Assembly: GCA_944392635.1 (NCBI GenBank)
Contig: CALXXH010000001.1
Span: forward strand, 1-49,410
Source: an uncultured Clostridia bacterium
Lineage (GTDB): Bacteria; Bacillota; Clostridia; TANB77; CAG-508
Direction: 5' to 3'
Length of the DNA stretch: 49,410 nt
The number at the start of each line of letters is the position of its first letter. Position 1 is the first letter of the stretch. The position numbers were made by a program, and so were the translations under genes. This document shows, one piece after another, positions 1-49,410 of this stretch. The notes under the pieces are model-generated. The model saw only the letters and a list, made by a program, of their open reading frames with translations, searched no databases and had not been told where the DNA came from.

Positions 1-145
1 CATACACATAATTCCATCTATCTTCTGGTGCTTTAAACCTTAAACTATATTCTATGTTTTCTATGTTAGCCTCTATTTCTCCATATTCTTCATTTTCTTT
101 TAGAACATTTTTTATTTGTTCTAAGACCTTAAATATATCTCTCAT
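1..145 (-). CDS. Hypothetical protein, N-terminal part only (runs off left edge)
   Basis: ATG at 145-143 behind a GAGGAAGAAAG SD. Reads MRDIFKVLEQIKNVLKENEEYGEIE...; no recognisable family. Confidence 0.4.
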   Translation of the reverse strand, partial: MRDIFKVLEQIKNVLKENEEYGEIEANIENIEYSLRFKAPEDRWNYVY

Positions 146-162
146 CTTTCTTCCTCTACTTT

Positions 163-504
163 CTATCCCATCTTAACTATTGTTATTTCAGGAATTGTTA
201 TTCTTTCTTTCTCAAAAATCCCCATATAATTACTATCATAGGCTCTTATGCTTTTATCTATATAAACAGGAATTTGTATTTGCCTTTTTTCTCTTACTTC
301 CATAACTCCAACTGTATCTAATATTGTTTCTATCCATTTTATTAATTTTTGGTTTTGTTCCATTGTCTGGCTAGATATTTTTTCTAAATTATCTATTTGT
401 TTACTCCAATTTCTTTCGTTTTTTATATATCCTTCAATTTCATTATTTAAGCTATATACTTCTCGTTCTAATTTTTTTACTTTTTTTCTGTTGAATATAT
501 CCAT
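163..504 (-). CDS. Hypothetical phage protein (113 aa, coiled-coil N-terminus)
   Basis: ORF with an AAGGAAGGAAGGA SD upstream; same strand and tight packing with neighbours. Confidence 0.55.
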   Translation of the reverse strand: MDIFNRKKVKKLEREVYSLNNEIEGYIKNERNWSKQIDNLEKISSQTMEQNQKLIKWIETILDTVGVMEVREKRQIQIPVYIDKSIRAYDSNYMGIFEKERITIPEITIVKMG

Positions 505-557
505 TATTCCTTCCTTCCTTTCTAATACCAGAATATTTTTTGATTTTTTTCTGGTAT

Positions 558-884
558 TTAATTAATAGTAGAACTTTCTTCTAGTCTATTTTTAAAATAT
601 TTTATATAACTTTCTATTTCTTCTTCATCTTCTTTATTTTGAATATATTTTCTCTTGTTGTCTTCTTTTATGTAATATCCTTTACTGTTTTTGTAAATTG
701 CTTTTGGTCTTATTTGAATACTGTCAGTATCTTCACTTAATATTAAGACATCATCATTTTTATTAAACGTTCCCATTTCTAATAAATAACCAAGTGTAGC
801 TGTCGCATTATATTCATCTATCTTTTCTTTTAATATAATTCTGTCTTTAGACATATAATGTGATTTTAATATTATAAATTTCAT
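558..884 (-). CDS. Hypothetical phage protein (108 aa)
   Basis: ORF preceded by a GGAGGATAAATAGT SD. Confidence 0.55.
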   Translation of the reverse strand: MKFIILKSHYMSKDRIILKEKIDEYNATATLGYLLEMGTFNKNDDVLILSEDTDSIQIRPKAIYKNSKGYYIKEDNKRKYIQNKEDEEEIESYIKYFKNRLEESSTIN

Positions 885-907
885 ACTATTTATCCTCCAA
901 ATTTTTT

Positions 908-1075
908 TTAATCATCTAATTTTATAATTATATAGCGACTATTTCTTTTATATTTTTTTGTTATTGCTGTTCTTATTGTGTTTTCTGTAGTATCAAAATA
1001 TTTTGCAATTTCTTTTACTTTATCAAAAATAGCTACGCACTGTTCGTTGTTTTTTAAATCATATATCGCATACAT
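908..1075 (-). CDS. Small HTH-like protein (55 aa), below the ORF-track cutoff
   Basis: ATG 1075-1073 lies 5 nt after GGAGGATAA. Sequence MYAIYDLKNNEQCVAIFDKVKEIAKYFDTTENTIRTAITKKYKRNSRYIIIKLDD has a helix-turn-helix-like core (EIAKYFDTTENTIRTAI). Confidence 0.4.
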   Translation of the reverse strand: MYAIYDLKNNEQCVAIFDKVKEIAKYFDTTENTIRTAITKKYKRNSRYIIIKLDD

Positions 1076-1076
1076 A

Positions 1077-1346
1077 TTATTTATCCTCCAATAATTCTTT
1101 TAATGTATCTATTTTTAACAATATTTCTCCTGGTGTATATTCTTGTAGTTTTCCTTCCGTTGTTGCTTTTAACATTTTTCTTAATGTTTCTATTTTATCT
1201 TTTACTTTTTGTTTTAAAATATAGTTACTTCTTATTGCTTTTTTATTTACTACATCTATGTCATAAACAGATATTCCACCATCTATTAGCATATCTATTG
1301 TATTTATTAGATGCTCTCTATAATCTTGTTTTTGTTCTTCTTCCAT
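1077..1346 (-). CDS. Hypothetical phage protein (89 aa)
   Basis: ORF whose stop abuts the SD of the next gene. Confidence 0.55.
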   Translation of the reverse strand: MEEEQKQDYREHLINTIDMLIDGGISVYDIDVVNKKAIRSNYILKQKVKDKIETLRKMLKATTEGKLQEYTPGEILLKIDTLKELLEDK

Positions 1347-1348
1347 TT

Positions 1349-1651
1349 TTACATCTCCTCATCTATTAATTCGTGTAATGAAACACATTCATTCTCTAAG
1401 TCTTGTATAGTTTCTTTTAATTGCCATATTTTATTTTCTTTATTTACTATTTCTTCTTCTAGTTCTTTTATTATTGCTTTATCTTGTTTTCGTTCTAATA
1501 AAATGTGCTCTAGTGCATTTATACAATCAATAGTCTTTTCATCATATCCTAAGTCATTGTAGAAAATTTTATGTTGTCCTTCATATATTAATATGTTTAA
1601 GTATCTTTCTAAATTATTTAATATCTTTACATCTTCTTCTATATTACTCAT
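1349..1651 (-). CDS. Hypothetical coiled-coil protein (100 aa)
   Basis: ORF with a 4-nt overlap with the upstream gene (1648-1651). Confidence 0.55.
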   Translation of the reverse strand: MSNIEEDVKILNNLERYLNILIYEGQHKIFYNDLGYDEKTIDCINALEHILLERKQDKAIIKELEEEIVNKENKIWQLKETIQDLENECVSLHELIDEEM

Positions 1652-1893
1652 CTTCCCACCTCTAATCTATCTTCTATCGTTAAATTATTAAATATAATCT
1701 CGTAATCTAGCAACTGTAGATGCTGTTTGTCTATTATTTCTTTTGCATTATCTAATTCTATTTGCAAATTTATTATTTTATCTTCTTGCTCTAATATTGT
1801 TTTATTTCTGTATTCTATATTTGCAAATAAGAATATTGTTAGTAAAAAGAATATTATTAGTGCTATTATTAATTCTCTTATGTGTTTTTGCAT
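1648..1893 (-). CDS. Small membrane-anchored coiled-coil protein (81 aa)
   Basis: N-terminal hydrophobic helix LIIALIIFFLLTIFLFANI followed by a heptad-rich tail; AGGAGAAAACA SD. Confidence 0.55.
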   Translation of the reverse strand: MQKHIRELIIALIIFFLLTIFLFANIEYRNKTILEQEDKIINLQIELDNAKEIIDKQHLQLLDYEIIFNNLTIEDRLEVGR

Positions 1894-1924
1894 TGTTTTC
1901 TCCTTTCTGCTTCTTGAGAAGCTT

Positions 1925-2428
1925 TTATAGTTTGATTTTCTCTCTTAATTTTCTAATTATTCTGCTAACATGTGGTTGAGAACAACCTGCTATTTTTGCT
2001 ATCTTTTCTTGTTTGTATCCTTTTAAACTTAGTTCAAAAACTATTTTTTCTTGTTCTTTTAATTTGCTATTTCTTATTTGAGTTATATAATTTTCAATGT
2101 CTAGATTATTTTCTGATTTCTCTATGTAGTTGTTTTTGTCTGCTAAAACATCTTCTAATGTTATTTTTTCACCTATTTCTTGTTTTAAAGATATTGTATT
2201 ATAATGTTTCTTTGTTGTTCTCAAATAGTAGTTTATTTCGTTAGATATTACTGTATAAGCATATGTACTAAATGCATGTCTATTATTAAATGTTAGTACT
2301 GCTTTCCATAATCCCATTAATGCAATTTGTTTTATATCTTCATATTCATTTGCATAATTTATTAAATATTTATTTGCTATTTTATATGCTATATTTATGT
2401 TTTTATTAAACATTTCCTCATTTGTCAT
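1925..2428 (-). CDS. Sigma-70 family RNA polymerase sigma factor, sporulation (SigF/SigG)-like, element-encoded
   Basis: Region 2 motif IALMGLWKAVLTFNNRHAFSTYAYTVISNEINYYLR. Region 4.2 HTH KQEKIAKIAGCSQPHVSRIIRKLREKI. 167 aa, lacks region 1/3. Confidence 0.8.
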   Translation of the reverse strand: MTNEEMFNKNINIAYKIANKYLINYANEYEDIKQIALMGLWKAVLTFNNRHAFSTYAYTVISNEINYYLRTTKKHYNTISLKQEIGEKITLEDVLADKNNYIEKSENNLDIENYITQIRNSKLKEQEKIVFELSLKGYKQEKIAKIAGCSQPHVSRIIRKLREKIKL

Positions 2429-2431
2429 AAA

Positions 2432-2953
2432 CTACTCCTTGTAATTACTTTCAAATTTATATTTGTTTAAAATGTTGTTTGTTTTTGTGTAATCAAATAT
2501 ATCTTGTCTTTCTTCTATAATTTTGTCTTTATAAAATTCAATTTCTTGATTTATTTCTTTTATAAGCTCAGTATTTTCAAATTTTATTCCTTCAAATAAT
2601 TGTTTTATAAAATATGGTTCTTCTAAATATCTAAAATTAAATCCTCTATAATTAAAATTGTCTTGTGGTTTTTCAACATTAACTTCTTCTATTAGGTTTT
2701 CTTTTAAGTAATCAAATATGTTTATTTCTTCTGATAGTAAGACTTGTATTAAATCTTTACTATCAGAATTGTAAAATGTTATATATGTATTTTCTTTATT
2801 ACTTGCTATGCAAAAGTATGTAATTATATTATTTTTTCTTTCTTCCTTGATTATTTCTCTAGAATCAATTTTTAATACTTTAAATAAATTTTTAAATCTT
2901 TCTTTTTCGTTTATAATTTCTTCGTATTCTTTCTTTGTAATATATTCTTTCAT
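2432..2953 (-). CDS. Hypothetical protein (173 aa from ATG 2953; ORF track uses GTG 2965)
   Basis: The ATG overlaps the upstream stop as TAATG and sits 6 nt after GGGGA. No recognisable motifs. Confidence 0.6.
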   Translation of the reverse strand: MKEYITKKEYEEIINEKERFKNLFKVLKIDSREIIKEERKNNIITYFCIASNKENTYITFYNSDSKDLIQVLLSEEINIFDYLKENLIEEVNVEKPQDNFNYRGFNFRYLEEPYFIKQLFEGIKFENTELIKEINQEIEFYKDKIIEERQDIFDYTKTNNILNKYKFESNYKE

Positions 2954-3567
2954 TATTTTCCCCACATTTCTTCAAAGTTTGATTCGCTTTCTAGTTGATC
3001 TAAATCAATTTTATTTTCTTGTTCTTGAAGTTGTGCGTTACTTGCATTAAACTCTATATCTATATCTTTTTGTATATCATCTATATTAAATTCTTCAAAT
3101 TCACCAAATTGGCTTTCATATTCTTTTACTGCTTTACTAAATCTGTTTTTTGATTTCATTGTTTCTAAATTGTTTTGTAAATTTCTTATTTCCTTTTCAT
3201 ATCTCTCTTTTGCCTCTTTGAATCTTTGAACTATTAATTCTTGTTTTTGACTTTGTTCTTTTAAAACTGTAATTCTTTGTTTGGTTGTATTTAATTCTTC
3301 AAATATCTGTTTAGCTCCGTCTTTATCGTTTTTCGTTTTACAGATATCAAAACACTTATTTAATTTCTTTTCATTTTCTTGATTTTTCTTTAATTCATTT
3401 TTATATGATTCTAAAGCTCCTTGTGCATTATAATAACTATCATTTAATTTTTTTAAAGCTTCTTTTTGTCTGTTTAATCCTTCTTCTATTTTTTCTATAT
3501 TGTCTACCTTTACAAATTTATTAAATATCCTATCAAATACTATTTTTAATTTTGTTAATTTTTTCAT
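2953..3567 (-). CDS. All-helical coiled-coil protein, PspA/IM30-like (tentative)
   Basis: 204 aa with continuous heptad pattern and an acidic C-terminus. Start overlaps the channel stop as ATGA. PspA resemblance is judged by eye from length and pattern only. Confidence 0.6.
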   Translation of the reverse strand: MKKLTKLKIVFDRIFNKFVKVDNIEKIEEGLNRQKEALKKLNDSYYNAQGALESYKNELKKNQENEKKLNKCFDICKTKNDKDGAKQIFEELNTTKQRITVLKEQSQKQELIVQRFKEAKERYEKEIRNLQNNLETMKSKNRFSKAVKEYESQFGEFEEFNIDDIQKDIDIEFNASNAQLQEQENKIDLDQLESESNFEEMWGK

Positions 3568-4289
3568 TTTTCATCATTCTCCTTTTCTTTTTCTTTATTT
3601 AATTCTTCTACGAATCCACTTGTTATAATTCCAGTCGGAAGTGCTACAAATGCAATCCCTACTAAGCTAGAAATTATACTTATTAATCTTCCTATTTCTG
3701 TTTTAGGACAGATATCTCCATAGCCAACTGTCGTTAATACTGTCGTAGACCAGTATATTGCCTCAAAAAAGTTTTTAAAACTCTGATTTTCAAACTGAAA
3801 CATTATTAAAGCTGATATGAATATAAATCCTGCAGTAAAACCACATACAACTTCTAATATTTTTTGTTTTTTTATGACTACATTCTTTATTATTTTAAAT
3901 TTAGTAGAATATCTTAATGTTTTCGCAATTCTTAATATTCTAAATACACTAAATATTCTTAAAATGTATGAACTGTTAAATATTTCACTGAAACATGATA
4001 ATATAACTACTAAATCAAATATAGCTGAAAGTGTAAATGGATATTTTATAAAACTAATCGTTCCTTTTTTCAATCTAAAATCTGCTGTTATCCACCTCAA
4101 AATATAATCAATTACAAATACAATTGTTGTTATAATTGTTAAACTATATGTGAAATTATTTTGTTGTTTAAATGTTAATGGAATTATACTTACCCAAACG
4201 CAAACTAATATTAATATGTCATACCATTCGTAATATGTTGTATCTTTCTCGATTATTTTAAATAACTTTTTTCTTACCATGACAACCAT
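3564..4289 (-). CDS. Voltage-gated-type (6TM) potassium channel, minimal, no cytoplasmic domain
   Basis: Canonical K+ selectivity filter TTVGYGD. S4-like segment FRILRIAKTLR (RxxRxxKxxR). Six predicted TM helices in 241 aa. Confidence 0.85.
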   Translation of the reverse strand: MVVMVRKKLFKIIEKDTTYYEWYDILILVCVWVSIIPLTFKQQNNFTYSLTIITTIVFVIDYILRWITADFRLKKGTISFIKYPFTLSAIFDLVVILSCFSEIFNSSYILRIFSVFRILRIAKTLRYSTKFKIIKNVVIKKQKILEVVCGFTAGFIFISALIMFQFENQSFKNFFEAIYWSTTVLTTVGYGDICPKTEIGRLISIISSLVGIAFVALPTGIITSGFVEELNKEKEKENDEK

Positions 4290-4924
4290 ATAGCAAAACC
4301 TGCTATTCCTCCAATTATTGCTAATATAATTACTACAAATAATAACCAGTTATACCATTTCCAGCCATCATAAAACGGTTTGTTCGCTTCTTCCTCTGTC
4401 CTTGCTTCATCTAGGATTTGGTCTACTTCTTCTTTTGTATATCCTCTTTCTTCTAAAGCTTTTGCTACATCTTGTTCAGTTACTGTATCTTTATCAGAAA
4501 AAATTTGGTCCAGCATATAAAATTGGAATATACTATTAGTTAAAGAAATTCCTCTATCTGTACTATATGTCGTATAATATGTTGGATTGTTGTTAATTAT
4601 TGTAGATTTGCCATTTGAATCTGTTTTCGGTTTTACTGTTTCATGATTTATTGTTGTTCTTCCAGAATTATTTTTTGTTGTTGTATAACTTTTTCCTGAT
4701 GAGCTACTTTTTGTTGTGCTTGATTTTGGAGTGCTAGACTTTACTGAACTACTTGTGCTACTTTTAGCAGAGCTTTTAGGTGTGCTAGACTTCACACTAC
4801 TATGTGAACTTCCGCTTCTTCCTCCGCTTGAATGTGCTCTTGCATATGTTAATGAGCTTCCTGATATTACTATCATTATTAAAATTACTATACTAATTAT
4901 TTTTTGTAATTTGTTTCTTTTCAT
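4274..4924 (-). CDS. Bitopic membrane protein with Ser/Thr/Lys-rich low-complexity tract
   Basis: N-terminal signal-anchor IISIVILIMIVISGSS, ~70 aa of S/T/K repeats (SSVKSSTPKSS x2), C-terminal TM LLFVVIILAIIGGIAGFAIWL. GGAGGATAAAA SD. Confidence 0.65.
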   Translation of the reverse strand: MKRNKLQKIISIVILIMIVISGSSLTYARAHSSGGRSGSSHSSVKSSTPKSSAKSSTSSSVKSSTPKSSTTKSSSSGKSYTTTKNNSGRTTINHETVKPKTDSNGKSTIINNNPTYYTTYSTDRGISLTNSIFQFYMLDQIFSDKDTVTEQDVAKALEERGYTKEEVDQILDEARTEEEANKPFYDGWKWYNWLLFVVIILAIIGGIAGFAIWLSW

Positions 4925-4926
4925 TT

Positions 4927-5313
4927 TTATCCTCCTATTTTTCTATCTTTTAAAATTCTTGGTTCGTATTTTCTGTTTTCTTGTCTTTTTTGCAATTTGT
5001 ATAATTCTTTTATTAATATTTTTATTTCATTCGTTATAAATTTGTTGTTGTATTTATCTGTAAAATTCTTTATTAGTTTTACTCTTTCAATGTCATTTTT
5101 TATTGTTCTTCTTTCTTTTCTTACTCTCTTTAAATCTATTGCTACTTTTGTTATTTCTACTGCATTTAAATTGTTTAATTCTAATTCGTGTAATAAATCT
5201 TGTTGTTCTGCTTCTTTATTTGCTAATTCTTGTAATAAATTGCTGTGTTCTGCTTCTACTTCCTCAAAAAATGATTTCATTATCTTTAATATTTCTTCTG
5301 GTGTTAATTCCAT
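4927..5313 (-). CDS. Hypothetical coiled-coil protein (128 aa)
   Basis: ORF with SD; first gene of the coupled cassette. Confidence 0.6.
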   Translation of the reverse strand: MELTPEEILKIMKSFFEEVEAEHSNLLQELANKEAEQQDLLHELELNNLNAVEITKVAIDLKRVRKERRTIKNDIERVKLIKNFTDKYNNKFITNEIKILIKELYKLQKRQENRKYEPRILKDRKIGG

Positions 5314-5325
5314 TTTTTATCACTC

Positions 5326-5688
5326 TCAATCTATGTGTGGTATATGATTATAATTTTGTTCTTCTAGTTCTATTTGCTCTGCTTTCTTTAAATATGCTAT
5401 ATATTTACGCATTTGCTTTTTTAATTGTTTTGTTCTTGATTTGCATTCATTAAGACTATGTTCTACTTGTTTTATTTCCTCTTCTCTTTCTTTTTTCGAC
5501 ATACTTCTTAATTCTCTTGCTAATCTATAACCGCTTCTTTGACTGCTATATATTACTACTCTTTTCTTTTTCAATTCACTTATTTCTCTTCTAACTGCTC
5601 TATCTGATAATCCTGTTTTTTCTACTAACTCTTTTCTTGTTGTATATTTAGTAGCACTTAGATAATTTTCAATATTTATATCTTTCAT
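5326..5688 (-). CDS. Winged-helix DNA-binding protein (120 aa from ATG 5688; ORF track start 5775 also possible)
   Basis: HTH-like TRKELVEKTGLSDRAVRREISELKKKRVV. ATG 5688 is preceded by an AGGAG SD, whereas the 5775 start has only a weak SD. Confidence 0.6.
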   Translation of the reverse strand: MKDINIENYLSATKYTTRKELVEKTGLSDRAVRREISELKKKRVVIYSSQRSGYRLARELRSMSKKEREEEIKQVEHSLNECKSRTKQLKKQMRKYIAYLKKAEQIELEEQNYNHIPHID

Positions 5689-5708
5689 ATTCTTTTTTCT
5701 CCTTTGAT

Positions 5709-5828
5709 TTAATGTGTTCTTATATCTTGTGTATATACTGCTTGTCCTTTTATAATTTTTATTAGTATTTGACATCTTTCTATGTCATTTGCTTTTCTTA
5801 TATCTTCTTCATTTATTACTTTTTTCAT
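5709..5828 (-). CDS. Possible small ORF (39 aa), below the ORF-track cutoff
   Basis: ATG 5828 lies 8 nt after GAGAGG (last codons of dnaB). MKKVINEEDIRKANDIERCQILIKIIKGQAVYTQDIRTH. Stop sits just before the AGGAG of the next gene. Mutually exclusive with the 5775 start of the wHTH ORF. Confidence 0.35.
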   Translation of the reverse strand: MKKVINEEDIRKANDIERCQILIKIIKGQAVYTQDIRTH

Positions 5829-5833
5829 ATGAT

Positions 5834-7054
5834 TTACCTCTCTAAATTTATAAATTCACTGTTTATTTTGTTAAACTTTAGTCTACTTTTACCTATATTT
5901 CCTGCCCTTTGTTTTTGTAAGTCTACTGTTACTATATTGTTTTCTACATCTTCTTGATATAAAAAGATTACATTGTCAGCATCTTGCTCTATTGATCCAC
6001 TTTCTCTAATATCAGCTAATGTTGGTTCGTTCTTTGTTGCATTTCTATTTAACTGGCAAAGTGCAATTATTGGTATTTCTAATTCTAAGCTTAACAATTT
6101 TAATGTTCTTGATATATCTGCTACTTCTTGTTCTCTACTTTTAAAATTTTCTAAATTTTTAACTAATTGAAGGTAGTCTATGATTAGCAAATCTAGTTTT
6201 CCTTTGTTTTTTAATTTCCTTACCTCTATTTCTATTTGTTGTATAGAATTTAATTTTGTATATAGCAACAAAGGTAAATCACTAATCTCTCCACATTTAA
6301 TATAAATTTTATCTAGTTCTTCTCCTGTTAGTTCTCCATTTCTAATTTTTCTAGAGTTTACTCTTGCTTTTCTTGATAGAATTTTTTGTATTATCTGTTC
6401 TTCTGACATTTCTAAACTAACAAATGCTACACTTTTGTTATAACTTGCTATTCTTTCTGCAATCTGTAGTACAAATGTTGTTTTTCCAACTCCTGGTCTT
6501 GCTCCAATTATTGTTAATTCTCCTTTGTGAAGTCCATCTGTCAAGCTATCTAAATCAAAAAATCCTGTGTAATAAGACAAATCGTTTTTTCTTGCCATGT
6601 TTTTTTCGATTAAGTCTGTTGTTCTTGCTATTAGATTTACAAAGTTTTCATTTTTTTGTGTTTGCATTTCTATTTTTTGCAATTTAGATATTACTTTTTC
6701 TATGTATAAATCTGTATTTTCTGCTTCTTTTATTTCTTTTTCTATCTCTTTTGCAACTAGAAATGTTTCTCTTTTCTTAGTTAATTCTTTTATAGCTTTA
6801 TATGTCCCTTCTGTTGTACTGCCTATTGTGTATGCTCCTAGATTTGATAGATAGTTTATAATGTCTTTTTCTTTTTCTAGAATATTTGCTATGTTTATAA
6901 TGCTTATTTCTTTTTTCTCTATTTTTAATTTGTTTATAGCTTTTATTATGTTTTTGTTTGTAATATTTACGAAATCATTTTCTGTTAAATTAACTTCTCC
7001 GTTTTCAAAAATTATGAAGTATAACATTGCTTTTTCTAGTTCTTCGTTATACAT
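5834..7054 (-). CDS. dnaB: Replicative DNA helicase, DnaB family (element-encoded)
   Basis: Walker A GARPGVGKTTF, Walker B LLIIDYLQL, RESGSIEQDAD motif; 406 aa. Confidence 0.9.
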   Translation of the reverse strand: MYNEELEKAMLYFIIFENGEVNLTENDFVNITNKNIIKAINKLKIEKKEISIINIANILEKEKDIINYLSNLGAYTIGSTTEGTYKAIKELTKKRETFLVAKEIEKEIKEAENTDLYIEKVISKLQKIEMQTQKNENFVNLIARTTDLIEKNMARKNDLSYYTGFFDLDSLTDGLHKGELTIIGARPGVGKTTFVLQIAERIASYNKSVAFVSLEMSEEQIIQKILSRKARVNSRKIRNGELTGEELDKIYIKCGEISDLPLLLYTKLNSIQQIEIEVRKLKNKGKLDLLIIDYLQLVKNLENFKSREQEVADISRTLKLLSLELEIPIIALCQLNRNATKNEPTLADIRESGSIEQDADNVIFLYQEDVENNIVTVDLQKQRAGNIGKSRLKFNKINSEFINLER

Positions 7055-7868
7055 ATCTTTTTCCTCCGCTACTCATTTTTTGTTTATATTCTTCTTCTGT
7101 CATTTTCACTTCTTTGTATTCTGCTTCTATTCCTTGCTTTTCTTCTTCCTGTTCTGTGTAGTCTAGTATTGCTTTATTAAAGAATGTATCGCCATGTTTT
7201 ATATATTGCTCTTCTGTTCTGTTCTTTTTACATTCTTCTTTATATTTTCTTACTGCGTTTTCTATCTGTTCATTAGTTAGTTTTTTAGTAATACCAGATA
7301 TCTTTCTGCCTTTTATCCATTGCTTATAATATTCAAATGCTTTAGCCTTTCCTTTTTTATGTGGATATTCTTTCCAAATTTTTTCAAAATTGTCCTGCAA
7401 AATATTTTTTGCAGTATATATATTTATATTATTAATACTTGTAATATTCTCTTTGACATTTTTATCAAGGGGCGTTTGACATTTTTGTGAATAGGGTGTT
7501 GATGTTTTTGTCAATACCTTATTACCTTGATTTTCTTGATAAGAGGTATTGACATTTTCATCAATAGGTATTTCATCTTGAAAAAATTTACTTATAGATA
7601 TAATTCTTTTATCTATTTCTTTACTATCTTTTTTGTAAAACATTTTTATAGCTATATATTTCTTTTTCGCTAATTGACTAATCCATCTAGAAATAGTTTC
7701 TTTAGTTGTACTATATAAATCAGCAAAGTATTGATTTGATGCCCAACAAACACCTTTTTCGTTACATAAAGAAGTTATTTCTCCATATAATAACTTTGCA
7801 TTTGCTGTCAGCTGTTTATCGTATCTAATTTCTGCTGGTATTATTGCATAATAATTAGGTTTTTCCAC
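7047..7868 (-). CDS. Replication initiator / replisome organiser, N-terminal HTH plus DnaD-like C-terminus
   Basis: GTG start 7868 behind AAGGAG. N-terminus YYAIIPAEIRYDKQLTANAKLLYGEITSLCNEKGVCWASNQYFADLY...ISRWISQL is typical of phage initiators. Iteron array lies inside the gene; 8-nt overlap with dnaB. Confidence 0.75.
   Translation of the reverse strand: MEKPNYYAIIPAEIRYDKQLTANAKLLYGEITSLCNEKGVCWASNQYFADLYSTTKETISRWISQLAKKKYIAIKMFYKKDSKEIDKRIISISKFFQDEIPIDENVNTSYQENQGNKVLTKTSTPYSQKCQTPLDKNVKENITSINNINIYTAKNILQDNFEKIWKEYPHKKGKAKAFEYYKQWIKGRKISGITKKLTNEQIENAVRKYKEECKKNRTEEQYIKHGDTFFNKAILDYTEQEEEKQGIEAEYKEVKMTEEEYKQKMSSGGKRYV
7453..7564. repeat. Iteron array, putative origin of replication of the element
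   Basis: 16-bp units with inverted ends TTGAY-N6-RTCAA at 7453 (TTGACATTTTTATCAA), 7476 (TTGACATTTTTGTGAA), 7499 (TTGATGTTTTTGTCAA) and 7549 (TTGACATTTTCATCAA), plus a degenerate copy at 7527. The first three are spaced exactly 23 bp apart. Confidence 0.6.
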
Positions 7869-7892
7869 TTTTCATTCTCCTTTCCTAAAATA

Positions 7893-7920
7893 TTAGGCTA
7901 GATTTTTGTGTCTAGCCTTA
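7893..7920 (-). terminator. Stem-loop between operons (weak terminator candidate)
   Basis: AGGCTAGA (7895-7902) pairs with TCTAGCCT (7911-7918); only a short U-run follows on the minus strand. Confidence 0.35.
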
Positions 7921-7925
7921 GTTGT

Positions 7926-8381
7926 TTATATGTAAAATTTCCCAAAAACTTCTAAAAATTTTTCTTTTGAATATAATTTGTAGAATTTTTCTTTTGCTTC
8001 TTTTCGTACTGTTTCTTTTATTTCTTTATTTGTTTTCCACTCATCATGACATTTTCTGCAAATTGGAATTACTAATCCCCATTTCATACATGTTTGTCTA
8101 TTAGAACCTTCAAAAATTTCATGTAAGTCCTCTTTTCTTGCTTTGTTACAGATATAACAAATTTGCATACTATCTGTTAAAATACTAAATCTTTTAGATT
8201 CTAATTTCTTTAATTTATTACTTTTCTTTTTAAGCTCTTTTACTTGCTTAAATTCTTTGTATTTACATGTTCTACAATCTTTAAAGTTAATTTCTTTTTT
8301 CTTTTGTTTGCAATATATGTATTTTTTGTAATCCTTTGTTCTAATTCTTAAGTGTATGCATTTCATCTTTTTAAACCCCAT
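7926..8381 (-). CDS. Cys-rich zinc-finger protein with HNH-like signature
   Basis: CRTC...CYICNKARKEDLHEIFEGSNR...ICRKCHDEW follows the CxxC...H...N/R...CxxCH pattern of His-Me finger proteins. Family not identified. Confidence 0.5.
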   Translation of the reverse strand: MGFKKMKCIHLRIRTKDYKKYIYCKQKKKEINFKDCRTCKYKEFKQVKELKKKSNKLKKLESKRFSILTDSMQICYICNKARKEDLHEIFEGSNRQTCMKWGLVIPICRKCHDEWKTNKEIKETVRKEAKEKFYKLYSKEKFLEVFGKFYI

Positions 8382-8625
8382 CTTTTGGTTTTTCTTTTAC
8401 TAAGAGTTTTGTCATTCCAAAATTAAATCCACATTTACTACAGTAACTATCAGTGTGTGAACACTTTTTTAAGCATTTTGGGCAATATGTGTCCAAACAT
8501 TTTTTGATAACTATTTCGTTATCTTTCTCTATTATCTCTAAGCCATCTCCTTCTTTTAAGTCATATGCTTTTCTAATTTCTGCTGGAATAACTATTCTTC
8601 CTAATTCATCTAATTTTCTAACCAT
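8371..8625 (-). CDS. AbrB/SpoVT-family DNA-binding protein with C-terminal zinc ribbon (84 aa from ATG 8625)
   Basis: MVRKLDELGRIVIPAEIRKAYDLKEGDGLEIIEKDNEIVIKK is a swapped-hairpin AbrB domain; CPKC...CSKC follows. The internal ATG has a better SD (GGAAGGAAA) than the 8667 start. Confidence 0.75.
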   Translation of the reverse strand: MVRKLDELGRIVIPAEIRKAYDLKEGDGLEIIEKDNEIVIKKCLDTYCPKCLKKCSHTDSYCSKCGFNFGMTKLLVKEKPKDGV

Positions 8626-8706
8626 ATTTCCATTTCCTTCCTTGATTTTTCTAATAAAATTTTGCATAATATTAGAGAAATCATATATTTATGTATTTAT
8701 TTTGAG

Positions 8707-8988
8707 TTATCTAATTGTTTCCGTTTTATTATTAGATAGCTCATTATTTAATATTGTTCTTATTTTATTTTTTAAATTTTCAATGCTATTATAGTCTTGT
8801 TGTTTTAATAATTTATCAATTGCTAACAATTTTTGATGATGATTATAATTTTCTAAATGCTCATATTCTATTTCATTTCTTAAATTCTTTTGACTTTGTT
8901 CTTGTCTTTCTATTTTATGTTGCAATTCTTCTATCTCATTTTCTTTTGCACTTACTATTTTGTTATGCAATCTTTTACTTATAAACAT
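8707..8988 (-). CDS. Hypothetical coiled-coil protein (93 aa)
   Basis: ORF with a GGGAGGAAAATTA SD. Confidence 0.5.
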   Translation of the reverse strand: MFISKRLHNKIVSAKENEIEELQHKIERQEQSQKNLRNEIEYEHLENYNHHQKLLAIDKLLKQQDYNSIENLKNKIRTILNNELSNNKTETIR

Positions 8989-9003
8989 TAATTTTCCTCC
9001 CTT

Positions 9004-9189
9004 CTATTTACAATTTTTACAATAATAATGTCCTTGTTTGTTATATAAAGTTGTGTTTTTACCACATTTTTCACAAACAATTCTTTTGCTCATCATTGCC
9101 ATTCTTTTTGCTTCTTTTTCTTTATGACTTTTGCTATTTGTTTTTGGTTGTTTGTTTAACACTTTTGCTACTGCACTCAAATATCCCAT
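9004..9189 (-). CDS. Small zinc-ribbon protein (61 aa)
   Basis: CEKCG...CKNCK at the C-terminus; AAGGAAAGGAGTGA SD. Confidence 0.5.
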   Translation of the reverse strand: MGYLSAVAKVLNKQPKTNSKSHKEKEAKRMAMMSKRIVCEKCGKNTTLYNKQGHYYCKNCK

Positions 9190-9208
9190 TTTTCTTTCAC
9201 TCCTTTCC

Positions 9209-9237
9209 TTGTAAAATTACTTTTAATGATATATAAT
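9209..9237 (+). promoter_or_regulatory. Sigma-A-type promoter for the plus-strand gene 9291-9557
   Basis: TTGTAA (9209-9214), 17-nt spacer, TATAAT (9232-9237). Confidence 0.55.
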
Positions 9238-9290
9238 TACCTCACACTTAAGAGAAAAATATTTTGATTTTAGAAAGTGAGGTGTTTTAT

Positions 9291-9557
9291 ATGCAACCAG
9301 ATTTTCAAAAGTTTCTAGATGACTGTATCCATAAATATAACGATGAATATTTTCCATATCTTTGTGATGAGCAAGAAAAAGGTCAACATTCTCTAGAAGA
9401 AAAATCAATACATGATGATGGATATACTCTACTTGGAAAAATTATCGGCTATAATGTAGGTCATGGAATAAAAAGTAGTAATTACATATCTCTGAAACAT
9501 CTAGAACAGTATCACAACTGGCTACTTGAAAATTACGATATAAAACCTAAGAATTAG
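9291..9557 (+). CDS. Hypothetical protein (88 aa), lone opposite-strand gene in the early region (moron-like)
   Basis: ATG 9291 lies 8 nt after GTGAGGTG. Own promoter. 3' end overlaps a convergent small ORF by 11 nt. Confidence 0.55.
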   Translation: MQPDFQKFLDDCIHKYNDEYFPYLCDEQEKGQHSLEEKSIHDDGYTLLGKIIGYNVGHGIKSSNYISLKHLEQYHNWLLENYDIKPKN

Positions 9558-9705
9558 TAGCACCTGCTTCCTTTAAAGCTTTAGTAATTGATGGTACAAT
9601 TTGTTCCCCAACTTTTGTGCCATCTATTTTTATGTCTTGTTTTTCTATTAAATTAAATTTCTTAAAAAATAATTCTAATTCTTGTACACTTCCTTCTATT
9701 TTCAT
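9547..9705 (-). CDS. Small ORF (52 aa), below the ORF-track cutoff
   Basis: ATG 9705 behind GGAGGGAATT. MKIEGSVQELELFFKKFNLIEKQDIKIDGTKVGEQIVPSITKALKEAGATNS. Confidence 0.45.
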   Translation of the reverse strand: MKIEGSVQELELFFKKFNLIEKQDIKIDGTKVGEQIVPSITKALKEAGATNS

Positions 9706-9714
9706 AATTCCCTC

Positions 9715-9840
9715 CTAATAAATCGTATTGTTTGTAAATCCTAGTATAATTAAGCATGTCCACATTAAGTTTGCACTTAAGAATACTACTATTTTTCCTA
9801 TAAATGCATATATTTTGTTCTTATCTAGTTTTCTTTTCAT
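9715..9840 (-). CDS. Small membrane peptide (41 aa), below the ORF-track cutoff
   Basis: ATG 9840 behind GGAGGTGAAACAA. MKRKLDKNKIYAFIGKIVVFLSANLMWTCLIILGFTNNTIY. Stop overlaps the next SD. Confidence 0.45.
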   Translation of the reverse strand: MKRKLDKNKIYAFIGKIVVFLSANLMWTCLIILGFTNNTIY

Positions 9841-9852
9841 TTGTTTCACCTC

Positions 9853-10056
9853 CTAAAATATTTGTTGCATTATTTCAAATGCTTTATCTAAATTTACTTT
9901 TTTACTTCTTGTGCCTGTTTTTGTAACTGCTTCTTTCATTTCTGGCATAGCTAGTATTTTATAAGCTTGTGACCTACTTAAACTATATTGCTCTTGAAAC
10001 TCTTTAACAGTTATGTATTTTGCTCTTGCTTTTTCTTGTAATCTAGTCATTGGCAT
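9853..10056 (-). CDS. Excisionase-like / MerR-type HTH protein (67 aa from ATG 10056)
   Basis: ITVKEFQEQYSLSRSQAYKIL HTH; AAGGAGGCGACAAAAA SD precedes ATG 10056. The ORF-track start at 10086 lacks an SD. Confidence 0.6.
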   Translation of the reverse strand: MPMTRLQEKARAKYITVKEFQEQYSLSRSQAYKILAMPEMKEAVTKTGTRSKKVNLDKAFEIMQQIF

Positions 10057-10285
10057 TTTTTGTCGCCTCCTTTGCTTTTGTTTCACAGTTAGTGAATGTA
10101 AAAGGTATAAAAATATCTTTTGTGTTACAACCTAAAACTTTTGCTATTCCTTCTGCTTTATCTTTTGGTATTTTTCTTTGATTATTTTCATACATATTGT
10201 AACAACCAACTGAAACATTAATTTCATTCGCCATAAACTGTTGAGTATAACCTTTTTCTTGCCTTCTTTTTTCTATTTCTGTCAT
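10043..10285 (-). CDS. XRE-family HTH regulator, Cro-like position
   Basis: GYTQQFMANEINVSVGCYNMYENNQRKIP HTH_3 pattern. First gene of the leftward operon, divergent from the repressor. Confidence 0.8.
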   Translation of the reverse strand: MTEIEKRRQEKGYTQQFMANEINVSVGCYNMYENNQRKIPKDKAEGIAKVLGCNTKDIFIPFTFTNCETKAKEATKNAND

Positions 10286-10302
10286 TTTTTCGCCTCCTTA
10301 CT

Positions 10303-10428
10303 TTTCACTTTTTGTGAAATTTGATATTATATTATAACAAGTTGTGAAATATGTCAATAGTTTTTTAACAAATAGTGAAAATATTTTACATTAAGTGAAA
10401 TAAATGTTATAATATCAATAGATTTCAC
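10303..10428. promoter_or_regulatory. Divergent promoter/operator region of the lysogeny switch
   Basis: GTGAAA half-sites at 10314, 10344, 10375 and 10395; inverted (TTTCAC) at 10303 and 10423. Includes palindrome TTTCAC-N5-GTGAAA (10303-10319). Rightward TTTACA(10385)-17-TATAAT(10408). Leftward TTGACA (rc of 10352-10357) with TATAAT (rc of 10331-10336). Confidence 0.6.
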
Positions 10429-10458
10429 ATATTGTAAAATTAATGAAAGAAGGTTTTT

Positions 10459-10824
10459 ATGGATAATATTTTAGGAAAAAGAATTGAGTTTGAAAGAATT
10501 AGACTTAAATTAAATCAAATAGAATTAGCTAAAAGATTAAATCTATCATCTAGTGCTTCTATCTCTCAATATGAAAGTGGAGATAGGATACCAAGTGATG
10601 ATATAAAACTTAAAATGTGCGAAATTTTTAATTGCTCATTAGATTACTTGATGGGTAAAACAGACATACGAAATCCTGGTCAACAGATAGACGATGTTTT
10701 AAATGAAGCTATGATAGGCATGTCAAAAGCAGAATATGACAAATTAACTGAAACTCAAAAGAAGCAAATTAGAGATTTTGCTATATTTGTTAAGAATCAA
10801 AATGAAGAAAAAAAGAAAAAATAG
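10459..10824 (+). CDS. XRE-family repressor (CI-like)
   Basis: N-terminal HTH_3 (LNQIELAKRLNLSSSASISQYESGDRIPS); position upstream of the ImmA-like gene and int. Confidence 0.85.
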   Translation: MDNILGKRIEFERIRLKLNQIELAKRLNLSSSASISQYESGDRIPSDDIKLKMCEIFNCSLDYLMGKTDIRNPGQQIDDVLNEAMIGMSKAEYDKLTETQKKQIRDFAIFVKNQNEEKKKK

Positions 10825-10835
10825 GAGGTATTTTT

Positions 10836-11000
10836 ATGTTTGGAAAAAATAATGAAAAAAAACAAAAAATTCAAGAGTTATCACAAAAACTTGAAGATTT
10901 AAAATTAAAATCACAAAATCCTAATTTATCACAAGAGGAATTTGAAAAATATCAAAATGAACTTGCACAAATAAATCAAGAAATAGATGAATTGCTTTAA
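10836..11000 (+). CDS. Small coiled-coil ORF (54 aa), below the ORF-track cutoff
   Basis: ATG 10836 lies 5 nt after TAGGAGGTA. MFGKNNEKKQKIQELSQKLEDLKLKSQNPNLSQEEFEKYQNELAQINQEIDELL. Confidence 0.45.
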   Translation: MFGKNNEKKQKIQELSQKLEDLKLKSQNPNLSQEEFEKYQNELAQINQEIDELL

Positions 11001-11017
11001 TTTTTGTGGAGGTACAA

Positions 11018-11438
11018 ATGAATTTAGAAAATTTATATGATATTGCTGAAAAAGAAGATATAAAAATCTATGACTGGCAAATAGAGGATGTTGATGGAAT
11101 GTATCTAAATTATCATAACATTAATGCTATTGCTTTAAATTATGATAGATTAGGTACATATGTAGATGAAAAATGTACATTAGCTGAAGAATTAGGTCAT
11201 TATTATATGGATGCTACATATCCTGCTTCTAGCACAGATAAAATATTAATTGATAAACAAGAATATCGTGCTAAGAAATGGAGTTATTATGTACTAATTC
11301 CTTTTGAAAATCTAAAATCAGCAATTTTAAAACGGGATAGATAATCTTTATAGTCTTGCTGATTATTTTGAAGTTACGGTTGAATATATGCGAAATTGTA
11401 TAGAATTTTATAAAAGAAAATATGGAGAGGTGTTTTAA
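11018..11438 (+). pseudogene. ImmA/IrrE (M78)-like metallopeptidase gene, reading frame broken at an A-run and zinc motif altered
   Basis: ATG 11018 after GGAGG. The frame stops at 11342-11344 (…SAILKRDR*). The +1 frame from 11331 encodes NGIDNLYSLADYFEVTVEYMRNCIEFYKRKYGEVF, a typical ImmA C-terminus, ending in TAATG overlapping the int start. Motif reads AEELGH instead of HExxH. Confidence 0.6.
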
Positions 11439-12577
11439 TGTTTACTTATACTACTAGAAAAGATGGCAGACTAATGAAAAAAGTTACTATAAACGGTAAA
11501 GTAAAATATCTATATTCAAATAATAAAGAAGACTTAGAAAAACAATATATAGAAGCAAAACACATGTCTTATAATGGACTTAACATAGATGACAGCAAAA
11601 TAACATTAAAGCAATGGGCTGAAAAATGGTATGATGTAAATATATCTCAAAAAGAATACAACACAAGAAGAAGTATAAGAAATTTGTTAGATAACCACAT
11701 TTATCCTGAACTAGGACATATTAAACTAAAAAATCTAAAAGTTATTAATATAAAAGAATTGCAAAAAAATATGTTAGAACAAGGGCTGACCTCTACTTGC
11801 AATAGAACAATAACAACTATCAAAAGAATTTTAAATGATGCCGTAGAAAATGATATAATTCAAAAAAATGTTGCCTTTAATATTAAATCTATTAAATACA
11901 CAAAAATAGAAAAAAGACCTCTTACTTCTTATGAAGATGAACTTTTATTAAAAGTAGCTTCAAACCATAAATATGGAATATTCTTCTTAATTTTAAGATA
12001 TTGTGGTCTAAGAACAGAAGAAATTATACCTCTAACAATAAATGATATTGATTTAGAAAATAAAAGAATATTGGTGAATAAAGCTACATATTTTGAAAAA
12101 AACAATCCTAGTATAAAAACTACTAAAAATAAAAAATCAAGAAAAGTTCCAATTTTAGATATAATATATAAACAATTAGAAAGACATATTGAAATATGTA
12201 AAGAAAACAATCAAGAATTACTTTTTACAAAACAAAGTGATAACAAAATGTTAACATCTTCAAGCATTCGATGGATGTTAAAATCTTTTCTAATCGCTAT
12301 TAACAAACAATATGAAAAAGAGCAAAAAGAAAAAGACAATAAATTTAAACTAACGAATGACACCAAAATATATTTCACTAATCATGAACTTAGACATTCT
12401 TATTGCACAATGCTATATTATGCGGGAATAAAAATTAAAAAAGCTCAAGAGTTAATGGGGCATTCATCTGCAGATATGGTCTATAATGTATATACTCATT
12501 TAGATGAAGAAAGAGAAAATGTTGATGAAACTTTAAATAATTATTGCAATAAAGTTGTCAAAAAAGTTGTCAATTAA
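11438..12577 (+). CDS. int: Tyrosine recombinase / phage integrase
   Basis: C-terminal catalytic pattern LRTEE..., HELRHSYCTMLYYAG, GHSSADMVYNVYTHL (R..HxxR..Y). N-terminal SAM-like domain; adjacent to the tRNA fragment. Confidence 0.9.
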   Translation: MFTYTTRKDGRLMKKVTINGKVKYLYSNNKEDLEKQYIEAKHMSYNGLNIDDSKITLKQWAEKWYDVNISQKEYNTRRSIRNLLDNHIYPELGHIKLKNLKVINIKELQKNMLEQGLTSTCNRTITTIKRILNDAVENDIIQKNVAFNIKSIKYTKIEKRPLTSYEDELLLKVASNHKYGIFFLILRYCGLRTEEIIPLTINDIDLENKRILVNKATYFEKNNPSIKTTKNKKSRKVPILDIIYKQLERHIEICKENNQELLFTKQSDNKMLTSSSIRWMLKSFLIAINKQYEKEQKEKDNKFKLTNDTKIYFTNHELRHSYCTMLYYAGIKIKKAQELMGHSSADMVYNVYTHLDEERENVDETLNNYCNKVVKKVVN

Positions 12578-12630
12578 TTTTAACATCTTCTATAGTTAGC
12601 CTGTAGCAATAGCTATAGGTTTTTATGTTT

Positions 12631-12674
12631 TTTGCTTAGGAGGCAACTGCTCTATCCTGCTGAGCTATAGGCAC
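12631..12674 (-). tRNA. tRNA-Arg(CCU) 5' portion only (truncated after the anticodon arm)
   Basis: Minus strand reads GTGCCTA TA GCTC AGCAGGATA GAGC A GTTGC CTCCTAA GCAA(A). No variable loop, T-arm or 3' acceptor follows. TTGATT-17-TATAAT lies just upstream (rc of 12693-12721). Confidence 0.6.
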
Positions 12675-12824
12675 ATTAAAATCTTCTAGGATATTATAAT
12701 ATATTTATATTTAAAAATCAACTAAATAAATATTATTTTATGCACCTAACTTTTCGCAAGATGAGTTAGTGCAAATACAAAAAAACTCTTGACATCTTCT
12801 GGTATAATAAAAATGGTGATTAAG

Positions 12825-13538
12825 ATGCAAAGAATATTAAGTTATATGAGAAAAGCTATAGAAGAATATAAAATGATAGAAGAAGGAGATAAAATAGCAG
12901 TTTGTCTATCTGGTGGAAAAGATTCAATAACAATGCTTTCTGCCTTTAAAGCCTTACAAAGATTTTATCCCCAAAAATTTGAAATTGTAGCAATAAGTAT
13001 AAATCCAGGATTTGAATTTTTTGATACAAAATTATTAGAAAATATTTGTAACAACTTAGATGTTCCATTATTTATTGGAGAAAGTAATGCAAAAGAAATC
13101 GTATTTGATATAAGAAAAGAAAAAAATCCATGCTCATTATGTGCTAATCTTAGGAGAGGAATAATAAATTCAATTGCTATAGAGCAAAATTGCAATAAAA
13201 TCGCTTTAGGTCATAATCAAGATGATGTTTTAGAAACATTTTTATTAAATTTATTCTATACTGGAAGTATTGGAACATTTTCTCCAGTAAGTTATATGGA
13301 TCGTTCTAAGATAACCTTAATTAGACCTTTAGTATATACTCCTGAAAAAGCTATTAGAAGTTTCGTTAGAAAAAATAATATTGAAGTTATGAAAAAAGTA
13401 TGTCCTATGGATGGAACTTCAAAAAGAGAAGATATGAAAAAATTAATTGTTAATTTAACAAAAGAAATCCCAATGTTAAGAGCCAATTTATTTGGTACAA
13501 TTCAAAGAAATATACCAGATTGGAAAGTTGAAAAATAA
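12825..13538 (+). CDS. ttcA: PP-loop ATPase, TtcA-like tRNA 2-thiocytidine synthetase family
   Basis: SGGKDS PP-loop; CSLCANLRRG and KVCP cysteine motifs. ATG 12825 after GGTGA. Extended -10 TGGTATAAT at 12800-12808. Confidence 0.8.
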   Translation: MQRILSYMRKAIEEYKMIEEGDKIAVCLSGGKDSITMLSAFKALQRFYPQKFEIVAISINPGFEFFDTKLLENICNNLDVPLFIGESNAKEIVFDIRKEKNPCSLCANLRRGIINSIAIEQNCNKIALGHNQDDVLETFLLNLFYTGSIGTFSPVSYMDRSKITLIRPLVYTPEKAIRSFVRKNNIEVMKKVCPMDGTSKREDMKKLIVNLTKEIPMLRANLFGTIQRNIPDWKVEK

Positions 13539-13545
13539 AAATTAA

Positions 13546-13594
13546 AAAGACCTTTCAAAAGCATTAAAATACTGATTCTAAAAGGTCTTTTTTA
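13546..13594. terminator. Bidirectional terminator candidate between convergent genes
   Basis: AAAGACCTTT (13546-13555) pairs with AAAGGTCTTT (13581-13590), flanked by an A-run and a T-run. The loop is large (25 nt). Confidence 0.45.
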
Positions 13595-15322
13595 TTATCC
13601 ATTTACTAATTTTAACATAGCATCCTTTAATTCTTCTAATTTAATATTAGCATCAGCTTCTGTTTTAGCCTTAATTCCCATATATAGCTTTATTTTTGGT
13701 TCAGTTCCAGAAGGTCTAATACAACACCAATTATCATCTTCTAATGCATAATATAAAACATTAGATTTAGGTAATCCTGTTTTTGAAATATCTCCTGTTT
13801 TCATATCTTTTACTATATCTCTTTCTACATCTTTAAATGTCAATACATCATAATTTCCAATTTTATCTATATCTGTTTCTCTCATTTTAGTCATCATATC
13901 TTTAATCTCTTGTGCACCTTGTACTCCCTCTCTTACTATTGAAACTTGTGCCTCTTTATAATATTCATATTTCTCGTAAATATCAATCATTGCATCCCAT
14001 AAAGTCTTACCTTTTGAAGCATAGTAACAAGCAGCCTCACATAAAGCCATTACTGCTGCAATTCCATCTTTATCTCTTGCATAATCTCCAATTAAACAAC
14101 CATAACTTTCTTCAAAACCAAATACATAAGTTTTATCTTTGTTTTCTTCTGCCTTTCTCATAATTGCACCAATATTTTTAAATCCTGTTAAGACTTCTAT
14201 ACATTCCAAGTCATAATATTTTGCTATAGCCTTTGCAAGTTCTGAAGAAACAATTGTTGTAATAAACATTCCATTAGAAGGTAATATTCCTTTTTCCTTC
14301 ATTTGAGAAATTCTATACTCTGCAATTAACAAAGCTGACATATTTCCTGTATAATTCATATATTCACCTGTTTTAACATCTTTTGCATAAATTCCTAATC
14401 TATCTGCATCTGGATCTGTTGCTAAAACAACATCAGCATCAACTTTTTTTGCTAATTCTAAAGCTAGTTTAAATGCCTTTGGATCTTCCGGATTTGGATA
14501 ATCAACAGTTGGAAAATTACCATCAGGTTCTTTTTGTTCAGGAACTACATACACATTTTCCATTCCTAATTCTTTTAATAACTTTTCAGCAATAGTATTA
14601 CCTGTTCCATGTAATGGAGTATACACTACTTTTAATTTTTTACCTTGTTCTTTCATAATTTCTGGATTTAAAACACATGCCTTCAAAACACCCATATATT
14701 TTTCATCCATTTCATTTCCAACAAAATTTAATAACTTCTTATCAACTGCTTCTTCTTTAGAAATCTCTTTTATTTCACTAAAATTTTTAACCTCTCTAAC
14801 CTTTGATATAATTTCAGTATCTCTTGGACTAACTATTTGTGCACCATCATCCCAATACACTTTATATCCGTTATATTTTGGTGGATTATGACTTGCCGTA
14901 ATCATAACTCCAGCTGTACATTTTAATTCTCTTACTGCAAAAGAAAGTTCTGGAACTGGTCTTAAATTTTCAAACAAATATGCTTTTATTCCATTTGCAC
15001 AAAAAATTAATGCTGTTTGCATAGCAAATTCTTTTGACATTCTTCTAGAATCATAACTAATTGCAACTCCTTTATCTTGAGTTCCTTGCTCTAGGATATA
15101 ATTTGCCAAACCTTGAGTTGCTTTTCCTACTGTATATTTATTCATCCTATTTGTACCAGCACCAATTATTCCTCTTAATCCAGCTGTTCCAAATTCAAGT
15201 TCTTTATAAAATCTATCTTCAATTTCCTCTTGATTATCTTTAATTTCTAATAGTTCTTTTTTAGTTTCTTCATCAAATTCTGGACTCTCACACCATCTTT
15301 TATATTCTTCTAAATAACTCAT
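13595..15322 (-). CDS. pgcA: Phosphoglucomutase / alpha-D-phosphohexomutase
   Basis: Active-site TASHNPPKYNGYK, metal site DPDADR, sugar-binding GFEESYG; 575 aa. Confidence 0.9.
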   Translation of the reverse strand: MSYLEEYKRWCESPEFDEETKKELLEIKDNQEEIEDRFYKELEFGTAGLRGIIGAGTNRMNKYTVGKATQGLANYILEQGTQDKGVAISYDSRRMSKEFAMQTALIFCANGIKAYLFENLRPVPELSFAVRELKCTAGVMITASHNPPKYNGYKVYWDDGAQIVSPRDTEIISKVREVKNFSEIKEISKEEAVDKKLLNFVGNEMDEKYMGVLKACVLNPEIMKEQGKKLKVVYTPLHGTGNTIAEKLLKELGMENVYVVPEQKEPDGNFPTVDYPNPEDPKAFKLALELAKKVDADVVLATDPDADRLGIYAKDVKTGEYMNYTGNMSALLIAEYRISQMKEKGILPSNGMFITTIVSSELAKAIAKYYDLECIEVLTGFKNIGAIMRKAEENKDKTYVFGFEESYGCLIGDYARDKDGIAAVMALCEAACYYASKGKTLWDAMIDIYEKYEYYKEAQVSIVREGVQGAQEIKDMMTKMRETDIDKIGNYDVLTFKDVERDIVKDMKTGDISKTGLPKSNVLYYALEDDNWCCIRPSGTEPKIKLYMGIKAKTEADANIKLEELKDAMLKLVNG

Positions 15323-15492
15323 ACTTCCTCCTTAATTAAATAATTATAATTTATTTTTAACATTCATATATTATCATAACTTTAAATAAAAAAAAAGTAA
15401 AAAAGAAATATTTTACAAAATTATTGAAACATCATATTTCCATTACGAATTTTTTCCGTTTACGTCAATTTTTCGTAATAAATTTCATGCTT

Positions 15493-15578
15493 TTCTAAAA
15501 ATGTGTAAAATATACCGAAAAACATTTCTAAAAATGTGGTAAATCAGTATTGAAAATGTTCTAAAAATGTGATAAACT
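15493..15578 (+). promoter_or_regulatory. Three phased direct repeats overlapping the promoter of the ATPase gene
   Basis: TTCTAAAAATGTG at 15493, 15526 and 15559 (33-bp period). Promoter TTGAAA (15550-15555), 17 nt, TGaTAAACT (15570-15578). The third repeat fills the spacer. Confidence 0.6.
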
Positions 15579-15597
15579 ATTATTAGGAGGTACGTAT

Positions 15598-16935
15598 ATG
15601 GAAAGATTAAAAAGAAAAATTGATGATTATCTTATAGAATGGAAAAAAAATAAAAACAGATTACCTTTAATAATAAAAGGTGCAAGACAAATAGGAAAAA
15701 CAAATGCCATTAGACACTTTGGAAATAATAACTATACAACATTTATTGAAATAAACTTTGCACTTCAACCACAATTCAAAACAATATTTGAAGAAGGTTT
15801 TGAAGTTGACAATATAATAAAAAATATAACATTAAAAATGCCGGAACTTGAATTAAATGAATATGATACACTAATATTTTTTGATGAAATGCAAGACTGT
15901 GTAAGCACAGCAACTTCCTTAAAATCATTTCGAGAAGATGGCAGATATGATGTTATTTGTTCAGGCTCTTTAATGGGAATTAATTATAAAGAAATCGAAT
16001 CTAATAGTGTTGGTAATAAAGAAGACTATATCATGAATTCCTTAGATTTTGAAGAATTTTTATGGGCAAAAGGTTATAGCAATGAGCAAATTAATGATTT
16101 ATATAAACATATGATAGAATTAAAACCTCTAAGTAATACACAATATGATGTCATGATGTCAAATTTTAAAGACTATATGATAGTAGGAGGAATGCCTGCT
16201 ATAGTAAGTAGATTTATTGAAAACAAAAATTTCAGTGGTATTTTAAAAATGCAACAACAAATTTTATTGGATTATGAAGAAGATATAACAAAATATGCAG
16301 GTGGTTTAGATAAAACAAAAATATTGAACTGTTATAGAAAAATACCTGTATTTTTAGGAAATGAAAATAAAAAATTTCAAATATCAAAAATTGCTGATGG
16401 TGCAAGAAACAGAGAATATGTAGGAATCATTGAATGGCTTGCAAATGCTGGAATTGTAAATATTTCTTATGCAATGGAACAAGCATGTCTTCCATTAAAA
16501 GGAAACTATAACCCTGATAATTATAGACTATATTTTGCGGATACTGGATTATTAATTGGCTCTTTAGATGAGGAAGTTCAATATGATTTAAGAAATAACG
16601 AAAATATGAATACATATAAAGGAGCTATATATGAAAATATTATAAGTGATATGCTAGTAAAAGAAGGATATAATTTATATTTTTATAAAAATGATAGTAA
16701 AAAAGTCGAAATGGATTTCATGGTAAGAGATAAAAATTCTTTAATTCCTATTGAAGTTAAAGCAAATAATAATGCAACAATTTCACTTAATAACTTAATA
16801 AATAATAACTTATATAAAGATATTAAATATGGTATAAAATTATGCAATAAAAATATAGGATTTAATGGGAAATTTTATACTTTTCCATATTTTCTAACAT
16901 TTTTGTTAAAAAAGTTTTTAAAAGAAAAAAACTAA
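15598..16935 (+). CDS. COG1373-type AAA+ ATPase with C-terminal PD-(D/E)xK-like domain (AAA_14 + DUF4143 architecture)
   Basis: Walker A GARQIGKT, Walker B LIFFDEMQ, C-terminal EMDFMV...IPIEVKA nuclease-like motif; 445 aa. Confidence 0.85.
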   Translation: MERLKRKIDDYLIEWKKNKNRLPLIIKGARQIGKTNAIRHFGNNNYTTFIEINFALQPQFKTIFEEGFEVDNIIKNITLKMPELELNEYDTLIFFDEMQDCVSTATSLKSFREDGRYDVICSGSLMGINYKEIESNSVGNKEDYIMNSLDFEEFLWAKGYSNEQINDLYKHMIELKPLSNTQYDVMMSNFKDYMIVGGMPAIVSRFIENKNFSGILKMQQQILLDYEEDITKYAGGLDKTKILNCYRKIPVFLGNENKKFQISKIADGARNREYVGIIEWLANAGIVNISYAMEQACLPLKGNYNPDNYRLYFADTGLLIGSLDEEVQYDLRNNENMNTYKGAIYENIISDMLVKEGYNLYFYKNDSKKVEMDFMVRDKNSLIPIEVKANNNATISLNNLINNNLYKDIKYGIKLCNKNIGFNGKFYTFPYFLTFLLKKFLKEKN

Positions 16936-16937
16936 AA

Positions 16938-16983
16938 ATAGCTGAGATTAAAAGCTTTTACTTCTAATCTCAGCTATTTTTTT
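16938..16983. terminator. Rho-independent terminator (bidirectional)
   Basis: 13-bp stem ATAGCTGAGATTA (16938-16950) / TAATCTCAGCTAT (16965-16977), followed by T7. Confidence 0.7.
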
Positions 16984-17000
16984 AATTCACTAATAATATA

Positions 17001-18251
17001 CTAATCTAAATGATAATATTTCTTATATAATTCTCTTGCAGTTTTAGGGCAATCAACTCCAGCTGAATCTGCATTTTTAACAGGTGCAAACTCTTCTTCT
17101 CTTTTTACCCTTAAAACAGCCATATCATCTACACTTCCAAAAGCATCAAACAAAAATGCTTCAAACTTATATGCATTAGGCGAATCTGGAACAACAATAT
17201 TTCCATCCTTGTCCATATATGTTGCCTTTTTATATGCCACATGATATGGTAATGGATTTGCTCCCATTCTTTCAATAGCATCTACACTAAATAAATTACA
17301 AAGAATATGTGATTCACCATACAATAATTCTCCATTTTCATCTGTTGCCTCTGCCATATCTTCAGTTATTTCTGAATACTCTATTACATTTGGTTTTCCG
17401 TTTCTTTTACAAAATACTCCTACTTTTTCATGAGGATTAGCTTTTACAACTGACTTACAAGCAACCGTAACATTTCTATCTATAGCAATTCCCATAAGTA
17501 CAGGGTCAACCATTTTTACTAAGCAATTATCAACTCCACCAATAAATACCCATTCAATTCCCATATGTCTCATTATTTTAGTCATACCGTTTTTTACTAA
17601 AGACTCATATATTCCTCCATGTCCATCTGCTGCTTGTTTAATTAAACCATCTTCACCAATTAAAATCTTACCTTCTGTATCTACCATTGGTAACTCACCT
17701 TGGATAAAGAAAAATATATTTTTATTATTTTGGTATCCAAAAAATTTATGCTTCTCAAAAAATTCAATAGTTGCCTTGTTATTTTCTCTACTAGTCATAA
17801 TGAACCAAGGAATAGTAACACCATACTTATTTCCTTCTTCTTTTAAATTATCTGCTAACAACTCAAATAAAGACTTATGAGAATCCAAACCTATATCAAA
17901 TGTTCCCTTTGGACCATTATGTCCTAATCTTGTTCCTTGACCACCTGCCATAGTTACAGCTGCAAGTTTTCCTTCTTTTATTGCTTTTTTACCAATATTC
18001 TCATAATATTTATACATATCATTCAATTTATATTTATCTAAATAATCAATTGGAGTTATCTCATCTTCTTGTTTTTTAGGCTCTTTATCTGTATTTTTAT
18101 ATAAACTATTAATTAGTTCAAAATTAATTTCATTAATTTGCTCCAATAATTCCTTCTTATGCTTTTCATCTAAACTATCATAATGATTTAATAAGTGTTC
18201 TTGTCCATATTTTTTTAAAATAGCTTTTGCTTCTTCTGCTTTTCTATCCAT
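17001..18251 (-). CDS. UDP-sugar / UDP-N-acetylglucosamine pyrophosphorylase (UDPGP type 1 family)
   Basis: MAGGQGTRLG nucleotide-binding loop and family-typical layout; 416 aa. Confidence 0.85.
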   Translation of the reverse strand: MDRKAEEAKAILKKYGQEHLLNHYDSLDEKHKKELLEQINEINFELINSLYKNTDKEPKKQEDEITPIDYLDKYKLNDMYKYYENIGKKAIKEGKLAAVTMAGGQGTRLGHNGPKGTFDIGLDSHKSLFELLADNLKEEGNKYGVTIPWFIMTSRENNKATIEFFEKHKFFGYQNNKNIFFFIQGELPMVDTEGKILIGEDGLIKQAADGHGGIYESLVKNGMTKIMRHMGIEWVFIGGVDNCLVKMVDPVLMGIAIDRNVTVACKSVVKANPHEKVGVFCKRNGKPNVIEYSEITEDMAEATDENGELLYGESHILCNLFSVDAIERMGANPLPYHVAYKKATYMDKDGNIVVPDSPNAYKFEAFLFDAFGSVDDMAVLRVKREEEFAPVKNADSAGVDCPKTARELYKKYYHLD

Positions 18252-18349
18252 GTTAATCTCCCTTTCAAAGTAAAATAATCCTGCCTATTATTTATACACT
18301 ATTTTAAAAAAATTATCAACACTTTCACAATAATTTTACATTTCTACTA

Positions 18350-18823
18350 TTAAGAAATATCCGTTTCTCCTGATGTTTTTAATATTTTATTATAACTTTT
18401 CATTAATTCATCAACTTTATCTGCCACTTCTTCAATATTATAACAATCAATAACTTTAAAATTCTTTCTATTCTTTTCCCATTTTTCCAAATTTAAATTT
18501 GCATTCTTAATATAATTTTCATTACCTTTAACAAAAATTGTAGTTTCAATATCATTTTCTAAATTATATTTAATCTTTCTAAACTTCTTTAAATCATCAT
18601 TCTCCCAGTCTAAACCTATTATTTGTTTCTTTCTACTCTCATTAAAATTCATTTTTGACAATAAAACTTTTATAGTTTCTTCTAAATTATTCTCCGTTAA
18701 TATTATTACATCTCTTTTTTCCTCCAAATTCTTATAAACACATGGCAAAGTTATCATTTCAAAATGATAATCACTAGCATAAAATGCACAAATTTTTTCT
18801 TTTGTAACTAAATTACTACTCAT
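18350..18823 (-). CDS. Hypothetical protein (157 aa)
   Basis: ORF with a GAAAGGATGA SD and its own strong promoter; no recognisable motif. Confidence 0.6.
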   Translation of the reverse strand: MSSNLVTKEKICAFYASDYHFEMITLPCVYKNLEEKRDVIILTENNLEETIKVLLSKMNFNESRKKQIIGLDWENDDLKKFRKIKYNLENDIETTIFVKGNENYIKNANLNLEKWEKNRKNFKVIDCYNIEEVADKVDELMKSYNKILKTSGETDIS

Positions 18824-18906
18824 AAAAACATCATCCTTTCAATCTTTTGTAAAACATCTTTAAAACATACGGAAACCATTCTTTTCTCATTTCTGCTTAC
18901 TGGTAA

Positions 18907-18935
18907 ATTTTACCATTTCTTTACAAATATGTCAA
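18907..18935 (-). promoter_or_regulatory. Sigma-A-type promoter of 18350-18823
   Basis: Minus strand TTGACA (18935-18930), 17 nt, TGgTAAAAT (extended -10, hexamer 18912-18907). Confidence 0.55.
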
Positions 18936-19049
18936 GAATATTTCAAATAAATTTCATCGACTTTTTTCGCAAAATGTATAAAAAATCCTAAATTGTCAAT
19001 AATGAATTATATAGAATAATTTTCAAAAAAAGTTTTTAGGAGGTAACTT

Positions 19050-19715
19050 ATGAAAAAAATATTAAGTTTTATTAAAAATCCCAAGGTAAAAATGGTAATA
19101 ATTTTAAGTTTTCTACTATTTATATATACATCAATTTGTGCAATTTCATATGCACAAAATATATCAACAGATATTGCAGACAGCGTTTTTCGTTTACATG
19201 TAATTGCAAATAGTGATAGTAAAGAAGATCAAGATTTAAAATATATTGTAAGAGATAATTTACTTTCATATATGAATGAAATATGCAGTAATTGTGAAAC
19301 AAAACAAGAAGCAATAAATATTGTTACTGAAAATAAAGATAAATTTGAAGAAATTGCAAAATCAACAATTAAAGAACAAGGTTTTTCATATGATGTAAAA
19401 ATAAACATTGGAAATTTTGAATTTCCCACAAAAAATTATGGAGATATTTTACTTCCAGCAGGATACTATGATGCACTTCGTGTAGAAATAGGTGAAGCAA
19501 AAGGTCAAAATTGGTGGTGTGTAATGTTTCCTCCACTATGCTTTGTAGATGTAACTTCAGGAGTTGTTCCAGAAGAATCAAAAGAAGTTATGGAAGAAAA
19601 TTTAAGTGAAGAAGAATTCGCTCTAGTTTCTGATTCTTCTAATGATGAATTACAATTCAAATTTAAATTAATAGAATTTTTCCAAGAACATGGTCTACTT
19701 ACTGCAAAAAAATAG
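19050..19715 (+). CDS. spoIIR: Stage II sporulation protein R
   Basis: Signal-anchor plus FRLHVIANSDSKEDQDLKYIVRDNLL and NWWCVMFPPLCF motifs typical of SpoIIR. Confidence 0.85.
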   Translation: MKKILSFIKNPKVKMVIILSFLLFIYTSICAISYAQNISTDIADSVFRLHVIANSDSKEDQDLKYIVRDNLLSYMNEICSNCETKQEAINIVTENKDKFEEIAKSTIKEQGFSYDVKINIGNFEFPTKNYGDILLPAGYYDALRVEIGEAKGQNWWCVMFPPLCFVDVTSGVVPEESKEVMEENLSEEEFALVSDSSNDELQFKFKLIEFFQEHGLLTAKK

Positions 19716-19754
19716 TTGCATTAATTTAAAGTTTATGTTATATTTTATTGTGAA

Positions 19755-19784
19755 ATAGAGTGTAATTAAATACACTCTATTTTG
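19755..19784 (+). terminator. Rho-independent terminator after spoIIR
   Basis: ATAGAGTGTA (19755-19764) pairs with TACACTCTAT (19771-19780), then TTTT. Confidence 0.6.
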
Positions 19785-19863
19785 CTAAAATTAATTATAT
19801 AGAATTTTTTGAAACAAGCTTTATATAATATATAAAAATATTGAATTCATGGGGGTAATTTAA

Positions 19864-21123
19864 TTGGAAAAATTAGTAATAAAAGGACCAACACCTTTAA
19901 AAGGTGAAGTAACAATAAGTGGAGCAAAAAACGCAGCAGTAGCAATTCTACCAGCTACACTTTTAATTGATGGAACTTGTACAATAGAAAATTTACCAAA
20001 TATTAGTGATATAAAAATCTCTTGTGAAATATTAGAACATTTAGGTGCAAAAATAACATGGAATAGTGAACACAGTATAACAATTGACACATCTAATATT
20101 ACAACAACAAAAGCACCATTAGATTTAACTAGCAAATTTAGAGCATCATATTATATAATTGGCGCTATGCTTGGTAGAAAAGGTGAAATTGAAGTAGGTA
20201 TGCCTGGTGGATGTAAATTAGGAGCAAGACCAATTGACCAACATATAAAAGGATTTGAAACATTAGGTGCAAATGTAAGTGTTGAAAAAGGAAAAATATA
20301 TGCAAAAGCCAAAAAATTAAAAGGTGCTCCAATATATATGGATATCGTATCTGTAGGTGCAACTATAAATGTAATGCTTGCAAGTGTTTTAGCTAAAGGA
20401 ACTACAACTATAGATAACGCAGCTAAAGAACCACACATAGTTGATGTTGCAAACTTCTTAAATACAATGGGTGCTGATATTAGAGGTGCAGGTACAGATG
20501 TAATAAAAATAAATGGTGTTGAAAAATTACATGGTGGTAGCACATATAGTGTTGTACCAGATCAAATAGAAGCCGGAACATTCATGCTTGCAGCAGTTGC
20601 AACAAGAGGAGATTTAACATTAAAAAATTGTATTACAAAACACTTAGAATCAATTACAGCAAAAATTATTGAAGTAGGTGGAAATGTAGAAGATAATGGT
20701 GATAGTATTCGTGTTTGGTGTAGCAAAAGACCAAATAAAGCAAATATAAAAACATTGCCATACCCAGGATTCCCAACAGACTTGCAACCACAAATGGGTG
20801 TAGTTTTATCACTTGCAAATGGTACAAGTGTAATTAACGAAAGTATTTGGGAATCTAGATTCCAATATACAGAAGAATTAAATAAAATGGGAGCAAGAAT
20901 AACAGCACAAGGAAAAACAGCATTTTTTGAAGGTGTAAAAAAATTATACGGTGCACCTGTTTATTCAAGTGACCTAAGAGCAGGTGCTGCATTAGTAGTT
21001 GCAGGAACTGCAGCAGAAGGAATAACAGAAGTATATAATCTAGAACACATAGATAGAGGCTATGAAAATATAGAAGAAAAATTTAGAAAACTTGGAGCAA
21101 AAATCGAGAGGGTTAAAGAGTAA
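19864..21123 (+). CDS. murA: UDP-N-acetylglucosamine 1-carboxyvinyltransferase
   Basis: TTG start after GGGGGT. ISGAKNAAVAILPA, active-site PGGCKLGARPIDQH; 419 aa. Confidence 0.92.
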   Translation: MEKLVIKGPTPLKGEVTISGAKNAAVAILPATLLIDGTCTIENLPNISDIKISCEILEHLGAKITWNSEHSITIDTSNITTTKAPLDLTSKFRASYYIIGAMLGRKGEIEVGMPGGCKLGARPIDQHIKGFETLGANVSVEKGKIYAKAKKLKGAPIYMDIVSVGATINVMLASVLAKGTTTIDNAAKEPHIVDVANFLNTMGADIRGAGTDVIKINGVEKLHGGSTYSVVPDQIEAGTFMLAAVATRGDLTLKNCITKHLESITAKIIEVGGNVEDNGDSIRVWCSKRPNKANIKTLPYPGFPTDLQPQMGVVLSLANGTSVINESIWESRFQYTEELNKMGARITAQGKTAFFEGVKKLYGAPVYSSDLRAGAALVVAGTAAEGITEVYNLEHIDRGYENIEEKFRKLGAKIERVKE

Positions 21124-21153
21124 CTTTCTATACATTAAATAACAAAGGATAGG

Positions 21154-21951
21154 ATGAATAAAATGTTTAATTTTTGTAGTTTATATAGTGGAAGTAGTGG
21201 AAACAGTTTATTTATAGAAACACAAAATACAAAATTACTAGTAGATGCAGGAGTAAGTAGCAAAAAAATAGAAACAGCTTTAAATGATATAAATATAGAC
21301 CCAAACACACTTGATGGAATATTAATAACACATGAACATACAGACCATGTACAAGGTTTAGGAACATTATCAAAAAAATTCGACTTACCTGTATTTGTAA
21401 ATCAAGAAACATTAGATGCAATGCCAAAACAAAGAGATAAAATTGCAGAAAAAAATATAAAAACTTTTAAAGTAACAGACAAATTTGAAATTGGAGATTT
21501 AGAAATCAAACCATTTTCAATACCACATGATGCTGCAAACCCATGTGGATTCAACATTTGGAAGGATAACAAAAAAATCAGTATAGCAACAGATATAGGA
21601 CATATGACAAACCCAATATTAAAAAACTTAGAAGAAAGTTTATTTATAATGTTAGAAGCAAACTATGACCCAGAAGTTTTACGTTGCTCATCATATCCAT
21701 TTACACTAAAATCAAGAATCGCAGGACCTACTGGACATTTACCAAATGAAATTGCAGGAAAAACAATATCTTATTTACTAAAATCTGGTCTAAAAAATGC
21801 AATGTTAGGACATCTAAGTAAAGAAAGTAATTTTCCAGAACTTGCATATCAAACAGTAATGGATGAATTAATTTCTAATAATTATGAAGAAAATTCTTTA
21901 CAATTAAGTGTTGCAAGTAGAGATGTACATAGTAAAATTATTAATATCTAA
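21154..21951 (+). CDS. MBL-fold metallo-hydrolase (YycJ/WalJ-like)
   Basis: THEHTDH motif; 265 aa; conserved position upstream of rlmH. Confidence 0.85.
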   Translation: MNKMFNFCSLYSGSSGNSLFIETQNTKLLVDAGVSSKKIETALNDINIDPNTLDGILITHEHTDHVQGLGTLSKKFDLPVFVNQETLDAMPKQRDKIAEKNIKTFKVTDKFEIGDLEIKPFSIPHDAANPCGFNIWKDNKKISIATDIGHMTNPILKNLEESLFIMLEANYDPEVLRCSSYPFTLKSRIAGPTGHLPNEIAGKTISYLLKSGLKNAMLGHLSKESNFPELAYQTVMDELISNNYEENSLQLSVASRDVHSKIINI

Positions 21952-21976
21952 TGTCAAAAATTTTTGGAGAACTAAA

Positions 21977-22456
21977 ATGCTAAATATACAAATAATATGT
22001 ATTGGAAAAATAAAAGAAAAATATCTAAAAGATGCAATAAATGAATATAGTAAAAGACTTTCTAAATATTGTAAATTAGAAATATTAGAACTTCCTGATG
22101 AAAAAATTCCAGACAAATTAAGTGAAAAATTAATTGACGAAATTAAAGAAAAGGAATGTTCTAATATTATAAGCCATTTCAAAAAAGACTCATATAAAAT
22201 TGCTCTTGATTTAAAAGGAAAACAATTATCTTCTGTAGATTTTTCAAAAAAATTAGAAGATATATCTTTAATAAATAGCAATATAACATTTATAATTGGT
22301 GGTTCACTTGGATTAAATGAAAATCTATTAACTACTTGTCAAGAAAAAATATGCTTTTCAAAAATGACATTTCCTCACCAATTAATAAGAGTATTTTTAC
22401 TTGAACAAATCTTTAGAGGTTTCAAAATTTCAAACAATGAAACCTATCATAGATAA
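21977..22456 (+). CDS. rlmH: 23S rRNA (pseudouridine1915-N3)-methyltransferase
   Basis: MLNIQIICIGKIKEKYLKDAINEYSKRL..., SPOUT C-terminus; 159 aa from ATG 21977. The ORF-track start at 21908 overlaps the upstream gene. Confidence 0.9.
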   Translation: MLNIQIICIGKIKEKYLKDAINEYSKRLSKYCKLEILELPDEKIPDKLSEKLIDEIKEKECSNIISHFKKDSYKIALDLKGKQLSSVDFSKKLEDISLINSNITFIIGGSLGLNENLLTTCQEKICFSKMTFPHQLIRVFLLEQIFRGFKISNNETYHR

Positions 22457-22464
22457 TATATATT

Positions 22465-22550
22465 TTTTGTAGAGAAAATGGATAAAACTTTTATATAGGG
22501 GCTTGAACAAAATAGGAAGTTTTAATTATGGGGGTATTTTCTCTACAAAA
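22465..22550. other. Long nested hairpin / 15-bp perfect inverted repeat
   Basis: TTTTGTAGAGAAAAT (22465-22479) pairs with ATTTTCTCTACAAAA (22536-22550). Inner stem AAAACTT (22484-22490) / AAGTTTT (22517-22523). No U-run on either strand. Confidence 0.4.
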
Positions 22551-22615
22551 CCTAATAACTTTAATTTTTTTAAATCAAAAATATTAAAATTAATAATAAT
22601 TTATATTAATTTTAT

Positions 22616-22735
22616 TTAATCATTTAACTTTAAGTCTCTTTTTATAGATTTTAACAATTTTTTTGATAATTTACGAATTATAATCTCCCTGATTGTAAAA
22701 AATAAGATTATAAACAATAATATTTTAAAAAACAT
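22616..22735 (-). CDS. Unannotated small hydrophobic/basic peptide (39 aa), toxin-like
   Basis: ATG 22735 lies 7 nt after AAAGGA. MFFKILLFIILFFTIREIIIRKLSKKLLKSIKRDLKLND. Driven by a consensus promoter. Confidence 0.4.
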   Translation of the reverse strand: MFFKILLFIILFFTIREIIIRKLSKKLLKSIKRDLKLND

Positions 22736-22765
22736 AGTTTGTCCTTTTTGATATAATTTTTAAAT

Positions 22766-22794
22766 ATTATACAGCAATTGGAAATATTTGTCAA
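22766..22794 (-). promoter_or_regulatory. Consensus sigma-A promoter immediately downstream of spmB
   Basis: Minus strand TTGACA (22794-22789), 17 nt, TATAAT (22771-22766). Confidence 0.6.
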
Positions 22795-22802
22795 TAAGAA
22801 TT

Positions 22803-23330
22803 TTATGACAAAAATCGACAAACAACTACACTTGTAATTATCCCAACTATATCAGCAGTAAGAGCAGCAAGCAGAATAAATCTAGTTTTCTTAATCTTCA
22901 CACAACTAGTATAAACAGCAATAGTATATAAAGTTGTTTCTGTTGACCCCATTATAACAGATGCCATCATTCCTAACTCAGTATCAGTCCCATAATTAGT
23001 CATAATATCAGTTGCAATAGCAATAGAACTACTACCAGAAATTGGTCTTAGCATTGCAAGTGGCATAAGTTCTGTTGGGAAATTAATCATACTAAGTATT
23101 GGATTTAAAATTCTTATTATAATATCAAGTATTCCAGAACTTCTAAGAGCACCAATTGCAACAAACAAACCAATTAAAGTTGGAAAAATACTAAGTACTA
23201 TTCCAATTCCCTCTTTTGCTCCATCTAAAAAGTCATCAAAAACTTTTCTTTTTTCTTTTAAACCATAGATAACTATTATTAAAATAATTAATGGCATTGC
23301 CAAATTTGAAACAAAATTTAAAAACTGCAC
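22803..23330 (-). CDS. spmB: Spore maturation protein B
   Basis: 175-aa polytopic nucleoside-recognition/Gate-domain protein directly downstream of spmA. Confidence 0.85.
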   Translation of the reverse strand: MQFLNFVSNLAMPLIILIIVIYGLKEKRKVFDDFLDGAKEGIGIVLSIFPTLIGLFVAIGALRSSGILDIIIRILNPILSMINFPTELMPLAMLRPISGSSSIAIATDIMTNYGTDTELGMMASVIMGSTETTLYTIAVYTSCVKIKKTRFILLAALTADIVGIITSVVVCRFLS

Positions 23331-23333
23331 GCA

Positions 23334-23933
23334 CTACTTCCCTCTTTTCTTAGTTACTTTTATCAATATTTTAACAGCAATAATTCCACAAATAGCTGCA
23401 CAAATAGTTGCAATCCAAACTGGAAAAACAATAGATGTAGGATTTGCAGAACCTAAAGAATTTCTTATAGCAATTACTGTAGTTGGAATAATTTGAATAG
23501 AAGCTGTATTAATTACTATAAACATTGCCATTGAATCAGACAAAACATCTTTATCCTCATTTTCTTCTTGCATAGACTTCATTGCTTTAAGACCTAATGG
23601 TGTAGCAGCATTTCCAAGTCCCAAAATATTTGCTATCATATTCATGGAAATTTCTTTTTGTATTTTTGGTTTTTTCTTCAAATCCGGAAATAAATAACGA
23701 ATTATAGGTCTTAAAAAAGAAGTTAATTTATCTATTACAGTTGTTTTACTTGCTATTTGCATTATTCCATTCCATAAACATATTGTTCCCAACAGATTAA
23801 TTGACAATTTTATAGCATTTTCTAGACTACTAAATATTTCTGCATTTAATGAATTTAAATTTCCAAAAAAAATTGCGTAAGAAAATGATATTATTATAAA
23901 AATTGGCCAAACTATATTTAACATGGTTATCAC
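23334..23933 (-). CDS. spmA: Spore maturation protein A
   Basis: 199-aa polytopic Gate-domain protein paired with spmB. Confidence 0.85.
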   Translation of the reverse strand: MITMLNIVWPIFIIISFSYAIFFGNLNSLNAEIFSSLENAIKLSINLLGTICLWNGIMQIASKTTVIDKLTSFLRPIIRYLFPDLKKKPKIQKEISMNMIANILGLGNAATPLGLKAMKSMQEENEDKDVLSDSMAMFIVINTASIQIIPTTVIAIRNSLGSANPTSIVFPVWIATICAAICGIIAVKILIKVTKKRGK

Positions 23934-23976
23934 CTAAATAATTTTATGCAAAACTTGACTTTTTATTACAATATAA

Positions 23977-24018
23977 TTGACCTTACATGTTATTTATGAT
24001 ATATTAGATATGTAAGGA
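23977..24018 (+). promoter_or_regulatory. abrB promoter with flanking inverted repeat
   Basis: TTGACC (23977-23982), 17 nt, TGaTATATT (hexamer 24000-24005). CCTTACAT (23981-23988) and ATGTAAGG (24011-24018) bracket the -10. Confidence 0.5.
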
Positions 24019-24053
24019 TTGTAAACTATAACTTTTAAGGAGGATTCGGGGTT

Positions 24054-24320
24054 ATGAAATCAACTGGAATTATTAGAAGAGTAGATGAACTAGGGCGTGT
24101 AGTTATCCCTATTGAAATAAGAAATCAATTTAATATAGCTGAAAAAGATCCTATAGAAATATATGTAGATGGCTCATCTATTATCTTAAAAAAATTTGAA
24201 CCAAACTGTATATTCTGTGGTAACACAAAGGACTTATATGAATATGAGGGAAAACTAATATGCAAAAAATGTTCTAATAAAATTTCAAAATTAAATGAAC
24301 AAGATAATAAAGACAACTAA
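24054..24320 (+). CDS. abrB: Transition-state regulator AbrB (clostridial type with C-terminal Cys motif)
   Basis: MKSTGIIRRVDELGRVVIPIEIRNQFNIAEKDPIEIYVDGSSIILKKFEPNCIFCG...CKKC. Confidence 0.85.
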   Translation: MKSTGIIRRVDELGRVVIPIEIRNQFNIAEKDPIEIYVDGSSIILKKFEPNCIFCGNTKDLYEYEGKLICKKCSNKISKLNEQDNKDN

Positions 24321-24324
24321 AAAT

Positions 24325-24369
24325 AAAAAGAGATTAAAATAGCCTAAAAACTGTATTTAACCTCTTTTT
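24325..24369. terminator. Bidirectional terminator between abrB and rsmI
   Basis: AAAAAGAGATTAAA (24325-24338) pairs with TTTAACCTCTTTTT (24356-24369), one mismatch. Confidence 0.55.
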
Positions 24370-24377
24370 ATTTTGCT

Positions 24378-25196
24378 CTAATTTAAGAATTCTTTATAAA
24401 TCTCATTTTTATTTACTTTTCTATCTTTGGCAATTCTTTTTATAATTTCTTTTTTGTCTAATCCTTGTTCTTCATAAATCTTATAATGTTCTTCTAAACT
24501 TATATTATTATAATCAAAATCATTATTATCTTCTTCTGCTTTTTCAACTAAAATAACCATTTCTCCCTTTATATTATCTACCTTAGAAAGAATATAATCT
24601 ATATCTCCCCTTATAAATTCTTCATGAATTTTAGTTAATTCTCTTGCTAGTACAATTTTTCTTTTCCCTATAACTTCCTTTAAATCCAATAATGTTATTT
24701 TCAACTTATGTGGTGCCTCATAAAAAATAATCGTTTTCTTTGCATTTTTTATTTCTTCTAATTTATTTTTTCTTGATTTTTTATTTAATGGTAAAAAACC
24801 TATAAAAATAAATTCCTTTGTATCTAATCCAGAACAAACTAATGCATTAATAATAGCACAAGCACCAGGAATAGGTATAATTTCAATCTCTTCTTCAATA
24901 CATTTCCTTACAATTTCTTCCCCTGGATCACAAATACCTGGTGTACCAGCATCACAAACTAATGCAACATTTTGCCCTTCTTTCAATTTTTCTATTAACA
25001 AATCTACTCTTAATTCCTCATTATGTCTATGATAACTAATTAATGGTTTTGAAATTTCTAAATGATTTAATAACTTTAATGTATGCCTTGTATCTTCAGC
25101 TGCTATTAAATCTACACTTCTAAGTACATTAATTGCTCTTAATGTAATATCTTCTAAATTTCCAATAGGTGTTGCCACAATATATAATTTTCCCAT
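24378..25196 (-). CDS. rsmI: 16S rRNA (cytidine1402-2'-O)-methyltransferase
   Basis: MGKLYIVATPIGNLEDITLRAINVLRSVDLIAAEDTRHT; tetrapyrrole-methylase fold signature. Confidence 0.9.
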   Translation of the reverse strand: MGKLYIVATPIGNLEDITLRAINVLRSVDLIAAEDTRHTLKLLNHLEISKPLISYHRHNEELRVDLLIEKLKEGQNVALVCDAGTPGICDPGEEIVRKCIEEEIEIIPIPGACAIINALVCSGLDTKEFIFIGFLPLNKKSRKNKLEEIKNAKKTIIFYEAPHKLKITLLDLKEVIGKRKIVLARELTKIHEEFIRGDIDYILSKVDNIKGEMVILVEKAEEDNNDFDYNNISLEEHYKIYEEQGLDKKEIIKRIAKDRKVNKNEIYKEFLN

Positions 25197-25423
25197 AATT
25201 CTCTCCTTATAATTTATTTATATTAATTCTTATAATAACATTTTTAATAATTATTTATTTTTAAAATATCTAATTTTATTTTTTATAATTTTTCTGGATT
25301 TTTCTCGATTTTTTACAAGCCATTATCCTTCATTTACATAGCATTTTCTCACTATACATTTTTTTATCTTTTAATTTCTAATTATTACTAATTTTTTTAT
25401 TTATATTTATTATTTTATCTAAA

Positions 25424-26158
25424 TTAATTATTATATATATCCATAATCTCTTTTGTATAATTTCCATTTTCATCATAAATATATAAATTTTTTTCTACCT
25501 TCAAAAAAGCATTTGCATTTCTTACACCTTTAATTAATACTAATTTAGGTGGTTTATTATAAGAAGAACAAACAAATTGCATCAATTTAGGCTCTATTTT
25601 ATATTCTCTCATTAAACTTAAAATATCAACTAATCTTTCTGGTCTATGTACAATATAAAATTCTCCTTTATCTTTTAACAAACTACTTGCTGTTTTAATA
25701 AAATCTTCCAAATTTGCCTTTACCTCATGTCTTGAAATTAGCTTTTCTTCCACTTCATTAACAACTCCCTCTCCTCCTTTTTTATATGGAGGATTAGTAA
25801 TAATAACATCAAACTTGCTATTTTTATATCTTTCTTTTAAATTAATAATATTATCACAAACTATTTCAATTTTATTTTCTAAATTATTTAATTCTACACT
25901 TCTTCTTGACATTTCAGCAACATTTTCTTGAACTTCCACTCCTATTGCCTTTTTAAAATCATTTTTTCCAGATAATAAAATTGGTATAATTCCTGTACCT
26001 GTTCCTAAATCTAATACATTTGCACTTTTCTTTATGTTTTTTGAAAAATTAACTAATAATACACTATCTATTCCAAAGCAAAACCAATTTTTATTTTGTA
26101 TTATTTTTAAATCTTTACAACCTAAATCATCAATTCTTTCATTTTCCTTCAAAATCAT
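25424..26158 (-). CDS. SAM-dependent tRNA (adenine-N6)-methyltransferase-like (YabB/TrmN6 type)
   Basis: SAM motif LDLGTGTGIIP and catalytic ITNPPY. Synteny with rsmI/abrB as in Bacillus. Confidence 0.8.
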   Translation of the reverse strand: MILKENERIDDLGCKDLKIIQNKNWFCFGIDSVLLVNFSKNIKKSANVLDLGTGTGIIPILLSGKNDFKKAIGVEVQENVAEMSRRSVELNNLENKIEIVCDNIINLKERYKNSKFDVIITNPPYKKGGEGVVNEVEEKLISRHEVKANLEDFIKTASSLLKDKGEFYIVHRPERLVDILSLMREYKIEPKLMQFVCSSYNKPPKLVLIKGVRNANAFLKVEKNLYIYDENGNYTKEIMDIYNN

Positions 26159-26459
26159 TTTTTATATCCTCTCTCACTCTATTTATACATTATAAACTCT
26201 TATTATCATTTTTTTGCTATTTTTAAAAAATCTTTTCTAATTTTTTTATATTTTTAATGTATTTTTTATTATTTTATTTTTATTATATCTCTCATTTTCA
26301 GTTATTTTTATACTATTTCCTACTTTTTTTGATTTTTTTCTAATTTATTCTTTTTTTATCTAATTTTTTCTAATAACCAATAAATTAAATGTAATTTCAC
26401 AGTTCGTTTTCTGTGTGTTTCCTCGTTTTTTCTTTTTTTTACTATTTTATTCAATTTTT

Positions 26460-26760
26460 TTCTAATTTTTTCATTAATAGTATTTTATTTTTCTTCATTT
26501 TCACCCATTTTTCTAATTAATCCTATTTTATTCGATTTTTTTCTAATTTATTCTAATTTATTTGTAAAAATGAATTTTAGAGTTTTTGTTTTCTTATGTT
26601 TTTCTCACTTATACTAATTTTTTCGAATTTATTTGATTTTATTCTAATTTTTTCATTAATAGTATTTTACTTTTCTTCATTTTCACCCATTTTTCTAATT
26701 AATCCTATTTTATTCGATTTTTTTCTAATTTATTCTAATTTATTTGTAAAATTAAATTTT
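26460..26760 (+). repeat. 182-bp-period tandem repeat (two near-identical ~110-bp cores plus diverged linker)
   Basis: 26460-26569 and 26642-26751 differ at one position (26488 T vs 26670 C). The linker 26581-26641 resembles 26398-26459 only loosely. An older degenerate copy lies around 26331-26380. Confidence 0.8.
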
Positions 26761-26827
26761 TAACAAATAAATAAATTTATCATATTATATAACAAAAAAC
26801 ATAATTTAGCAAAAGGAGGAAAATTCA

Positions 26828-27016
26828 TTGGATAAATTACCAGATTCTAATAATGAAAATAATAATAGAGGTAGACAAAATCCACCTCCAAAAAAACATT
26901 TTGATTTTAAATGTTATAAAGATAATACTATAAAATCTTTATATGATGTTGAACATTTTTTAAATAATTTTAAACATAATATTAAATATTTTAAGTTATA
27001 CAAGTTATTAAAATAA
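26828..27016 (+). CDS. Small basic protein (62 aa), unknown
   Basis: TTG start 8 nt after AAAGGAGGA. TTAACA-17-TATTAT promoter at about 26761-26789. No motif recognised. Confidence 0.45.
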   Translation: MDKLPDSNNENNNRGRQNPPPKKHFDFKCYKDNTIKSLYDVEHFLNNFKHNIKYFKLYKLLK

Positions 27017-27029
27017 CTTTATTAATCTT

Positions 27030-27569
27030 TTAATTTCTTGTATAAACTTGGTCAAATTCTTGATTTTCTTTTCCATCTATCAATATTTTAACTTCATTGA
27101 TTTCTGACAATTCTGTTAATGTATTAACTATACTATTAATTAAGTTTTCTTTTCCTTTTTCATCTTCCTTATCATAATTTAAAAATTCTGCTGAAAAGTC
27201 TAATACCAAACAATCTCCTTCTAGATAATTCTGTAATAATCTTGTATTATCTGGTATTAATTTAACACTTTTTTCACTTTTTGGTCCTTCTATTAATAAA
27301 TTAACTAATTTCTCATATGGTGCACTCATCATTTCTTTTATATCTATTAACCTTGCTTCTGGTACTAATTCATTTGTTTGTGTATCTAAGAAATATAAAC
27401 TTACAATCGTTTGTCTTAATTGTTCTTCAGTTATTTCTTCTTCAGGTACATATTCTTCAACTATTGTTTCCTGATTTTTACTTTTCACATAATTTATTGC
27501 AAAATACCCTCCTATTAAAACCAATAAAAATAGACAAACAAATATAATTAATATCTTTTTGTTTTTCAT
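27030..27569 (-). CDS. GerM-domain (GerMN) lipoprotein-like sporulation/germination protein
   Basis: Signal-anchor plus VSLYFLDTQTNELVPEARLI...LIEGP...LVLDFS...IVNTLTEL...VKILIDGKE, the GerMN pattern. Confidence 0.8.
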   Translation of the reverse strand: MKNKKILIIFVCLFLLVLIGGYFAINYVKSKNQETIVEEYVPEEEITEEQLRQTIVSLYFLDTQTNELVPEARLIDIKEMMSAPYEKLVNLLIEGPKSEKSVKLIPDNTRLLQNYLEGDCLVLDFSAEFLNYDKEDEKGKENLINSIVNTLTELSEINEVKILIDGKENQEFDQVYTRN

Positions 27570-27724
27570 ATGCTTATCCTCCTTGTATAAACTAACTATT
27601 AAATAGATATTATTTGTTTGTCCATTTTAGAACTTTTTATATTAATTTTACCATATCTTTTTATTTTTCCTTTTTATTCTTTTACTTCTTATGATTTTAT
27701 TTACTATTTCATTTATTTTACTTT

Positions 27725-28999
27725 TTAATTCTTTAATGCTGTTATTGGAACAACATATACCCCATCTTCTCTTTTATATGCTGCATTTACCAATCCACAT
27801 ATTACACACAATACTTTTGGAGTTTTTCCATTTTCTTTCTCAATTTCATCTTTAATTTTTAATAAACTTTCAGCTGCATCATCTATTTGATTTGCTCCTA
27901 ATTTTATTTCAAATGCACACCAATCTCCATTTTCAAGTTCAACAACTGCATCAATTTCCCTATCTTTATAATCTTGATAATGATATACATTAGCTCTAAA
28001 TGATTCTGCATATATTTTTAAATCTCTCTCACATAAAGCTTCAAATAGAAATCCTAAAGTATTTAAATCATTTAATAACTTTTCTGGAGTTGCCTTTAGC
28101 AAACTACATGCAAGAGATGGATCTACAAAATGTCTTTTTTCACTTTGTTTTACTTTAGCAGAAGACCTTATATTTTCTGCAAAAGGTTTTTGATTATCAA
28201 GTATAAATAATCTTGTAAATATATCTAAATAAGAAGCAACTGTATCAATATCTATATCCTCATCATCTATTTGTTTAATATCTCTTTTTAAAGTTTTATT
28301 TGTTACAGTTGTACTTTCATTTCTAGCTAGAGAACGTAATAACAATCTCATTTTATTAGTATCTCTTTTTACCTCATCTATTCTATATACATCATCATCT
28401 AGTATTGCATCTATATATGATTCAGGTAACAGTCCTGCCCTTTCAATAGGAACATCTAAATTACCAGGCCATCCTCCTCTAACAATAAATTCTATAATTT
28501 TTCTTAAATCAACTTCCCCTGTCATTTTTTCATTCATTTTTCCATTACATAAGTCATTCAATGATATATCACCTGTTGAATCTCCTGATTCATATAAAGA
28601 CATTGGCCTCATTCTTAGTTTTCCAATTCTTCCTGCACCACTATGCAATATTCCTTTATGATTTGGGGTAGCTGAGCCGGTTAAAATAAATTGTCCTTTT
28701 TTACTAAGCTTATCAACTTCATATCTTACTGCATCCCAAAGTCTTGGAACTTCTTGCCATTCATCAATTAATCTTGGTTTTTCACCTTCTAACACTATAT
28801 TGGGTGCCGTTTCTGCTAATTTTTTATTTTGAAAATTACCTGTTGGATCTCCTATCATAATAGAACTAGTGCTATGATAAATAGAAGTCCATGTCTTTCC
28901 ACACCATTTTGGTCCTTCAATACATACAGCTCCAAAAGTTTTCAAATACTCCTCTATCATATTATCAATTATTCTTGGCTTATAATTTTTAATTTCCAT
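27725..28999 (-). CDS. COG1373-type AAA+ ATPase with C-terminal PD-(D/E)xK-like domain, second paralogue
   Basis: Walker A GPKWCGKT, Walker B RLIDEWQ, C-terminal EIDAVV...AFEIKLG. ATG 28999 lies 9 nt after AGGAG; the ORF-track GTG 29005 is too close to the SD. Confidence 0.85.
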   Translation of the reverse strand: MEIKNYKPRIIDNMIEEYLKTFGAVCIEGPKWCGKTWTSIYHSTSSIMIGDPTGNFQNKKLAETAPNIVLEGEKPRLIDEWQEVPRLWDAVRYEVDKLSKKGQFILTGSATPNHKGILHSGAGRIGKLRMRPMSLYESGDSTGDISLNDLCNGKMNEKMTGEVDLRKIIEFIVRGGWPGNLDVPIERAGLLPESYIDAILDDDVYRIDEVKRDTNKMRLLLRSLARNESTTVTNKTLKRDIKQIDDEDIDIDTVASYLDIFTRLFILDNQKPFAENIRSSAKVKQSEKRHFVDPSLACSLLKATPEKLLNDLNTLGFLFEALCERDLKIYAESFRANVYHYQDYKDREIDAVVELENGDWCAFEIKLGANQIDDAAESLLKIKDEIEKENGKTPKVLCVICGLVNAAYKREDGVYVVPITALKN

Positions 29000-29019
29000 A
29001 CTCACTCACTCCTAAATAT

Positions 29020-29111
29020 ATTATAACTCAATCCGTGAGTTTTTGCAATATCAATCCGTGATTTTTTCAATTTTCATTCCGTGATTTTTTAGGTTTTTAA
29101 CCCGTGAATTT
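29020..29111 (-). promoter_or_regulatory. Four phased direct repeats overlapping the promoter of the second ATPase gene
   Basis: CCGTGA (plus strand) at 29033, 29056, 29079 and 29102, exact 23-bp period, with T-rich flanks (ATCCGTGAKTTTTT). Minus-strand promoter TTGCAA (29048-29043), 17 nt, TATAAT (29025-29020). The first repeat lies in the spacer. Confidence 0.6.
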
Positions 29112-29228
29112 ATTCATAAAATATATTATGCACAAATATAATATATTTATTAAATTAACTATATTACTTTTAAACTCTACAATCCTAAAATATAAACGGA
29201 TACAACTAAAAAAGTAAGTATTTTCCAT

Positions 29229-29257
29229 TTGACAAAATTCAGTTTTCCGTATACAAT
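29229..29257 (+). promoter_or_regulatory. Promoter of the activase-like gene
   Basis: TTGACA (29229-29234), 17 nt, TACAAT (29252-29257). Confidence 0.5.
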
Positions 29258-29353
29258 TAAGGGTGTTTACAATAAGAAATATATACATTACCAAAATAAA
29301 ATTTTATACAAAATATTTACTTAATTTGTTGAAAGAAAGGACTGAAAATTACT

Positions 29354-32300
29354 ATGGAAAATATATTACACGTTGGATTGGACGTTGGATCAACAACAGT
29401 AAAAATTATTGTTATGGATGACAACAAAAACACAATATACAAAGACTATCAAAGACATTTTTCAGACACTAAAAATACTGTATGTAGAGTTTTAGAAGAT
29501 TTATTAAAAAAATATCCATATAATTCATTTACACTTGCCCTAACAGGTTCTGGAGCTATGTCAGCTGCAAAATTCTTAGGGGTAAACTTCATACAAGAAG
29601 TTGTTTCTTGTAAAAGAGCAGTTGAAAAATACATACCAAGAACAGATGTAGTAATTGAATTAGGTGGAGAAGATGCAAAAATAATATATTTTGACCAGTC
29701 AATAGAACAACGTATGAATGGTACTTGTGCTGGTGGAACAGGAGCATTTCTAGACCAAATGGCATCACTATTACATACTGACACTGCTGGTCTTAATGAA
29801 CTTGCAAAAGGATATGAAACAATATATCCAATCGCATCTAGATGTGGAGTTTTCGCAAAAACAGATATACAACCATTAATAAATGAAGGTGCTGCAAAAG
29901 AAGATATCGCTGCATCAATTTTCCAAGCAGTTGTTAATCAAACAATCAGTGGCCTTGCTTGTGGTAGACCAATTAGAGGAAATGTAGCATTTTTAGGTGG
30001 TCCTTTAAATTACTTATCAGAACTAAGAAAAAGATTTATTGAAACTTTAAATTTAACACCTGATGAAGTAATTGTACCTGAAGAAGCACATCTACTAGTT
30101 GCAAAAGGTGCTGCATTAGACTCAATAAATTCTAATGTCATAACAACAACTGAATTAGAACAAAAAATAGAGAATCTAAAAAATTCACATGATAATACAA
30201 CTAACCCTCTAGATCCATTATTTAAAAATAAAGAAGAATATCAAGCATTTAAAGAAAGACATGATAAAAACAAAGTAGAAAAAGCAGATTTAACTAATTA
30301 TGAAGGAGACTGCTATTTAGGAATTGATGCTGGTTCTACAACAACAAAAATAGTTTTAATTGATAAAGATGGAAAACTTCTATATTCTTTATATGGAAGT
30401 AATGAAGGTAATCCATTACAAAGTGTTATGAAAATGCTCAAAGAACTTTATTCAGTATTACCTGAAAAAGCAATACTTAGATATAGTGGAGTTACAGGAT
30501 ATGGTGAAAAATTAATACAAACAGCATTAAATGTTGATTTAAATGAAATAGAAACAATTGCACATTATACAGCTGCAAAGACATTTGAACCAGATGTTAC
30601 AAGTATTGTTGACATTGGTGGCCAAGACATGAAATATATTAGAATGAAAAATGGTTCAATTGACAATATAATGCTAAATGAAGCTTGTTCATCAGGTTGT
30701 GGTTCATTTATTGAAACATTTGCTAAAAGCTTAAATCTATCTATCGAAGAATTCGTAAAAGAAGCAATTGAAGCAAAAAGACCAGTTGACCTTGGTTCTC
30801 GTTGTACAGTTTTTATGAATTCTAAAATAAAACAAGCTCAAAAAGAAGGATATTCAGTAGGAGATATTTCAAGTGGTTTATCATATTCTGTTATAAAAAA
30901 TGCTATACAAAAAGTTATGAAAGTAAGAGATGTTGAAACACTAGGAAATCATATAGTTGTACAAGGTGGTACTTTCTATAATGATGCTGTTTTAAGAGCA
31001 TTTGAATTAATAGTTGGAAAAAATGTAGTAAGACCAGATATTGCAGGATTAATGGGTGCATATGGTATGGCTTTACTTTCAAAAGAACAATATGAAGCAA
31101 ACCTAGATATGGAATATAAATCTACAATATTAAAAACAGATGAAATTGATAAACTAGAAATTAAAGTAACACATACACGTTGTAATAACTGTGAAAACCA
31201 TTGTAAACTAACAATTAATAAATTTAGTAATGGACAAATACATGTATCTGGTAACCGTTGTGAAAAAGGTGCAGGAGCTGTTACAAAATCTAAACCATTA
31301 CCTAACTTAATTGCATATAAATATAAAAGATTATTTGACTATACACCATTAGAAGAACAATATGCAACAAGAGGAACAATAGGAATACCAAGAGTATTAA
31401 ACATGTATGAAGATTATCCATTCTGGTTCACATTCTTAACTTCATTAGGTTTTAGAGTAATATTATCTGAAAAAAGTACTCGTAAAACTTATGAAAAAGG
31501 TATGGAATCAATGCCATCTGAGTCAGTTTGCTATCCAGCAAAACTTTCACATGGTCATATAGAAAGCTTACTTGAACAAGGTATTAAAACAATCTTTTAT
31601 CCTTGTATGCCTTATTCAAGAAAAGAATATGAAAAAGCAGACAACCACTACAACTGTCCAATTGTAATTTCATATTCAGAAGTACTAAGAAATAATGTTG
31701 AAGGCTTAAAATCACAAGAAATAAAATTCATTAATCCATTCTTACCTTTTGACAAGAAAAATCTTGTTAAAAAAGTTATGGAATTAGATGAATTTAAAGA
31801 ATATAATTTTACAAAAGCTGAATTAAATGAAGCAGCTGACAAAGCAGAGGCAGAATATCAAAAATGTAAAAAGGATATAAGAGATAAAGGTGCTGAAACA
31901 GTTAGATATATAGAAGAAAACCACCTAAAAGGAATTGTACTTGCAGGAAGACCATATCATGTTGACCCAGAAATAAATCATGGAATTGATACTCTAATCA
32001 CTTCACTTGGACTTTGTGTTTTAACAGAAGATAGTGTGGCAGACAAAACAGAAGCAAAACGTCCAATTCGTGTTGTTGACCAATGGGTATATCATGCAAG
32101 ACTATATGCAGCAGCAGACTTTGTTGGAAAACATGATTGCTTAGAATTAGTACAATTAAATTCATTTGGTTGTGGTGTAGATGCTGTTACAACAGATCAA
32201 GTAGAAGAAATATTATCAAGCTATAACAAAATGTACACACTAATTAAAATAGATGAAGTAAATAACTTAGGGGCAGTAAGAATTCGTATTCGTTCACTAC

Positions 32301-33691
32301 TTGCTAGTATGAAAAAAAGAGAACAAGAAAAGAAACAAGAAAAAGCAGATGGAGATTACGGAATTAAGAAAAAAATCTTTACTAAAGAAATGCGCAAAGA
32401 TTATACAATTTTAATGCCACAAATGGCTCCTATTCACTTTGAATTATTAGAAAGTGCTGTAAAACAATCTGGATATAATATTAAACTATTAAAAAATTGT
32501 ACTCAAAAAACTGTTGAAACAGGTTTAAAGTATGTAAATAATGATGCATGTTATCCATCAATATTAACAACAGGTCAAATGATAGAAGCATTGCAATCTG
32601 GTGAATATGATTTAAATAAAACTGCATTAATCATGTCACAAACAGGTGGTGGTTGTAGGGCAACAAATTATATAGGATTTATACGTAAAGCCTTAAAAGA
32701 TGCTGGATTTGCAAATGTACCTGTAATTTCATTCAACATTGTAGGAATGGAAAAAATGCCAGGATTTAAGATAACTGCACCTTTAATTGAAAGATTATTA
32801 AAAACTGTAATATATGGAGATTTACTTCAAAAAATGTTAACTAAGAATAGAGCATATGAAGTAAATAAAGGTGAAACCCAAAAACTATTTGACACTTGGA
32901 TGGAAAAATGCAAAAAACTATTGCAAAAATCAACAAATAAAGAATTTAAACAAAGTATTTATGATATAGTAAATGACTTTGAAAAAATAGAATTAGATAC
33001 ATCAATAGAAAAACCTCGTGTAGGTATAGTTGGAGAAGTCTTAATTAAATATCACCCATTTGGAAATAACTATGTAGCAGATTTACTTGAACAAGAAGGT
33101 GCAGAAGTTATTCTTCCAGACTTTATGGGATTTGTAAAATTCATGGCAACACATAAAATAACATTTAATAGACTTTTAAATACAAATAAAACATCTTCAA
33201 AACTTATGAAAGTTGCAATAAAATTAATAGACTTATTAGAAAAAGATGTAAAAATAGCACTTGCAAATTCTAAAAAAGGTTACTTACAACCTTGTGATAT
33301 ATGGCACTTAGAAGATAAAGTAAAAGATGTATTGTCAATTGGAAATCAAACAGGAGAAGGATGGTTTTTAACAGCTGAAATGATTAAATATATAGAAAAT
33401 GATATTCCAAACATAGTATGTGTTCAACCATTTGCATGTTTACCTAACCATGTAGTTGGAAAAGGTGTTATAAAAACTATTCGTAGTATGTATCCAGATG
33501 CCAATATATCTCCAGTTGATTACGATCCAGGAGCTAGTGAATCAAATCAAGCAAATAGAATTAAACTATTAATGACTGTTGCAAAAGATAATTTGCAAGC
33601 TAAACAAAATCGTAGAAAAGCAATTGAAAAAGAAAATGAAGATATTAAAGTTGCTGAAAAAAATACAGAAAAAATTACAGCAAAAAATTAA
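29354..33691 (+). CDS. Acyl-CoA dehydratase activase-related giant fusion (two BadF/BcrA/HgdC-type ATPase modules plus DUF2229-like C-terminal half)
   Basis: Two ASKHA ATPase starts, GLDVGSTTVKIIVMD and GIDAGSTTTKIVLID. Cys cluster CNNCENHCKL...GNRCEKG. 1445 aa, as in clostridial homologues. Confidence 0.85.
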   Translation: MENILHVGLDVGSTTVKIIVMDDNKNTIYKDYQRHFSDTKNTVCRVLEDLLKKYPYNSFTLALTGSGAMSAAKFLGVNFIQEVVSCKRAVEKYIPRTDVVIELGGEDAKIIYFDQSIEQRMNGTCAGGTGAFLDQMASLLHTDTAGLNELAKGYETIYPIASRCGVFAKTDIQPLINEGAAKEDIAASIFQAVVNQTISGLACGRPIRGNVAFLGGPLNYLSELRKRFIETLNLTPDEVIVPEEAHLLVAKGAALDSINSNVITTTELEQKIENLKNSHDNTTNPLDPLFKNKEEYQAFKERHDKNKVEKADLTNYEGDCYLGIDAGSTTTKIVLIDKDGKLLYSLYGSNEGNPLQSVMKMLKELYSVLPEKAILRYSGVTGYGEKLIQTALNVDLNEIETIAHYTAAKTFEPDVTSIVDIGGQDMKYIRMKNGSIDNIMLNEACSSGCGSFIETFAKSLNLSIEEFVKEAIEAKRPVDLGSRCTVFMNSKIKQAQKEGYSVGDISSGLSYSVIKNAIQKVMKVRDVETLGNHIVVQGGTFYNDAVLRAFELIVGKNVVRPDIAGLMGAYGMALLSKEQYEANLDMEYKSTILKTDEIDKLEIKVTHTRCNNCENHCKLTINKFSNGQIHVSGNRCEKGAGAVTKSKPLPNLIAYKYKRLFDYTPLEEQYATRGTIGIPRVLNMYEDYPFWFTFLTSLGFRVILSEKSTRKTYEKGMESMPSESVCYPAKLSHGHIESLLEQGIKTIFYPCMPYSRKEYEKADNHYNCPIVISYSEVLRNNVEGLKSQEIKFINPFLPFDKKNLVKKVMELDEFKEYNFTKAELNEAADKAEAEYQKCKKDIRDKGAETVRYIEENHLKGIVLAGRPYHVDPEINHGIDTLITSLGLCVLTEDSVADKTEAKRPIRVVDQWVYHARLYAAADFVGKHDCLELVQLNSFGCGVDAVTTDQVEEILSSYNKMYTLIKIDEVNNLGAVRIRIRSLLASMKKREQEKKQEKADGDYGIKKKIFTKEMRKDYTILMPQMAPIHFELLESAVKQSGYNIKLLKNCTQKTVETGLKYVNNDACYPSILTTGQMIEALQSGEYDLNKTALIMSQTGGGCRATNYIGFIRKALKDAGFANVPVISFNIVGMEKMPGFKITAPLIERLLKTVIYGDLLQKMLTKNRAYEVNKGETQKLFDTWMEKCKKLLQKSTNKEFKQSIYDIVNDFEKIELDTSIEKPRVGIVGEVLIKYHPFGNNYVADLLEQEGAEVILPDFMGFVKFMATHKITFNRLLNTNKTSSKLMKVAIKLIDLLEKDVKIALANSKKGYLQPCDIWHLEDKVKDVLSIGNQTGEGWFLTAEMIKYIENDIPNIVCVQPFACLPNHVVGKGVIKTIRSMYPDANISPVDYDPGASESNQANRIKLLMTVAKDNLQAKQNRRKAIEKENEDIKVAEKNTEKITAKN

Positions 33692-33729
33692 AAAATCATT
33701 TCTTAATTACTGGAATATTTTTTAGAAAT

Positions 33730-33758
33730 TTGACATATAATAAAAAATGAGTTATAAT
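33730..33758 (+). promoter_or_regulatory. Consensus sigma-A promoter of a small RNA
   Basis: TTGACA (33730-33735), 17 nt, TATAAT (33753-33758). Confidence 0.65.
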
Positions 33759-33764
33759 ACTCTC

Positions 33765-33842
33765 AAGACGTCGATAGCAAATCAAGTAAATGATGTAAAA
33801 AAAGACTAGGAGTCTCTCAAAACTTTTCCTAGTCTTTTTCCT
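33765..33842 (+). ncRNA. Candidate ~80-nt antisense/antitoxin RNA (RNA II-like)
   Basis: Runs from the consensus promoter to a strong terminator with no ORF or SD. Segment 33775-33793 is complementary to the start region of the convergent small-ORF mRNA. Confidence 0.5.
33797..33840. terminator. Bidirectional Rho-independent terminator
   Basis: GACTAGGA (33804-33811) pairs with TCCTAGTC (33827-33834), with A7 upstream and T5 downstream. Confidence 0.75.
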
Positions 33843-33848
33843 TTTGGT

Positions 33849-33917
33849 CTAATCCTCTATGTGTTTTACAATTAAGTAAATTAAATAAAGTTTCAACACT
33901 TTTAGCAAATCTTTCAA
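33849..33917 (-). CDS. Candidate Fst-like type I toxin peptide (22 aa)
   Basis: TTG 33917 lies 11 nt after GAAAGGAGG. MKDLLKVLKLYLIYLIVKHIED. Own promoter. The SD can be sequestered by upstream CCUUUC. Confidence 0.35.
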   Translation of the reverse strand: MKDLLKVLKLYLIYLIVKHIED

Positions 33918-33961
33918 GTAAATGACAACCTCCTTTCTACCTTTTGGTGAAAGGTAAATCT

Positions 33962-33990
33962 AATATACAACAAAAGCACTATTTAGTCAA
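33962..33990 (-). promoter_or_regulatory. Sigma-A promoter of the small-ORF mRNA
   Basis: Minus strand TTGACT (33990-33985), 17 nt, TATATT (33967-33962). Confidence 0.6.
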
Positions 33991-34021
33991 TATATATTCA
34001 TAACTTTACTTTTTATTGAAT

Positions 34022-34050
34022 TTGAACATGCTTAAAAAAAATGATATAAT
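34022..34050 (+). promoter_or_regulatory. Promoter of the 34085-35827 operon
   Basis: TTGAAC (34022-34027), 17 nt, TGaTATAAT (hexamer 34045-34050). Confidence 0.6.
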
Positions 34051-34084
34051 ATATATATAATCACATAAGATAGAAGGTGATTTT

Positions 34085-35086
34085 ATGAACTTAAAACAAA
34101 ATAGAAAAAATGCAGCAGAATACCTAAAAGAATATAAAAAATTAATACCAAAAAGAACTTCCCTATTCAGTAAAAATTCTAGTATTGACATTTCTAAAAT
34201 ACATACTATGAAGGAAAAAACTGAGACTTTTTATGAAAGAAAAGTATTAATATCTCCTATGCTAATAGACAAAAATAGCATAAAGGATTATCAAGAAACT
34301 CTTGCATTAATAAAACAATTTCCAAGTGATATGAAACCAGAAACTGTAATAGAGAATAAAATTCTAGAACAAACTAGAAATCCTCAAAAAACAAGAAGAA
34401 TTCTATTACCCAATATCGTAGACAATAATTTAGCGTTAATAGAAGATTATGATAATATGGTTGCATACTATTTATTAATGGACGGAGATTCTCCTGTAGA
34501 AAGATTTGCAAAAACAGAAATGTCTATGAAACAATATGGTGTAAAACCAGATTTAGGCTTATCTATTACGAAATATGGTGATAAAATAACATCAAAATTA
34601 GAAGAATTAGCATCATCTGGAAATAAATCCTCTAAAGAATGGGAATGTTTTAAAAAACAAGTCCTTCACAGTTTTAATACTGCAGAAAAAATAGGAAACT
34701 ATCACGTAAATCCGGAAGAACATTTACTATGGGAAGAAAGATTAGTTAAATTAGGTATACTTGAAAGAAAACTTGATAGGGGAAATAAACAAAAAACATC
34801 CTCTCTTAGAGATAGTATTAAATATGATGTTGATACACCAAAGACAAAAAATGATGAAAATGACAAAAATAGAGGCACTGTTTCTCTAGAAAGTGCTTTA
34901 CAAAAAAATGCAGAACAAATGTATATAAATACCGGAATGATACCTTTAGGTTACAAAAAAGACGAAAACGGAAAATTAGTAAGAATCTTACCAGATAAGA
35001 ATAAAGAAAGAGTAAATCCATTGTCTGCTTCAAGAGAAAATTTATCTGCAACAAAAACTACACAAAAACAAGGATTAAGCCGTTAG
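34085..35086 (+). CDS. Hypothetical soluble protein (333 aa)
   Basis: ORF with a GAAGGTGA SD; Lys-rich termini; no recognisable motif. Confidence 0.65.
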   Translation: MNLKQNRKNAAEYLKEYKKLIPKRTSLFSKNSSIDISKIHTMKEKTETFYERKVLISPMLIDKNSIKDYQETLALIKQFPSDMKPETVIENKILEQTRNPQKTRRILLPNIVDNNLALIEDYDNMVAYYLLMDGDSPVERFAKTEMSMKQYGVKPDLGLSITKYGDKITSKLEELASSGNKSSKEWECFKKQVLHSFNTAEKIGNYHVNPEEHLLWEERLVKLGILERKLDRGNKQKTSSLRDSIKYDVDTPKTKNDENDKNRGTVSLESALQKNAEQMYINTGMIPLGYKKDENGKLVRILPDKNKERVNPLSASRENLSATKTTQKQGLSR

Positions 35087-35098
35087 AGGTGAATATAT

Positions 35099-35827
35099 AT
35101 GAATAAAAATTATTACGAAATTCTACAAATAAATCAAAACGCTTCACCTGAAATAATTGATAAAGCATATAAGACCCTTGCAAAAAAATATCATCCAGAT
35201 TTACAAGAAGAAAGTAATAAAAAACAAGCAGAGGAAATTTTAAAAGAAATAAATGAAGCATATGAAATATTATCAAATCCAGATAAAAAAGCCTTATATG
35301 ACCAAAATTTAAAGAATGAAGCTATATCTCAAGAAGATTATAATGAAATATATGAAGAAAATCAAAATTTAAAAAATACTATAAACAATATGCAAAACTC
35401 AACCTATAATAATTATGAAAATAATAGCAGTAATAATTTAAATAATGACTATAATAATATTAATAACAACATAAATCCAAATACTTACTATAACCAAAAA
35501 ACTAACCAAGAATATGAAAAAATGAGAAAAGCTCAAGAATTAGAATATCAAAAACAACAATTAGCTTATCAACAACAACTAGAACAAGCAAGACAAAAAG
35601 CATATCATGATGCATATATACAAGATTTAAAAAATAGAGGTTATAGGATTAAATATAAAAAATCTTTAAAAGATTATATTAGAGGTATAATTACTATTAT
35701 TCTTGTAATCATTATATTATTTGGAATTTGTCAAATTCCATTTGTACAAAACTTTTTTATAAATATGTATGAAGAAAATGAAATATTAAATAATATTGTT
35801 AACTTTTTCATAAATTTATTTAAGTAA
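35099..35827 (+). CDS. J-domain (DnaJ-like) protein with Asn/Gln-rich linker and C-terminal membrane anchor
   Basis: [30 protein letters not shown] with the HPD motif. No Gly/Phe or zinc-finger regions. [22 protein letters not shown]. Confidence 0.85.
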
Positions 35828-35865
35828 AATGCATGTTCCTTTAAAACCCAAAACTTAATTATATA

Positions 35866-35902
35866 TCAAAGAAGGTTTCCTATTTTAGGAAACCCTCTTT
35901 GA
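35866..35902. terminator. Bidirectional terminator between the J-domain operon and the T4SS operon
   Basis: TCAAAGAAGGTTTCC (35866-35880) pairs with GGAAACCCTCTTTGA (35888-35902), one mismatch. Confidence 0.65.
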
Positions 35903-35912
35903 TTATATTTCT

Positions 35913-37250
35913 CTACTCTGTACTAAAAGACATTACAAATTCATAATTATCTTTTAATTGCATAATTACATTAACTGTAGTTGTTGTATCATTTTCTCCT
36001 GTAATATCACTAAGTACAATTTCTTGTATATATGTTGAATTTTCATCTCTAAATGTTGTATATTCAACTTCATAATATAATGGAAATTTCTCTCTCATAT
36101 ATTGTTCAAAAGCATCTACTGAACCCCAGTTATTATTTCTAAATGTTTCGTCTAAAACATTATAAGCTGTTTTATAATCTCTATTATTTAACATTTGAAC
36201 CCATTTATCTACATTCATAGCCACTTTATTTTGTTCATCTGCTGAATCATATTCAGCTTTAAATTTGTCTGTTGTTATTGTATAAGTATCTAATAATATT
36301 TTATAATCTAAAGGTCCATATTCTCTAAAAATATATAAGTTATTATACTTATCCATACAAACATATTCACTATATTCATCATAAGAATTTAACAAATATC
36401 TTTGTGGTTGTAAAGATAAAAGGAAATCTCTATTATTATTAATATATTTTTCAAGTTCTTCTAAACTTCCAAATCTTTTATCTCTATATTCTTCATCTAA
36501 ATGATCATATGCTTCCTCTGGATTACTTAAAACTAATTTTTTATAATAATCCATATATTTTCTTGCAACTATTTCTGCATTAGATTGAGCATAATTAATT
36601 ACATTATCTCCATTGCTTTCAATCTCTACCAAACTATTATCTAATAATTCTATATCATCAAGACTATTAATTCTTCCGTTTTGTGGTTCAATTGAAAACG
36701 TCATATTTGTTAAATCAAAATTCACAATAAGATATATATTACTAACAAAATTATAATTAGTATCTGCAATATATCCATATACAGCATATTTATATAAGTT
36801 GTTATCACTTATATATTTCATATCAAGAGGTACAAATAACATCTTTTCTTCAAATTTTTGTACAAAATTTTCTATATTTTCTACAGTTATATTATTTTGT
36901 TCTACATATTCTTTACTTAATAAATTATATATCTTTTCATTCTCATTAACGATTTTTTCTTGTTCATCATTTTCATTATTTGCAAAATATGATGAATTAT
37001 TTTCATTCAAGAAATCTAAATATGCATAAACGCATTGTTCAACTGTATACATTCGTTCTTTTTCCTCTTGCGTAAAAACAACTTCTTCTTCAACTTGCAA
37101 TGATTGTTCTATCTTATTTTCTTCCTGTTCTTGGCTTATTTCTGTAATTATTGTATTATCACTTTTATTTATAACTACAATTACAACAATAAGTATAACT
37201 ATTAAAATAGAAATCAATATAATTAATTTTTTAACTAAACTTTTATTCAT
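35913..37250 (-). CDS. Membrane-anchored extracytoplasmic protein (445 aa), last gene of the T4SS operon
   Basis: N-terminal TM LIILISILIVILIVVIVVI, acidic linker, large Tyr/Asn/Asp-rich ectodomain. Function unknown. Confidence 0.65.
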   Translation of the reverse strand: MNKSLVKKLIILISILIVILIVVIVVINKSDNTIITEISQEQEENKIEQSLQVEEEVVFTQEEKERMYTVEQCVYAYLDFLNENNSSYFANNENDEQEKIVNENEKIYNLLSKEYVEQNNITVENIENFVQKFEEKMLFVPLDMKYISDNNLYKYAVYGYIADTNYNFVSNIYLIVNFDLTNMTFSIEPQNGRINSLDDIELLDNSLVEIESNGDNVINYAQSNAEIVARKYMDYYKKLVLSNPEEAYDHLDEEYRDKRFGSLEELEKYINNNRDFLLSLQPQRYLLNSYDEYSEYVCMDKYNNLYIFREYGPLDYKILLDTYTITTDKFKAEYDSADEQNKVAMNVDKWVQMLNNRDYKTAYNVLDETFRNNNWGSVDAFEQYMREKFPLYYEVEYTTFRDENSTYIQEIVLSDITGENDTTTTVNVIMQLKDNYEFVMSFSTE

Positions 37251-37286
37251 ATCTAATATCCTTCCAATAATATTATATATATTATT

Positions 37287-40200
37287 TTAATTAGTTATTC
37301 TTAAAGCATAACATCCTTTTGATTGTAAAAATCCTACTGTTCTAGTCGCTCCATCATATCCATTTGCCATAGGCTCAACTGCTGGATTCATTACTTCTGG
37401 AACACCTTTTACTTGCACGTTACTTCCTGAAACACTATATACCATTACAACATGGTAATCTGTAGTATATTGAACTATATCACCTGGTTGTAATGCATTC
37501 ATATCTGTAATAAGTTGTACATTTATTCCCATACTTTGGAAATCATTTATAGACAATGATGAATTAGTACGTGCCCATAATTTCTCTGCTCCTGCTGCTT
37601 GAGAATATCCTGCTTGTAACAAACATTCTTGTATAAATGAACTACAAGATAGTGTTCTTAATCCATTATTAGCAATTGGGAAAGTATAGTCTACTGGTCC
37701 AGTATTTCTATATGTGTAATTATTATCAAATAAATATCTTGCAACTGTATCTGCTGCTTGTGTTAATGCTGTTGCTCCACCTGTTGGTTTTTCTAAGTCC
37801 TTAAATTGGTCATAGTACCTCCTTGCAGCTTCTGTTCTAATACTCATTCTAGGAATTCCCGGTTTTTCAAAAACCCAACAAAATGCTATTGCTGCATCTT
37901 CTGGAGTTGTAGCATTTTTCCAATCATCTGGTGAATATCCTTTATAAGTACTTAAGGCATATGTAGCAAATCCATTTGCTCCACCACCTGGTGTTATTTC
38001 TCCTATCAAGAACTCTATTTGAGCATTTTCATCGCTTGGATCTACTCCTTTTGATGTAGCATAACCTTCAAGTTGAGTTCTTCTTCCTCCTGTCCACTGG
38101 CATAAACCAAATCCTGCTCCAGTTGAAGCTTCTACAGTTCCTGCATTAAATCCAGATTCTGCTTCAATATTTCCTAAAACTCCAGCTGCTGCTTCTTTAC
38201 TATATCCAGCATCTATAACAGCCCACCAAACTTTTTCTTGTATACTTCCACCATATAAGCCACTCATACTTGAGAAAGATTCTAAGCTAAATTCACTAAA
38301 ATCATACTCCAAAACTCCAAAAGGTATATCTGTAGCCCTATATATCAAATATTTTGTTAAATTCAATAAATTGGCTGTTCTTTCATTATTTTCAATTATT
38401 GAAAATAAATATCCTGAAGTTCTAACTTTTGATATCATATTATGCTCATTATATAATTCAACAAAAACATTTTCTTTTCCTTCTGTTTTAAAATCTCCAC
38501 TTTCATATGTATTTGTTATAGTTCTAATTTCTGTTCTTATTCTTTCATAAATATCATATTCGTACATTATATCATTTCCGTCTTCATCCTTTTCTCCTGT
38601 AGGTGCACTTCCACTTTCAATAATAGTTTCTCCAGACCAAGAAGTAGTTGATGTGTCTGTAACCTTACCCGGAACATCTACTATTTTTTCCTCGTTATCA
38701 CCTAGACCTATAACAGCTTCACTATAACTATTTTCTTGATATGTCTTTACACACCAAGTACTAACATATGTAAGGTCTACCCTTGTACTAACGTTTTCAA
38801 TTATAGTAGTTGTAGTTGTTTGATCTGCCCAATCAGTTGAAAATTCAGGCTCTGTTGCCACTGTTTTTCGCTGAGGAGTTGTATCTGTCCTTGTTGTTGT
38901 AACAGTGTCTTGAACTGCTATTACAATCTCTGATTCCATAACTTTATCTGCCAAATCTATTGAAAATCCTGCATAATCAGTATCTATGTAGAAGTATAAC
39001 AAATATTCAAATGGCATCATATATTTCTGTAATGCTGTTTTCAAATTCATAGAATTACTTGATTTTAATTCTACACTACCATCTTCCTTAACACTCCAAG
39101 TAACAGTAACTAAATTTCTTTCCTCATCTAATGTATAAGATTTTAATGCATTTTCTGTATCTCCATTATCTATATACCCCTGTAATGTTTCTGGTGCTAC
39201 ATAATGCATACTTATAATTCTTGATTCTACACTGTTTGTATAAGTAGCATCATTTACTGCTGTAGCAGTATATCCACTATGGTCTGCTTTAAAATACTCA
39301 TCAATTCCTTCTACAATTCCTTCTGCGTATTTTTCTACTCCATCTCCAGATATAATATCTGCATCTGGATCCCCATCTAAGAAACCTCCTTCTGTAACAA
39401 CTGATGGGAAACCAGTAATTCCAGCACTTTCTATAATTCCTAGACTTCCAACAGCACATTTTTCTGTATCTGGACCAGCTTGTCTATTTGTTAATCCCAT
39501 AGAAGTTGAAATTGAATTAGACAAGATTTCAGCAAGTTGTTGTGAAATTCCATCTTCTTCTTTATATATAACTTCAACTCCTGTACCTCCACCTGAATTA
39601 AAATGTATTTGTATACACAAATCAGGATCAGCATTTTTAGCCAATGTTGTTCTATCTCCTACTTGTATACCTCCAGGATTATCAGTTGTACTTCCTGTTT
39701 GCACTACTTCAATATTTGAATAATCATCTAATAAATCTTCTACTTTTTCTGCTACCTCTATTGTAAGCTCTTCTTCAACTAAATCTCCACTAACAGCTCC
39801 TGTATCATTTGTATTATTATGTCCAGCTGCAATGGCAACTACATATTCTTCTCCTTCTTTTCCTATAATATTATCACTATTATTACTTCCAGCTCTAGAA
39901 GTAACGGCTACCTTTGTTCTATTTTCTTCATTTGTTAATTCACTACTTTCATTACTTACCTCTTCAACTTTAGTTAGCTCTACTCTACCAGAAAGATTAC
40001 CATTTTTTACATTCAAATAAATAGTAGTATCTCCTGTTAGATCATTTGTTTCTGTTTCATAATCTCCTGCATATGTAACTATATCTCCTGCTTCTGCTTG
40101 TAAGATTAAAACATCTTCTAACAATCTCAATTGTTTTCCAGAATTCCAACTTTTTATAGTATCTTCATTAATATTAGATGAAGAAGAATTTTTACTTTCA

Positions 40201-41072
40201 TCAACTGCAAAAACAGATATTAACTTAACAAATCCAACTGTTCCATCTTGTTTTTTCACTTCTACATATACAGTCGTATTACCAGTTAAAGCATTCTCAT
40301 CCAATTCATATTTGCCTGTATAAGTAACTCTCTCATCTTTTTCTACATATATTTTATTTCCATTATCGTCATATTTTTCCTGCCAATATCCAGTATCTCT
40401 CAATTCCTCATACATTGGAGTTCTAGTAACAACATATAATTGTTCTCCTTCACTCCAACTACTTATTCTATTTTGATCATTTCTATCTGTAATTTCTACA
40501 GTATCCATAGCAGACTCTTGCTCCAAACTAGATGTTTCACCTTTACCTGTATTTTTCATTTCTCCAATATCTTTATTAGGTGTAACTCTCCTTATTCTCA
40601 CTGCTCCTTGGAATCCATCTGTAGAACTTGCCGGAACTGTACCTCCTAAATCAGGAAATTGAGTATAAAGCTCTGCTTTTATCATTTTCTTTAAAAAATC
40701 TGTATTATTATCAGGAAGGTTATGCGTTCCAGCTTTTGAATTTATTTCTGCAACTAAATCTTCTAGTTTATCATCTACATCATCTACAAAATCTAAATAA
40801 TATCCATTTGTTTCGTCACCTTTAATTTGAACTAGCTCTGCAACATCTTCTATTTCCAAATAATCATAAATTTTTTGTGGTGTATCTCTTGCTGTAAATA
40901 GTTCTACTACCCAGTCAAGAACAGTTGCTCCTATTAATAATGGAATAAGTAACTTTAAAAGTATTAACAATACTGGTTTTAAAGCCATCATTATTGTTTG
41001 CTTAACCGTCTTTTTTTCTTTACTTTTTGCTTTTTCTTTTTGACTATTTTTAAAATTATTTATCAGTCCCAA
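37287..41072 (-). CDS. Conjugation-associated cell-wall hydrolase with three lytic domains (amidase_3, lysozyme-like, NlpC/P60-CHAP-like)
   Basis: TM near the N-terminus and two SH3-like repeats (SSWSEGEQLYVV.. / KSWNSGKQLRLL..). Amidase_3 core AIAAGHNNTNDTGA...IQIHFNSGGGTGVEVIY. GVLGNIEAESGFN...GFGLCQWTGGRR lysozyme-like domain. C-terminal LSCSSFIQECLLQAGY...YHVVMVY Cys-His peptidase. Probable TTG start at 41072, because GTG 41078 abuts the SD. Confidence 0.85.
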   Translation of the reverse strand: MGLINNFKNSQKEKAKSKEKKTVKQTIMMALKPVLLILLKLLIPLLIGATVLDWVVELFTARDTPQKIYDYLEIEDVAELVQIKGDETNGYYLDFVDDVDDKLEDLVAEINSKAGTHNLPDNNTDFLKKMIKAELYTQFPDLGGTVPASSTDGFQGAVRIRRVTPNKDIGEMKNTGKGETSSLEQESAMDTVEITDRNDQNRISSWSEGEQLYVVTRTPMYEELRDTGYWQEKYDDNGNKIYVEKDERVTYTGKYELDENALTGNTTVYVEVKKQDGTVGFVKLISVFAVDESKNSSSSNINEDTIKSWNSGKQLRLLEDVLILQAEAGDIVTYAGDYETETNDLTGDTTIYLNVKNGNLSGRVELTKVEEVSNESSELTNEENRTKVAVTSRAGSNNSDNIIGKEGEEYVVAIAAGHNNTNDTGAVSGDLVEEELTIEVAEKVEDLLDDYSNIEVVQTGSTTDNPGGIQVGDRTTLAKNADPDLCIQIHFNSGGGTGVEVIYKEEDGISQQLAEILSNSISTSMGLTNRQAGPDTEKCAVGSLGIIESAGITGFPSVVTEGGFLDGDPDADIISGDGVEKYAEGIVEGIDEYFKADHSGYTATAVNDATYTNSVESRIISMHYVAPETLQGYIDNGDTENALKSYTLDEERNLVTVTWSVKEDGSVELKSSNSMNLKTALQKYMMPFEYLLYFYIDTDYAGFSIDLADKVMESEIVIAVQDTVTTTRTDTTPQRKTVATEPEFSTDWADQTTTTTIIENVSTRVDLTYVSTWCVKTYQENSYSEAVIGLGDNEEKIVDVPGKVTDTSTTSWSGETIIESGSAPTGEKDEDGNDIMYEYDIYERIRTEIRTITNTYESGDFKTEGKENVFVELYNEHNMISKVRTSGYLFSIIENNERTANLLNLTKYLIYRATDIPFGVLEYDFSEFSLESFSSMSGLYGGSIQEKVWWAVIDAGYSKEAAAGVLGNIEAESGFNAGTVEASTGAGFGLCQWTGGRRTQLEGYATSKGVDPSDENAQIEFLIGEITPGGGANGFATYALSTYKGYSPDDWKNATTPEDAAIAFCWVFEKPGIPRMSIRTEAARRYYDQFKDLEKPTGGATALTQAADTVARYLFDNNYTYRNTGPVDYTFPIANNGLRTLSCSSFIQECLLQAGYSQAAGAEKLWARTNSSLSINDFQSMGINVQLITDMNALQPGDIVQYTTDYHVVMVYSVSGSNVQVKGVPEVMNPAVEPMANGYDGATRTVGFLQSKGCYALRITN

Positions 41073-41105
41073 ATACACTCACCTCTTTTCCATTTATAAC
41101 TTATT

Positions 41106-42050
41106 TTATATTTGAACTTCAAATGTATCACCTGTTATATTACTATCATTACTATATTCACTAGCATTTACTATATCTTCAAAGTGTATACTTTGTATTT
41201 CCATTAGTTCCCTATATGAATCACTAAATTTAATTTTAATAGTTTTAGATTCTTGTGAAAAAAACTGTAAATCTTCTTCATTATTTTCATATAAAACTGC
41301 TTCAAACTTATTTCCTAGATTATCCTCAACATAACATGTATTTGTTTTTCTTCTTGTATCTAGTATTATATCTTCATCAGTTTTATTCTTTATTCTTAAA
41401 GTATAAATCTCATAATCTATATATTTATCTACTGCTCCTACTTCTACAGATAATCTATCATCTTCACTTTTTTGATTTATTACCTCTGTACCGATATAAC
41501 TATTAACATTTAATTTATAACTTCCTCCATCAGGTACAATTGTTGCAAAATCTTCTACATAATCATCATCAGTTTTTCCTGTACTAAGCATATTATCAAA
41601 AATTCTTACTTGATATATATATATATCATTTGAAATAGTCCAAGCTTGAAATGAAAATTGCTTATTTCCTTCGAATTTATCCTTATAATACAATTCCTCA
41701 AATAACTCCTCAGTTTGATACATTATTCTTTTTATATCATCACTTAACATATCATAAGCTCTTTGTGGCTCATGATTTACACAATATGTATAAAACTGAT
41801 CTATAATTTGAGCTAAATCTTCACTATATTTACTTGATACATTACTACCTGAAATAATAGATTGGCTCTCATTACTATAAGAAACAACATTAGATGTTGT
41901 TTCTTCATTATTCATATTTTCTTGTGTTTGATTAGCTTCTTTCAAAGCATTATTTACAACCTGTAACATTAGCCAACCTAATATTATAGCTAAAACTATC
42001 GCCCATACTTTTAATTTATTTTGATTATAGAATCTCCACAATTTATGCAT
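41106..42050 (-). CDS. Bitopic membrane protein (314 aa), VirB8/TcpC-like scaffold candidate by position only
   Basis: N-terminal TM VWAIVLAIILGWLMLQVV followed by an extracytoplasmic domain. Located between the VirB6-like gene and the hydrolase. Confidence 0.6.
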   Translation of the reverse strand: MHKLWRFYNQNKLKVWAIVLAIILGWLMLQVVNNALKEANQTQENMNNEETTSNVVSYSNESQSIISGSNVSSKYSEDLAQIIDQFYTYCVNHEPQRAYDMLSDDIKRIMYQTEELFEELYYKDKFEGNKQFSFQAWTISNDIYIYQVRIFDNMLSTGKTDDDYVEDFATIVPDGGSYKLNVNSYIGTEVINQKSEDDRLSVEVGAVDKYIDYEIYTLRIKNKTDEDIILDTRRKTNTCYVEDNLGNKFEAVLYENNEEDLQFFSQESKTIKIKFSDSYRELMEIQSIHFEDIVNASEYSNDSNITGDTFEVQI

Positions 42051-42094
42051 ATCAATTCCTCTTTCTACATAAATACCTAAAATATTTTAGTTTT

Positions 42095-44665
42095 CTAACC
42101 TCTTCTTGGTCTTCCTCTACCTCTTGGTGGATTTATAGCATGTCTTCTTCCCATCTCTTTCATTCCCAAAGCTTCTGTATAGAAATTCCATACATCATTT
42201 TGATTTCTTTCACCTGAAACATTTGCTTTTATTAACTCTTGCATACTATTACGTTTTTTATCATCAATTACATAATCTTTTCCATAATCTTTTGTAAGAT
42301 TTACAATGTCTATCATTTTTTCATGATTATTTCCACTTACTCCACCATGTTTTGCTTCCATAGTCAACCCTGTTTCTATTTGTTTTTCATCTGTAATTCC
42401 TGCTTTTTGATAATCAAAACTTGCTGCCATTAAATCTTCTGCCTTTATATTATTATTTCCTGTTTCTTGAGCTATTCTTCCTGCCATCTGTTCATATTTA
42501 GCTTGTTCATCTTTATTTCTCATAAATCTAGCTTTTTCTCTTTCATTTACTCTATTTGCTGCTTGTTGTGTTGCATAAGCTGCTCCATACATATCTTTAT
42601 CTCTGTTATACCTATATTCTTCAAGTTTATCTTCAGCAGAATCTCTAGTTCTTACAGCAAGACCAGCAACTCCTTCAGGCACATTTCCTGCTGCTTTTCC
42701 TATAGTATTTCCTGCTATTGCACCTGCACCAGCATAAGTTAAAGCTTTTGAGAAATCTCCTGAAGCAACACCAGCTGCTAAACCTACAGTTGCACCTGTT
42801 GCAATTCCTAAACCTCTAGCCGCAAGCTTAGCTCCTTTTAATCCATATTTGGCACCTTTTTTAGCTCCTCTTATTACTCTTTTCTTTGCATAGTCTAGTC
42901 TTCCTGCTCTTTGTGGAATATTTAAATTTTGAGTTTCTTCTTGATCTTGAGTTTGATTTTGTCCATCTCCTTGATCTTGTTGAGGAGTATTTTGATTAAA
43001 TCCTAATAAAGCCCTATCTTCATCACTTAAATCTTCCATGTTTATTTGACCATCTGCAATTTGTTCTTCTAAAGCCTCTCTTCTTGCTTGTCTTACAGGA
43101 TCAAAATCATCTCCTCCTCTGTTAGAATCATTTTCTTCACTATCTTGTCCTGTATATCCTTGTGTATTTACACCAGTATTTGCTCCATTACTTCCATCAT
43201 CACTTCCATCACCAGTTCCATTATTTCCAGCAAATGCTCCTAATAATCCTCTATCTTGTGTTCTTACTCTAGGAGATGTAGAACCTGATGCATCTCCACC
43301 AGCACTACTACCTCCTCCAGATTTAGTTTTTCCTTTACCTAGTAAAGATGCTACTTGTTTTACACCAGACATTGCTAAAGCTCCTCCAGCAAAAGTTCCA
43401 AATCCACTTGTTGTATCTGCCTTATCAAATCCAAACATTTTCTTAATAAATTTTTCTGCTGGTATTAAAAATCCTATTGCAACTAATGCATATATCATAT
43501 TTTGTTCAACTAAATCCATAGCAGAAGAAACTAATGCTGTATATAATATTAAATGTACTGGCTGTAAAATAGCATTCATCGTGTACTCTTTAAACCAGAC
43601 ATTAAATGCTTGTGCTTTTCCATCTCCTGCTCTATCAATAGGATATGTTAAAGCTACTAATGGTGCTATCATTGTAAAAAATGCCATATATAAAAATCTT
43701 TTAAAATACATAAATGTAAATATACAAGTATAAATAACTAATGCTAAATAAATAATTGAATAAGCTGCTGTAGTAGATACTGTACTTGATTGAGCATTAA
43801 ATCTAGCATATCCTATTAAATTTGTTCTAAATTTAACTTCATCACTAGTACCTGCATTAGCTGTAATTGTAATTCCATCATCTATAGTTTGAGCAAATAA
43901 ATCTGTAAATCGATCTGTAATCATTAATATACCTGACATAATAAAATGTATTACAAAAACCAAACATAGTGCAACCACCCAATCTTGTAGGGATTCTTTA
44001 TATTTTGCCTTATCAACAGATGTAGAACTAATTAAAATTCTAATTCCTAAATAAACTAATACTGATAAAAGACCAACTATAGCTATATTTCTAAATGATC
44101 TATACCATGTTGCTATCGTACTACGCAAAGTACTTCCTGCAGCTGACTGTGCAGCTTCTATAGCCTCATCTCTATCACTGACTGCTTCATAATTATTAGG
44201 TCTTAAAAAATTAACATCTAATGCTGCTATATTATTTGCAAATATATTTTCTGGTGAATATAGCATATTAGGAATTTCAAATTTTTCACCTACAATAAAT
44301 GAAAAAATATTATTTGTATTTATTTCTCCTTCATCATATGAAACATCCGTAGTTTCATCATCTGGAACATACAACCATGAAGCTTCATTATCTAAATTCT
44401 GGTTATCGAGTGATAGCATCGCCGAACCAAATCCATTTGCTCCCAGCATAAAGTGGTTCAAAGCACTCATTACTATGTCACCTAATTGAACAATTAAATT
44501 CAATAACTCCTTAAGTAATGTACCTATAAGACCACCTTGGTCTGGATCACTTTCTGCTGCATAAACTGAACTATAATTTGGTGCTATTGAAAATATCAAA
44601 ACCAATGCTATTAACATTACTATTATAATCTTCTGTAACAAGTTCTTTTTGGTTAAAAACTCCAT
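42095..44665 (-). CDS. VirB6/TcpH/ConG-like polytopic T4SS channel protein with long low-complexity C-terminal half
   Basis: Signal-anchor plus about 6-8 TM helices in residues ~180-420. Immediately downstream of virB4. C-terminal ~410 aa are Gly/Asp/Asn/Gln-rich and end in RGRGRPRRG. Confidence 0.7.
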   Translation of the reverse strand: MEFLTKKNLLQKIIIVMLIALVLIFSIAPNYSSVYAAESDPDQGGLIGTLLKELLNLIVQLGDIVMSALNHFMLGANGFGSAMLSLDNQNLDNEASWLYVPDDETTDVSYDEGEINTNNIFSFIVGEKFEIPNMLYSPENIFANNIAALDVNFLRPNNYEAVSDRDEAIEAAQSAAGSTLRSTIATWYRSFRNIAIVGLLSVLVYLGIRILISSTSVDKAKYKESLQDWVVALCLVFVIHFIMSGILMITDRFTDLFAQTIDDGITITANAGTSDEVKFRTNLIGYARFNAQSSTVSTTAAYSIIYLALVIYTCIFTFMYFKRFLYMAFFTMIAPLVALTYPIDRAGDGKAQAFNVWFKEYTMNAILQPVHLILYTALVSSAMDLVEQNMIYALVAIGFLIPAEKFIKKMFGFDKADTTSGFGTFAGGALAMSGVKQVASLLGKGKTKSGGGSSAGGDASGSTSPRVRTQDRGLLGAFAGNNGTGDGSDDGSNGANTGVNTQGYTGQDSEENDSNRGGDDFDPVRQARREALEEQIADGQINMEDLSDEDRALLGFNQNTPQQDQGDGQNQTQDQEETQNLNIPQRAGRLDYAKKRVIRGAKKGAKYGLKGAKLAARGLGIATGATVGLAAGVASGDFSKALTYAGAGAIAGNTIGKAAGNVPEGVAGLAVRTRDSAEDKLEEYRYNRDKDMYGAAYATQQAANRVNEREKARFMRNKDEQAKYEQMAGRIAQETGNNNIKAEDLMAASFDYQKAGITDEKQIETGLTMEAKHGGVSGNNHEKMIDIVNLTKDYGKDYVIDDKKRNSMQELIKANVSGERNQNDVWNFYTEALGMKEMGRRHAINPPRGRGRPRRG

Positions 44666-44680
44666 TTTTTCCTCCTAAAA

Positions 44681-46651
44681 TTAAATAGTACCAGCTGTCT
44701 TTCTCATTTTCACTAATTTATTTAAGTTTGTTTCAACAAATTCAAATTCCTTAGCAGTAGGAGTTATTTGTATAATAGCTGTATCAGCTCCTACTTTTAA
44801 TAATCCCTCTCCTTTTAAACAAGTAATTAGGAAATTTGCTTCTCCATCACTTAGTTTAAATACTTTTTTCAAGTATTCTATTTCTGATTTATCTTGAGCT
44901 AAAAATAATTTTGTATCTGATGATGTCAAAACTGCTTGAGCCTCTGGTTTCTCATAAAAGTCTTGGAACCTTTGAGAAACAATAGCCAATGATACATTTC
45001 TTTTTCTCGCACGTCTTGCCATTGTATTTAAGAAATCTACGGCTTCTGGATATGGTAACAACATCCATGCCTCATCTACCAAAACTCTTTTTTGTTTTGC
45101 TTTTGTTCTATCTTCACTATTTTTCTTTACATATTTTTCCCAAATCCAAGAAAGTAGTATTTGTTGAGCAAGTGGTCTTGCAAATCTTTCTTCCAATTGA
45201 GAAATATCCAAATTTATAAATGGTGCTCCATCTAATAATTCAAACGTAGATTGTCCATCGAAATATGCCATTTGTCCATTATACTCTCTTATATATTGTC
45301 TCATAACTTTAAGTAAATAACTAAAATGGAATTGGTAATTTGGATCTTTATTATCTTTAGCTTTTTGTTCTATTCTTCTATACCAACTACCTATTGTTGG
45401 CATATCTTTTTTCTCATGATATAATCTATCTCCTCTTTGGAAAGTACCTCCTGCCTTATATAAACTAGAAGGATCATTTGTTATTCCTATTGCTTTATAC
45501 TCTTCTGCAACAGATTCTGCAATTACCTGTTTTGTTAATTCATTAACTTCCTTACTTCTTGTACTTCCTCTTGCCATTGTAAGTAACGCTTGTGTAACAT
45601 CTTCTACTTTATTTTCCACATTTAAAACAATTCTTTCTCTTCCTGTTATTTCATCTTTTATTGTTTCTGGTTCTATATCAAATAAATTAATTACAGTTTT
45701 TGAATTTGGACTTAATGTAACATTAATTCCCCCTAAGCTTTCTGCAACTATTTGATACTCTCCTTCAGCATCTAATGCTAAACTCTCAATTCCCATTAAT
45801 ATAGCAGATCTTGAAATTAATGTTTTCATAGTTACTGATTTACCTGCTCCAGATTTTGCAAATATAACCATATTATAATTTGTTAAAGAAGGATGGAAAT
45901 TATCAAACAATATAGGTGTTCCTGTTTGTTTATTAAATCCAAGTGGTATTCCCGTAGGATGTCCCACCTCAGAAGTAGTAAATGGAAATACTGTTCCCAT
46001 AGATCTACTATCAAAAGAATGTTTTTTCTTTATCTTGTCATCCATTAAAGGTAAATTAGATTTAAATGCATCTTCTTGTATTGCCCATGCACTCTTTATA
46101 CCTACTAATGATTTTGACATCTCTGTTGATAATAACTTTGTTAATCTATCTAAATCATCCAAACTATATGAAAATAATGTAGCAATAATTGATGCATCAT
46201 ACATCTTATTAAATCCTGCTGCTATTTCATCTCTTAATTGTTCTGCCTCAAATCTTTTTTGTGTTAATGTACTTTCTCTATTTATATTTCCTCTGTCTGC
46301 TGCAACAATTCTTTCTGTTTCCAATTCATTTATTACTTTATTTAATTCATTTTGTGATCTTGCTTCAGCAATTGGTGTTATATATATTGATGTATTTACA
46401 TCTCCAAAGAAGTATAAATCTCTAAATAATTCTGGAAATGTACACATACGTGGTAATGTTGAGATAAAAAAGCTTCTTGCATATCTTTTTACATTAGAAA
46501 TTATTTCTAAATGATCTATCTTCGATGCATCAATTCCAGAAGGTGCAATTAACTCTTTAATAGTCTTTTTCTTTAAAACTCCTGGTTCTTCTTGTCTAAG
46601 CATTTGTTGTTTTCTTTTTTCTTCCTCTAGTTTCTTTTTTGACTTTCTCAT
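44681..46651 (-). CDS. virB4: VirB4-family T4SS ATPase
   Basis: Walker A AKSGAGKSVT, Walker B RVLVDEAW. N-terminal FISTLPRMCTFPELF... domain typical of Gram-positive VirB4 (TcpF/PrgJ/Orf16 type). Confidence 0.9.
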   Translation of the reverse strand: MRKSKKKLEEEKRKQQMLRQEEPGVLKKKTIKELIAPSGIDASKIDHLEIISNVKRYARSFFISTLPRMCTFPELFRDLYFFGDVNTSIYITPIAEARSQNELNKVINELETERIVAADRGNINRESTLTQKRFEAEQLRDEIAAGFNKMYDASIIATLFSYSLDDLDRLTKLLSTEMSKSLVGIKSAWAIQEDAFKSNLPLMDDKIKKKHSFDSRSMGTVFPFTTSEVGHPTGIPLGFNKQTGTPILFDNFHPSLTNYNMVIFAKSGAGKSVTMKTLISRSAILMGIESLALDAEGEYQIVAESLGGINVTLSPNSKTVINLFDIEPETIKDEITGRERIVLNVENKVEDVTQALLTMARGSTRSKEVNELTKQVIAESVAEEYKAIGITNDPSSLYKAGGTFQRGDRLYHEKKDMPTIGSWYRRIEQKAKDNKDPNYQFHFSYLLKVMRQYIREYNGQMAYFDGQSTFELLDGAPFINLDISQLEERFARPLAQQILLSWIWEKYVKKNSEDRTKAKQKRVLVDEAWMLLPYPEAVDFLNTMARRARKRNVSLAIVSQRFQDFYEKPEAQAVLTSSDTKLFLAQDKSEIEYLKKVFKLSDGEANFLITCLKGEGLLKVGADTAIIQITPTAKEFEFVETNLNKLVKMRKTAGTI

Positions 46652-47828
46652 TGTTATTGTCCTCTCCTTCCTCTTTTGAATTTTCTAACTCATTTATAGC
46701 CTCAACTGCTACATCTGGTCCAATATAATTTCTATTATCCCCTATAATTATTTCAGCCATTTGTTTAATTAAATCTTCTAAATCTCCTTCTTTTTGTTCA
46801 GCTTTTTGTTGCGCCTTTGATTTTACTTTATCAACAGTTTGATTTGCCAAATCTACTGCTCTATCATGAACTACTTGATCTAATGCCTTTATTTTCTTTT
46901 CAAATACATCTGGTGCTGTAGAATATAAATCATCATATCCAGCCCTCATAGCTTTATCAATTCCAAATGTTTCGGATTCATCTCTGTTATATGCTACATA
47001 TAATAACTCAATTAATTCTTTTGAAGATAATATCTTACCACTAATAGAACATGCTGACAAAGTTCTAATTATAGATTGTGCCTTTGTATATAATTCTGAA
47101 AAAGCCATATTCCTAATTTCTTCTATTCCATATTTTCCTTCGTCTGTATTTTCTTCTGCATAATAAGAAATAATAATATAATATTTTTTATTTAACACAC
47201 TTTTATTTAAACTCATTTTTTCTGTATCTTGGACAATATCTCTTCCATATTCAAGCATATTTCTTTGCTTTGTAAGTTCAAATAAGTATCTATCTAATTC
47301 TTCTTGTGTATATTCTTCAGAATTTTTCATATTATTATATTCAAACATCATTCTTCTATATCTTTCTTCAATCTCATTAACTCTAGATTTATAATTTGAT
47401 ATACTACCTTCCAAATTAATTGTTCTAGTTTGAATATATATTTGAATTGGATGTCTTAGTGTATTTAAAAATTGTTGGAATCCTTCTTCAACAGCTACCT
47501 TTTCCATATTAGACATTAAGTCATAATTTACTCCTTGACATTCAACAACCATTAAATATCTTTTCCCTTTTCTTTGAACAATCATATTGTCTTCAACTTT
47601 ATCAAAATCCATAAAATCCATTATTGATTGTTTTGTATATGAATTACTGATAGTACTTTCATTATTCAATTTCTTATCATTTTGTTTTAATTTATCTTTT
47701 TTTCCTTGCTTATTAGATGATGATTCCCTTGTTTTTAACACTAAAAACACAACAACAAGAATCATTAATATAAAAAACATTACTCCTAAAACTATTATCA
47801 AAGCATTTGATATAACATCCTCACTCAT
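46596..47828 (-). CDS. T4SS-associated membrane-anchored protein (410 aa), unknown role
   Basis: N-terminal TM ALIIVLGVMFFILMILVVVFLVL and a cytoplasmic alpha/beta-looking domain. 56-nt overlap with virB4, whose SD GGAGAGGA lies inside this gene. Confidence 0.65.
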   Translation of the reverse strand: MSEDVISNALIIVLGVMFFILMILVVVFLVLKTRESSSNKQGKKDKLKQNDKKLNNESTISNSYTKQSIMDFMDFDKVEDNMIVQRKGKRYLMVVECQGVNYDLMSNMEKVAVEEGFQQFLNTLRHPIQIYIQTRTINLEGSISNYKSRVNEIEERYRRMMFEYNNMKNSEEYTQEELDRYLFELTKQRNMLEYGRDIVQDTEKMSLNKSVLNKKYYIIISYYAEENTDEGKYGIEEIRNMAFSELYTKAQSIIRTLSACSISGKILSSKELIELLYVAYNRDESETFGIDKAMRAGYDDLYSTAPDVFEKKIKALDQVVHDRAVDLANQTVDKVKSKAQQKAEQKEGDLEDLIKQMAEIIIGDNRNYIGPDVAVEAINELENSKEEGEDNNNEKVKKETRGRKKKTTNA

Positions 47829-48192
47829 CTTTTGTTTCCTCCTTTTCTAGATTTTCTTTATCTCCTGTTTCATATACATATATTCTATTTTTTTGCATTT
47901 TAAATTTTATAGCTCTTATTATTACATCATCAATATTTTCTCCACCTGTACTTCTGGTTATATTAAAATTATTTGAATCAGGAACTTTAAACGTTCCAAT
48001 AATAAATCCTATTAAGGCAAATATAACAATGAAAACTATACCAACTACTCCCATTGATAATAAACTAAATATTAAATAAAATACTAAACCTATTGCACCA
48101 CCTATAGCAGTACATATTAATGCCTTAGCAGAAAATATAAACAAAATCCTTCCTTCACCTTTTACGTTTCTTGGTAAATTATATGTTCCCAA
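47821..48192 (-). CDS. PrgI/VirB3-like small membrane protein (123 aa from TTG 48192)
   Basis: TTG lies 6 nt after GGAGG. GTYNLPRNVKGEGRILFIFSAKALICTAIGGAIGLVFY followed by a second TM, as in the PrgI family. Confidence 0.6.
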   Translation of the reverse strand: MGTYNLPRNVKGEGRILFIFSAKALICTAIGGAIGLVFYLIFSLLSMGVVGIVFIVIFALIGFIIGTFKVPDSNNFNITRSTGGENIDDVIIRAIKFKMQKNRIYVYETGDKENLEKEETKDE

Positions 48193-48237
48193 ATGACTTC
48201 CTCCTTTGCATAAAAACTCCAATTATACTTATATACA

Positions 48238-48267
48238 ATTATACCAAAAAAAGTCGCAAATTGTAAC
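48238..48267 (-). promoter_or_regulatory. Candidate promoter of the T4SS operon
   Basis: Minus strand GTTACA (48267-48262), 18 nt, TGGTATAAT (extended -10, hexamer 48243-48238). Confidence 0.4.
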
Positions 48268-48412
48268 ATTTTTAGCAAAAAAAATTAAAAATAATGTATT
48301 TTTAATACAATTGTAATATCTCTGTAACAAATTTAGCCTAAAAACAAGCTTATTTCAATTAATTATACTTATTTTTAAATCATATTTTATAAATTTAAAC
48401 ATATAAAAAAAA

Positions 48413-48433
48413 GAGAGCTTTTTTTGAACTCTC
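48413..48433 (-). terminator. Weak terminator/attenuator after the VirB2-like gene
   Basis: On the minus strand GAGAG pairs with CTCTC, followed by T8. The stem is short. Confidence 0.4.
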
Positions 48434-48460
48434 CTTTTATAAAAAATTTTACTATATTTT

Positions 48461-48820
48461 TTATGCACTTACACCTGTAAAGAATTGGTAAATAACTTGT
48501 GCTAAAGCTGAAGCTGCAAATATTAATGCTGCACCAACTATGTATGGCATCATTGTCTTTTTGTATTCTGCTTTTTCTTCTGCACTACCCATCATATATT
48601 TAATACCTAAAACTATTAAGATTACAACAGATAGAACTATACCAACTACTTGTAAGATACCTATAATACTATTTCCTACATTTGTAATTTCAGTTGTTCC
48701 TTGAGTTGATGTATTACCATTCATATCTCCTGGCTCTAATGCAAAAGAACTTATTGATATAGAAATAACCATCATTAAAACAATAATACTTGTAAATATT
48801 TTTACCATTTTTTTGTTCAT
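48461..48820 (-). CDS. VirB2/TrbC-like pilin-type small membrane protein, paralogue 1
   Basis: Signal peptide, then two TM helices flanking the conserved GIKYMMGSAEEKAEYKKTMMPYIVGA. Own promoter and terminator. Confidence 0.6.
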   Translation of the reverse strand: MNKKMVKIFTSIIVLMMVISISISSFALEPGDMNGNTSTQGTTEITNVGNSIIGILQVVGIVLSVVILIVLGIKYMMGSAEEKAEYKKTMMPYIVGAALIFAASALAQVIYQFFTGVSA

Positions 48821-48890
48821 TTAAATTCCCTCCTTTTACTATTCAAAATTTATCTATAATGAAAATTTTAAAAACTACTTCATCTTTTTT

Positions 48891-48919
48891 ATTATAACAT
48901 TATATCACATTTTTTGCAA
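48891..48919 (-). promoter_or_regulatory. Strong promoter of pilin-like paralogue 1
   Basis: TTGCAA (48919-48914), 17 nt, TATAAT (48896-48891) on the minus strand. Confidence 0.6.
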
Positions 48920-48934
48920 CTTTTTATAAATTTA

Positions 48935-49291
48935 TTAAAAATTTTGTGCAAGTTTATATATAATTTGTGGTATCAATGTTCCTGTAAATAATAAGAAAGC
49001 TCCTATTAAATATGGTTTTAAAGTTTCTTTATATTCTGCTTTTTCTTCAACACTTCCCATCATATACTTAATACCAATTACCATTAGCATTATTACTGAT
49101 ATTACAGTTCCTACAACTTGTATTATTCCCAAAATATCCTCTGCTTTACTAACTAGTCTGTCTGCATTTCCAGGATTTCCTTTATAGTCATCTAAATTTC
49201 CTAGTCCTAAATCATCTGCATAGCAAATACTCGGTAATATAATTATAACACATAATACAAATATAAAAATAATTTCTAATAATTTCTTCAT
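48935..49291 (-). CDS. VirB2/TrbC-like pilin-type small membrane protein, paralogue 2 (118 aa from ATG 49291)
   Basis: ATG after AGGTGA. Signal peptide ...PSICYADD, conserved GIKYMMGSVEEKAEYKETLKPYLIGA. The ORF-track N-terminal extension overlaps paralogue 3. Confidence 0.6.
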   Translation of the reverse strand: MKKLLEIIFIFVLCVIIILPSICYADDLGLGNLDDYKGNPGNADRLVSKAEDILGIIQVVGTVISVIMLMVIGIKYMMGSVEEKAEYKETLKPYLIGAFLLFTGTLIPQIIYKLAQNF

Positions 49292-49299
49292 ATTATCAC

Positions 49300-49410
49300 C
49301 TACATTCCCTGTAACATTGTTACTACAATTTTCCATATTGCAAATGCTCCAAATACTACTACACATCCTACTACATATGGAATTAATAATTTTTTGGCCT
49401 CTACCTTTGT
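49300..49410 (-). CDS. VirB2/TrbC-like paralogue 3, C-terminal part only (runs off right edge)
   Basis: The frame ending at TAG 49300-49302 reads ...KVEAKKLLIPYVVGCVVVFGAFAIWKIVVTMLQGM, matching the C-terminal halves of paralogues 1 and 2. Confidence 0.5.
   Translation of the reverse strand, partial: TKVEAKKLLIPYVVGCVVVFGAFAIWKIVVTMLQGM

Follow-up and report, generated by a model that had tools for sequence, protein, structure and literature searches.

What could a phage gain from a potassium channel of the voltage-sensor type, encoded next to a PspA-like protein? The question is raised by positions 1925-5313 of the window (the whole stretch of 49,410 nucleotides analyzed here), where six minus-strand ORFs had been described in an earlier note as one translationally coupled unit of a prophage-like element. 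All six are present at the coordinates claimed, and the element is a prophage, with an integrase (11438-12577), ImmA-like (11006-11344), cI-like (10459-10824) and cro-like (10043-10285) genes, as well as DnaD and DnaB genes. What this gut Clostridium prophage carries, judging from comparative data, is a smaller, mobile module of four genes in the order Ser216, Kch241, cc204 and p173 (2432-4924, minus strand). Our preferred reading is that of a phage accessory module acting at the host cytoplasmic membrane, to which we would assign a probability of roughly 0.45.

Extent and Setting of the Module

The junctions between the six genes are as tight as had been claimed. The end of Ser216 overlaps the start of the channel gene at 4274-4289 (the overlap shrinks to 7 nt if the alternative ATG at 4280 is used), followed by an ATGA junction at 3564-3567 and a TAATG junction at 2951-2955. 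The two outer gaps, p128 to Ser216 and p173 to the sigma factor gene, measure 2 and 3 nt respectively, both with an AGGAG-type Shine-Dalgarno sequence inside the upstream gene. Such overlaps are usual among phage genes of one operon. The packing is equally tight downstream (p81 and p100 overlap by 4 nt, p100 and p89 are separated by 2 and p89 and p55 by 1) and upstream (DnaD and DnaB overlap by 8), and therefore coupling delimits no unit here.

The edges of the module appear when related phages are compared. Using positions 1-9500 of the window as a blastn query against 13 related loci, the shared block of nucleotide homology spans 2449-4945 (no strand assigned) and shows where, in the mosaic, the mobile module begins and ends. 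The DNA is 68-88% identical to its relatives over 2449/2451-4945, and in more distant loci the match reaches only to 4605/4698. Neither 1925-2448 nor 4946-5707 has homology to any of the 13 loci in this search, i.e., nucleotide homology stops exactly at the module edges. The flanking genes follow the same pattern. The coiled-coil protein p128 (4927-5313, minus strand; phrog_2717, E 1.9e-11, a PHROG of unknown function) has a homologue near the cassette in a single locus, L013, some 700 nt upstream, and none in the closest relatives; these comparisons place it outside the module. On the other side, sigma167 (1925-2428, minus strand) belongs to the sigma-70 family (Sigma70_r2, E 1.7e-13; phrog_351, E 1.8e-29; TIGR02937, E 4.6e-27) and is probably a phage late-gene regulator. 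A homologue of it adjoins the cassette in none of the related loci, and L120, a locus 97% identical to this one, has a p81-like gene directly after p173. The idea of six genes forming a discrete unit that feeds into a sigma factor had to be given up on both counts, only four of them being co-conserved.

The module shares its strand with the cro-like, DnaD and DnaB genes and lies downstream of them; from 7895 to 1925 this strand has no terminator-like site. Promoter-like matches are no more frequent than expected from shuffled sequence (80 found, 88 expected). We considered whether the module is an autonomous moron that carries signals of its own, and rejected this; in this prophage it is a cassette embedded in the early lytic operon, and its position suggests early expression.

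Conservation among Phages

The four genes were found in the same order, with ORFs overlapping or nearly abutting, at 34 loci on some 25 distinct contigs that correspond to temperate phages or prophages of about 40 kb. Most of the loci examined come from closely related gut phages. A different lineage of 114-124-kb phages, which carry PolIII-alpha, RNR, an RNA ligase and a RecBCD inhibitor, also has the module, at 47-68% amino acid identity, with different flanks and among early DNA-metabolism and host-takeover genes. Synteny is therefore conserved, also across two unrelated phage backbones. With this and the fold result for cc204 described below, neither of the computational outcomes that the earlier note named as refuting its reading was obtained. 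All four genes are under purifying selection, with dN/dS values of 0.04-0.47 overall (0.16-0.43 for Ser216, 0.08-0.18 for Kch241 and 0.04-0.47 for cc204), and at long range the channel is the most constrained of them.

The composition of the module varies in a regular way. The channel is optional, being carried by about 80-85% of the loci and cleanly missing in six (L007, L008, L013, L025, L126 and L127), and these variants show that the remaining three genes can do without it, whatever their role. Ser216 is present nearly always: wherever the flanking sequence is long enough it precedes the cc204 homologue, the one exception being L027, which has neither Ser216 nor the channel at that place. 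In contrast to the optional channel, cc204 and p173 are constant and make up the invariable core dyad of the module, with p173 always downstream. Even the most distant p173 relative (P0111, 26% identity) directly follows a cc204 homologue, with stop and start overlapping. Holin or endolysin genes are next to the module in no locus examined. No defence family of PADLOC-DB was matched (cc204 gave coiled-coil noise, while the channel, p173 and p128 had no match at all). The earlier statement that no described system has this composition holds for the searchable literature, in which we found no description of a Kv-type channel combined with a PspA-like protein, its partner and a Ser-rich protein.

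The Potassium Channel

By sequence criteria, Kch241 (3564-4289, minus strand; 241 aa) is a minimal six-transmembrane, Kv-type potassium channel, with an S1-S4 voltage-sensor domain and a pore, as first proposed. It matches Pfam Ion_trans (PF00520) with 96.9 bits (E 1.4e-27; cut-off 25) over residues 21-230, corresponding to profile positions 2-237 of 241, and also Ion_trans_2 (E 2.5e-17) and phrog_7872 (E 4e-37). The best match among PDB sequences is KCNQ2 (E 7e-24, residues 18-237), and the best in NCBIfam, below threshold, is a hyperpolarisation-activated archaeal channel. The selectivity filter TVGYGD occupies residues 187-192, and the pattern TTxGYGD is unchanged in 13 relatives. The S4 segment reads R117-x-x-R120-x-x-K123-x-x-R126, plus R110, and only some 15 residues follow S6, with no cytoplasmic domain. 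Among the relatives, down to 42% identity, the charge-transfer residues of S2 and S3 (F58, D61 and D92) are invariant, as are R65, R126-Y-S and P218. The number of S4 charges drops to three in some cassette lineages.

These features are shared with the channels of the KvAP, KvLm and MVP types and with eukaryotic Kv7/KCNQ, namely the Ion_trans architecture, the basic repeats of S4, the F/D/D charge-transfer residues and the filter. Kch241 differs from them in standing at the minimal end of the size range (241 aa, no cytoplasmic domain), in being phage-encoded and in the lineage-dependent number of its S4 charges. More distant relatives (31-48% identity) were located on 68 viral contigs, typically in lysogeny modules. 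Their immediate upstream neighbour is an ORF for an XRE/cI-type HTH protein in 39 of 68 cases; on the downstream side, 20 of 65 are followed directly by an integrase or recombinase gene and 8 of 65 by a gene for an Abi_2 protein. We know of no established function for any phage channel.

The Core Dyad: cc204 and p173

The claim of the earlier note that the 204-aa protein resembles PspA/IM30 is backed by a fold search and by profile matches that are weak but in register. cc204 (2953-3567, minus strand) is predicted to be a soluble, all-helical protein. Its AF2 model (pLDDT 73 overall, above 90 over the hairpin) has a long hairpin of two helices (7-78 and 82-139) followed by four short C-terminal helices, the arrangement of an ESCRT-III-type fold (a long alpha1-alpha2/3 hairpin, then shorter helices). 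When this model was compared with the PDB by Foldseek, the top 13 matches were all Vipp1 or PspA (E 2.5e-3 to 0.1), and E. coli PspA(1-144) (4WHE) superposes on it over 119 columns with an rmsd of 1.9 A. The matches also included coiled-coil hairpins of other proteins, for example the iSH2 domain of p85. A profile of the cc204 family searched against PDB sequences gave Vipp1/PspA as the top four matches (E 0.012), with residues 10-147 aligned to 10-149. Residues 1-21 form a predicted cationic amphipathic helix (hydrophobic moment 0.55-0.58), as expected for helix alpha-0.

At the level of primary sequence the signal is fainter. The cc204 of the window reaches 9.5 bits with PF04012 (E 0.93; cut-off 33.9), and 6 of 14 family members have a sub-threshold PspA_IM30 match (best E 0.012). 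In the L026 homologue, 56% identical to cc204, PspA_IM30 is the top match (26.1 bits, E 7.9e-6), and no family member examined, this one included, exceeds the cut-off. The hhalign comparison with four genuine PspA sequences gave P 0.0012, with a score of 29.4 against 26.6 for the reversed-sequence control; such a nearly equal control means that this signal reflects the helical-hairpin architecture and is not proof of homology. A1 against E. coli PspA alone gave no match. We regard cc204 as PspA/Vipp1-like by predicted fold, with sequence support that is weak but always in register.

The other member of the dyad, p173 (2432-2953, minus strand), is an acidic protein of 173 aa, predicted to be cytoplasmic and alpha/beta, from an orphan family. 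Its AF2 model is of good quality (pLDDT 88), and Foldseek found no fold neighbour for it in the PDB (best E 0.09, TM no higher than 0.22). There was no family match in Pfam, PHROG, NCBIfam or PADLOC, and its profile retrieved only 14 matches from 1.84 billion representatives.

The Serine-Rich Membrane Protein

The first gene of the module, Ser216 (4274-4924, minus strand), encodes a bitopic membrane protein of 216 aa that is, as described before, rich in Ser and Thr (60 of 216 residues). By hydropathy it has two TM-like segments, an N-terminal signal or TM segment at 4-30 and a C-terminal one at 189-216. In the alignment of the family, the Ser/Thr/Lys-rich tract (about 70 aa) varies, whereas the C-terminal half is conserved; the tract is followed by a conserved membrane-proximal region and this by the C-terminal TM segment. 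The membrane-proximal region contains NNNPTYY..SL.NSIF.YYML, the bihelical stretch TEQDVAKALEERGYTKEEVDQILDEA and PFYDGWKWYNW. From its charge distribution, the body of the protein is probably extracytoplasmic; if so, it cannot serve as a cytoplasmic anchor of the LiaI or PspB/C type for cc204. Ser216 matches phrog_30129 (E 6.5e-16), of unknown function, and, very weakly, a superinfection-exclusion PHROG (E 0.023).

In its general layout (signal sequence, Ser-rich spacer and small helical domain at the outer face of the membrane) Ser216 is reminiscent of the Ltp-type exclusion lipoproteins of Streptococcus phages. It differs from them in that it has no cysteine, and hence no lipobox, in its C-terminal TM anchor, and in being encoded in an early operon rather than in a lysogeny module. 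A tblastn search of phage genomes with Ser216 found nothing, and the protein does not resemble Ltp or Sie proteins in sequence.

Possible Function and Alternatives

Membrane repair and upkeep of the proton-motive force are established tasks of PspA-family proteins, holins fire upon depolarization and the membrane potential is perturbed by phage DNA entry. Against this background, the module probably controls or protects the potential and the integrity of the host membrane during infection. Its products would appear early in the lytic cycle. With its N-terminal amphipathic helix, the PspA-like protein would attach to the membrane from the cytoplasmic side and oligomerise, sealing or stabilising the stressed membrane as PspA, LiaH and Vipp1 do, while p173 could assist it as chaperone, regulator or adaptor. 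The channel would couple the membrane potential to the flux of potassium and so clamp or reset the potential of the infected cell. Ser216, exposed at the surface, may tether the channel or modulate its activity, or it may protect the envelope on the outer side. Jointly they would preserve both the energised state and the integrity of the membrane up to programmed lysis, the threats being depolarization by a superinfecting phage, membrane-targeting abortive-infection effectors or premature triggering of the holin.

A device for superinfection exclusion or abortive infection built around the channel is the alternative with the most to recommend it, although we consider it unlikely. Here the voltage sensor would detect the depolarization caused by incoming DNA injection and the open channel would dump potassium or collapse the potential, with the result that DNA entry is blocked or the cell killed; the PspA-like protein would keep self-damage in bounds, with Ser216 as an outer barrier to the incoming phage. 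The distant channel relatives do typically reside in lysogeny modules, the usual place of prophage defence genes, and a role of the chlorovirus channel Kcv in host depolarization and in the exclusion of secondary infection is documented (cited in Greiner et al., 2018, PMC6163359). Ser216, besides, has the layout of a surface-exposed exclusion protein and the faint PHROG match mentioned above. However, the cassette lineages have these genes in the early lytic region, away from the repressor, cassettes that lack the channel persist, none of the PADLOC defence families was matched and Ser216 has neither the lipobox nor any similarity to Ltp or Sie proteins. Moreover, opening a potassium channel normally moves the potential towards E_K, which is repolarising, rather than collapsing it.

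That cc204 is a generic coiled-coil hairpin unrelated to PspA, and the adjacency of the four genes an inherited order devoid of joint function, seems improbable to us. The hhalign control, the Pfam cut-off that is never passed, the presence of the iSH2 domain in the fold search and the close relatedness of most loci all speak for it. But the best matches of three kinds of search (Foldseek, PDB profile and, for the L026 homologue, Pfam) are all PspA/Vipp1 in the same register, and the N-terminal amphipathic helix is where alpha-0 would be expected. Likewise, the block is intact in the very different backbone of the large phages, homology ending at its edges, and the pairing of cc204 with p173 survives down to 26% identity. 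Even slimmer are the chances of a lysis-timing device, in which channel activity would fix the membrane potential for holin triggering and the PspA-like protein would delay or sharpen this event. Holin triggering does depend on the membrane potential and all four products are membrane-associated or membrane-directed, but the module adjoins no holin or endolysin genes in the loci examined and is found in early, not late, regions. As to the interference with sporulation that the earlier note also suggested, none of the observations points to it specifically.

Returning to the preferred reading of an accessory module at the membrane, a more daring version is conceivable, which we put forward as speculation and think more likely wrong than right by a wide measure. 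Phages of gut Clostridia would possess a self-contained module of bioelectric control, in which the channel is both sensor and effector of the potential and works with a phage-specific ESCRT-III/PspA-like repair machine and a partner of novel fold, so that the infected cell resists depolarising attacks. If true, this would be a new class of phage counter-defence and the first physiological role for a voltage-gated channel in a bacterial virus.

Comparison with Known Systems

Compared with the PspA/IM30/Vipp1/LiaH proteins (bacterial ESCRT-III superfamily; PF04012), cc204 has the same size, the N-terminal amphipathic helix and the long hairpin followed by shorter helices, and, as with PspA genes, its gene comes with a constant small partner and with a gene for a membrane protein. 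It departs from them in its sequence similarity, below the family threshold, and in being phage-borne, within an early lytic operon. The partners also differ from those of the Psp and Lia operons, being neither PspB/PspC, LiaI/LiaF, YdjG/H/L, a CesT/Tir-like chaperone nor a band-7 protein; Ser216 and p173 have no Pfam or NCBIfam match to the known Psp/Lia partner families, and the p173 model has no type-III-chaperone neighbour in the PDB. As a virus-carried potassium channel, Kch241 can be set beside Kcv and the 2TM channels of phages (Greiner et al., 2018, PMC6163359). These viral channels are almost all pore-only 2TM proteins, whereas Kch241 has a complete voltage-sensor domain and belongs to a conserved multi-gene module.

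A precedent for linking PspA with a potassium channel is provided by the yjfJ-type operons (Ravi et al., 2024, PMC11237479), which combine, as the module does, a PspA-family gene, a potassium channel (ligand-gated in their case), a dyad partner and small membrane proteins. Those operons are chromosomal, proteobacterial and linked to polyamine metabolism, whereas the module is phage-borne. Their partner is CesT/Tir-like and encoded upstream of pspA, while p173 is an orphan fold encoded downstream, and their channel has an intracellular ligand-sensing domain in contrast to the bare 6TM voltage-sensor type of Kch241 (Ravi et al., 2024, PMC11237479).

Extent of the conserved unit and its prophage setting

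Six ORFs on the minus strand, from 5313 down to 1925, had been described in the earlier note as a single translationally coupled unit ending in a sigma factor. All six are present: a 128-aa protein (p128, 4927-5313), a Ser-rich membrane protein (Ser216, 4274-4924), the potassium channel (3564-4289), a helical protein of 204 aa (cc204, 2953-3567), a 173-aa protein (p173, 2432-2953) and a sigma-70-family factor (sigma167, 1925-2428). Their junctions read exactly as had been described, with Ser216 and the channel overlapping by 16 nt at 4274-4289 (by 7 nt should the channel start at the ATG at 4280), ATGA at 3564-3567 and TAATG at 2951-2955; the outer junctions of the run have gaps of 2 and 3 nt. 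The arrangement with the 16-nt overlap is kept in 92%-identical relatives. However, coupling does not delimit a six-gene unit, because similar packing extends on both sides, with spacings of -4, 2 and 1 nt among the downstream genes p81, p100, p89 and p55 and an overlap of 8 nt between DnaD and DnaB upstream. The observation was therefore largely correct, but the unit had been drawn too wide and the conserved part consists of four genes, Ser216, channel, cc204 and p173. Nucleotide homology between the window and the related loci runs from 2449 to 4945 and ends there on both sides. The sigma factor does not belong to the system, since no sigma167 homologue adjoins the cassette in any related locus; in a 97%-identical one (L120) p173 is directly followed by a p81-like gene and the sigma gene is missing. 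A p128 homologue was found near the cassette in one locus only. The 81-aa gene that follows the sigma factor in the window (1648-1893) has an N-terminal TM segment (residues 3-29), and the gene directly after p173 in L120 is its 35%-identical homologue.

The cassette is located in a prophage end that occupies positions 1 to ~12,600 of the window (G+C ~25%). This region contains an integrase (11438-12577) with a terminator-like hairpin directly after it, an ImmA-like gene (11006-11344) and a cI-like XRE repressor (10459-10824), both on the plus strand, and a cro-like gene (10043-10285) divergent from the repressor side. From the cro-like gene to the start of the window the minus-strand genes are closely packed, the DnaD-like gene (7047-7868) and DnaB (5834-7054) among them, and the cassette is within this early, lytic-direction operon. 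A terminator scan gave no terminator-like sites on the minus strand from 7895 to 1925, promoter-like matches showed no excess over the shuffled (chance) expectation, and the Rfam and tRNA scans of the entire window were empty, with no tRNA gene. The close relatives of the cassette come from MAGs of gut samples labelled uncultured Clostridium or Clostridia.

Two hairpins of this region deserve mention. A perfect 8-9-bp GC-containing hairpin at 7895-7918 (AGGCTAGA...TCTAGCCT), with a terminator-like score on both strands, is found within the early operon, where it separates the DnaD-like gene from a 151-aa gene and may act as an internal terminator or attenuator. The hairpin right after the integrase gene is a strong one and falls in the interval 12598-12800. 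As host genes begin at ~12789, the prophage/host junction (attachment site) should be located within this same interval.

Conservation and spread of the module

The search of viral, genome and metagenome collections with cc204 yielded ~40 loci. In every locus with enough flank p173 directly follows cc204, a Ser216 homologue precedes in all but one, and the channel appears between Ser216 and cc204 in 34 fetched loci (~25 distinct contigs). The proposed co-occurrence of the channel with the PspA-like gene is thus borne out, the synteny being kept across related loci. A second phage lineage, with genomes of 114-124 kb, carries the four genes in identical order and with identical spacing, at identities of 52-54% (Ser216), 67-68% (channel), 53-55% (cc204) and 47-48% (p173). 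Here the cassette has a ribonucleotide reductase on one side and a T7 Gp5.9-like RecBCD inhibitor on the other, with DNA polymerase III alpha, an RNA ligase and a Holliday-junction resolvase nearby. The adjoining RecBCD inhibitor (the gene after the cassette, at 7208-7411 in L014 and 9202-9408 in L015) places the cassette of this lineage among host-takeover genes. All four genes are under purifying selection (dN/dS 0.04-0.47). The module has moved between phage backbones with its composition and order conserved, under purifying selection and in early or host-takeover positions.

Six loci (L007, L008, L013, L025, L126 and L127) have no channel and keep Ser216, cc204 and p173. Comparison of two of the loci, L003 and L007, shows that a 777-nt segment, comprising the last TM codons of Ser216 and the channel, is cleanly replaced in L007 by 72 nt coding for an alternative TM end. 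One further locus (L027) has neither Ser216 nor the channel upstream, and the most distant p173 relative (26% identity) directly follows a cc204 homologue (56% identity) with stop and start overlapping. Taken together, these loci identify the cc204-p173 dyad as the core of the module; the third member, Ser216, is nearly constant, and the fourth, the channel, is frequent yet dispensable. In another locus (L129, 1426-1608) the cc204 homologue is truncated after ~61 residues, and in a different record (P0055) a cc204 homologue apparently continues into a PF00872 transposase domain as a fusion, suggesting that an insertion sequence has entered the cassette.

The PspA-like protein cc204

A resemblance of the 204-aa protein to PspA/IM30 had been guessed from its length and heptad pattern. 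The single sequence gave nothing significant against Pfam or PDB sequences, and its family is narrow (62 clusters, 53-96% identity, none of them annotated). With 14 family members taken from database homologues as input, AlphaFold2 gave a model (pLDDT 73, >90 over the core) in which two long helices (7-78 and 82-139) pair as a hairpin and four short ones come after it. Against the PDB, the best 13 Foldseek matches of this model are all Vipp1/PspA (E 2.5e-3 to 0.1), and the hairpin of E. coli PspA(1-144) fits on it at 1.9 A over 119 columns. The family profile places four Vipp1/PspA entries first among PDB sequences (E 0.012), in a collinear alignment (10-147 against 10-149). The Pfam family PspA_IM30 appears below threshold in 6 of the 14 family members with the register unchanged, and it is the top match of a 56%-identical homologue on another contig (L026; E 7.9e-6, 26.1 bits, the cut-off being 33.9). 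Residues 1-21 are predicted to form a cationic amphipathic helix (hydrophobic moment 0.55-0.58), as expected for helix alpha-0.

An hhalign comparison of the cc204 family with four genuine PspA sequences (E. coli PspA and YjfJ and two clostridial PspA proteins) aligned in register with P 0.0012. The reversed sequence scored nearly as well (26.6 against 29.4 for the real one; block-shuffled controls 13 +/- 2), so this alignment shows a shared hairpin architecture and is not counted as evidence of homology; with E. coli PspA alone the family profile gave nothing. The PspA-like call holds at the level of the predicted fold. In its modelled fold cc204 is PspA/ESCRT-III-like, and it is probably a very divergent PspA homologue, short of a demonstrated family member.

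p173 and Ser216

The AlphaFold2 model of p173 is a confident one (pLDDT 88) and consists of an N-terminal helix, six strands and three helices. Foldseek found no neighbour of this model in the PDB (best E 0.09, TM no higher than 0.22), and Pfam, PHROGs, NCBIfam and PADLOC gave no family match; this predicted structure may represent a new fold. We have rejected a CesT/Tir-like chaperone, to which none of these searches gave a match. A p173 profile retrieved only 14 matches among 1.84 billion representative proteins. For two distant relatives (P0111 and P0106) the viral and metagenome scans were empty, and their genomic context was taken from exact sequence look-up. A tblastn search of p173 and Ser216 against 50,697 phage records gave no matches.

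Ser216 matches phrog_30129, a family of unknown function. The protein begins with a hydrophobic segment followed by a Ser/Thr/Lys-rich tract of variable length; the membrane-proximal region, with a bihelical acidic motif and an aromatic belt, is conserved and precedes a C-terminal TM segment. The charge distribution suggests that the body of the protein is outside the cell. An Ltp-type lipoprotein was ruled out, since the sequence has no cysteine.

The channel and its wider family

The description of the channel as a 6TM Kv-type protein was accurate. Its 241 aa match nearly the entire Pfam Ion_trans profile (96.9 bits), Ion_trans_2 and phrog_7872 (E 4e-37), a phage family without known function. 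The best match among solved structures is Kv7/KCNQ2 (E 7e-24, residues 18-237), and the best NCBIfam model, far below threshold, is of the hyperpolarisation-activated archaeal type. The filter TVGYGD is at 187-192, the basic residues of S4 are R110, R117, R120, K123 and R126, and F58, D61, R65 and D92 in S2/S3 are invariant down to 42% identity. Only ~15 residues follow S6. The S4 charges vary within the cassette lineage, from five in the window to three (R117, K123 and R126) in the lineages at 78% and 68% identity; more distant channels from lysogeny modules have about six basic residues.

Database relatives number 2,907 at E <= 1e-10. Those from cassettes are at least 68% identical and are set apart by a gap from a large group at 45-51% (235-260 aa); 111 IMG/VR viral contigs carry a relative. 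We have counted the neighbours of non-cassette channels in 68 loci for the upstream ORF and 65 for the downstream one (L049-L119 are IMG/VR contigs). In 39 of 68 the upstream neighbour codes for an XRE/cI-type HTH protein, a third of these (13/39) with a Peptidase_S24 domain, and the ORF immediately downstream is a tyrosine integrase (14/65), a serine recombinase (6/65) or an Abi_2 protein (8/65). None of the 68 loci has a PspA-like neighbour. The same layout is repeated in individual examples (Dulem virus 33, L029 and L030). These neighbours indicate that the minimal Kv-type channel is a common accessory gene of lysogeny modules in temperate Firmicutes phages. Such relatives, which are at 31-51% identity and are present in L001, L029 and L030 too, seem to make up a family of phage-borne voltage-sensor K+ channels that has gone unstudied. 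In the cassette lineage the channel is put to a distinct use, in an early lytic context.

A putative role in membrane maintenance

The most likely coherent reading of the module is the maintenance of membrane potential and integrity. PspA-family proteins oligomerise and thereby stabilise or repair membranes. Made at an early stage of lytic growth, the module would provide cc204, which could bind the inner face of the membrane via helix alpha-0 and oligomerise in the manner of that family, stabilising or repairing the membrane, with p173 as its putative chaperone, regulator or adaptor. The channel would link membrane potential to K+ flux and so clamp or reset the potential, and Ser216 would work at the outer face. 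The infected cell might in this way be shielded, until programmed lysis, from depolarisation by superinfecting phages, membrane-targeting abortive-infection effectors or early holin firing.

The main rival, favoured by the lysogeny-module and Abi_2 surroundings in which the wider channel family occurs, is that the channel itself brings about exclusion or abortive infection. The cassette, however, is in an early operon, persists in channel-less form and has no defence-family matches; as a known defence system it was rejected, PADLOC giving no match. We consider a role in lysis timing, or four genes kept together without any joint function, less likely. What stands from the earlier interpretation, which saw a manipulation of host membrane potential, is a real channel, a PspA-like protein at the level of the fold and a conserved synteny; the role given to the sigma factor does not.

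To our knowledge, it has long been an open question what prokaryotic voltage-sensor K+ channels do physiologically, and phage-encoded K+ channels have been catalogued with no function ever assigned. The conserved synteny ties a minimal Kv-type channel to a PspA-like membrane-stress protein and so gives a concrete, testable context, membrane potential and integrity in phage infection. This compact link makes the module of real interest: the four genes span only 2.5 kb, natural channel-less variants can be used as controls, and a very small voltage-sensor channel and possibly a new fold (p173) become available for structural work. The frequency of channel relatives beside repressor, integrase and Abi genes suggests that phages widely manipulate the electrophysiology of their hosts and that this strategy has been overlooked.

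Comparison with described systems and other phage records

The earlier note knew of no system of this composition, and our literature search likewise found no account of the four-gene module, nor of any 6TM channel from a phage for which a role is known. The module is a new combination of known kinds of parts, undescribed as far as we could find. The phage K+ channels listed by Greiner et al. (2018; PMC6163359) are almost all 2TM, none with an assigned function. PspA partners have been described (Ravi et al., 2024; PMC11237479), including one proteobacterial yjfJ-type operon with a ligand-sensing K+ channel, a CesT/Tir-like partner and polyamine genes. The literature also notes pspA-like genes in jumbo phages, and BFVD holds a phage protein named PspA/IM30.

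The jumbo Acinetobacter phage vB_AbaM_ME3 (L038) has a 2TM K+ channel (ME3_147, 10849-11223) and, by its BFVD/UniProt name, a PspA/IM30-family protein. There is no PspA-annotated gene within ~10 kb on the low-coordinate side of ME3_147 or ~14 kb on the high-coordinate side, and the PspA candidate ME3_184 has no Pfam match; we have thus rejected this phage as an independent pairing of the two. The channel matches of 'Acinetobacter phage MD-2021a' and two PspA matches of 'Bacteriophage sp.' were left out of the phage evidence because their contigs carry bacterial housekeeping genes. The two 'Bacteriophage sp.' records (UNVERIFIED; L032, MT835668.1, and L033, MT839532.1) contain TrpS-like, PcrA/UvrD-like and Tgt-like genes, the MD-2021a record (L035, CAKLQF020000002.1) contains tamB and acnB, and all three look like bacterial contigs in a phage collection.

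Follow-up and report, generated by a model that had tools for sequence, protein, structure and literature searches.

Phased box arrays over the promoters of PDC-S01 ATPase–nuclease genes as putative operators of their own proteins

Our analysis of a DNA window (the whole stretch that was analysed, 49,410 nt of the genome of an uncultured Clostridia bacterium) revealed a PDC-S01 gene, here called gene 1, with three phased boxes over its promoter. The box motif is private to this array within its own genome, and the period of such arrays is a constant of the protein clade. Based on sequence comparisons, we consider it probable that gene 1 is a one-gene cassette whose boxes are putative cognate sites of its own protein and serve negative autoregulation. 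Three parts of this model are inferred: recognition of the boxes by the encoded protein, cooperativity or ATP dependence of this binding, and the negative sign of the regulation. PDC-S01 reportedly ranks fourth among “defence system” calls across prokaryotes and, of all single loci, is the one seen most often in genomes from the rumen (PMC12988326, PMC13356809), and context statistics are the sole basis for calling these genes “defence systems”. From a conserved, clade-specific array, a defined DNA ligand can be predicted for every protein, which makes the PDC-S01 family directly testable. Our search of the accessible literature found no prior published description of box arrays on PDC-S01 promoters, and publications on DUF4143, COG1373, PDC-S01 and PF13635 yielded neither promoter repeats nor a biochemical function.

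The array and the start of gene 1 comprise the following features:

15493..15505, plus strand: box 1 (distal), TTCTAAAAATGTG, exact match
15526..15538, plus strand: box 2, TTCTAAAAATGTG, 33 bp past box 1, exact match
15550..15578, plus strand: sigma-70-type promoter, TTGAAA, 17-nt spacer, TG-a-TAAACT; layout kept in orthologues L010–L017
15559..15571, plus strand: box 3 (proximal), inside the promoter spacer; exact match and promoter reading
15585..15590, plus strand: Shine-Dalgarno sequence AGGAGG, by direct sequence reading

The original prediction had described a 13-nt core occurring three times at an exact 33-bp period, with the proximal copy inside the 17-nt spacer of a TTGAAA / TGaTAAACT promoter. 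We recovered the same three exact plus-strand copies of the 13-mer TTCTAAAAATGTG (15493, 15526 and 15559; spacing 33 and 33), and the coordinates of the promoter elements agree with this placement (TTGAAA 15550-15555, spacer 15556-15572, TG 15570-15571, TAAACT 15573-15578). The TG of box 3 (15570-15571) doubles as the extended -10 TG. In this AT-rich DNA a consensus match alone is not significant (10 promoter-like sites found versus 15.9 expected); the promoter call for gene 1 is supported because its orthologues show the same layout. Since AGGAGG (15585-15590) begins 6 nt past the -10 TAAACT (15573-15578), as also noted before, the leader would be very short; AGGAGG ends 7 nt before the ATG at 15598.

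Neither the window nor the complete 1.32-Mb assembly contains a further exact copy of TTCTAAAAATGTG. Matches with up to two mismatches elsewhere were at chance level (8 seen versus 7.8 expected), so that the triplet alone stands out. When the 593 upstream regions of the genome were ranked by a direct-array score, the paralogue at 27725-28999 came first and gene 1 fourth, ranks 2 and 3 being a GC-rich dispersed repeat and a low-complexity A/T run. Neither the window nor locus L008 gave a match in Rfam. A reading of the TGTG-containing core as a DnaA box was dropped, as the core misfits TGTGNATAA.

The genome carries six PDC-S01 paralogues, each matching its PADLOC model over the full length (E values of 6e-146 and 5e-63 for the two genes in the window), and these six carry six different box motifs. 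The second gene in the window is arranged as follows:

27725..28999, minus strand: paralogue, 424 aa, AAA_14 + DUF4143, PDC-S01, PDLC04790
29020..29110, minus strand: paralogue array, four TCACGG boxes, exact 23-bp period

This gene had been proposed to show the same promoter architecture with a different box, and this was borne out: its boxes start at 29107, 29084, 29061 and 29038, and the last one lies inside the 17-nt spacer of TTGCAA (29048-29043) / TATAAT (29025-29020). At the protein level, BLASTP detected no similarity between this paralogue and the gene 1 product.

Arrays of this kind could be part of the promoter architecture without a dedicated binder (tandem extended -10 elements, A-tract curvature or an UP element), or sites of a host regulator, which we regard as very improbable. 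The gene 1 boxes end in TGnTAAAxT, with boxes 1 and 2 reading TGTGTAAAAT and TGTGGTAAAT and thus resembling extended -10 elements, and an A5 tract is present in every box. However, boxes of other sub-clades, such as TCACGGAAT and AAAGTCCTAGTAAAAACTTGCA, are not -10-like, the 23-bp period is out of helical phase, and the same arrays are found in Bacteroidota and archaea together with different promoter elements. Moreover, six motifs for six paralogues in one cell make a shared host factor unlikely, and the conservation of the box core over drifting spacers described below also argues against this explanation.

Arrays were found throughout the family. Of 29 relatives, 22 exceeded the 95th percentile of the genome background, and all direct arrays have a period of 32-33 bp. 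In named genomes, 48/76 exceeded the 95th percentile of the flanking-gene controls (166 flanking genes; Mann-Whitney p = 8e-19). Within the gene 1 subfamily, sampled from bacterial phyla and methanogens, the period is 32-33 bp in 46 of the 48 significant arrays, while about 30% of the members show no array by this score; in the paralogue subfamily it is 23 bp in 29/29. The arrays consist of 2 to 5 boxes, and the most degenerate copies are the distal ones (L011, L015 and L087). Among loci with 68-92% identical proteins, box cores are 96% identical versus 49% for the spacers; selection acts on the cores while the spacers drift. Furthermore, the box sequence changes jointly in all copies of an array, with TCTAAAAATGTG, TGTAAAAAATGTG, GGAATTTTGTG and CTCATTTTTTTGT each uniform across its own array. 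The proximal box lies in the -35/-10 spacer in Firmicutes and directly past the TAnnTTTG box in Bacteroidota, and methanogens carry arrays as well. Since the proximal box overlaps core promoters of differing types, the array tracks the protein rather than the promoter grammar of the host. In some sub-clades the array stops just upstream of the -35, a position from which activation is as easily possible as repression.

The gene 1 product has the following features:

15598..16935, plus strand: CDS, 445 aa, predicted AAA_14 + DUF4143 ATPase–nuclease, PADLOC PDC-S01, PDLC04786
15679..15702, plus strand: Walker A GARQIGKT, residues 28-35; G28, R30, Q31, G33 and K34 invariant
15883..15888, plus strand: Walker B D96-E97, invariant
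16309..16536, plus strand: predicted winged helix-turn-helix, residues 238-313, from AF2 model m22f521109cad
16624..16845, plus strand: predicted PD-(D/E)xK nuclease core, residues 343-416, from conserved columns and model secondary structure

AAA_14 (PF13173) covers residues 22-155 (E 6e-21; 75.2 bits against a Pfam gathering cut-off of 27) and DUF4143 (PF13635) residues 227-390, C-terminal to the ATPase (E 5e-28; 98.4 bits against a cut-off of 28.1), and the PADLOC PDC-S01 model PDLC04786 matches residues 4-440 of 445 (E 6.3e-146). DUF4143 has been placed in the PD-(D/E)xK superfamily (PMC3424549). As the best 120 homologues listed were all at least 91% identical, alignments were built from related loci; in these alignments of 14 and 70 sequences, E346, E371, D373, E386 and K388 are invariant or nearly so. 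The AF2 model (pLDDT 90.8) arranges AAA+, helical lid, winged helix and PD-(D/E)xK in this order, with D373 and E386-V-K388 placed on predicted strands 374-377 and 382-387 and a C-terminal order of secondary structure that fits the alpha-beta-beta-beta-alpha-beta nuclease core. Pfam, PADLOC and the conserved D373/E386/K388 thus agree with the family and nuclease motif assigned earlier from the sequence, and the wHTH that had been predicted is seen in the model as a winged helix, with H3 at 271-283 and a beta-hairpin wing at 287-313. A sequence search against PDB chains gave no match for the gene 1 protein, and in a fold search with residues 234-445 the best PDB entries, Can2, McrC and Bax1, were not significant (E 0.016-0.12). 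That the model places the winged helix beside the AAA+ lid, the arrangement of Orc1/Cdc6, was counted for the operator model; in AAA+/STAND proteins, winged helices that follow the lid often play a structural role without binding DNA.

The original prediction had further suggested testing whether phased repeats are a family-wide feature which co-varies with the wHTH. The first part holds, as the repeats occur family-wide and track the protein clade; for the second, no co-variation specific to the wHTH could be discerned. Motif class (TGTG, CGTG or TGCA) shares mutual information with protein columns in all domains, the top 30 columns comprising 8 in the nuclease, 8 in the AAA domain, 7 in the lid, 5 in the wHTH and 2 in the linker. 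Such an even spread reflects phylogenetic confounding and is uninformative as to which domain reads the box. TCT-type and GGA-type arrays are told apart by three protein columns only, 292 in the wing and 368-369 in the nuclease loop.

In the operator model which we favour, the gene 1 protein would bind its three boxes at their 33-bp spacing, with protomers sitting head to tail at a distance that the protein clade dictates. When bound at the proximal box, the protein would cover the spacer and the extended -10 TG and block RNA polymerase, so that the gene would repress itself and a potentially harmful nuclease would be kept at a low set level. As each of the six paralogues has its own box, we propose that each would run its own insulated circuit; private boxes would explain how six to eighteen paralogues are accommodated in a small genome without cross-talk.

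Alternatively, the array might mainly be a nucleation or loading site, with an oligomer as the working state, for example a copy-number or foreign-DNA sensor titrated by invading DNA, and repression as a by-product. Head-to-tail assembly on repeats is known from iteron–Rep, DnaA–oriC and Orc1–ORB complexes, and the strict clade-specific period (33 or 23 bp) of head-to-tail copies resembles that of ordered oligomers. The range of 2 to 5 boxes and an orphan 3 x 23-bp array on contig C72 of the same genome, which has the motif of the paralogue and no gene, also fit this idea. The top Foldseek matches of the gene 1 model are Orc1/Cdc6 initiators, including ORC/Cdc6 on origin DNA, with STAND NTPases and MuB filaments also among the best; however, the structural similarity is weak throughout (E about 1e-5, TM 0.23-0.38; TM 0.23-0.32 and 10-13% identity for Orc1/Cdc6). 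For a filament, two or three sites are a small number, and simple repression accounts for the constant contact of the proximal box with the core promoter. We therefore regard nucleation as the main function as unlikely. A combined scheme, which we rate as quite unlikely, is that a head-to-tail oligomer of the Orc1/DnaA kind would form on the promoter array, keeping the gene silent and the nuclease parked at once. Foreign DNA or another trigger that draws the protein away from the array would then de-represses and arm it in one step. The 33- and 23-bp periods would in this case reflect two oligomer geometries, and PDC-S01 proteins would be sequence-programmed assemblies with private “home” sites.

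The operator model has parallels in several known systems. Plasmid iterons (P1 RepA, F RepE, R6K pi, pPS10 RepA) are head-to-tail repeats of ~20 bp with a period of ~22-23 bp; they adjoin or cover the promoter of their own Rep gene, act in autorepression and are private in sequence to the replicon. PDC-S01 arrays are like them phased repeats at the promoter of their own gene. However, Rep proteins have a WH1-WH2 structure whereas the gene 1 product is a predicted AAA+ nuclease, which places it outside the iteron–Rep group, and iteron replicons have an origin whereas the gene 1 locus is a chromosomal insertion with no sign of an origin and with six such loci per genome. Archaeal Orc1/Cdc6 (PDB 2qby) shares the order AAA+, lid and winged helix with the gene 1 model, and its ORB repeats are located directly upstream of its own gene, as are the gene 1 boxes. 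In contrast, the similarity is weak (TM about 0.3, 10-13% identity), gene 1 has the extra PD-(D/E)xK domain, and ORB elements flank an unwinding element, of which there is no sign at gene 1. In C-protein controlled R-M and BrxR/CapW-type systems, a separate small regulator binds palindromes. Gene 1 can be likened to these tightly autoregulated, horizontally mobile systems with an operator over the promoter of a potentially toxic nuclease system, but its proposed regulator is the effector itself, which would act at direct repeats in phased order. McrBC likewise combines an AAA+-class NTPase with a PD-(D/E)xK nuclease, the fold match to McrC being not significant (E 0.03); unlike gene 1, it consists of two subunits, is modification-dependent and lacks an operator array.

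With regard to defence, the earlier suggestion stands only in part: gene 1 carries the PADLOC candidate label PDC-S01, but it does not lie in a defence island. PDC-S01 genes share its domain order and stand-alone organization, yet these candidates are defined by defence embedding, whereas gene 1 is solitary among housekeeping genes (PGM, UDPGP, SpoIIR, MurA and a PP-loop ATPase), with no defence genes adjoining. PDC-S01 is a guilt-by-embedding candidate whose validation is pending (PMC12988326), and in the one published challenge a PDC-S01 representative failed to protect E. coli B from T4, T5 or T7 (bioRxiv 10.1101/2024.09.26.614923). A defence role for gene 1 is thus unproven.

The immediate surroundings of gene 1 are as follows:

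13595..15322, minus strand: PGM/PMM gene
16935..16981, no strand assigned: hairpin with a 20-bp stem and T runs on both sides, terminator common to gene 1 and the convergent UDPGP gene
17001..18251, minus strand: UDPGP gene

Gene 1 is an insertion into the spacer of an ancestral UDPGP-PGM pair. As had been suspected from its position in a functional pair, the two flanking genes are adjacent in 18/20 genus relatives. Among the outcomes named beforehand as refuting were repeat-free orthologues and a gene present at this position in all relatives; neither occurred, since orthologues do carry repeats and the flanking genes adjoin each other in those 18 relatives. The empty site in G006 does not fix the exact insertion junction: the intergenic DNA has diverged so far that the alignment breaks off at 15393 on the left and resumes only at 17002 on the right. 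In blastn comparisons with orthologues in unrelated contexts, homology extends from the first box to five nucleotides past the stop codon (e.g. L007 1397-2843 = window 15494-16940), with no flank homology outside the cassette, and the gene 1 protein is the sole conserved product inside it. Box array, promoter and gene therefore move as one unit, window 15493-16940. The gene has been acquired horizontally: the orthologue in G060, which belongs to a different family, shares 91% identity, compared with 62% for MurA, and Bacteroidota copies show 60-63% identity.

These observations also bear on the possibility that the repeats are mobility sites, by which the nuclease–ATPase would identify the end of the cassette and drive its own transfer or insertion as a selfish homing or transposition module. 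The left homology edge at the first box and the many unrelated contexts of the cassette across phyla would fit such a function, as would a different insert, a YhgA-like PD-(D/E)xK “transposase_31”, that fills the same UDPGP-PGM spacer in G030. However, the repeats are found at one cassette end only, no target-site duplication or terminal inverted repeat was detected around the gene 1 cassette, and the degeneration of the distal copies points to decaying selection rather than to a defined recombination end. Moreover, the position of the cassette is identical in each of the three conspecific contigs, and the PDC-S01 family is rare on plasmids (59/72,556 records) and phages (12/50,697), so that we consider this explanation decidedly unlikely. 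A point against the operator model is that array and gene are separated by a 155-nt dispersed repeat in both G030 and G006, although the ORF is intact there.

Upstream of the AAA_14 + DUF4143 gene at 15598-16935 (+ strand), the 13-mer TTCTAAAAATGTG occurs exactly three times in the window (15493, 15526 and 15559, + strand), at the exact 33-bp spacing that the original prediction had described, and no other exact copy was found in the genome's own 1.32-Mb, 164-contig assembly. Looser matches with up to two mismatches occur at chance level (8 found vs. 7.8 expected), so that what stands out is the exact triplet in phase. The proximal copy sits within the 17-nt spacer of a putative promoter, and both this placement and the 6 nt between the -10 element and the SD were borne out by the sequence:

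15550-15555, + strand: -35 element TTGAAA, from sequence match and a layout kept in orthologues
15573-15578, + strand: -10 element TAAACT, 17-nt spacer from TTGAAA
15585-15590, + strand: AGGAGG, starting 6 nt past the -10 element
15598, + strand: start codon ATG of the gene, read from the sequence

The last TG of the proximal box (15570-15571) is positioned as an extended -10, and the locations of AGGAGG and the ATG imply a very short leader. Promoter-like matches by themselves show no enrichment in DNA as AT-rich as this (10 found vs. 15.9 expected), and the promoter was assigned because its layout is conserved in orthologues. The PGM promoter region and the first box are separated by 100 nt that neither other cassette copies nor the empty site in the relative G006 share; they contain an inverted repeat, ATTACGAA-N22-TTCGTAAT (15442-15479), which may be due to chance in AT-rich DNA.

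Phased repeats were scored by information-weighted self-alignment at shifts of 15-45 bp in the 140 nt preceding each of 593 gene starts in the own genome. For direct arrays, the paralogue (27725-28999, - strand) ranked first, with a 23-bp period, in agreement with the claim that it has its own upstream repeat, and the first gene ranked fourth; ranks 2 and 3 went to a dispersed repeat rich in GC and to a run of A/T only. The GC-rich repeat (GGGACGG.CCTT / GTCCCCAAA...GGACA), source of the only other high array scores, is intergenic in the 27%-GC own genome and in relatives (G000:C33 upstream of 6524-7519 and G000:C58 upstream of 4371-6983 in the own genome; upstream regions of the fetched loci L029 and L030). 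Six AAA_14 + DUF4143 genes are present in the own genome, all matching PDC-S01 models; at the remaining four, inverted repeats lie at or beside near-consensus promoters (inverted-repeat ranks 2, 11, 20 and 100 among the 593). Among 29 homologues of the first gene (33-100% identity) from 60 relatives, 22 exceeded the 95th percentile of the background, and all direct arrays had a period of 32-33 bp. A set of 76 loci from named genomes covered Clostridia, Negativicutes, Bacilli, Bacteroidota, Treponema, Kiritimatiellae, Verrucomicrobia, Eggerthellaceae, Cloacimonadota and methanogens; 48 of these exceeded the 95th percentile of 166 flanking-gene controls (Mann-Whitney p = 8e-19), with a period of 32-33 bp in 46 of the 48 and control periods spread evenly over 15-45 bp. 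In the paralogue subfamily, the best period was exactly 23 bp in 29/29 homologues (41-100% identity), all in the top 3.2% of the background. Box copy number is 2-4 in the first gene's subfamily and 2-5 in the paralogue's. At the level of sequence, phased upstream repeats are confirmed as a family-wide feature with clade-specific arrays.

Within the TCT-type group, whose proteins are 68-92% mutually identical, identity between loci is 96% in the 13-nt core and 49% in the inter-box spacer. Between groups, the box sequence shifts in all copies of an array together.

Box sequences at fetched loci (L-handles)
TCTAAAAATGTG: L007, L010, L011, L087, L094, L111
TGTAAAAAATGTG: L012-L015
GGAATTTTGTG or GGAAAAATGTG: L016, L017, L088-L093, L098-L101
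CTCATTTTTTTGT: L019, L116
AAAACGTGA, then xxTGCA types: more distant members
23-bp clade: TCACGGAAT, TGCACAA, GTGTCGA, TGTATAT, TGTTCA, ACCGAAAA, ACCACAAA

The most degenerate boxes are distal copies (L011, L015, L087), a decay that would fit a selection gradient strongest at the promoter. Firmicutes have the proximal box in the promoter spacer, or overlapping or abutting the -35 element; in Bacteroidota (L099, L103, L110) the box lies immediately past the TAnnTTTG box, near the transcription start; archaeal members (Methanocalculus, Methanomassiliicoccales) have upstream arrays too, with a period of 32-33 bp. That the boxes are promoter architecture or host-factor sites is very improbable, since the arrays persist under these different promoter types. 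The array tracks the protein and not the host promoter type, which makes tandem promoters or curvature a poor explanation and favours a binder that the cassette itself encodes; the cassette has one conserved product. These comparisons strongly support the array as a cis element specific to the product of its own cassette, and autoregulation is the array's most likely function. Outside the window, at about 625-690 of contig C72 of the own genome, three TCACGGAA boxes with 23-bp spacing share the core of the paralogue's putative operator and have no adjoining DUF4143 gene; they overlap the 3' end of a 174-codon ORF, upstream of a hairpin and a short membrane-protein ORF, and are either what remains of a lost cassette or an additional target site.

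The 445-aa product of the first gene carries AAA_14 (residues 22-155) and DUF4143 (227-390), both above Pfam thresholds, and has a full-length match (E 6e-146) to the PADLOC PDC-S01 model PDLC04786; it matched no NCBIfam model and, by sequence search, no PDB chain. Across two homologue alignments (14 and 70 sequences), Walker A (G28, R30, Q31, G33, K34), Walker B (D96, E97) and nuclease residues (E346, E371, D373, E386, K388) are invariant or nearly so, upholding the assignment to an AAA_14 + DUF4143 family with a PD-(D/E)xK-like motif; since these residues are kept, ATPase and nuclease are probably both active. An AlphaFold2 model built on 70 sequences was confident (pLDDT 90.8, pTM 0.91), with these predicted parts:

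residues 1-157: AAA+ core
residues 162-233: helical lid
residues 238-313: winged helix (H3 271-283, wing 287-313)
residues 343-416: alpha/beta nuclease core

The top PDB structural matches of the whole model were ORC/Cdc6 subunits, including archaeal Cdc6/Orc1 on origin DNA (2qby), followed by STAND NTPases, RuvB, clamp loaders and MuB, all of them weak (E about 1e-5, TM 0.23-0.38). The C-terminal half alone had no significant PDB structural match; its sub-threshold matches, at E of at least 0.016, were the nucleases Can2, McrC and Bax1 and small wHTH regulators.

The reading with the best support, which we consider fairly probable, is that the boxes serve the encoded protein as its private operators: its protomers would bind them head to tail at a pitch set by the clade, and an occupied proximal box would switch off the cassette's own promoter. 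Box position and the AAA+ fold together suggest negative regulation with cooperative or ATP-dependent binding. Only three columns separate TCT-type from GGA-type proteins, 292 in the wing and 368-369 in the loop before the catalytic E371/D373; a broader association test of box type against protein columns was confounded by phylogeny. In operation, the first-gene cassette comes closest to the autorepression of iteron-Rep systems and to Orc1/Cdc6, whose own gene is preceded by ORB repeats; it is a member of neither system. Beyond regulation, the array might take part in nucleation or sensing, which we regard as unlikely.

The first gene is the sole + strand gene between PGM/PMM (13595-15322, - strand) and UDPGP (17001-18251, - strand), and its reading as an insertion into a functional pair proved correct. 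A UDPGP orthologue is present in 59/60 sampled genomes of the genus, and in 18 of the 20 relatives whose downstream DNA was fetched, PGM is the next gene after UDPGP and shares its strand, the gap between them being 21-708 nt; the gap in the own genome is 1678 nt. The proposed comparison of the pgcA-UAP interval revealed an empty, gene-free site of 225 nt in G006. In the nearest relative, G030, the spacer holds another insert of 3.1 kb (L037:1108-4247, on G030:C1) with a YhgA-like Transposase_31 gene (PD-(D/E)xK), a DUF6809-like ORF and an HTH_3 gene, and the UDPGP-PGM spacer is a hotspot for accessory genes. All three conspecific contigs on record carry the cassette in place.

In blastn against orthologues in unrelated contexts, homology covered exactly 1397-2843 of locus L007 and 15494-16940 of the window, from the first box to 5 nt beyond the stop codon and none outside, so that the conserved unit is box array, promoter and gene. 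The copy in G060, a genome from another family of the order, reaches 91% identity at the protein level and 87.5% at the DNA level (MurA, 62%); copies in named Bacteroidota genomes show 60-63% identity and those in Negativicutes and Bacilli 63-75%. Transfer of the cassette between lineages is clear from sequence comparison. A role of the array in cassette mobility is quite unlikely, as no target duplication was found around the cassette at this locus. In both of the closest relatives, the paralogue occupies the same place, some 10.7 kb away from UDPGP (G030:C1:45462-46733 and G006:C13:12920-14191; 92-93% identity), but the first gene is located elsewhere in both, so that the two cassettes differ in residence time at their sites. 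In these two relatives, a 155-nt dispersed repeat sits exactly between the 3 x 33-bp array with its promoter and the start codon of the orthologue (L008:2838-2992, on G030:C62; L009, on G006:C1); it has 34 matches in G030, 32 in G006 and 7 in the own genome, and the ORF behind it is intact, with a new SD-like GGAAGG brought by the repeat.

DUF4143 is counted among the PD-(D/E)xK families, with its function unknown (PMC3424549), and PDC-S01 is a guilt-by-embedding candidate, highly abundant in bacteria and archaea, with validation pending (PMC12988326, PMC13356809). One PDC-S01 representative gave no protection of E. coli B against T4, T5 or T7 (bioRxiv 10.1101/2024.09.26.614923). A defence role of the first gene is unproven, and the neighbouring genes in the window form no defence island around either ATPase gene. 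Our literature search found no mention of promoter repeats for the AAA_14 + DUF4143 family; the arrays are apparently a new, unpublished regulatory feature of a known, uncharacterised family, to which they hand a concrete candidate DNA ligand.

Both ends of the window are mobile DNA, with housekeeping DNA making up the rest: an integrase-bearing element reaches to 12.6 kb, and a conjugative-element-like stretch starts at about 36 kb. The former includes, within 5834-12577, a tyrosine integrase (11438-12577), an HTH_3/IrrE-like pair (10459-11344), HTH_36 and a DnaB-like helicase; the latter includes, within 37287-44665, a large amidase/phage-tail-lysozyme protein (37287-41078) and a T4SS-pilin-like protein (42095-44665). 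In the plasmid and phage records searched, the AAA_14 + DUF4143 family is rare. The Mycoplasma phage phiMFV1 (AY583235.1) carries a DUF4143-family ORF at 3960-4532, with 48% identity over residues 4-190, which is annotated as disrupted by prophage insertion.

Follow-up and report, generated by a model that had tools for sequence, protein, structure and literature searches.

A probable par-like type I toxin-antitoxin module and its unannotated relatives in uncultured gut Clostridia

The stretch of DNA analysed here (49,410 nucleotides, hereafter the window) originates from a gut metagenome and belongs to an uncultured member of the Clostridia with a G+C content of 27%. An intergenic gap of 260 bases in this contig holds an open reading frame (ORF) of 22 amino acids and, opposing it, a predicted small RNA that is complementary to the mRNA across the start codon. 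The gene upstream of the gap encodes a 1445-aa protein of the BcrAD_BadFG/DUF2229 CoA-enzyme-activase type, and downstream of the gap lie the genes for a 333-aa protein without a Pfam domain, a DnaJ-domain protein, a large amidase/lysozyme protein, and a TraG/VirB4-like ATPase. Two other contigs carry the locus in identical form. The sequence between 33700 and 34000 was read on both strands, and all the features that the initial annotation had listed were found at the coordinates it gave; that they exceed what is expected by chance was confirmed.

The small, antitoxin-like RNA would be transcribed from a plus-strand promoter (TTGACA-17-TATAAT, 33730..33758) that matched the consensus at 12/12 positions in a promoter scan. 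Perfect sites of this kind occur twice in the 49 kb window, compared to 0.05 expected from shuffled sequences. The promoter of the peptide mRNA (TTGACT-17-TATATT, 33990-33962 on the minus strand) matches the consensus at 10/12 positions and faces the first one, as had been claimed. This convergent arrangement also recurs in the eight related loci described below, where a TTGACA-17-TAnnAT promoter is located at the equivalent place in 8/8 cases, in most of them with an extended -10 element (TGn), and a convergent TTGACa-17-TAtatT promoter is present in all. The predicted small RNA is about 80 nt long (33765..33845, plus strand, with its ends placed according to the promoter and the T-run) and is composed of a 5' targeting part of about 35 nt followed by the terminator hairpin. 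No ORF starts inside this interval, in agreement with the earlier description of an RNA without an ORF. The terminator had been placed about 45 nt beyond the -10 box; it does lie downstream, at a distance of about 40 nt. Searching the whole window against Rfam using the gathering thresholds yielded no family that reached its gathering score, and a search of 33600-34150 at E<=10 yielded only chance-level eukaryotic or viral families and no match to RNA II or any other antitoxin RNA.

The two transcription units would end at a shared bidirectional intrinsic terminator (33799..33839), which consists of a perfect 13-bp stem (arms 33799-33811 and 33827-33839) and a 15-nt loop, with an A-run upstream and a T-run downstream, as the initial annotation had it. 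The hairpin was missed by the terminator scanner solely due to the scanner's loop limit of 8 nt. No other terminator lies between the stop codon of the activase gene (33691) and this hairpin, so that transcripts reading through from the activase gene would include the antitoxin sequence as part of the 3' untranslated region.

The predicted peptide mRNA is about 160 nt long (33797..33955, minus strand), and over roughly its last 45-50 nt it is the complete complement of the small RNA's 3' end. At its 5' end the mRNA would form a leader hairpin (CCUUUC-ACC-AAAA-GGU-A-GAAAGG, 33932..33955, minus strand), which in the predicted fold sequesters 6/9 bases of the Shine-Dalgarno sequence (GAAAGGAGG, 33929..33937, minus strand). 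The proposed pairing of CCUUUC with GAAAGG thus proved to be the predicted minimum-free-energy structure of the first 24 nt. The 22-codon ORF that had been pointed out, with a TTG start and the translation MKDLLKVLKLYLIYLIVKHIED, is contained in the ORF list at 33849..33917 on the minus strand and was considered as the candidate toxin gene. The spacing of 11 nt between the Shine-Dalgarno sequence and the TTG is rather long. ORFs of the same length are present in three of the related loci (L006, L034, and L036), and in L036 the same codon is ATG, which supports the start assignment.

The direct repeat comprises a small-RNA targeting segment (TAGCAAATC|AAGTAAATGA, 33775..33793, plus strand) and the predicted small-RNA binding site on the mRNA (33903..33925, minus strand), both identified by a repeat search and by duplex energy. 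The copies are related by exact blocks of 9 nt and 12 nt (sharing one base) around a 4-nt insertion, so that the earlier description of an interrupted repeat holds. On the mRNA the second copy extends over the 8 nt that precede the start codon, the initial two nucleotides of the UUG, and codons 3-5, and in the predicted duplex a G and an AAA are bulged out. Duplex prediction, proposed earlier as a check, gave -23.5 kcal/mol for the 5' part of the small RNA and the start region of the mRNA, compared to -11.9 kcal/mol (sd 2.6) for dinucleotide shuffles, none of which (0/500) reached the observed value. A second candidate binding site for the small RNA inside the ORF (33870-33889, an 80% repeat) was set aside; it is not conserved in L006.

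To find further copies of the locus, another check proposed in the initial annotation, metagenome and viral contigs were searched in several ways. A first contig scan using the neighbouring 333-aa protein as query gave no match. This protein has a family of relatives, by means of which the first related locus (L006) was located at the same junction, next to an activase orthologue with 91% amino acid identity and a 333-aa neighbour with 74%. The L006 copy of the locus has 72% DNA identity to that of the window, retains both promoters, and has a 22-codon ORF with a TTG start (MKQFIKLLALYIIYLIVKHFDD). The exact leader 23-mer CCTTTCTACCTTTTGG(T/C)GAAAGG was then used as a search pattern and recovered seven more distinct loci besides the window and L006, namely L025 (= L026) and L027 in IMG/VR and L034, L036 (= L039, L042, L043, L044), L037, L040, and L041 in metagenome contigs. 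Two further hits were rejected as family members; in one (L035) a 23-mer resembling the leader precedes a pilin-like gene, and the other (L038) lies within a G+C-rich coding region. An alignment-based contig scan returned 15 loci from Clostridia metagenome-assembled genomes with the module in none of them. In viral contigs, the coding-region 19-mer TTTACAATTAAGTAAATTA gave chance matches within genes only, the pattern of the small-RNA 5' end gave no match, and a relaxed leader-loop pattern found L025-L027 again and nothing else. No meaningful match was obtained by blastn of the locus, of its L025 homologue, and of the leader alone against phage and plasmid collections.

In total, eight further distinct loci with the same anatomy were thus identified in gut metagenome and IMG/VR contigs. 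The predicted anatomy is common to 9/9 loci and consists of a promoter giving an RNA of 70-85 nt, one or more terminators, a convergent promoter, a 5' hairpin hiding the Shine-Dalgarno sequence, a mini-ORF, and a locus-specific repeat. When the window is compared with L006, conservation is highest in the leader; its invariance across the family is in part an ascertainment effect (the leader being the search pattern), so that only the comparison of the window with L006 is unbiased. The 9-bp CCUUUC/GAAAGG hairpin is predicted in every locus and is only marginally more stable than shuffled sequences (z -1.5 to -1.9), and GGAGG or GGGGG is present in 9/9 loci. The terminators have a perfect stem of 9-15 bp in every locus, with differing sequences, that starts 31-37 nt from the predicted start of the small RNA. 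Between the window and L006 the stem GACTAGGA/TCCTAGTC becomes GACCATGA/TCATGGTC, which is compensatory, and among the four loci with 22-aa peptides 3/12 stem pairs differ in both of their bases, with the core intact throughout.

The repeat differs between the loci in a coordinated manner. A repeat that was not conserved in homologous loci had been named beforehand as evidence against the reading; in the eight related loci the repeat has a different sequence and both copies change together, an outcome in favour of the reading. In L006, for example, TAGCAATT..ATAAAT.GTTTCAAAGAAC is found in each of the two copies. The duplex energies of all 81 combinations of small RNA and mRNA were calculated, with a mean of -27.0 kcal/mol for cognate pairs vs -13.0 kcal/mol (sd 4.0) for non-cognate pairs. 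The cognate partner was the best one in every row and column of this comparison, except between the near-identical L037 and L041, and the start codon was covered by every cognate duplex (9/9 loci). Random permutation of the partners reached the observed mean in 2/200,000 cases. Dinucleotide shuffles matched the observed energy in 0/500 cases in 8/9 loci and in 2/500 cases in L036.

According to the length of the encoded peptide the loci fall into a 22-aa group (the window, L006, L034 with MKDFVDLLKLIIVYYIIKYLSK, and L036 with MKDLFDVLKLLLIYYIVKHLSK), a 29-aa group (L037 with MLFKYILKIITIVSDIILLVIDFIEDMHK, L041, and L040), and a 28-aa group (L025 with MSSFDLIWRLIVLLLLSNSNDENQENKE, and L027). 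Differences at codon positions 1/2/3 numbered 54/15/64 in the 22-aa group (pS 0.27, pN 0.085), 24/6/22 in the 29-aa group (pS 0.16, pN 0.066), and 11/4/14 in the 28-aa group (pS 0.40, pN 0.06). Position 2 was the least changed and pS exceeded pN in 3/3 groups, and ORF length and stop position are conserved inside each group. At the level of sequence comparison these patterns show that the predicted ORF is under coding selection and provide evidence for its translation.

The peptides were further compared with known toxins. The best 11-residue Kyte-Doolittle window scored 2.4-2.9 in the family, 2.9 in Fst, and 3.0 in TisB. The 22-aa peptide has an uninterrupted hydrophobic run of only about 8-11 residues, carries Lys and Asp within its N-terminal half, and lacks a long charged tail; judged by these properties it is not a textbook type I toxin. 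Gly, Cys, and Pro are absent from all nine peptides, which consequently have no P/D/S/T-xxx-G(C) motif, and Trp is lacking in the 22-aa and 29-aa peptides and occurs N-terminal to the hydrophobic run in the 28-aa group. Seven of the peptides were searched against Pfam and NCBIfam at E<=10 without any match, including to the type I toxin models PF13955 (Fst_toxin), NF033608, PF13939, and TIGR04459. As positive controls Fst of pAD1 and TisB were used; Fst matched PF13955/NF033608 and TisB matched PF13939/TIGR04459, which renders the negative result for the present peptides meaningful. An exact look-up of the nine peptides in a collection of 15 billion proteins found one 29-aa peptide, as an entry without a name, and none of the others.

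The genomic context was examined in order to determine how the locus is distributed. The closest relatives without the module (L045-L048) share 87% nucleotide identity with the window in the activase gene. There a different, simple terminator stands behind this gene, the DnaJ-domain gene comes immediately next, and both the module and the 333-aa gene are missing. Other relatives (L003/L004 and L007-L009) have the 333-aa gene and no module, and in these the homology to the window begins at about 34019. These junctions confine the module to 33692-34018 at most, and since the closest relatives do not have it at this position it is a small insertion of accessory nature. The initial annotation had placed the locus at the transition between housekeeping genes and the conjugative-element side of the window; a tie to the conjugative element found no support, and the module-less relatives show a small insertion between the activase and DnaJ-domain genes. 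That a conjugative element ends at the 333-aa gene and includes the module was likewise considered, and dropped after the junctions of the relatives had been compared. Elsewhere in the family, the 22-aa member L034 is found 1.8 kb downstream of an orthologous activase gene in the opposite orientation, L027 adjoins a large serine recombinase, L025 adjoins a CI/LexA-type repressor in a viral contig, L042 adjoins an insertion sequence, and L037 and L040 are located between ordinary chromosomal genes. As far as these contigs indicate, the distribution is patchy and prone to mobile elements, as is typical of toxin-antitoxin modules.

In its layout the locus closely resembles par of the Enterococcus faecalis plasmid pAD1 (RNA I/Fst and RNA II), a likeness that had been noted in the initial annotation. 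According to the review by Weaver (2020) par loci have convergent promoters, a shared bidirectional terminator, direct repeats spanning the site where translation starts, and a stem-loop at the 5' end that covers the Shine-Dalgarno sequence (PMC7472228), and all of these architectural features, including the antisense logic, are present here (4/4 as predicted features). As in par of pAD1 and the Fst/RNAII loci of Firmicutes, the two RNAs have complementary 3' stem-loops and pair through repeats outside the overlap. The par-family repeats DRa and DRb are poorly conserved in sequence between loci and are the presumed source of cognate specificity (PMC7472228), and the repeats of the present family vary between loci in the same way. 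Antisense RNAs of the Fst/RNAII and SprA1 type likewise overlap the 3' end of the mRNA and act outside the overlap at its 5' start region (PMC8594479). Such 3'-overlapping antisense RNAs with repression at the 5' start are known from SprA1/SprA1AS (PepA1, Staphylococcus aureus) and Fst-Sm/srSm (Streptococcus mutans), both of which control small membrane-peptide toxins. The SprA1 and Fst-Sm toxins are members of the Fst superfamily, whereas the present peptides fell outside it by every test run and no sequence relation was found.

Among systems of clostridial hosts, the modules of Clostridioides difficile (CD2517.1-RCd8, CD2907.1-RCd9, CD0956.2-RCd10, and others) are also convergent, often prophage-borne, and encode toxins that are not homologous to other families; their toxins are 34-59 aa long with a Lys-rich C-terminus and pairing is by overlapping transcripts, whereas the peptides described here have 22-29 aa and the pairing would be made by repeats (PMC6563280). 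The present family showed no relation in sequence to the C. difficile systems covered by that review, and few type I modules have been reported in Clostridia beyond this species (PMC6563280). Type I modules are largely invisible to genome annotation, and literature searches found no description of a family such as the present one. Toxins of similar size are known from Escherichia coli, namely Ibs (18-19 aa) and TisB (29 aa), the latter being, as the present peptides would be, a hydrophobic helix broken by a few charged residues. Their loci are laid out otherwise (the fully overlapping Sib and the divergent IstR-1) and their hosts are Gram-negative, and the present peptides did not match the TisB profile.

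Given a gene for a small hydrophobic peptide and a cis-encoded RNA complementary to its mRNA, a combination that is characteristic of type I systems in general, we consider the locus to be probably a par-like type I toxin-antitoxin module. With its relatives it forms a real, conserved, unannotated family, which is new and probably of a known kind (RNA-controlled toxin-antitoxin). The family claim is founded on comparative data that were absent from the first reading; these comparisons establish the anatomy and its conservation, and they show that the pairing co-varies in a locus-specific manner and that the ORF is under coding selection. From consensus motifs and by analogy with par we infer where the transcripts end, that translation is repressed, how stable the two RNAs are relative to each other, and that the peptide is toxic. 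The family can be recognised by its 23-nt leader motif, is found in uncultured gut Clostridia, both in chromosomes and in prophages, and with 22 aa its smallest peptides rank among the shortest candidate toxins. It leaves the general understanding of type I systems unchanged; its nine loci offer a natural experiment in which the RNA-RNA pairing has been kept while the sequence changed, and hereby a view on how cognate specificity may evolve.

As a par-like module the locus might function as follows. The minus-strand promoter would give rise to an mRNA of about 160 nt, starting at about 33955, that encodes a hydrophobic or amphipathic peptide of 22 residues. Its 5'-terminal hairpin, hiding most of the Shine-Dalgarno sequence, would keep translation low and probably also protect the 5' end. 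The opposing plus-strand RNA of about 80 nt would start at about 33765 and be driven by the perfect consensus promoter. The two RNAs would pair at two places, through the complementary 3' terminator stem-loops and through the direct repeat, the latter giving an interrupted duplex of 19 nt over the start codon and codons 3-5, which would block ribosome binding and may trigger cleavage. If the level of the small RNA falls, the stable mRNA would be translated and the peptide would, by analogy with par, harm the membrane. The outcome, again by analogy with par, could be the stabilisation of the DNA segment that carries the module, or a role in stress or phage defence.

The same wiring could also serve a small membrane or regulatory peptide that is controlled by an antisense RNA and is not a toxin but has a physiological role, e.g., modulating a membrane protein. 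We regard this as unlikely, while acknowledging that the peptides have no full-length transmembrane segment and no known toxin signature and that several members occupy ordinary chromosomal settings by gdpP, a PBP gene, or an AMP-binding enzyme gene. Against it, the module is patchy or absent among close relatives, members are located at prophage ends and beside an insertion sequence, the peptides are about as hydrophobic as Fst and TisB, and the combination of a Shine-Dalgarno hairpin, a strongly promoted antisense RNA, and locus-specific pairing is a hallmark of toxin control.

A more speculative extension, which we hold to be rather improbable, is that the invariant 27-nt leader (GCCUUUC-NCC-AAAA-GGU-A-GAAAGGAGG) and the convergent small-RNA scaffold together constitute a portable regulatory cassette to which mini-ORFs of at least three unrelated kinds (22, 28, and 29 aa) have been joined. 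Having no full membrane-spanning segment, the 22-aa peptides might then act unlike classical pore or membrane toxins, e.g., as amphipathic phage-defence effectors, and the AAAA loop and the duplicated AAAGG might toggle the leader between folds in which the Shine-Dalgarno sequence is blocked or open.

Descent of the peptide from Fst, i.e., a very divergent true Fst/Ldr homologue, would account for the identity of the locus architecture with that of par and for the Lys-Asp at the N-terminus, which the peptide shares with Fst and which corresponds to the charged N-terminus whose importance for Fst has been described (PMC7472228). It is nevertheless very unlikely. PF13955 and NF033608 were unmatched at E<=10, while the Fst control matched both; the Fst/Ldr signature (the conserved Trp before the charged tail, the P/D/S/T-xxx-G or PxxxG motif, and the long acidic tail) is missing; the peptide has 22 aa compared to the 33 aa of Fst; and the antisense RNA belongs to no Rfam antitoxin family, unlike RNA II. 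The hosts also differ, being uncultured low-G+C Clostridia and not E. faecalis. The initial annotation had noted that Fst also begins with MKDL and had suggested a comparison with Fst/Ldr models; kinship with Fst found no support, in view of the missing profile match and signature the shared MKD start counts for little, and by the sequence comparisons made here membership of the present peptides in the Fst/Ldr toxin superfamily could not be demonstrated.

That the locus is a chance juxtaposition in AT-rich DNA, with the hairpin being the terminator of the activase gene (it is the first one after the stop codon), the promoters spurious (promoter-like hexamers are frequent at 27% G+C, with 16 sites in 1.8 kb vs 10.5 expected), and the ORF meaningless, is effectively refuted by the comparative data, since the arrangement recurs in 8 loci in unrelated contexts with co-varying repeats, compensatory stems, and coding-type substitutions, and since the terminator that follows the activase gene in the module-less relatives is a different, simple one.

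Within the par-like family as read here, the peptide groups differ in details of the terminator and of the predicted pairing. A U-turn motif (YUNR, a short and common motif) in the form of UUUG, UUGA, or UUGG was absent from the mRNA terminator loops of the 29-aa group and present in those of the four 22-aa loci; in par homologues the motif is not universal either (PMC7472228). One bidirectional terminator is found in the 22-aa and 29-aa groups. The 28-aa group (L025 and L027) has two separate back-to-back terminators, so that the RNAs there would pair via the repeat only, which the small RNA of this group carries in the loop of a predicted hairpin at its 5' end.

The predicted small RNA of the par-like module opens with an 8-nt palindrome in the related loci L006 (approximately 750-760; the locus at the same genomic junction as the window), L034, L036, L040, L037 and L041. 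This palindrome reads GCAATTGC in four of the loci and GCTTAAGC in the other two, a symmetric change by which the palindrome is kept, and the window carries GCAAATC in its place at the same small-RNA 5' position. The palindrome could serve as an operator located where transcription starts, or as an element through which the RNA pairs with itself. Within the ORF of the module, part of the small-RNA segment 33780-33799 recurs as a third copy (33870-33889, 80% identical); it could provide a second pairing site for the small RNA, but was not conserved in L006.

The 23-mer leader pattern, which comprises the hairpin block predicted to sequester the SD, was also matched together with an SD upstream of a prepilin-like ORF in L035 (11195-11217). 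Since neither a convergent small RNA nor a repeat accompanied this site, the leader motif may also be present outside the module, or the L035 site may be a chance match. A scan of the whole window for perfect TTGACA-17-TATAAT promoters returned, beyond the module's own site, one other match (22766-22794, minus strand).

The gene downstream of the module (34085-35086, plus strand; also on contigs L003-L024) encodes a 333-aa protein in which no Pfam domain was found and which has about 70 relatives. Upstream of the DnaJ-domain gene it is sometimes present and sometimes absent, and in uncultured Clostridia MAGs it occurs in many unrelated contexts. In L022 and L023 a tRNA gene immediately precedes it, and in every case a conserved TTGAC-N17-TGnTATAAT promoter stands before it. 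The gene has the appearance of a mobile or accessory one.

Upstream of the module, the CoA-enzyme-activase-type gene is a single ORF of 1445 codons (29354-33691, plus strand), and gene calling in close relatives gave two genes there that overlap each other, encoding 942 aa and 505-507 aa (L045, a relative without the module, 189-4518; L049, 189-4524). This reflects either a fusion in the window or a frameshift or mis-call in the relatives.

A block of conjugation-type genes lies on the minus strand (35913-47828). It encodes a TraG P-loop/AAA_10 ATPase as well as a 1263-aa protein in which Amidase_3 and Phage_lysozyme2 domains were identified; several large proteins of the block had no Pfam match.
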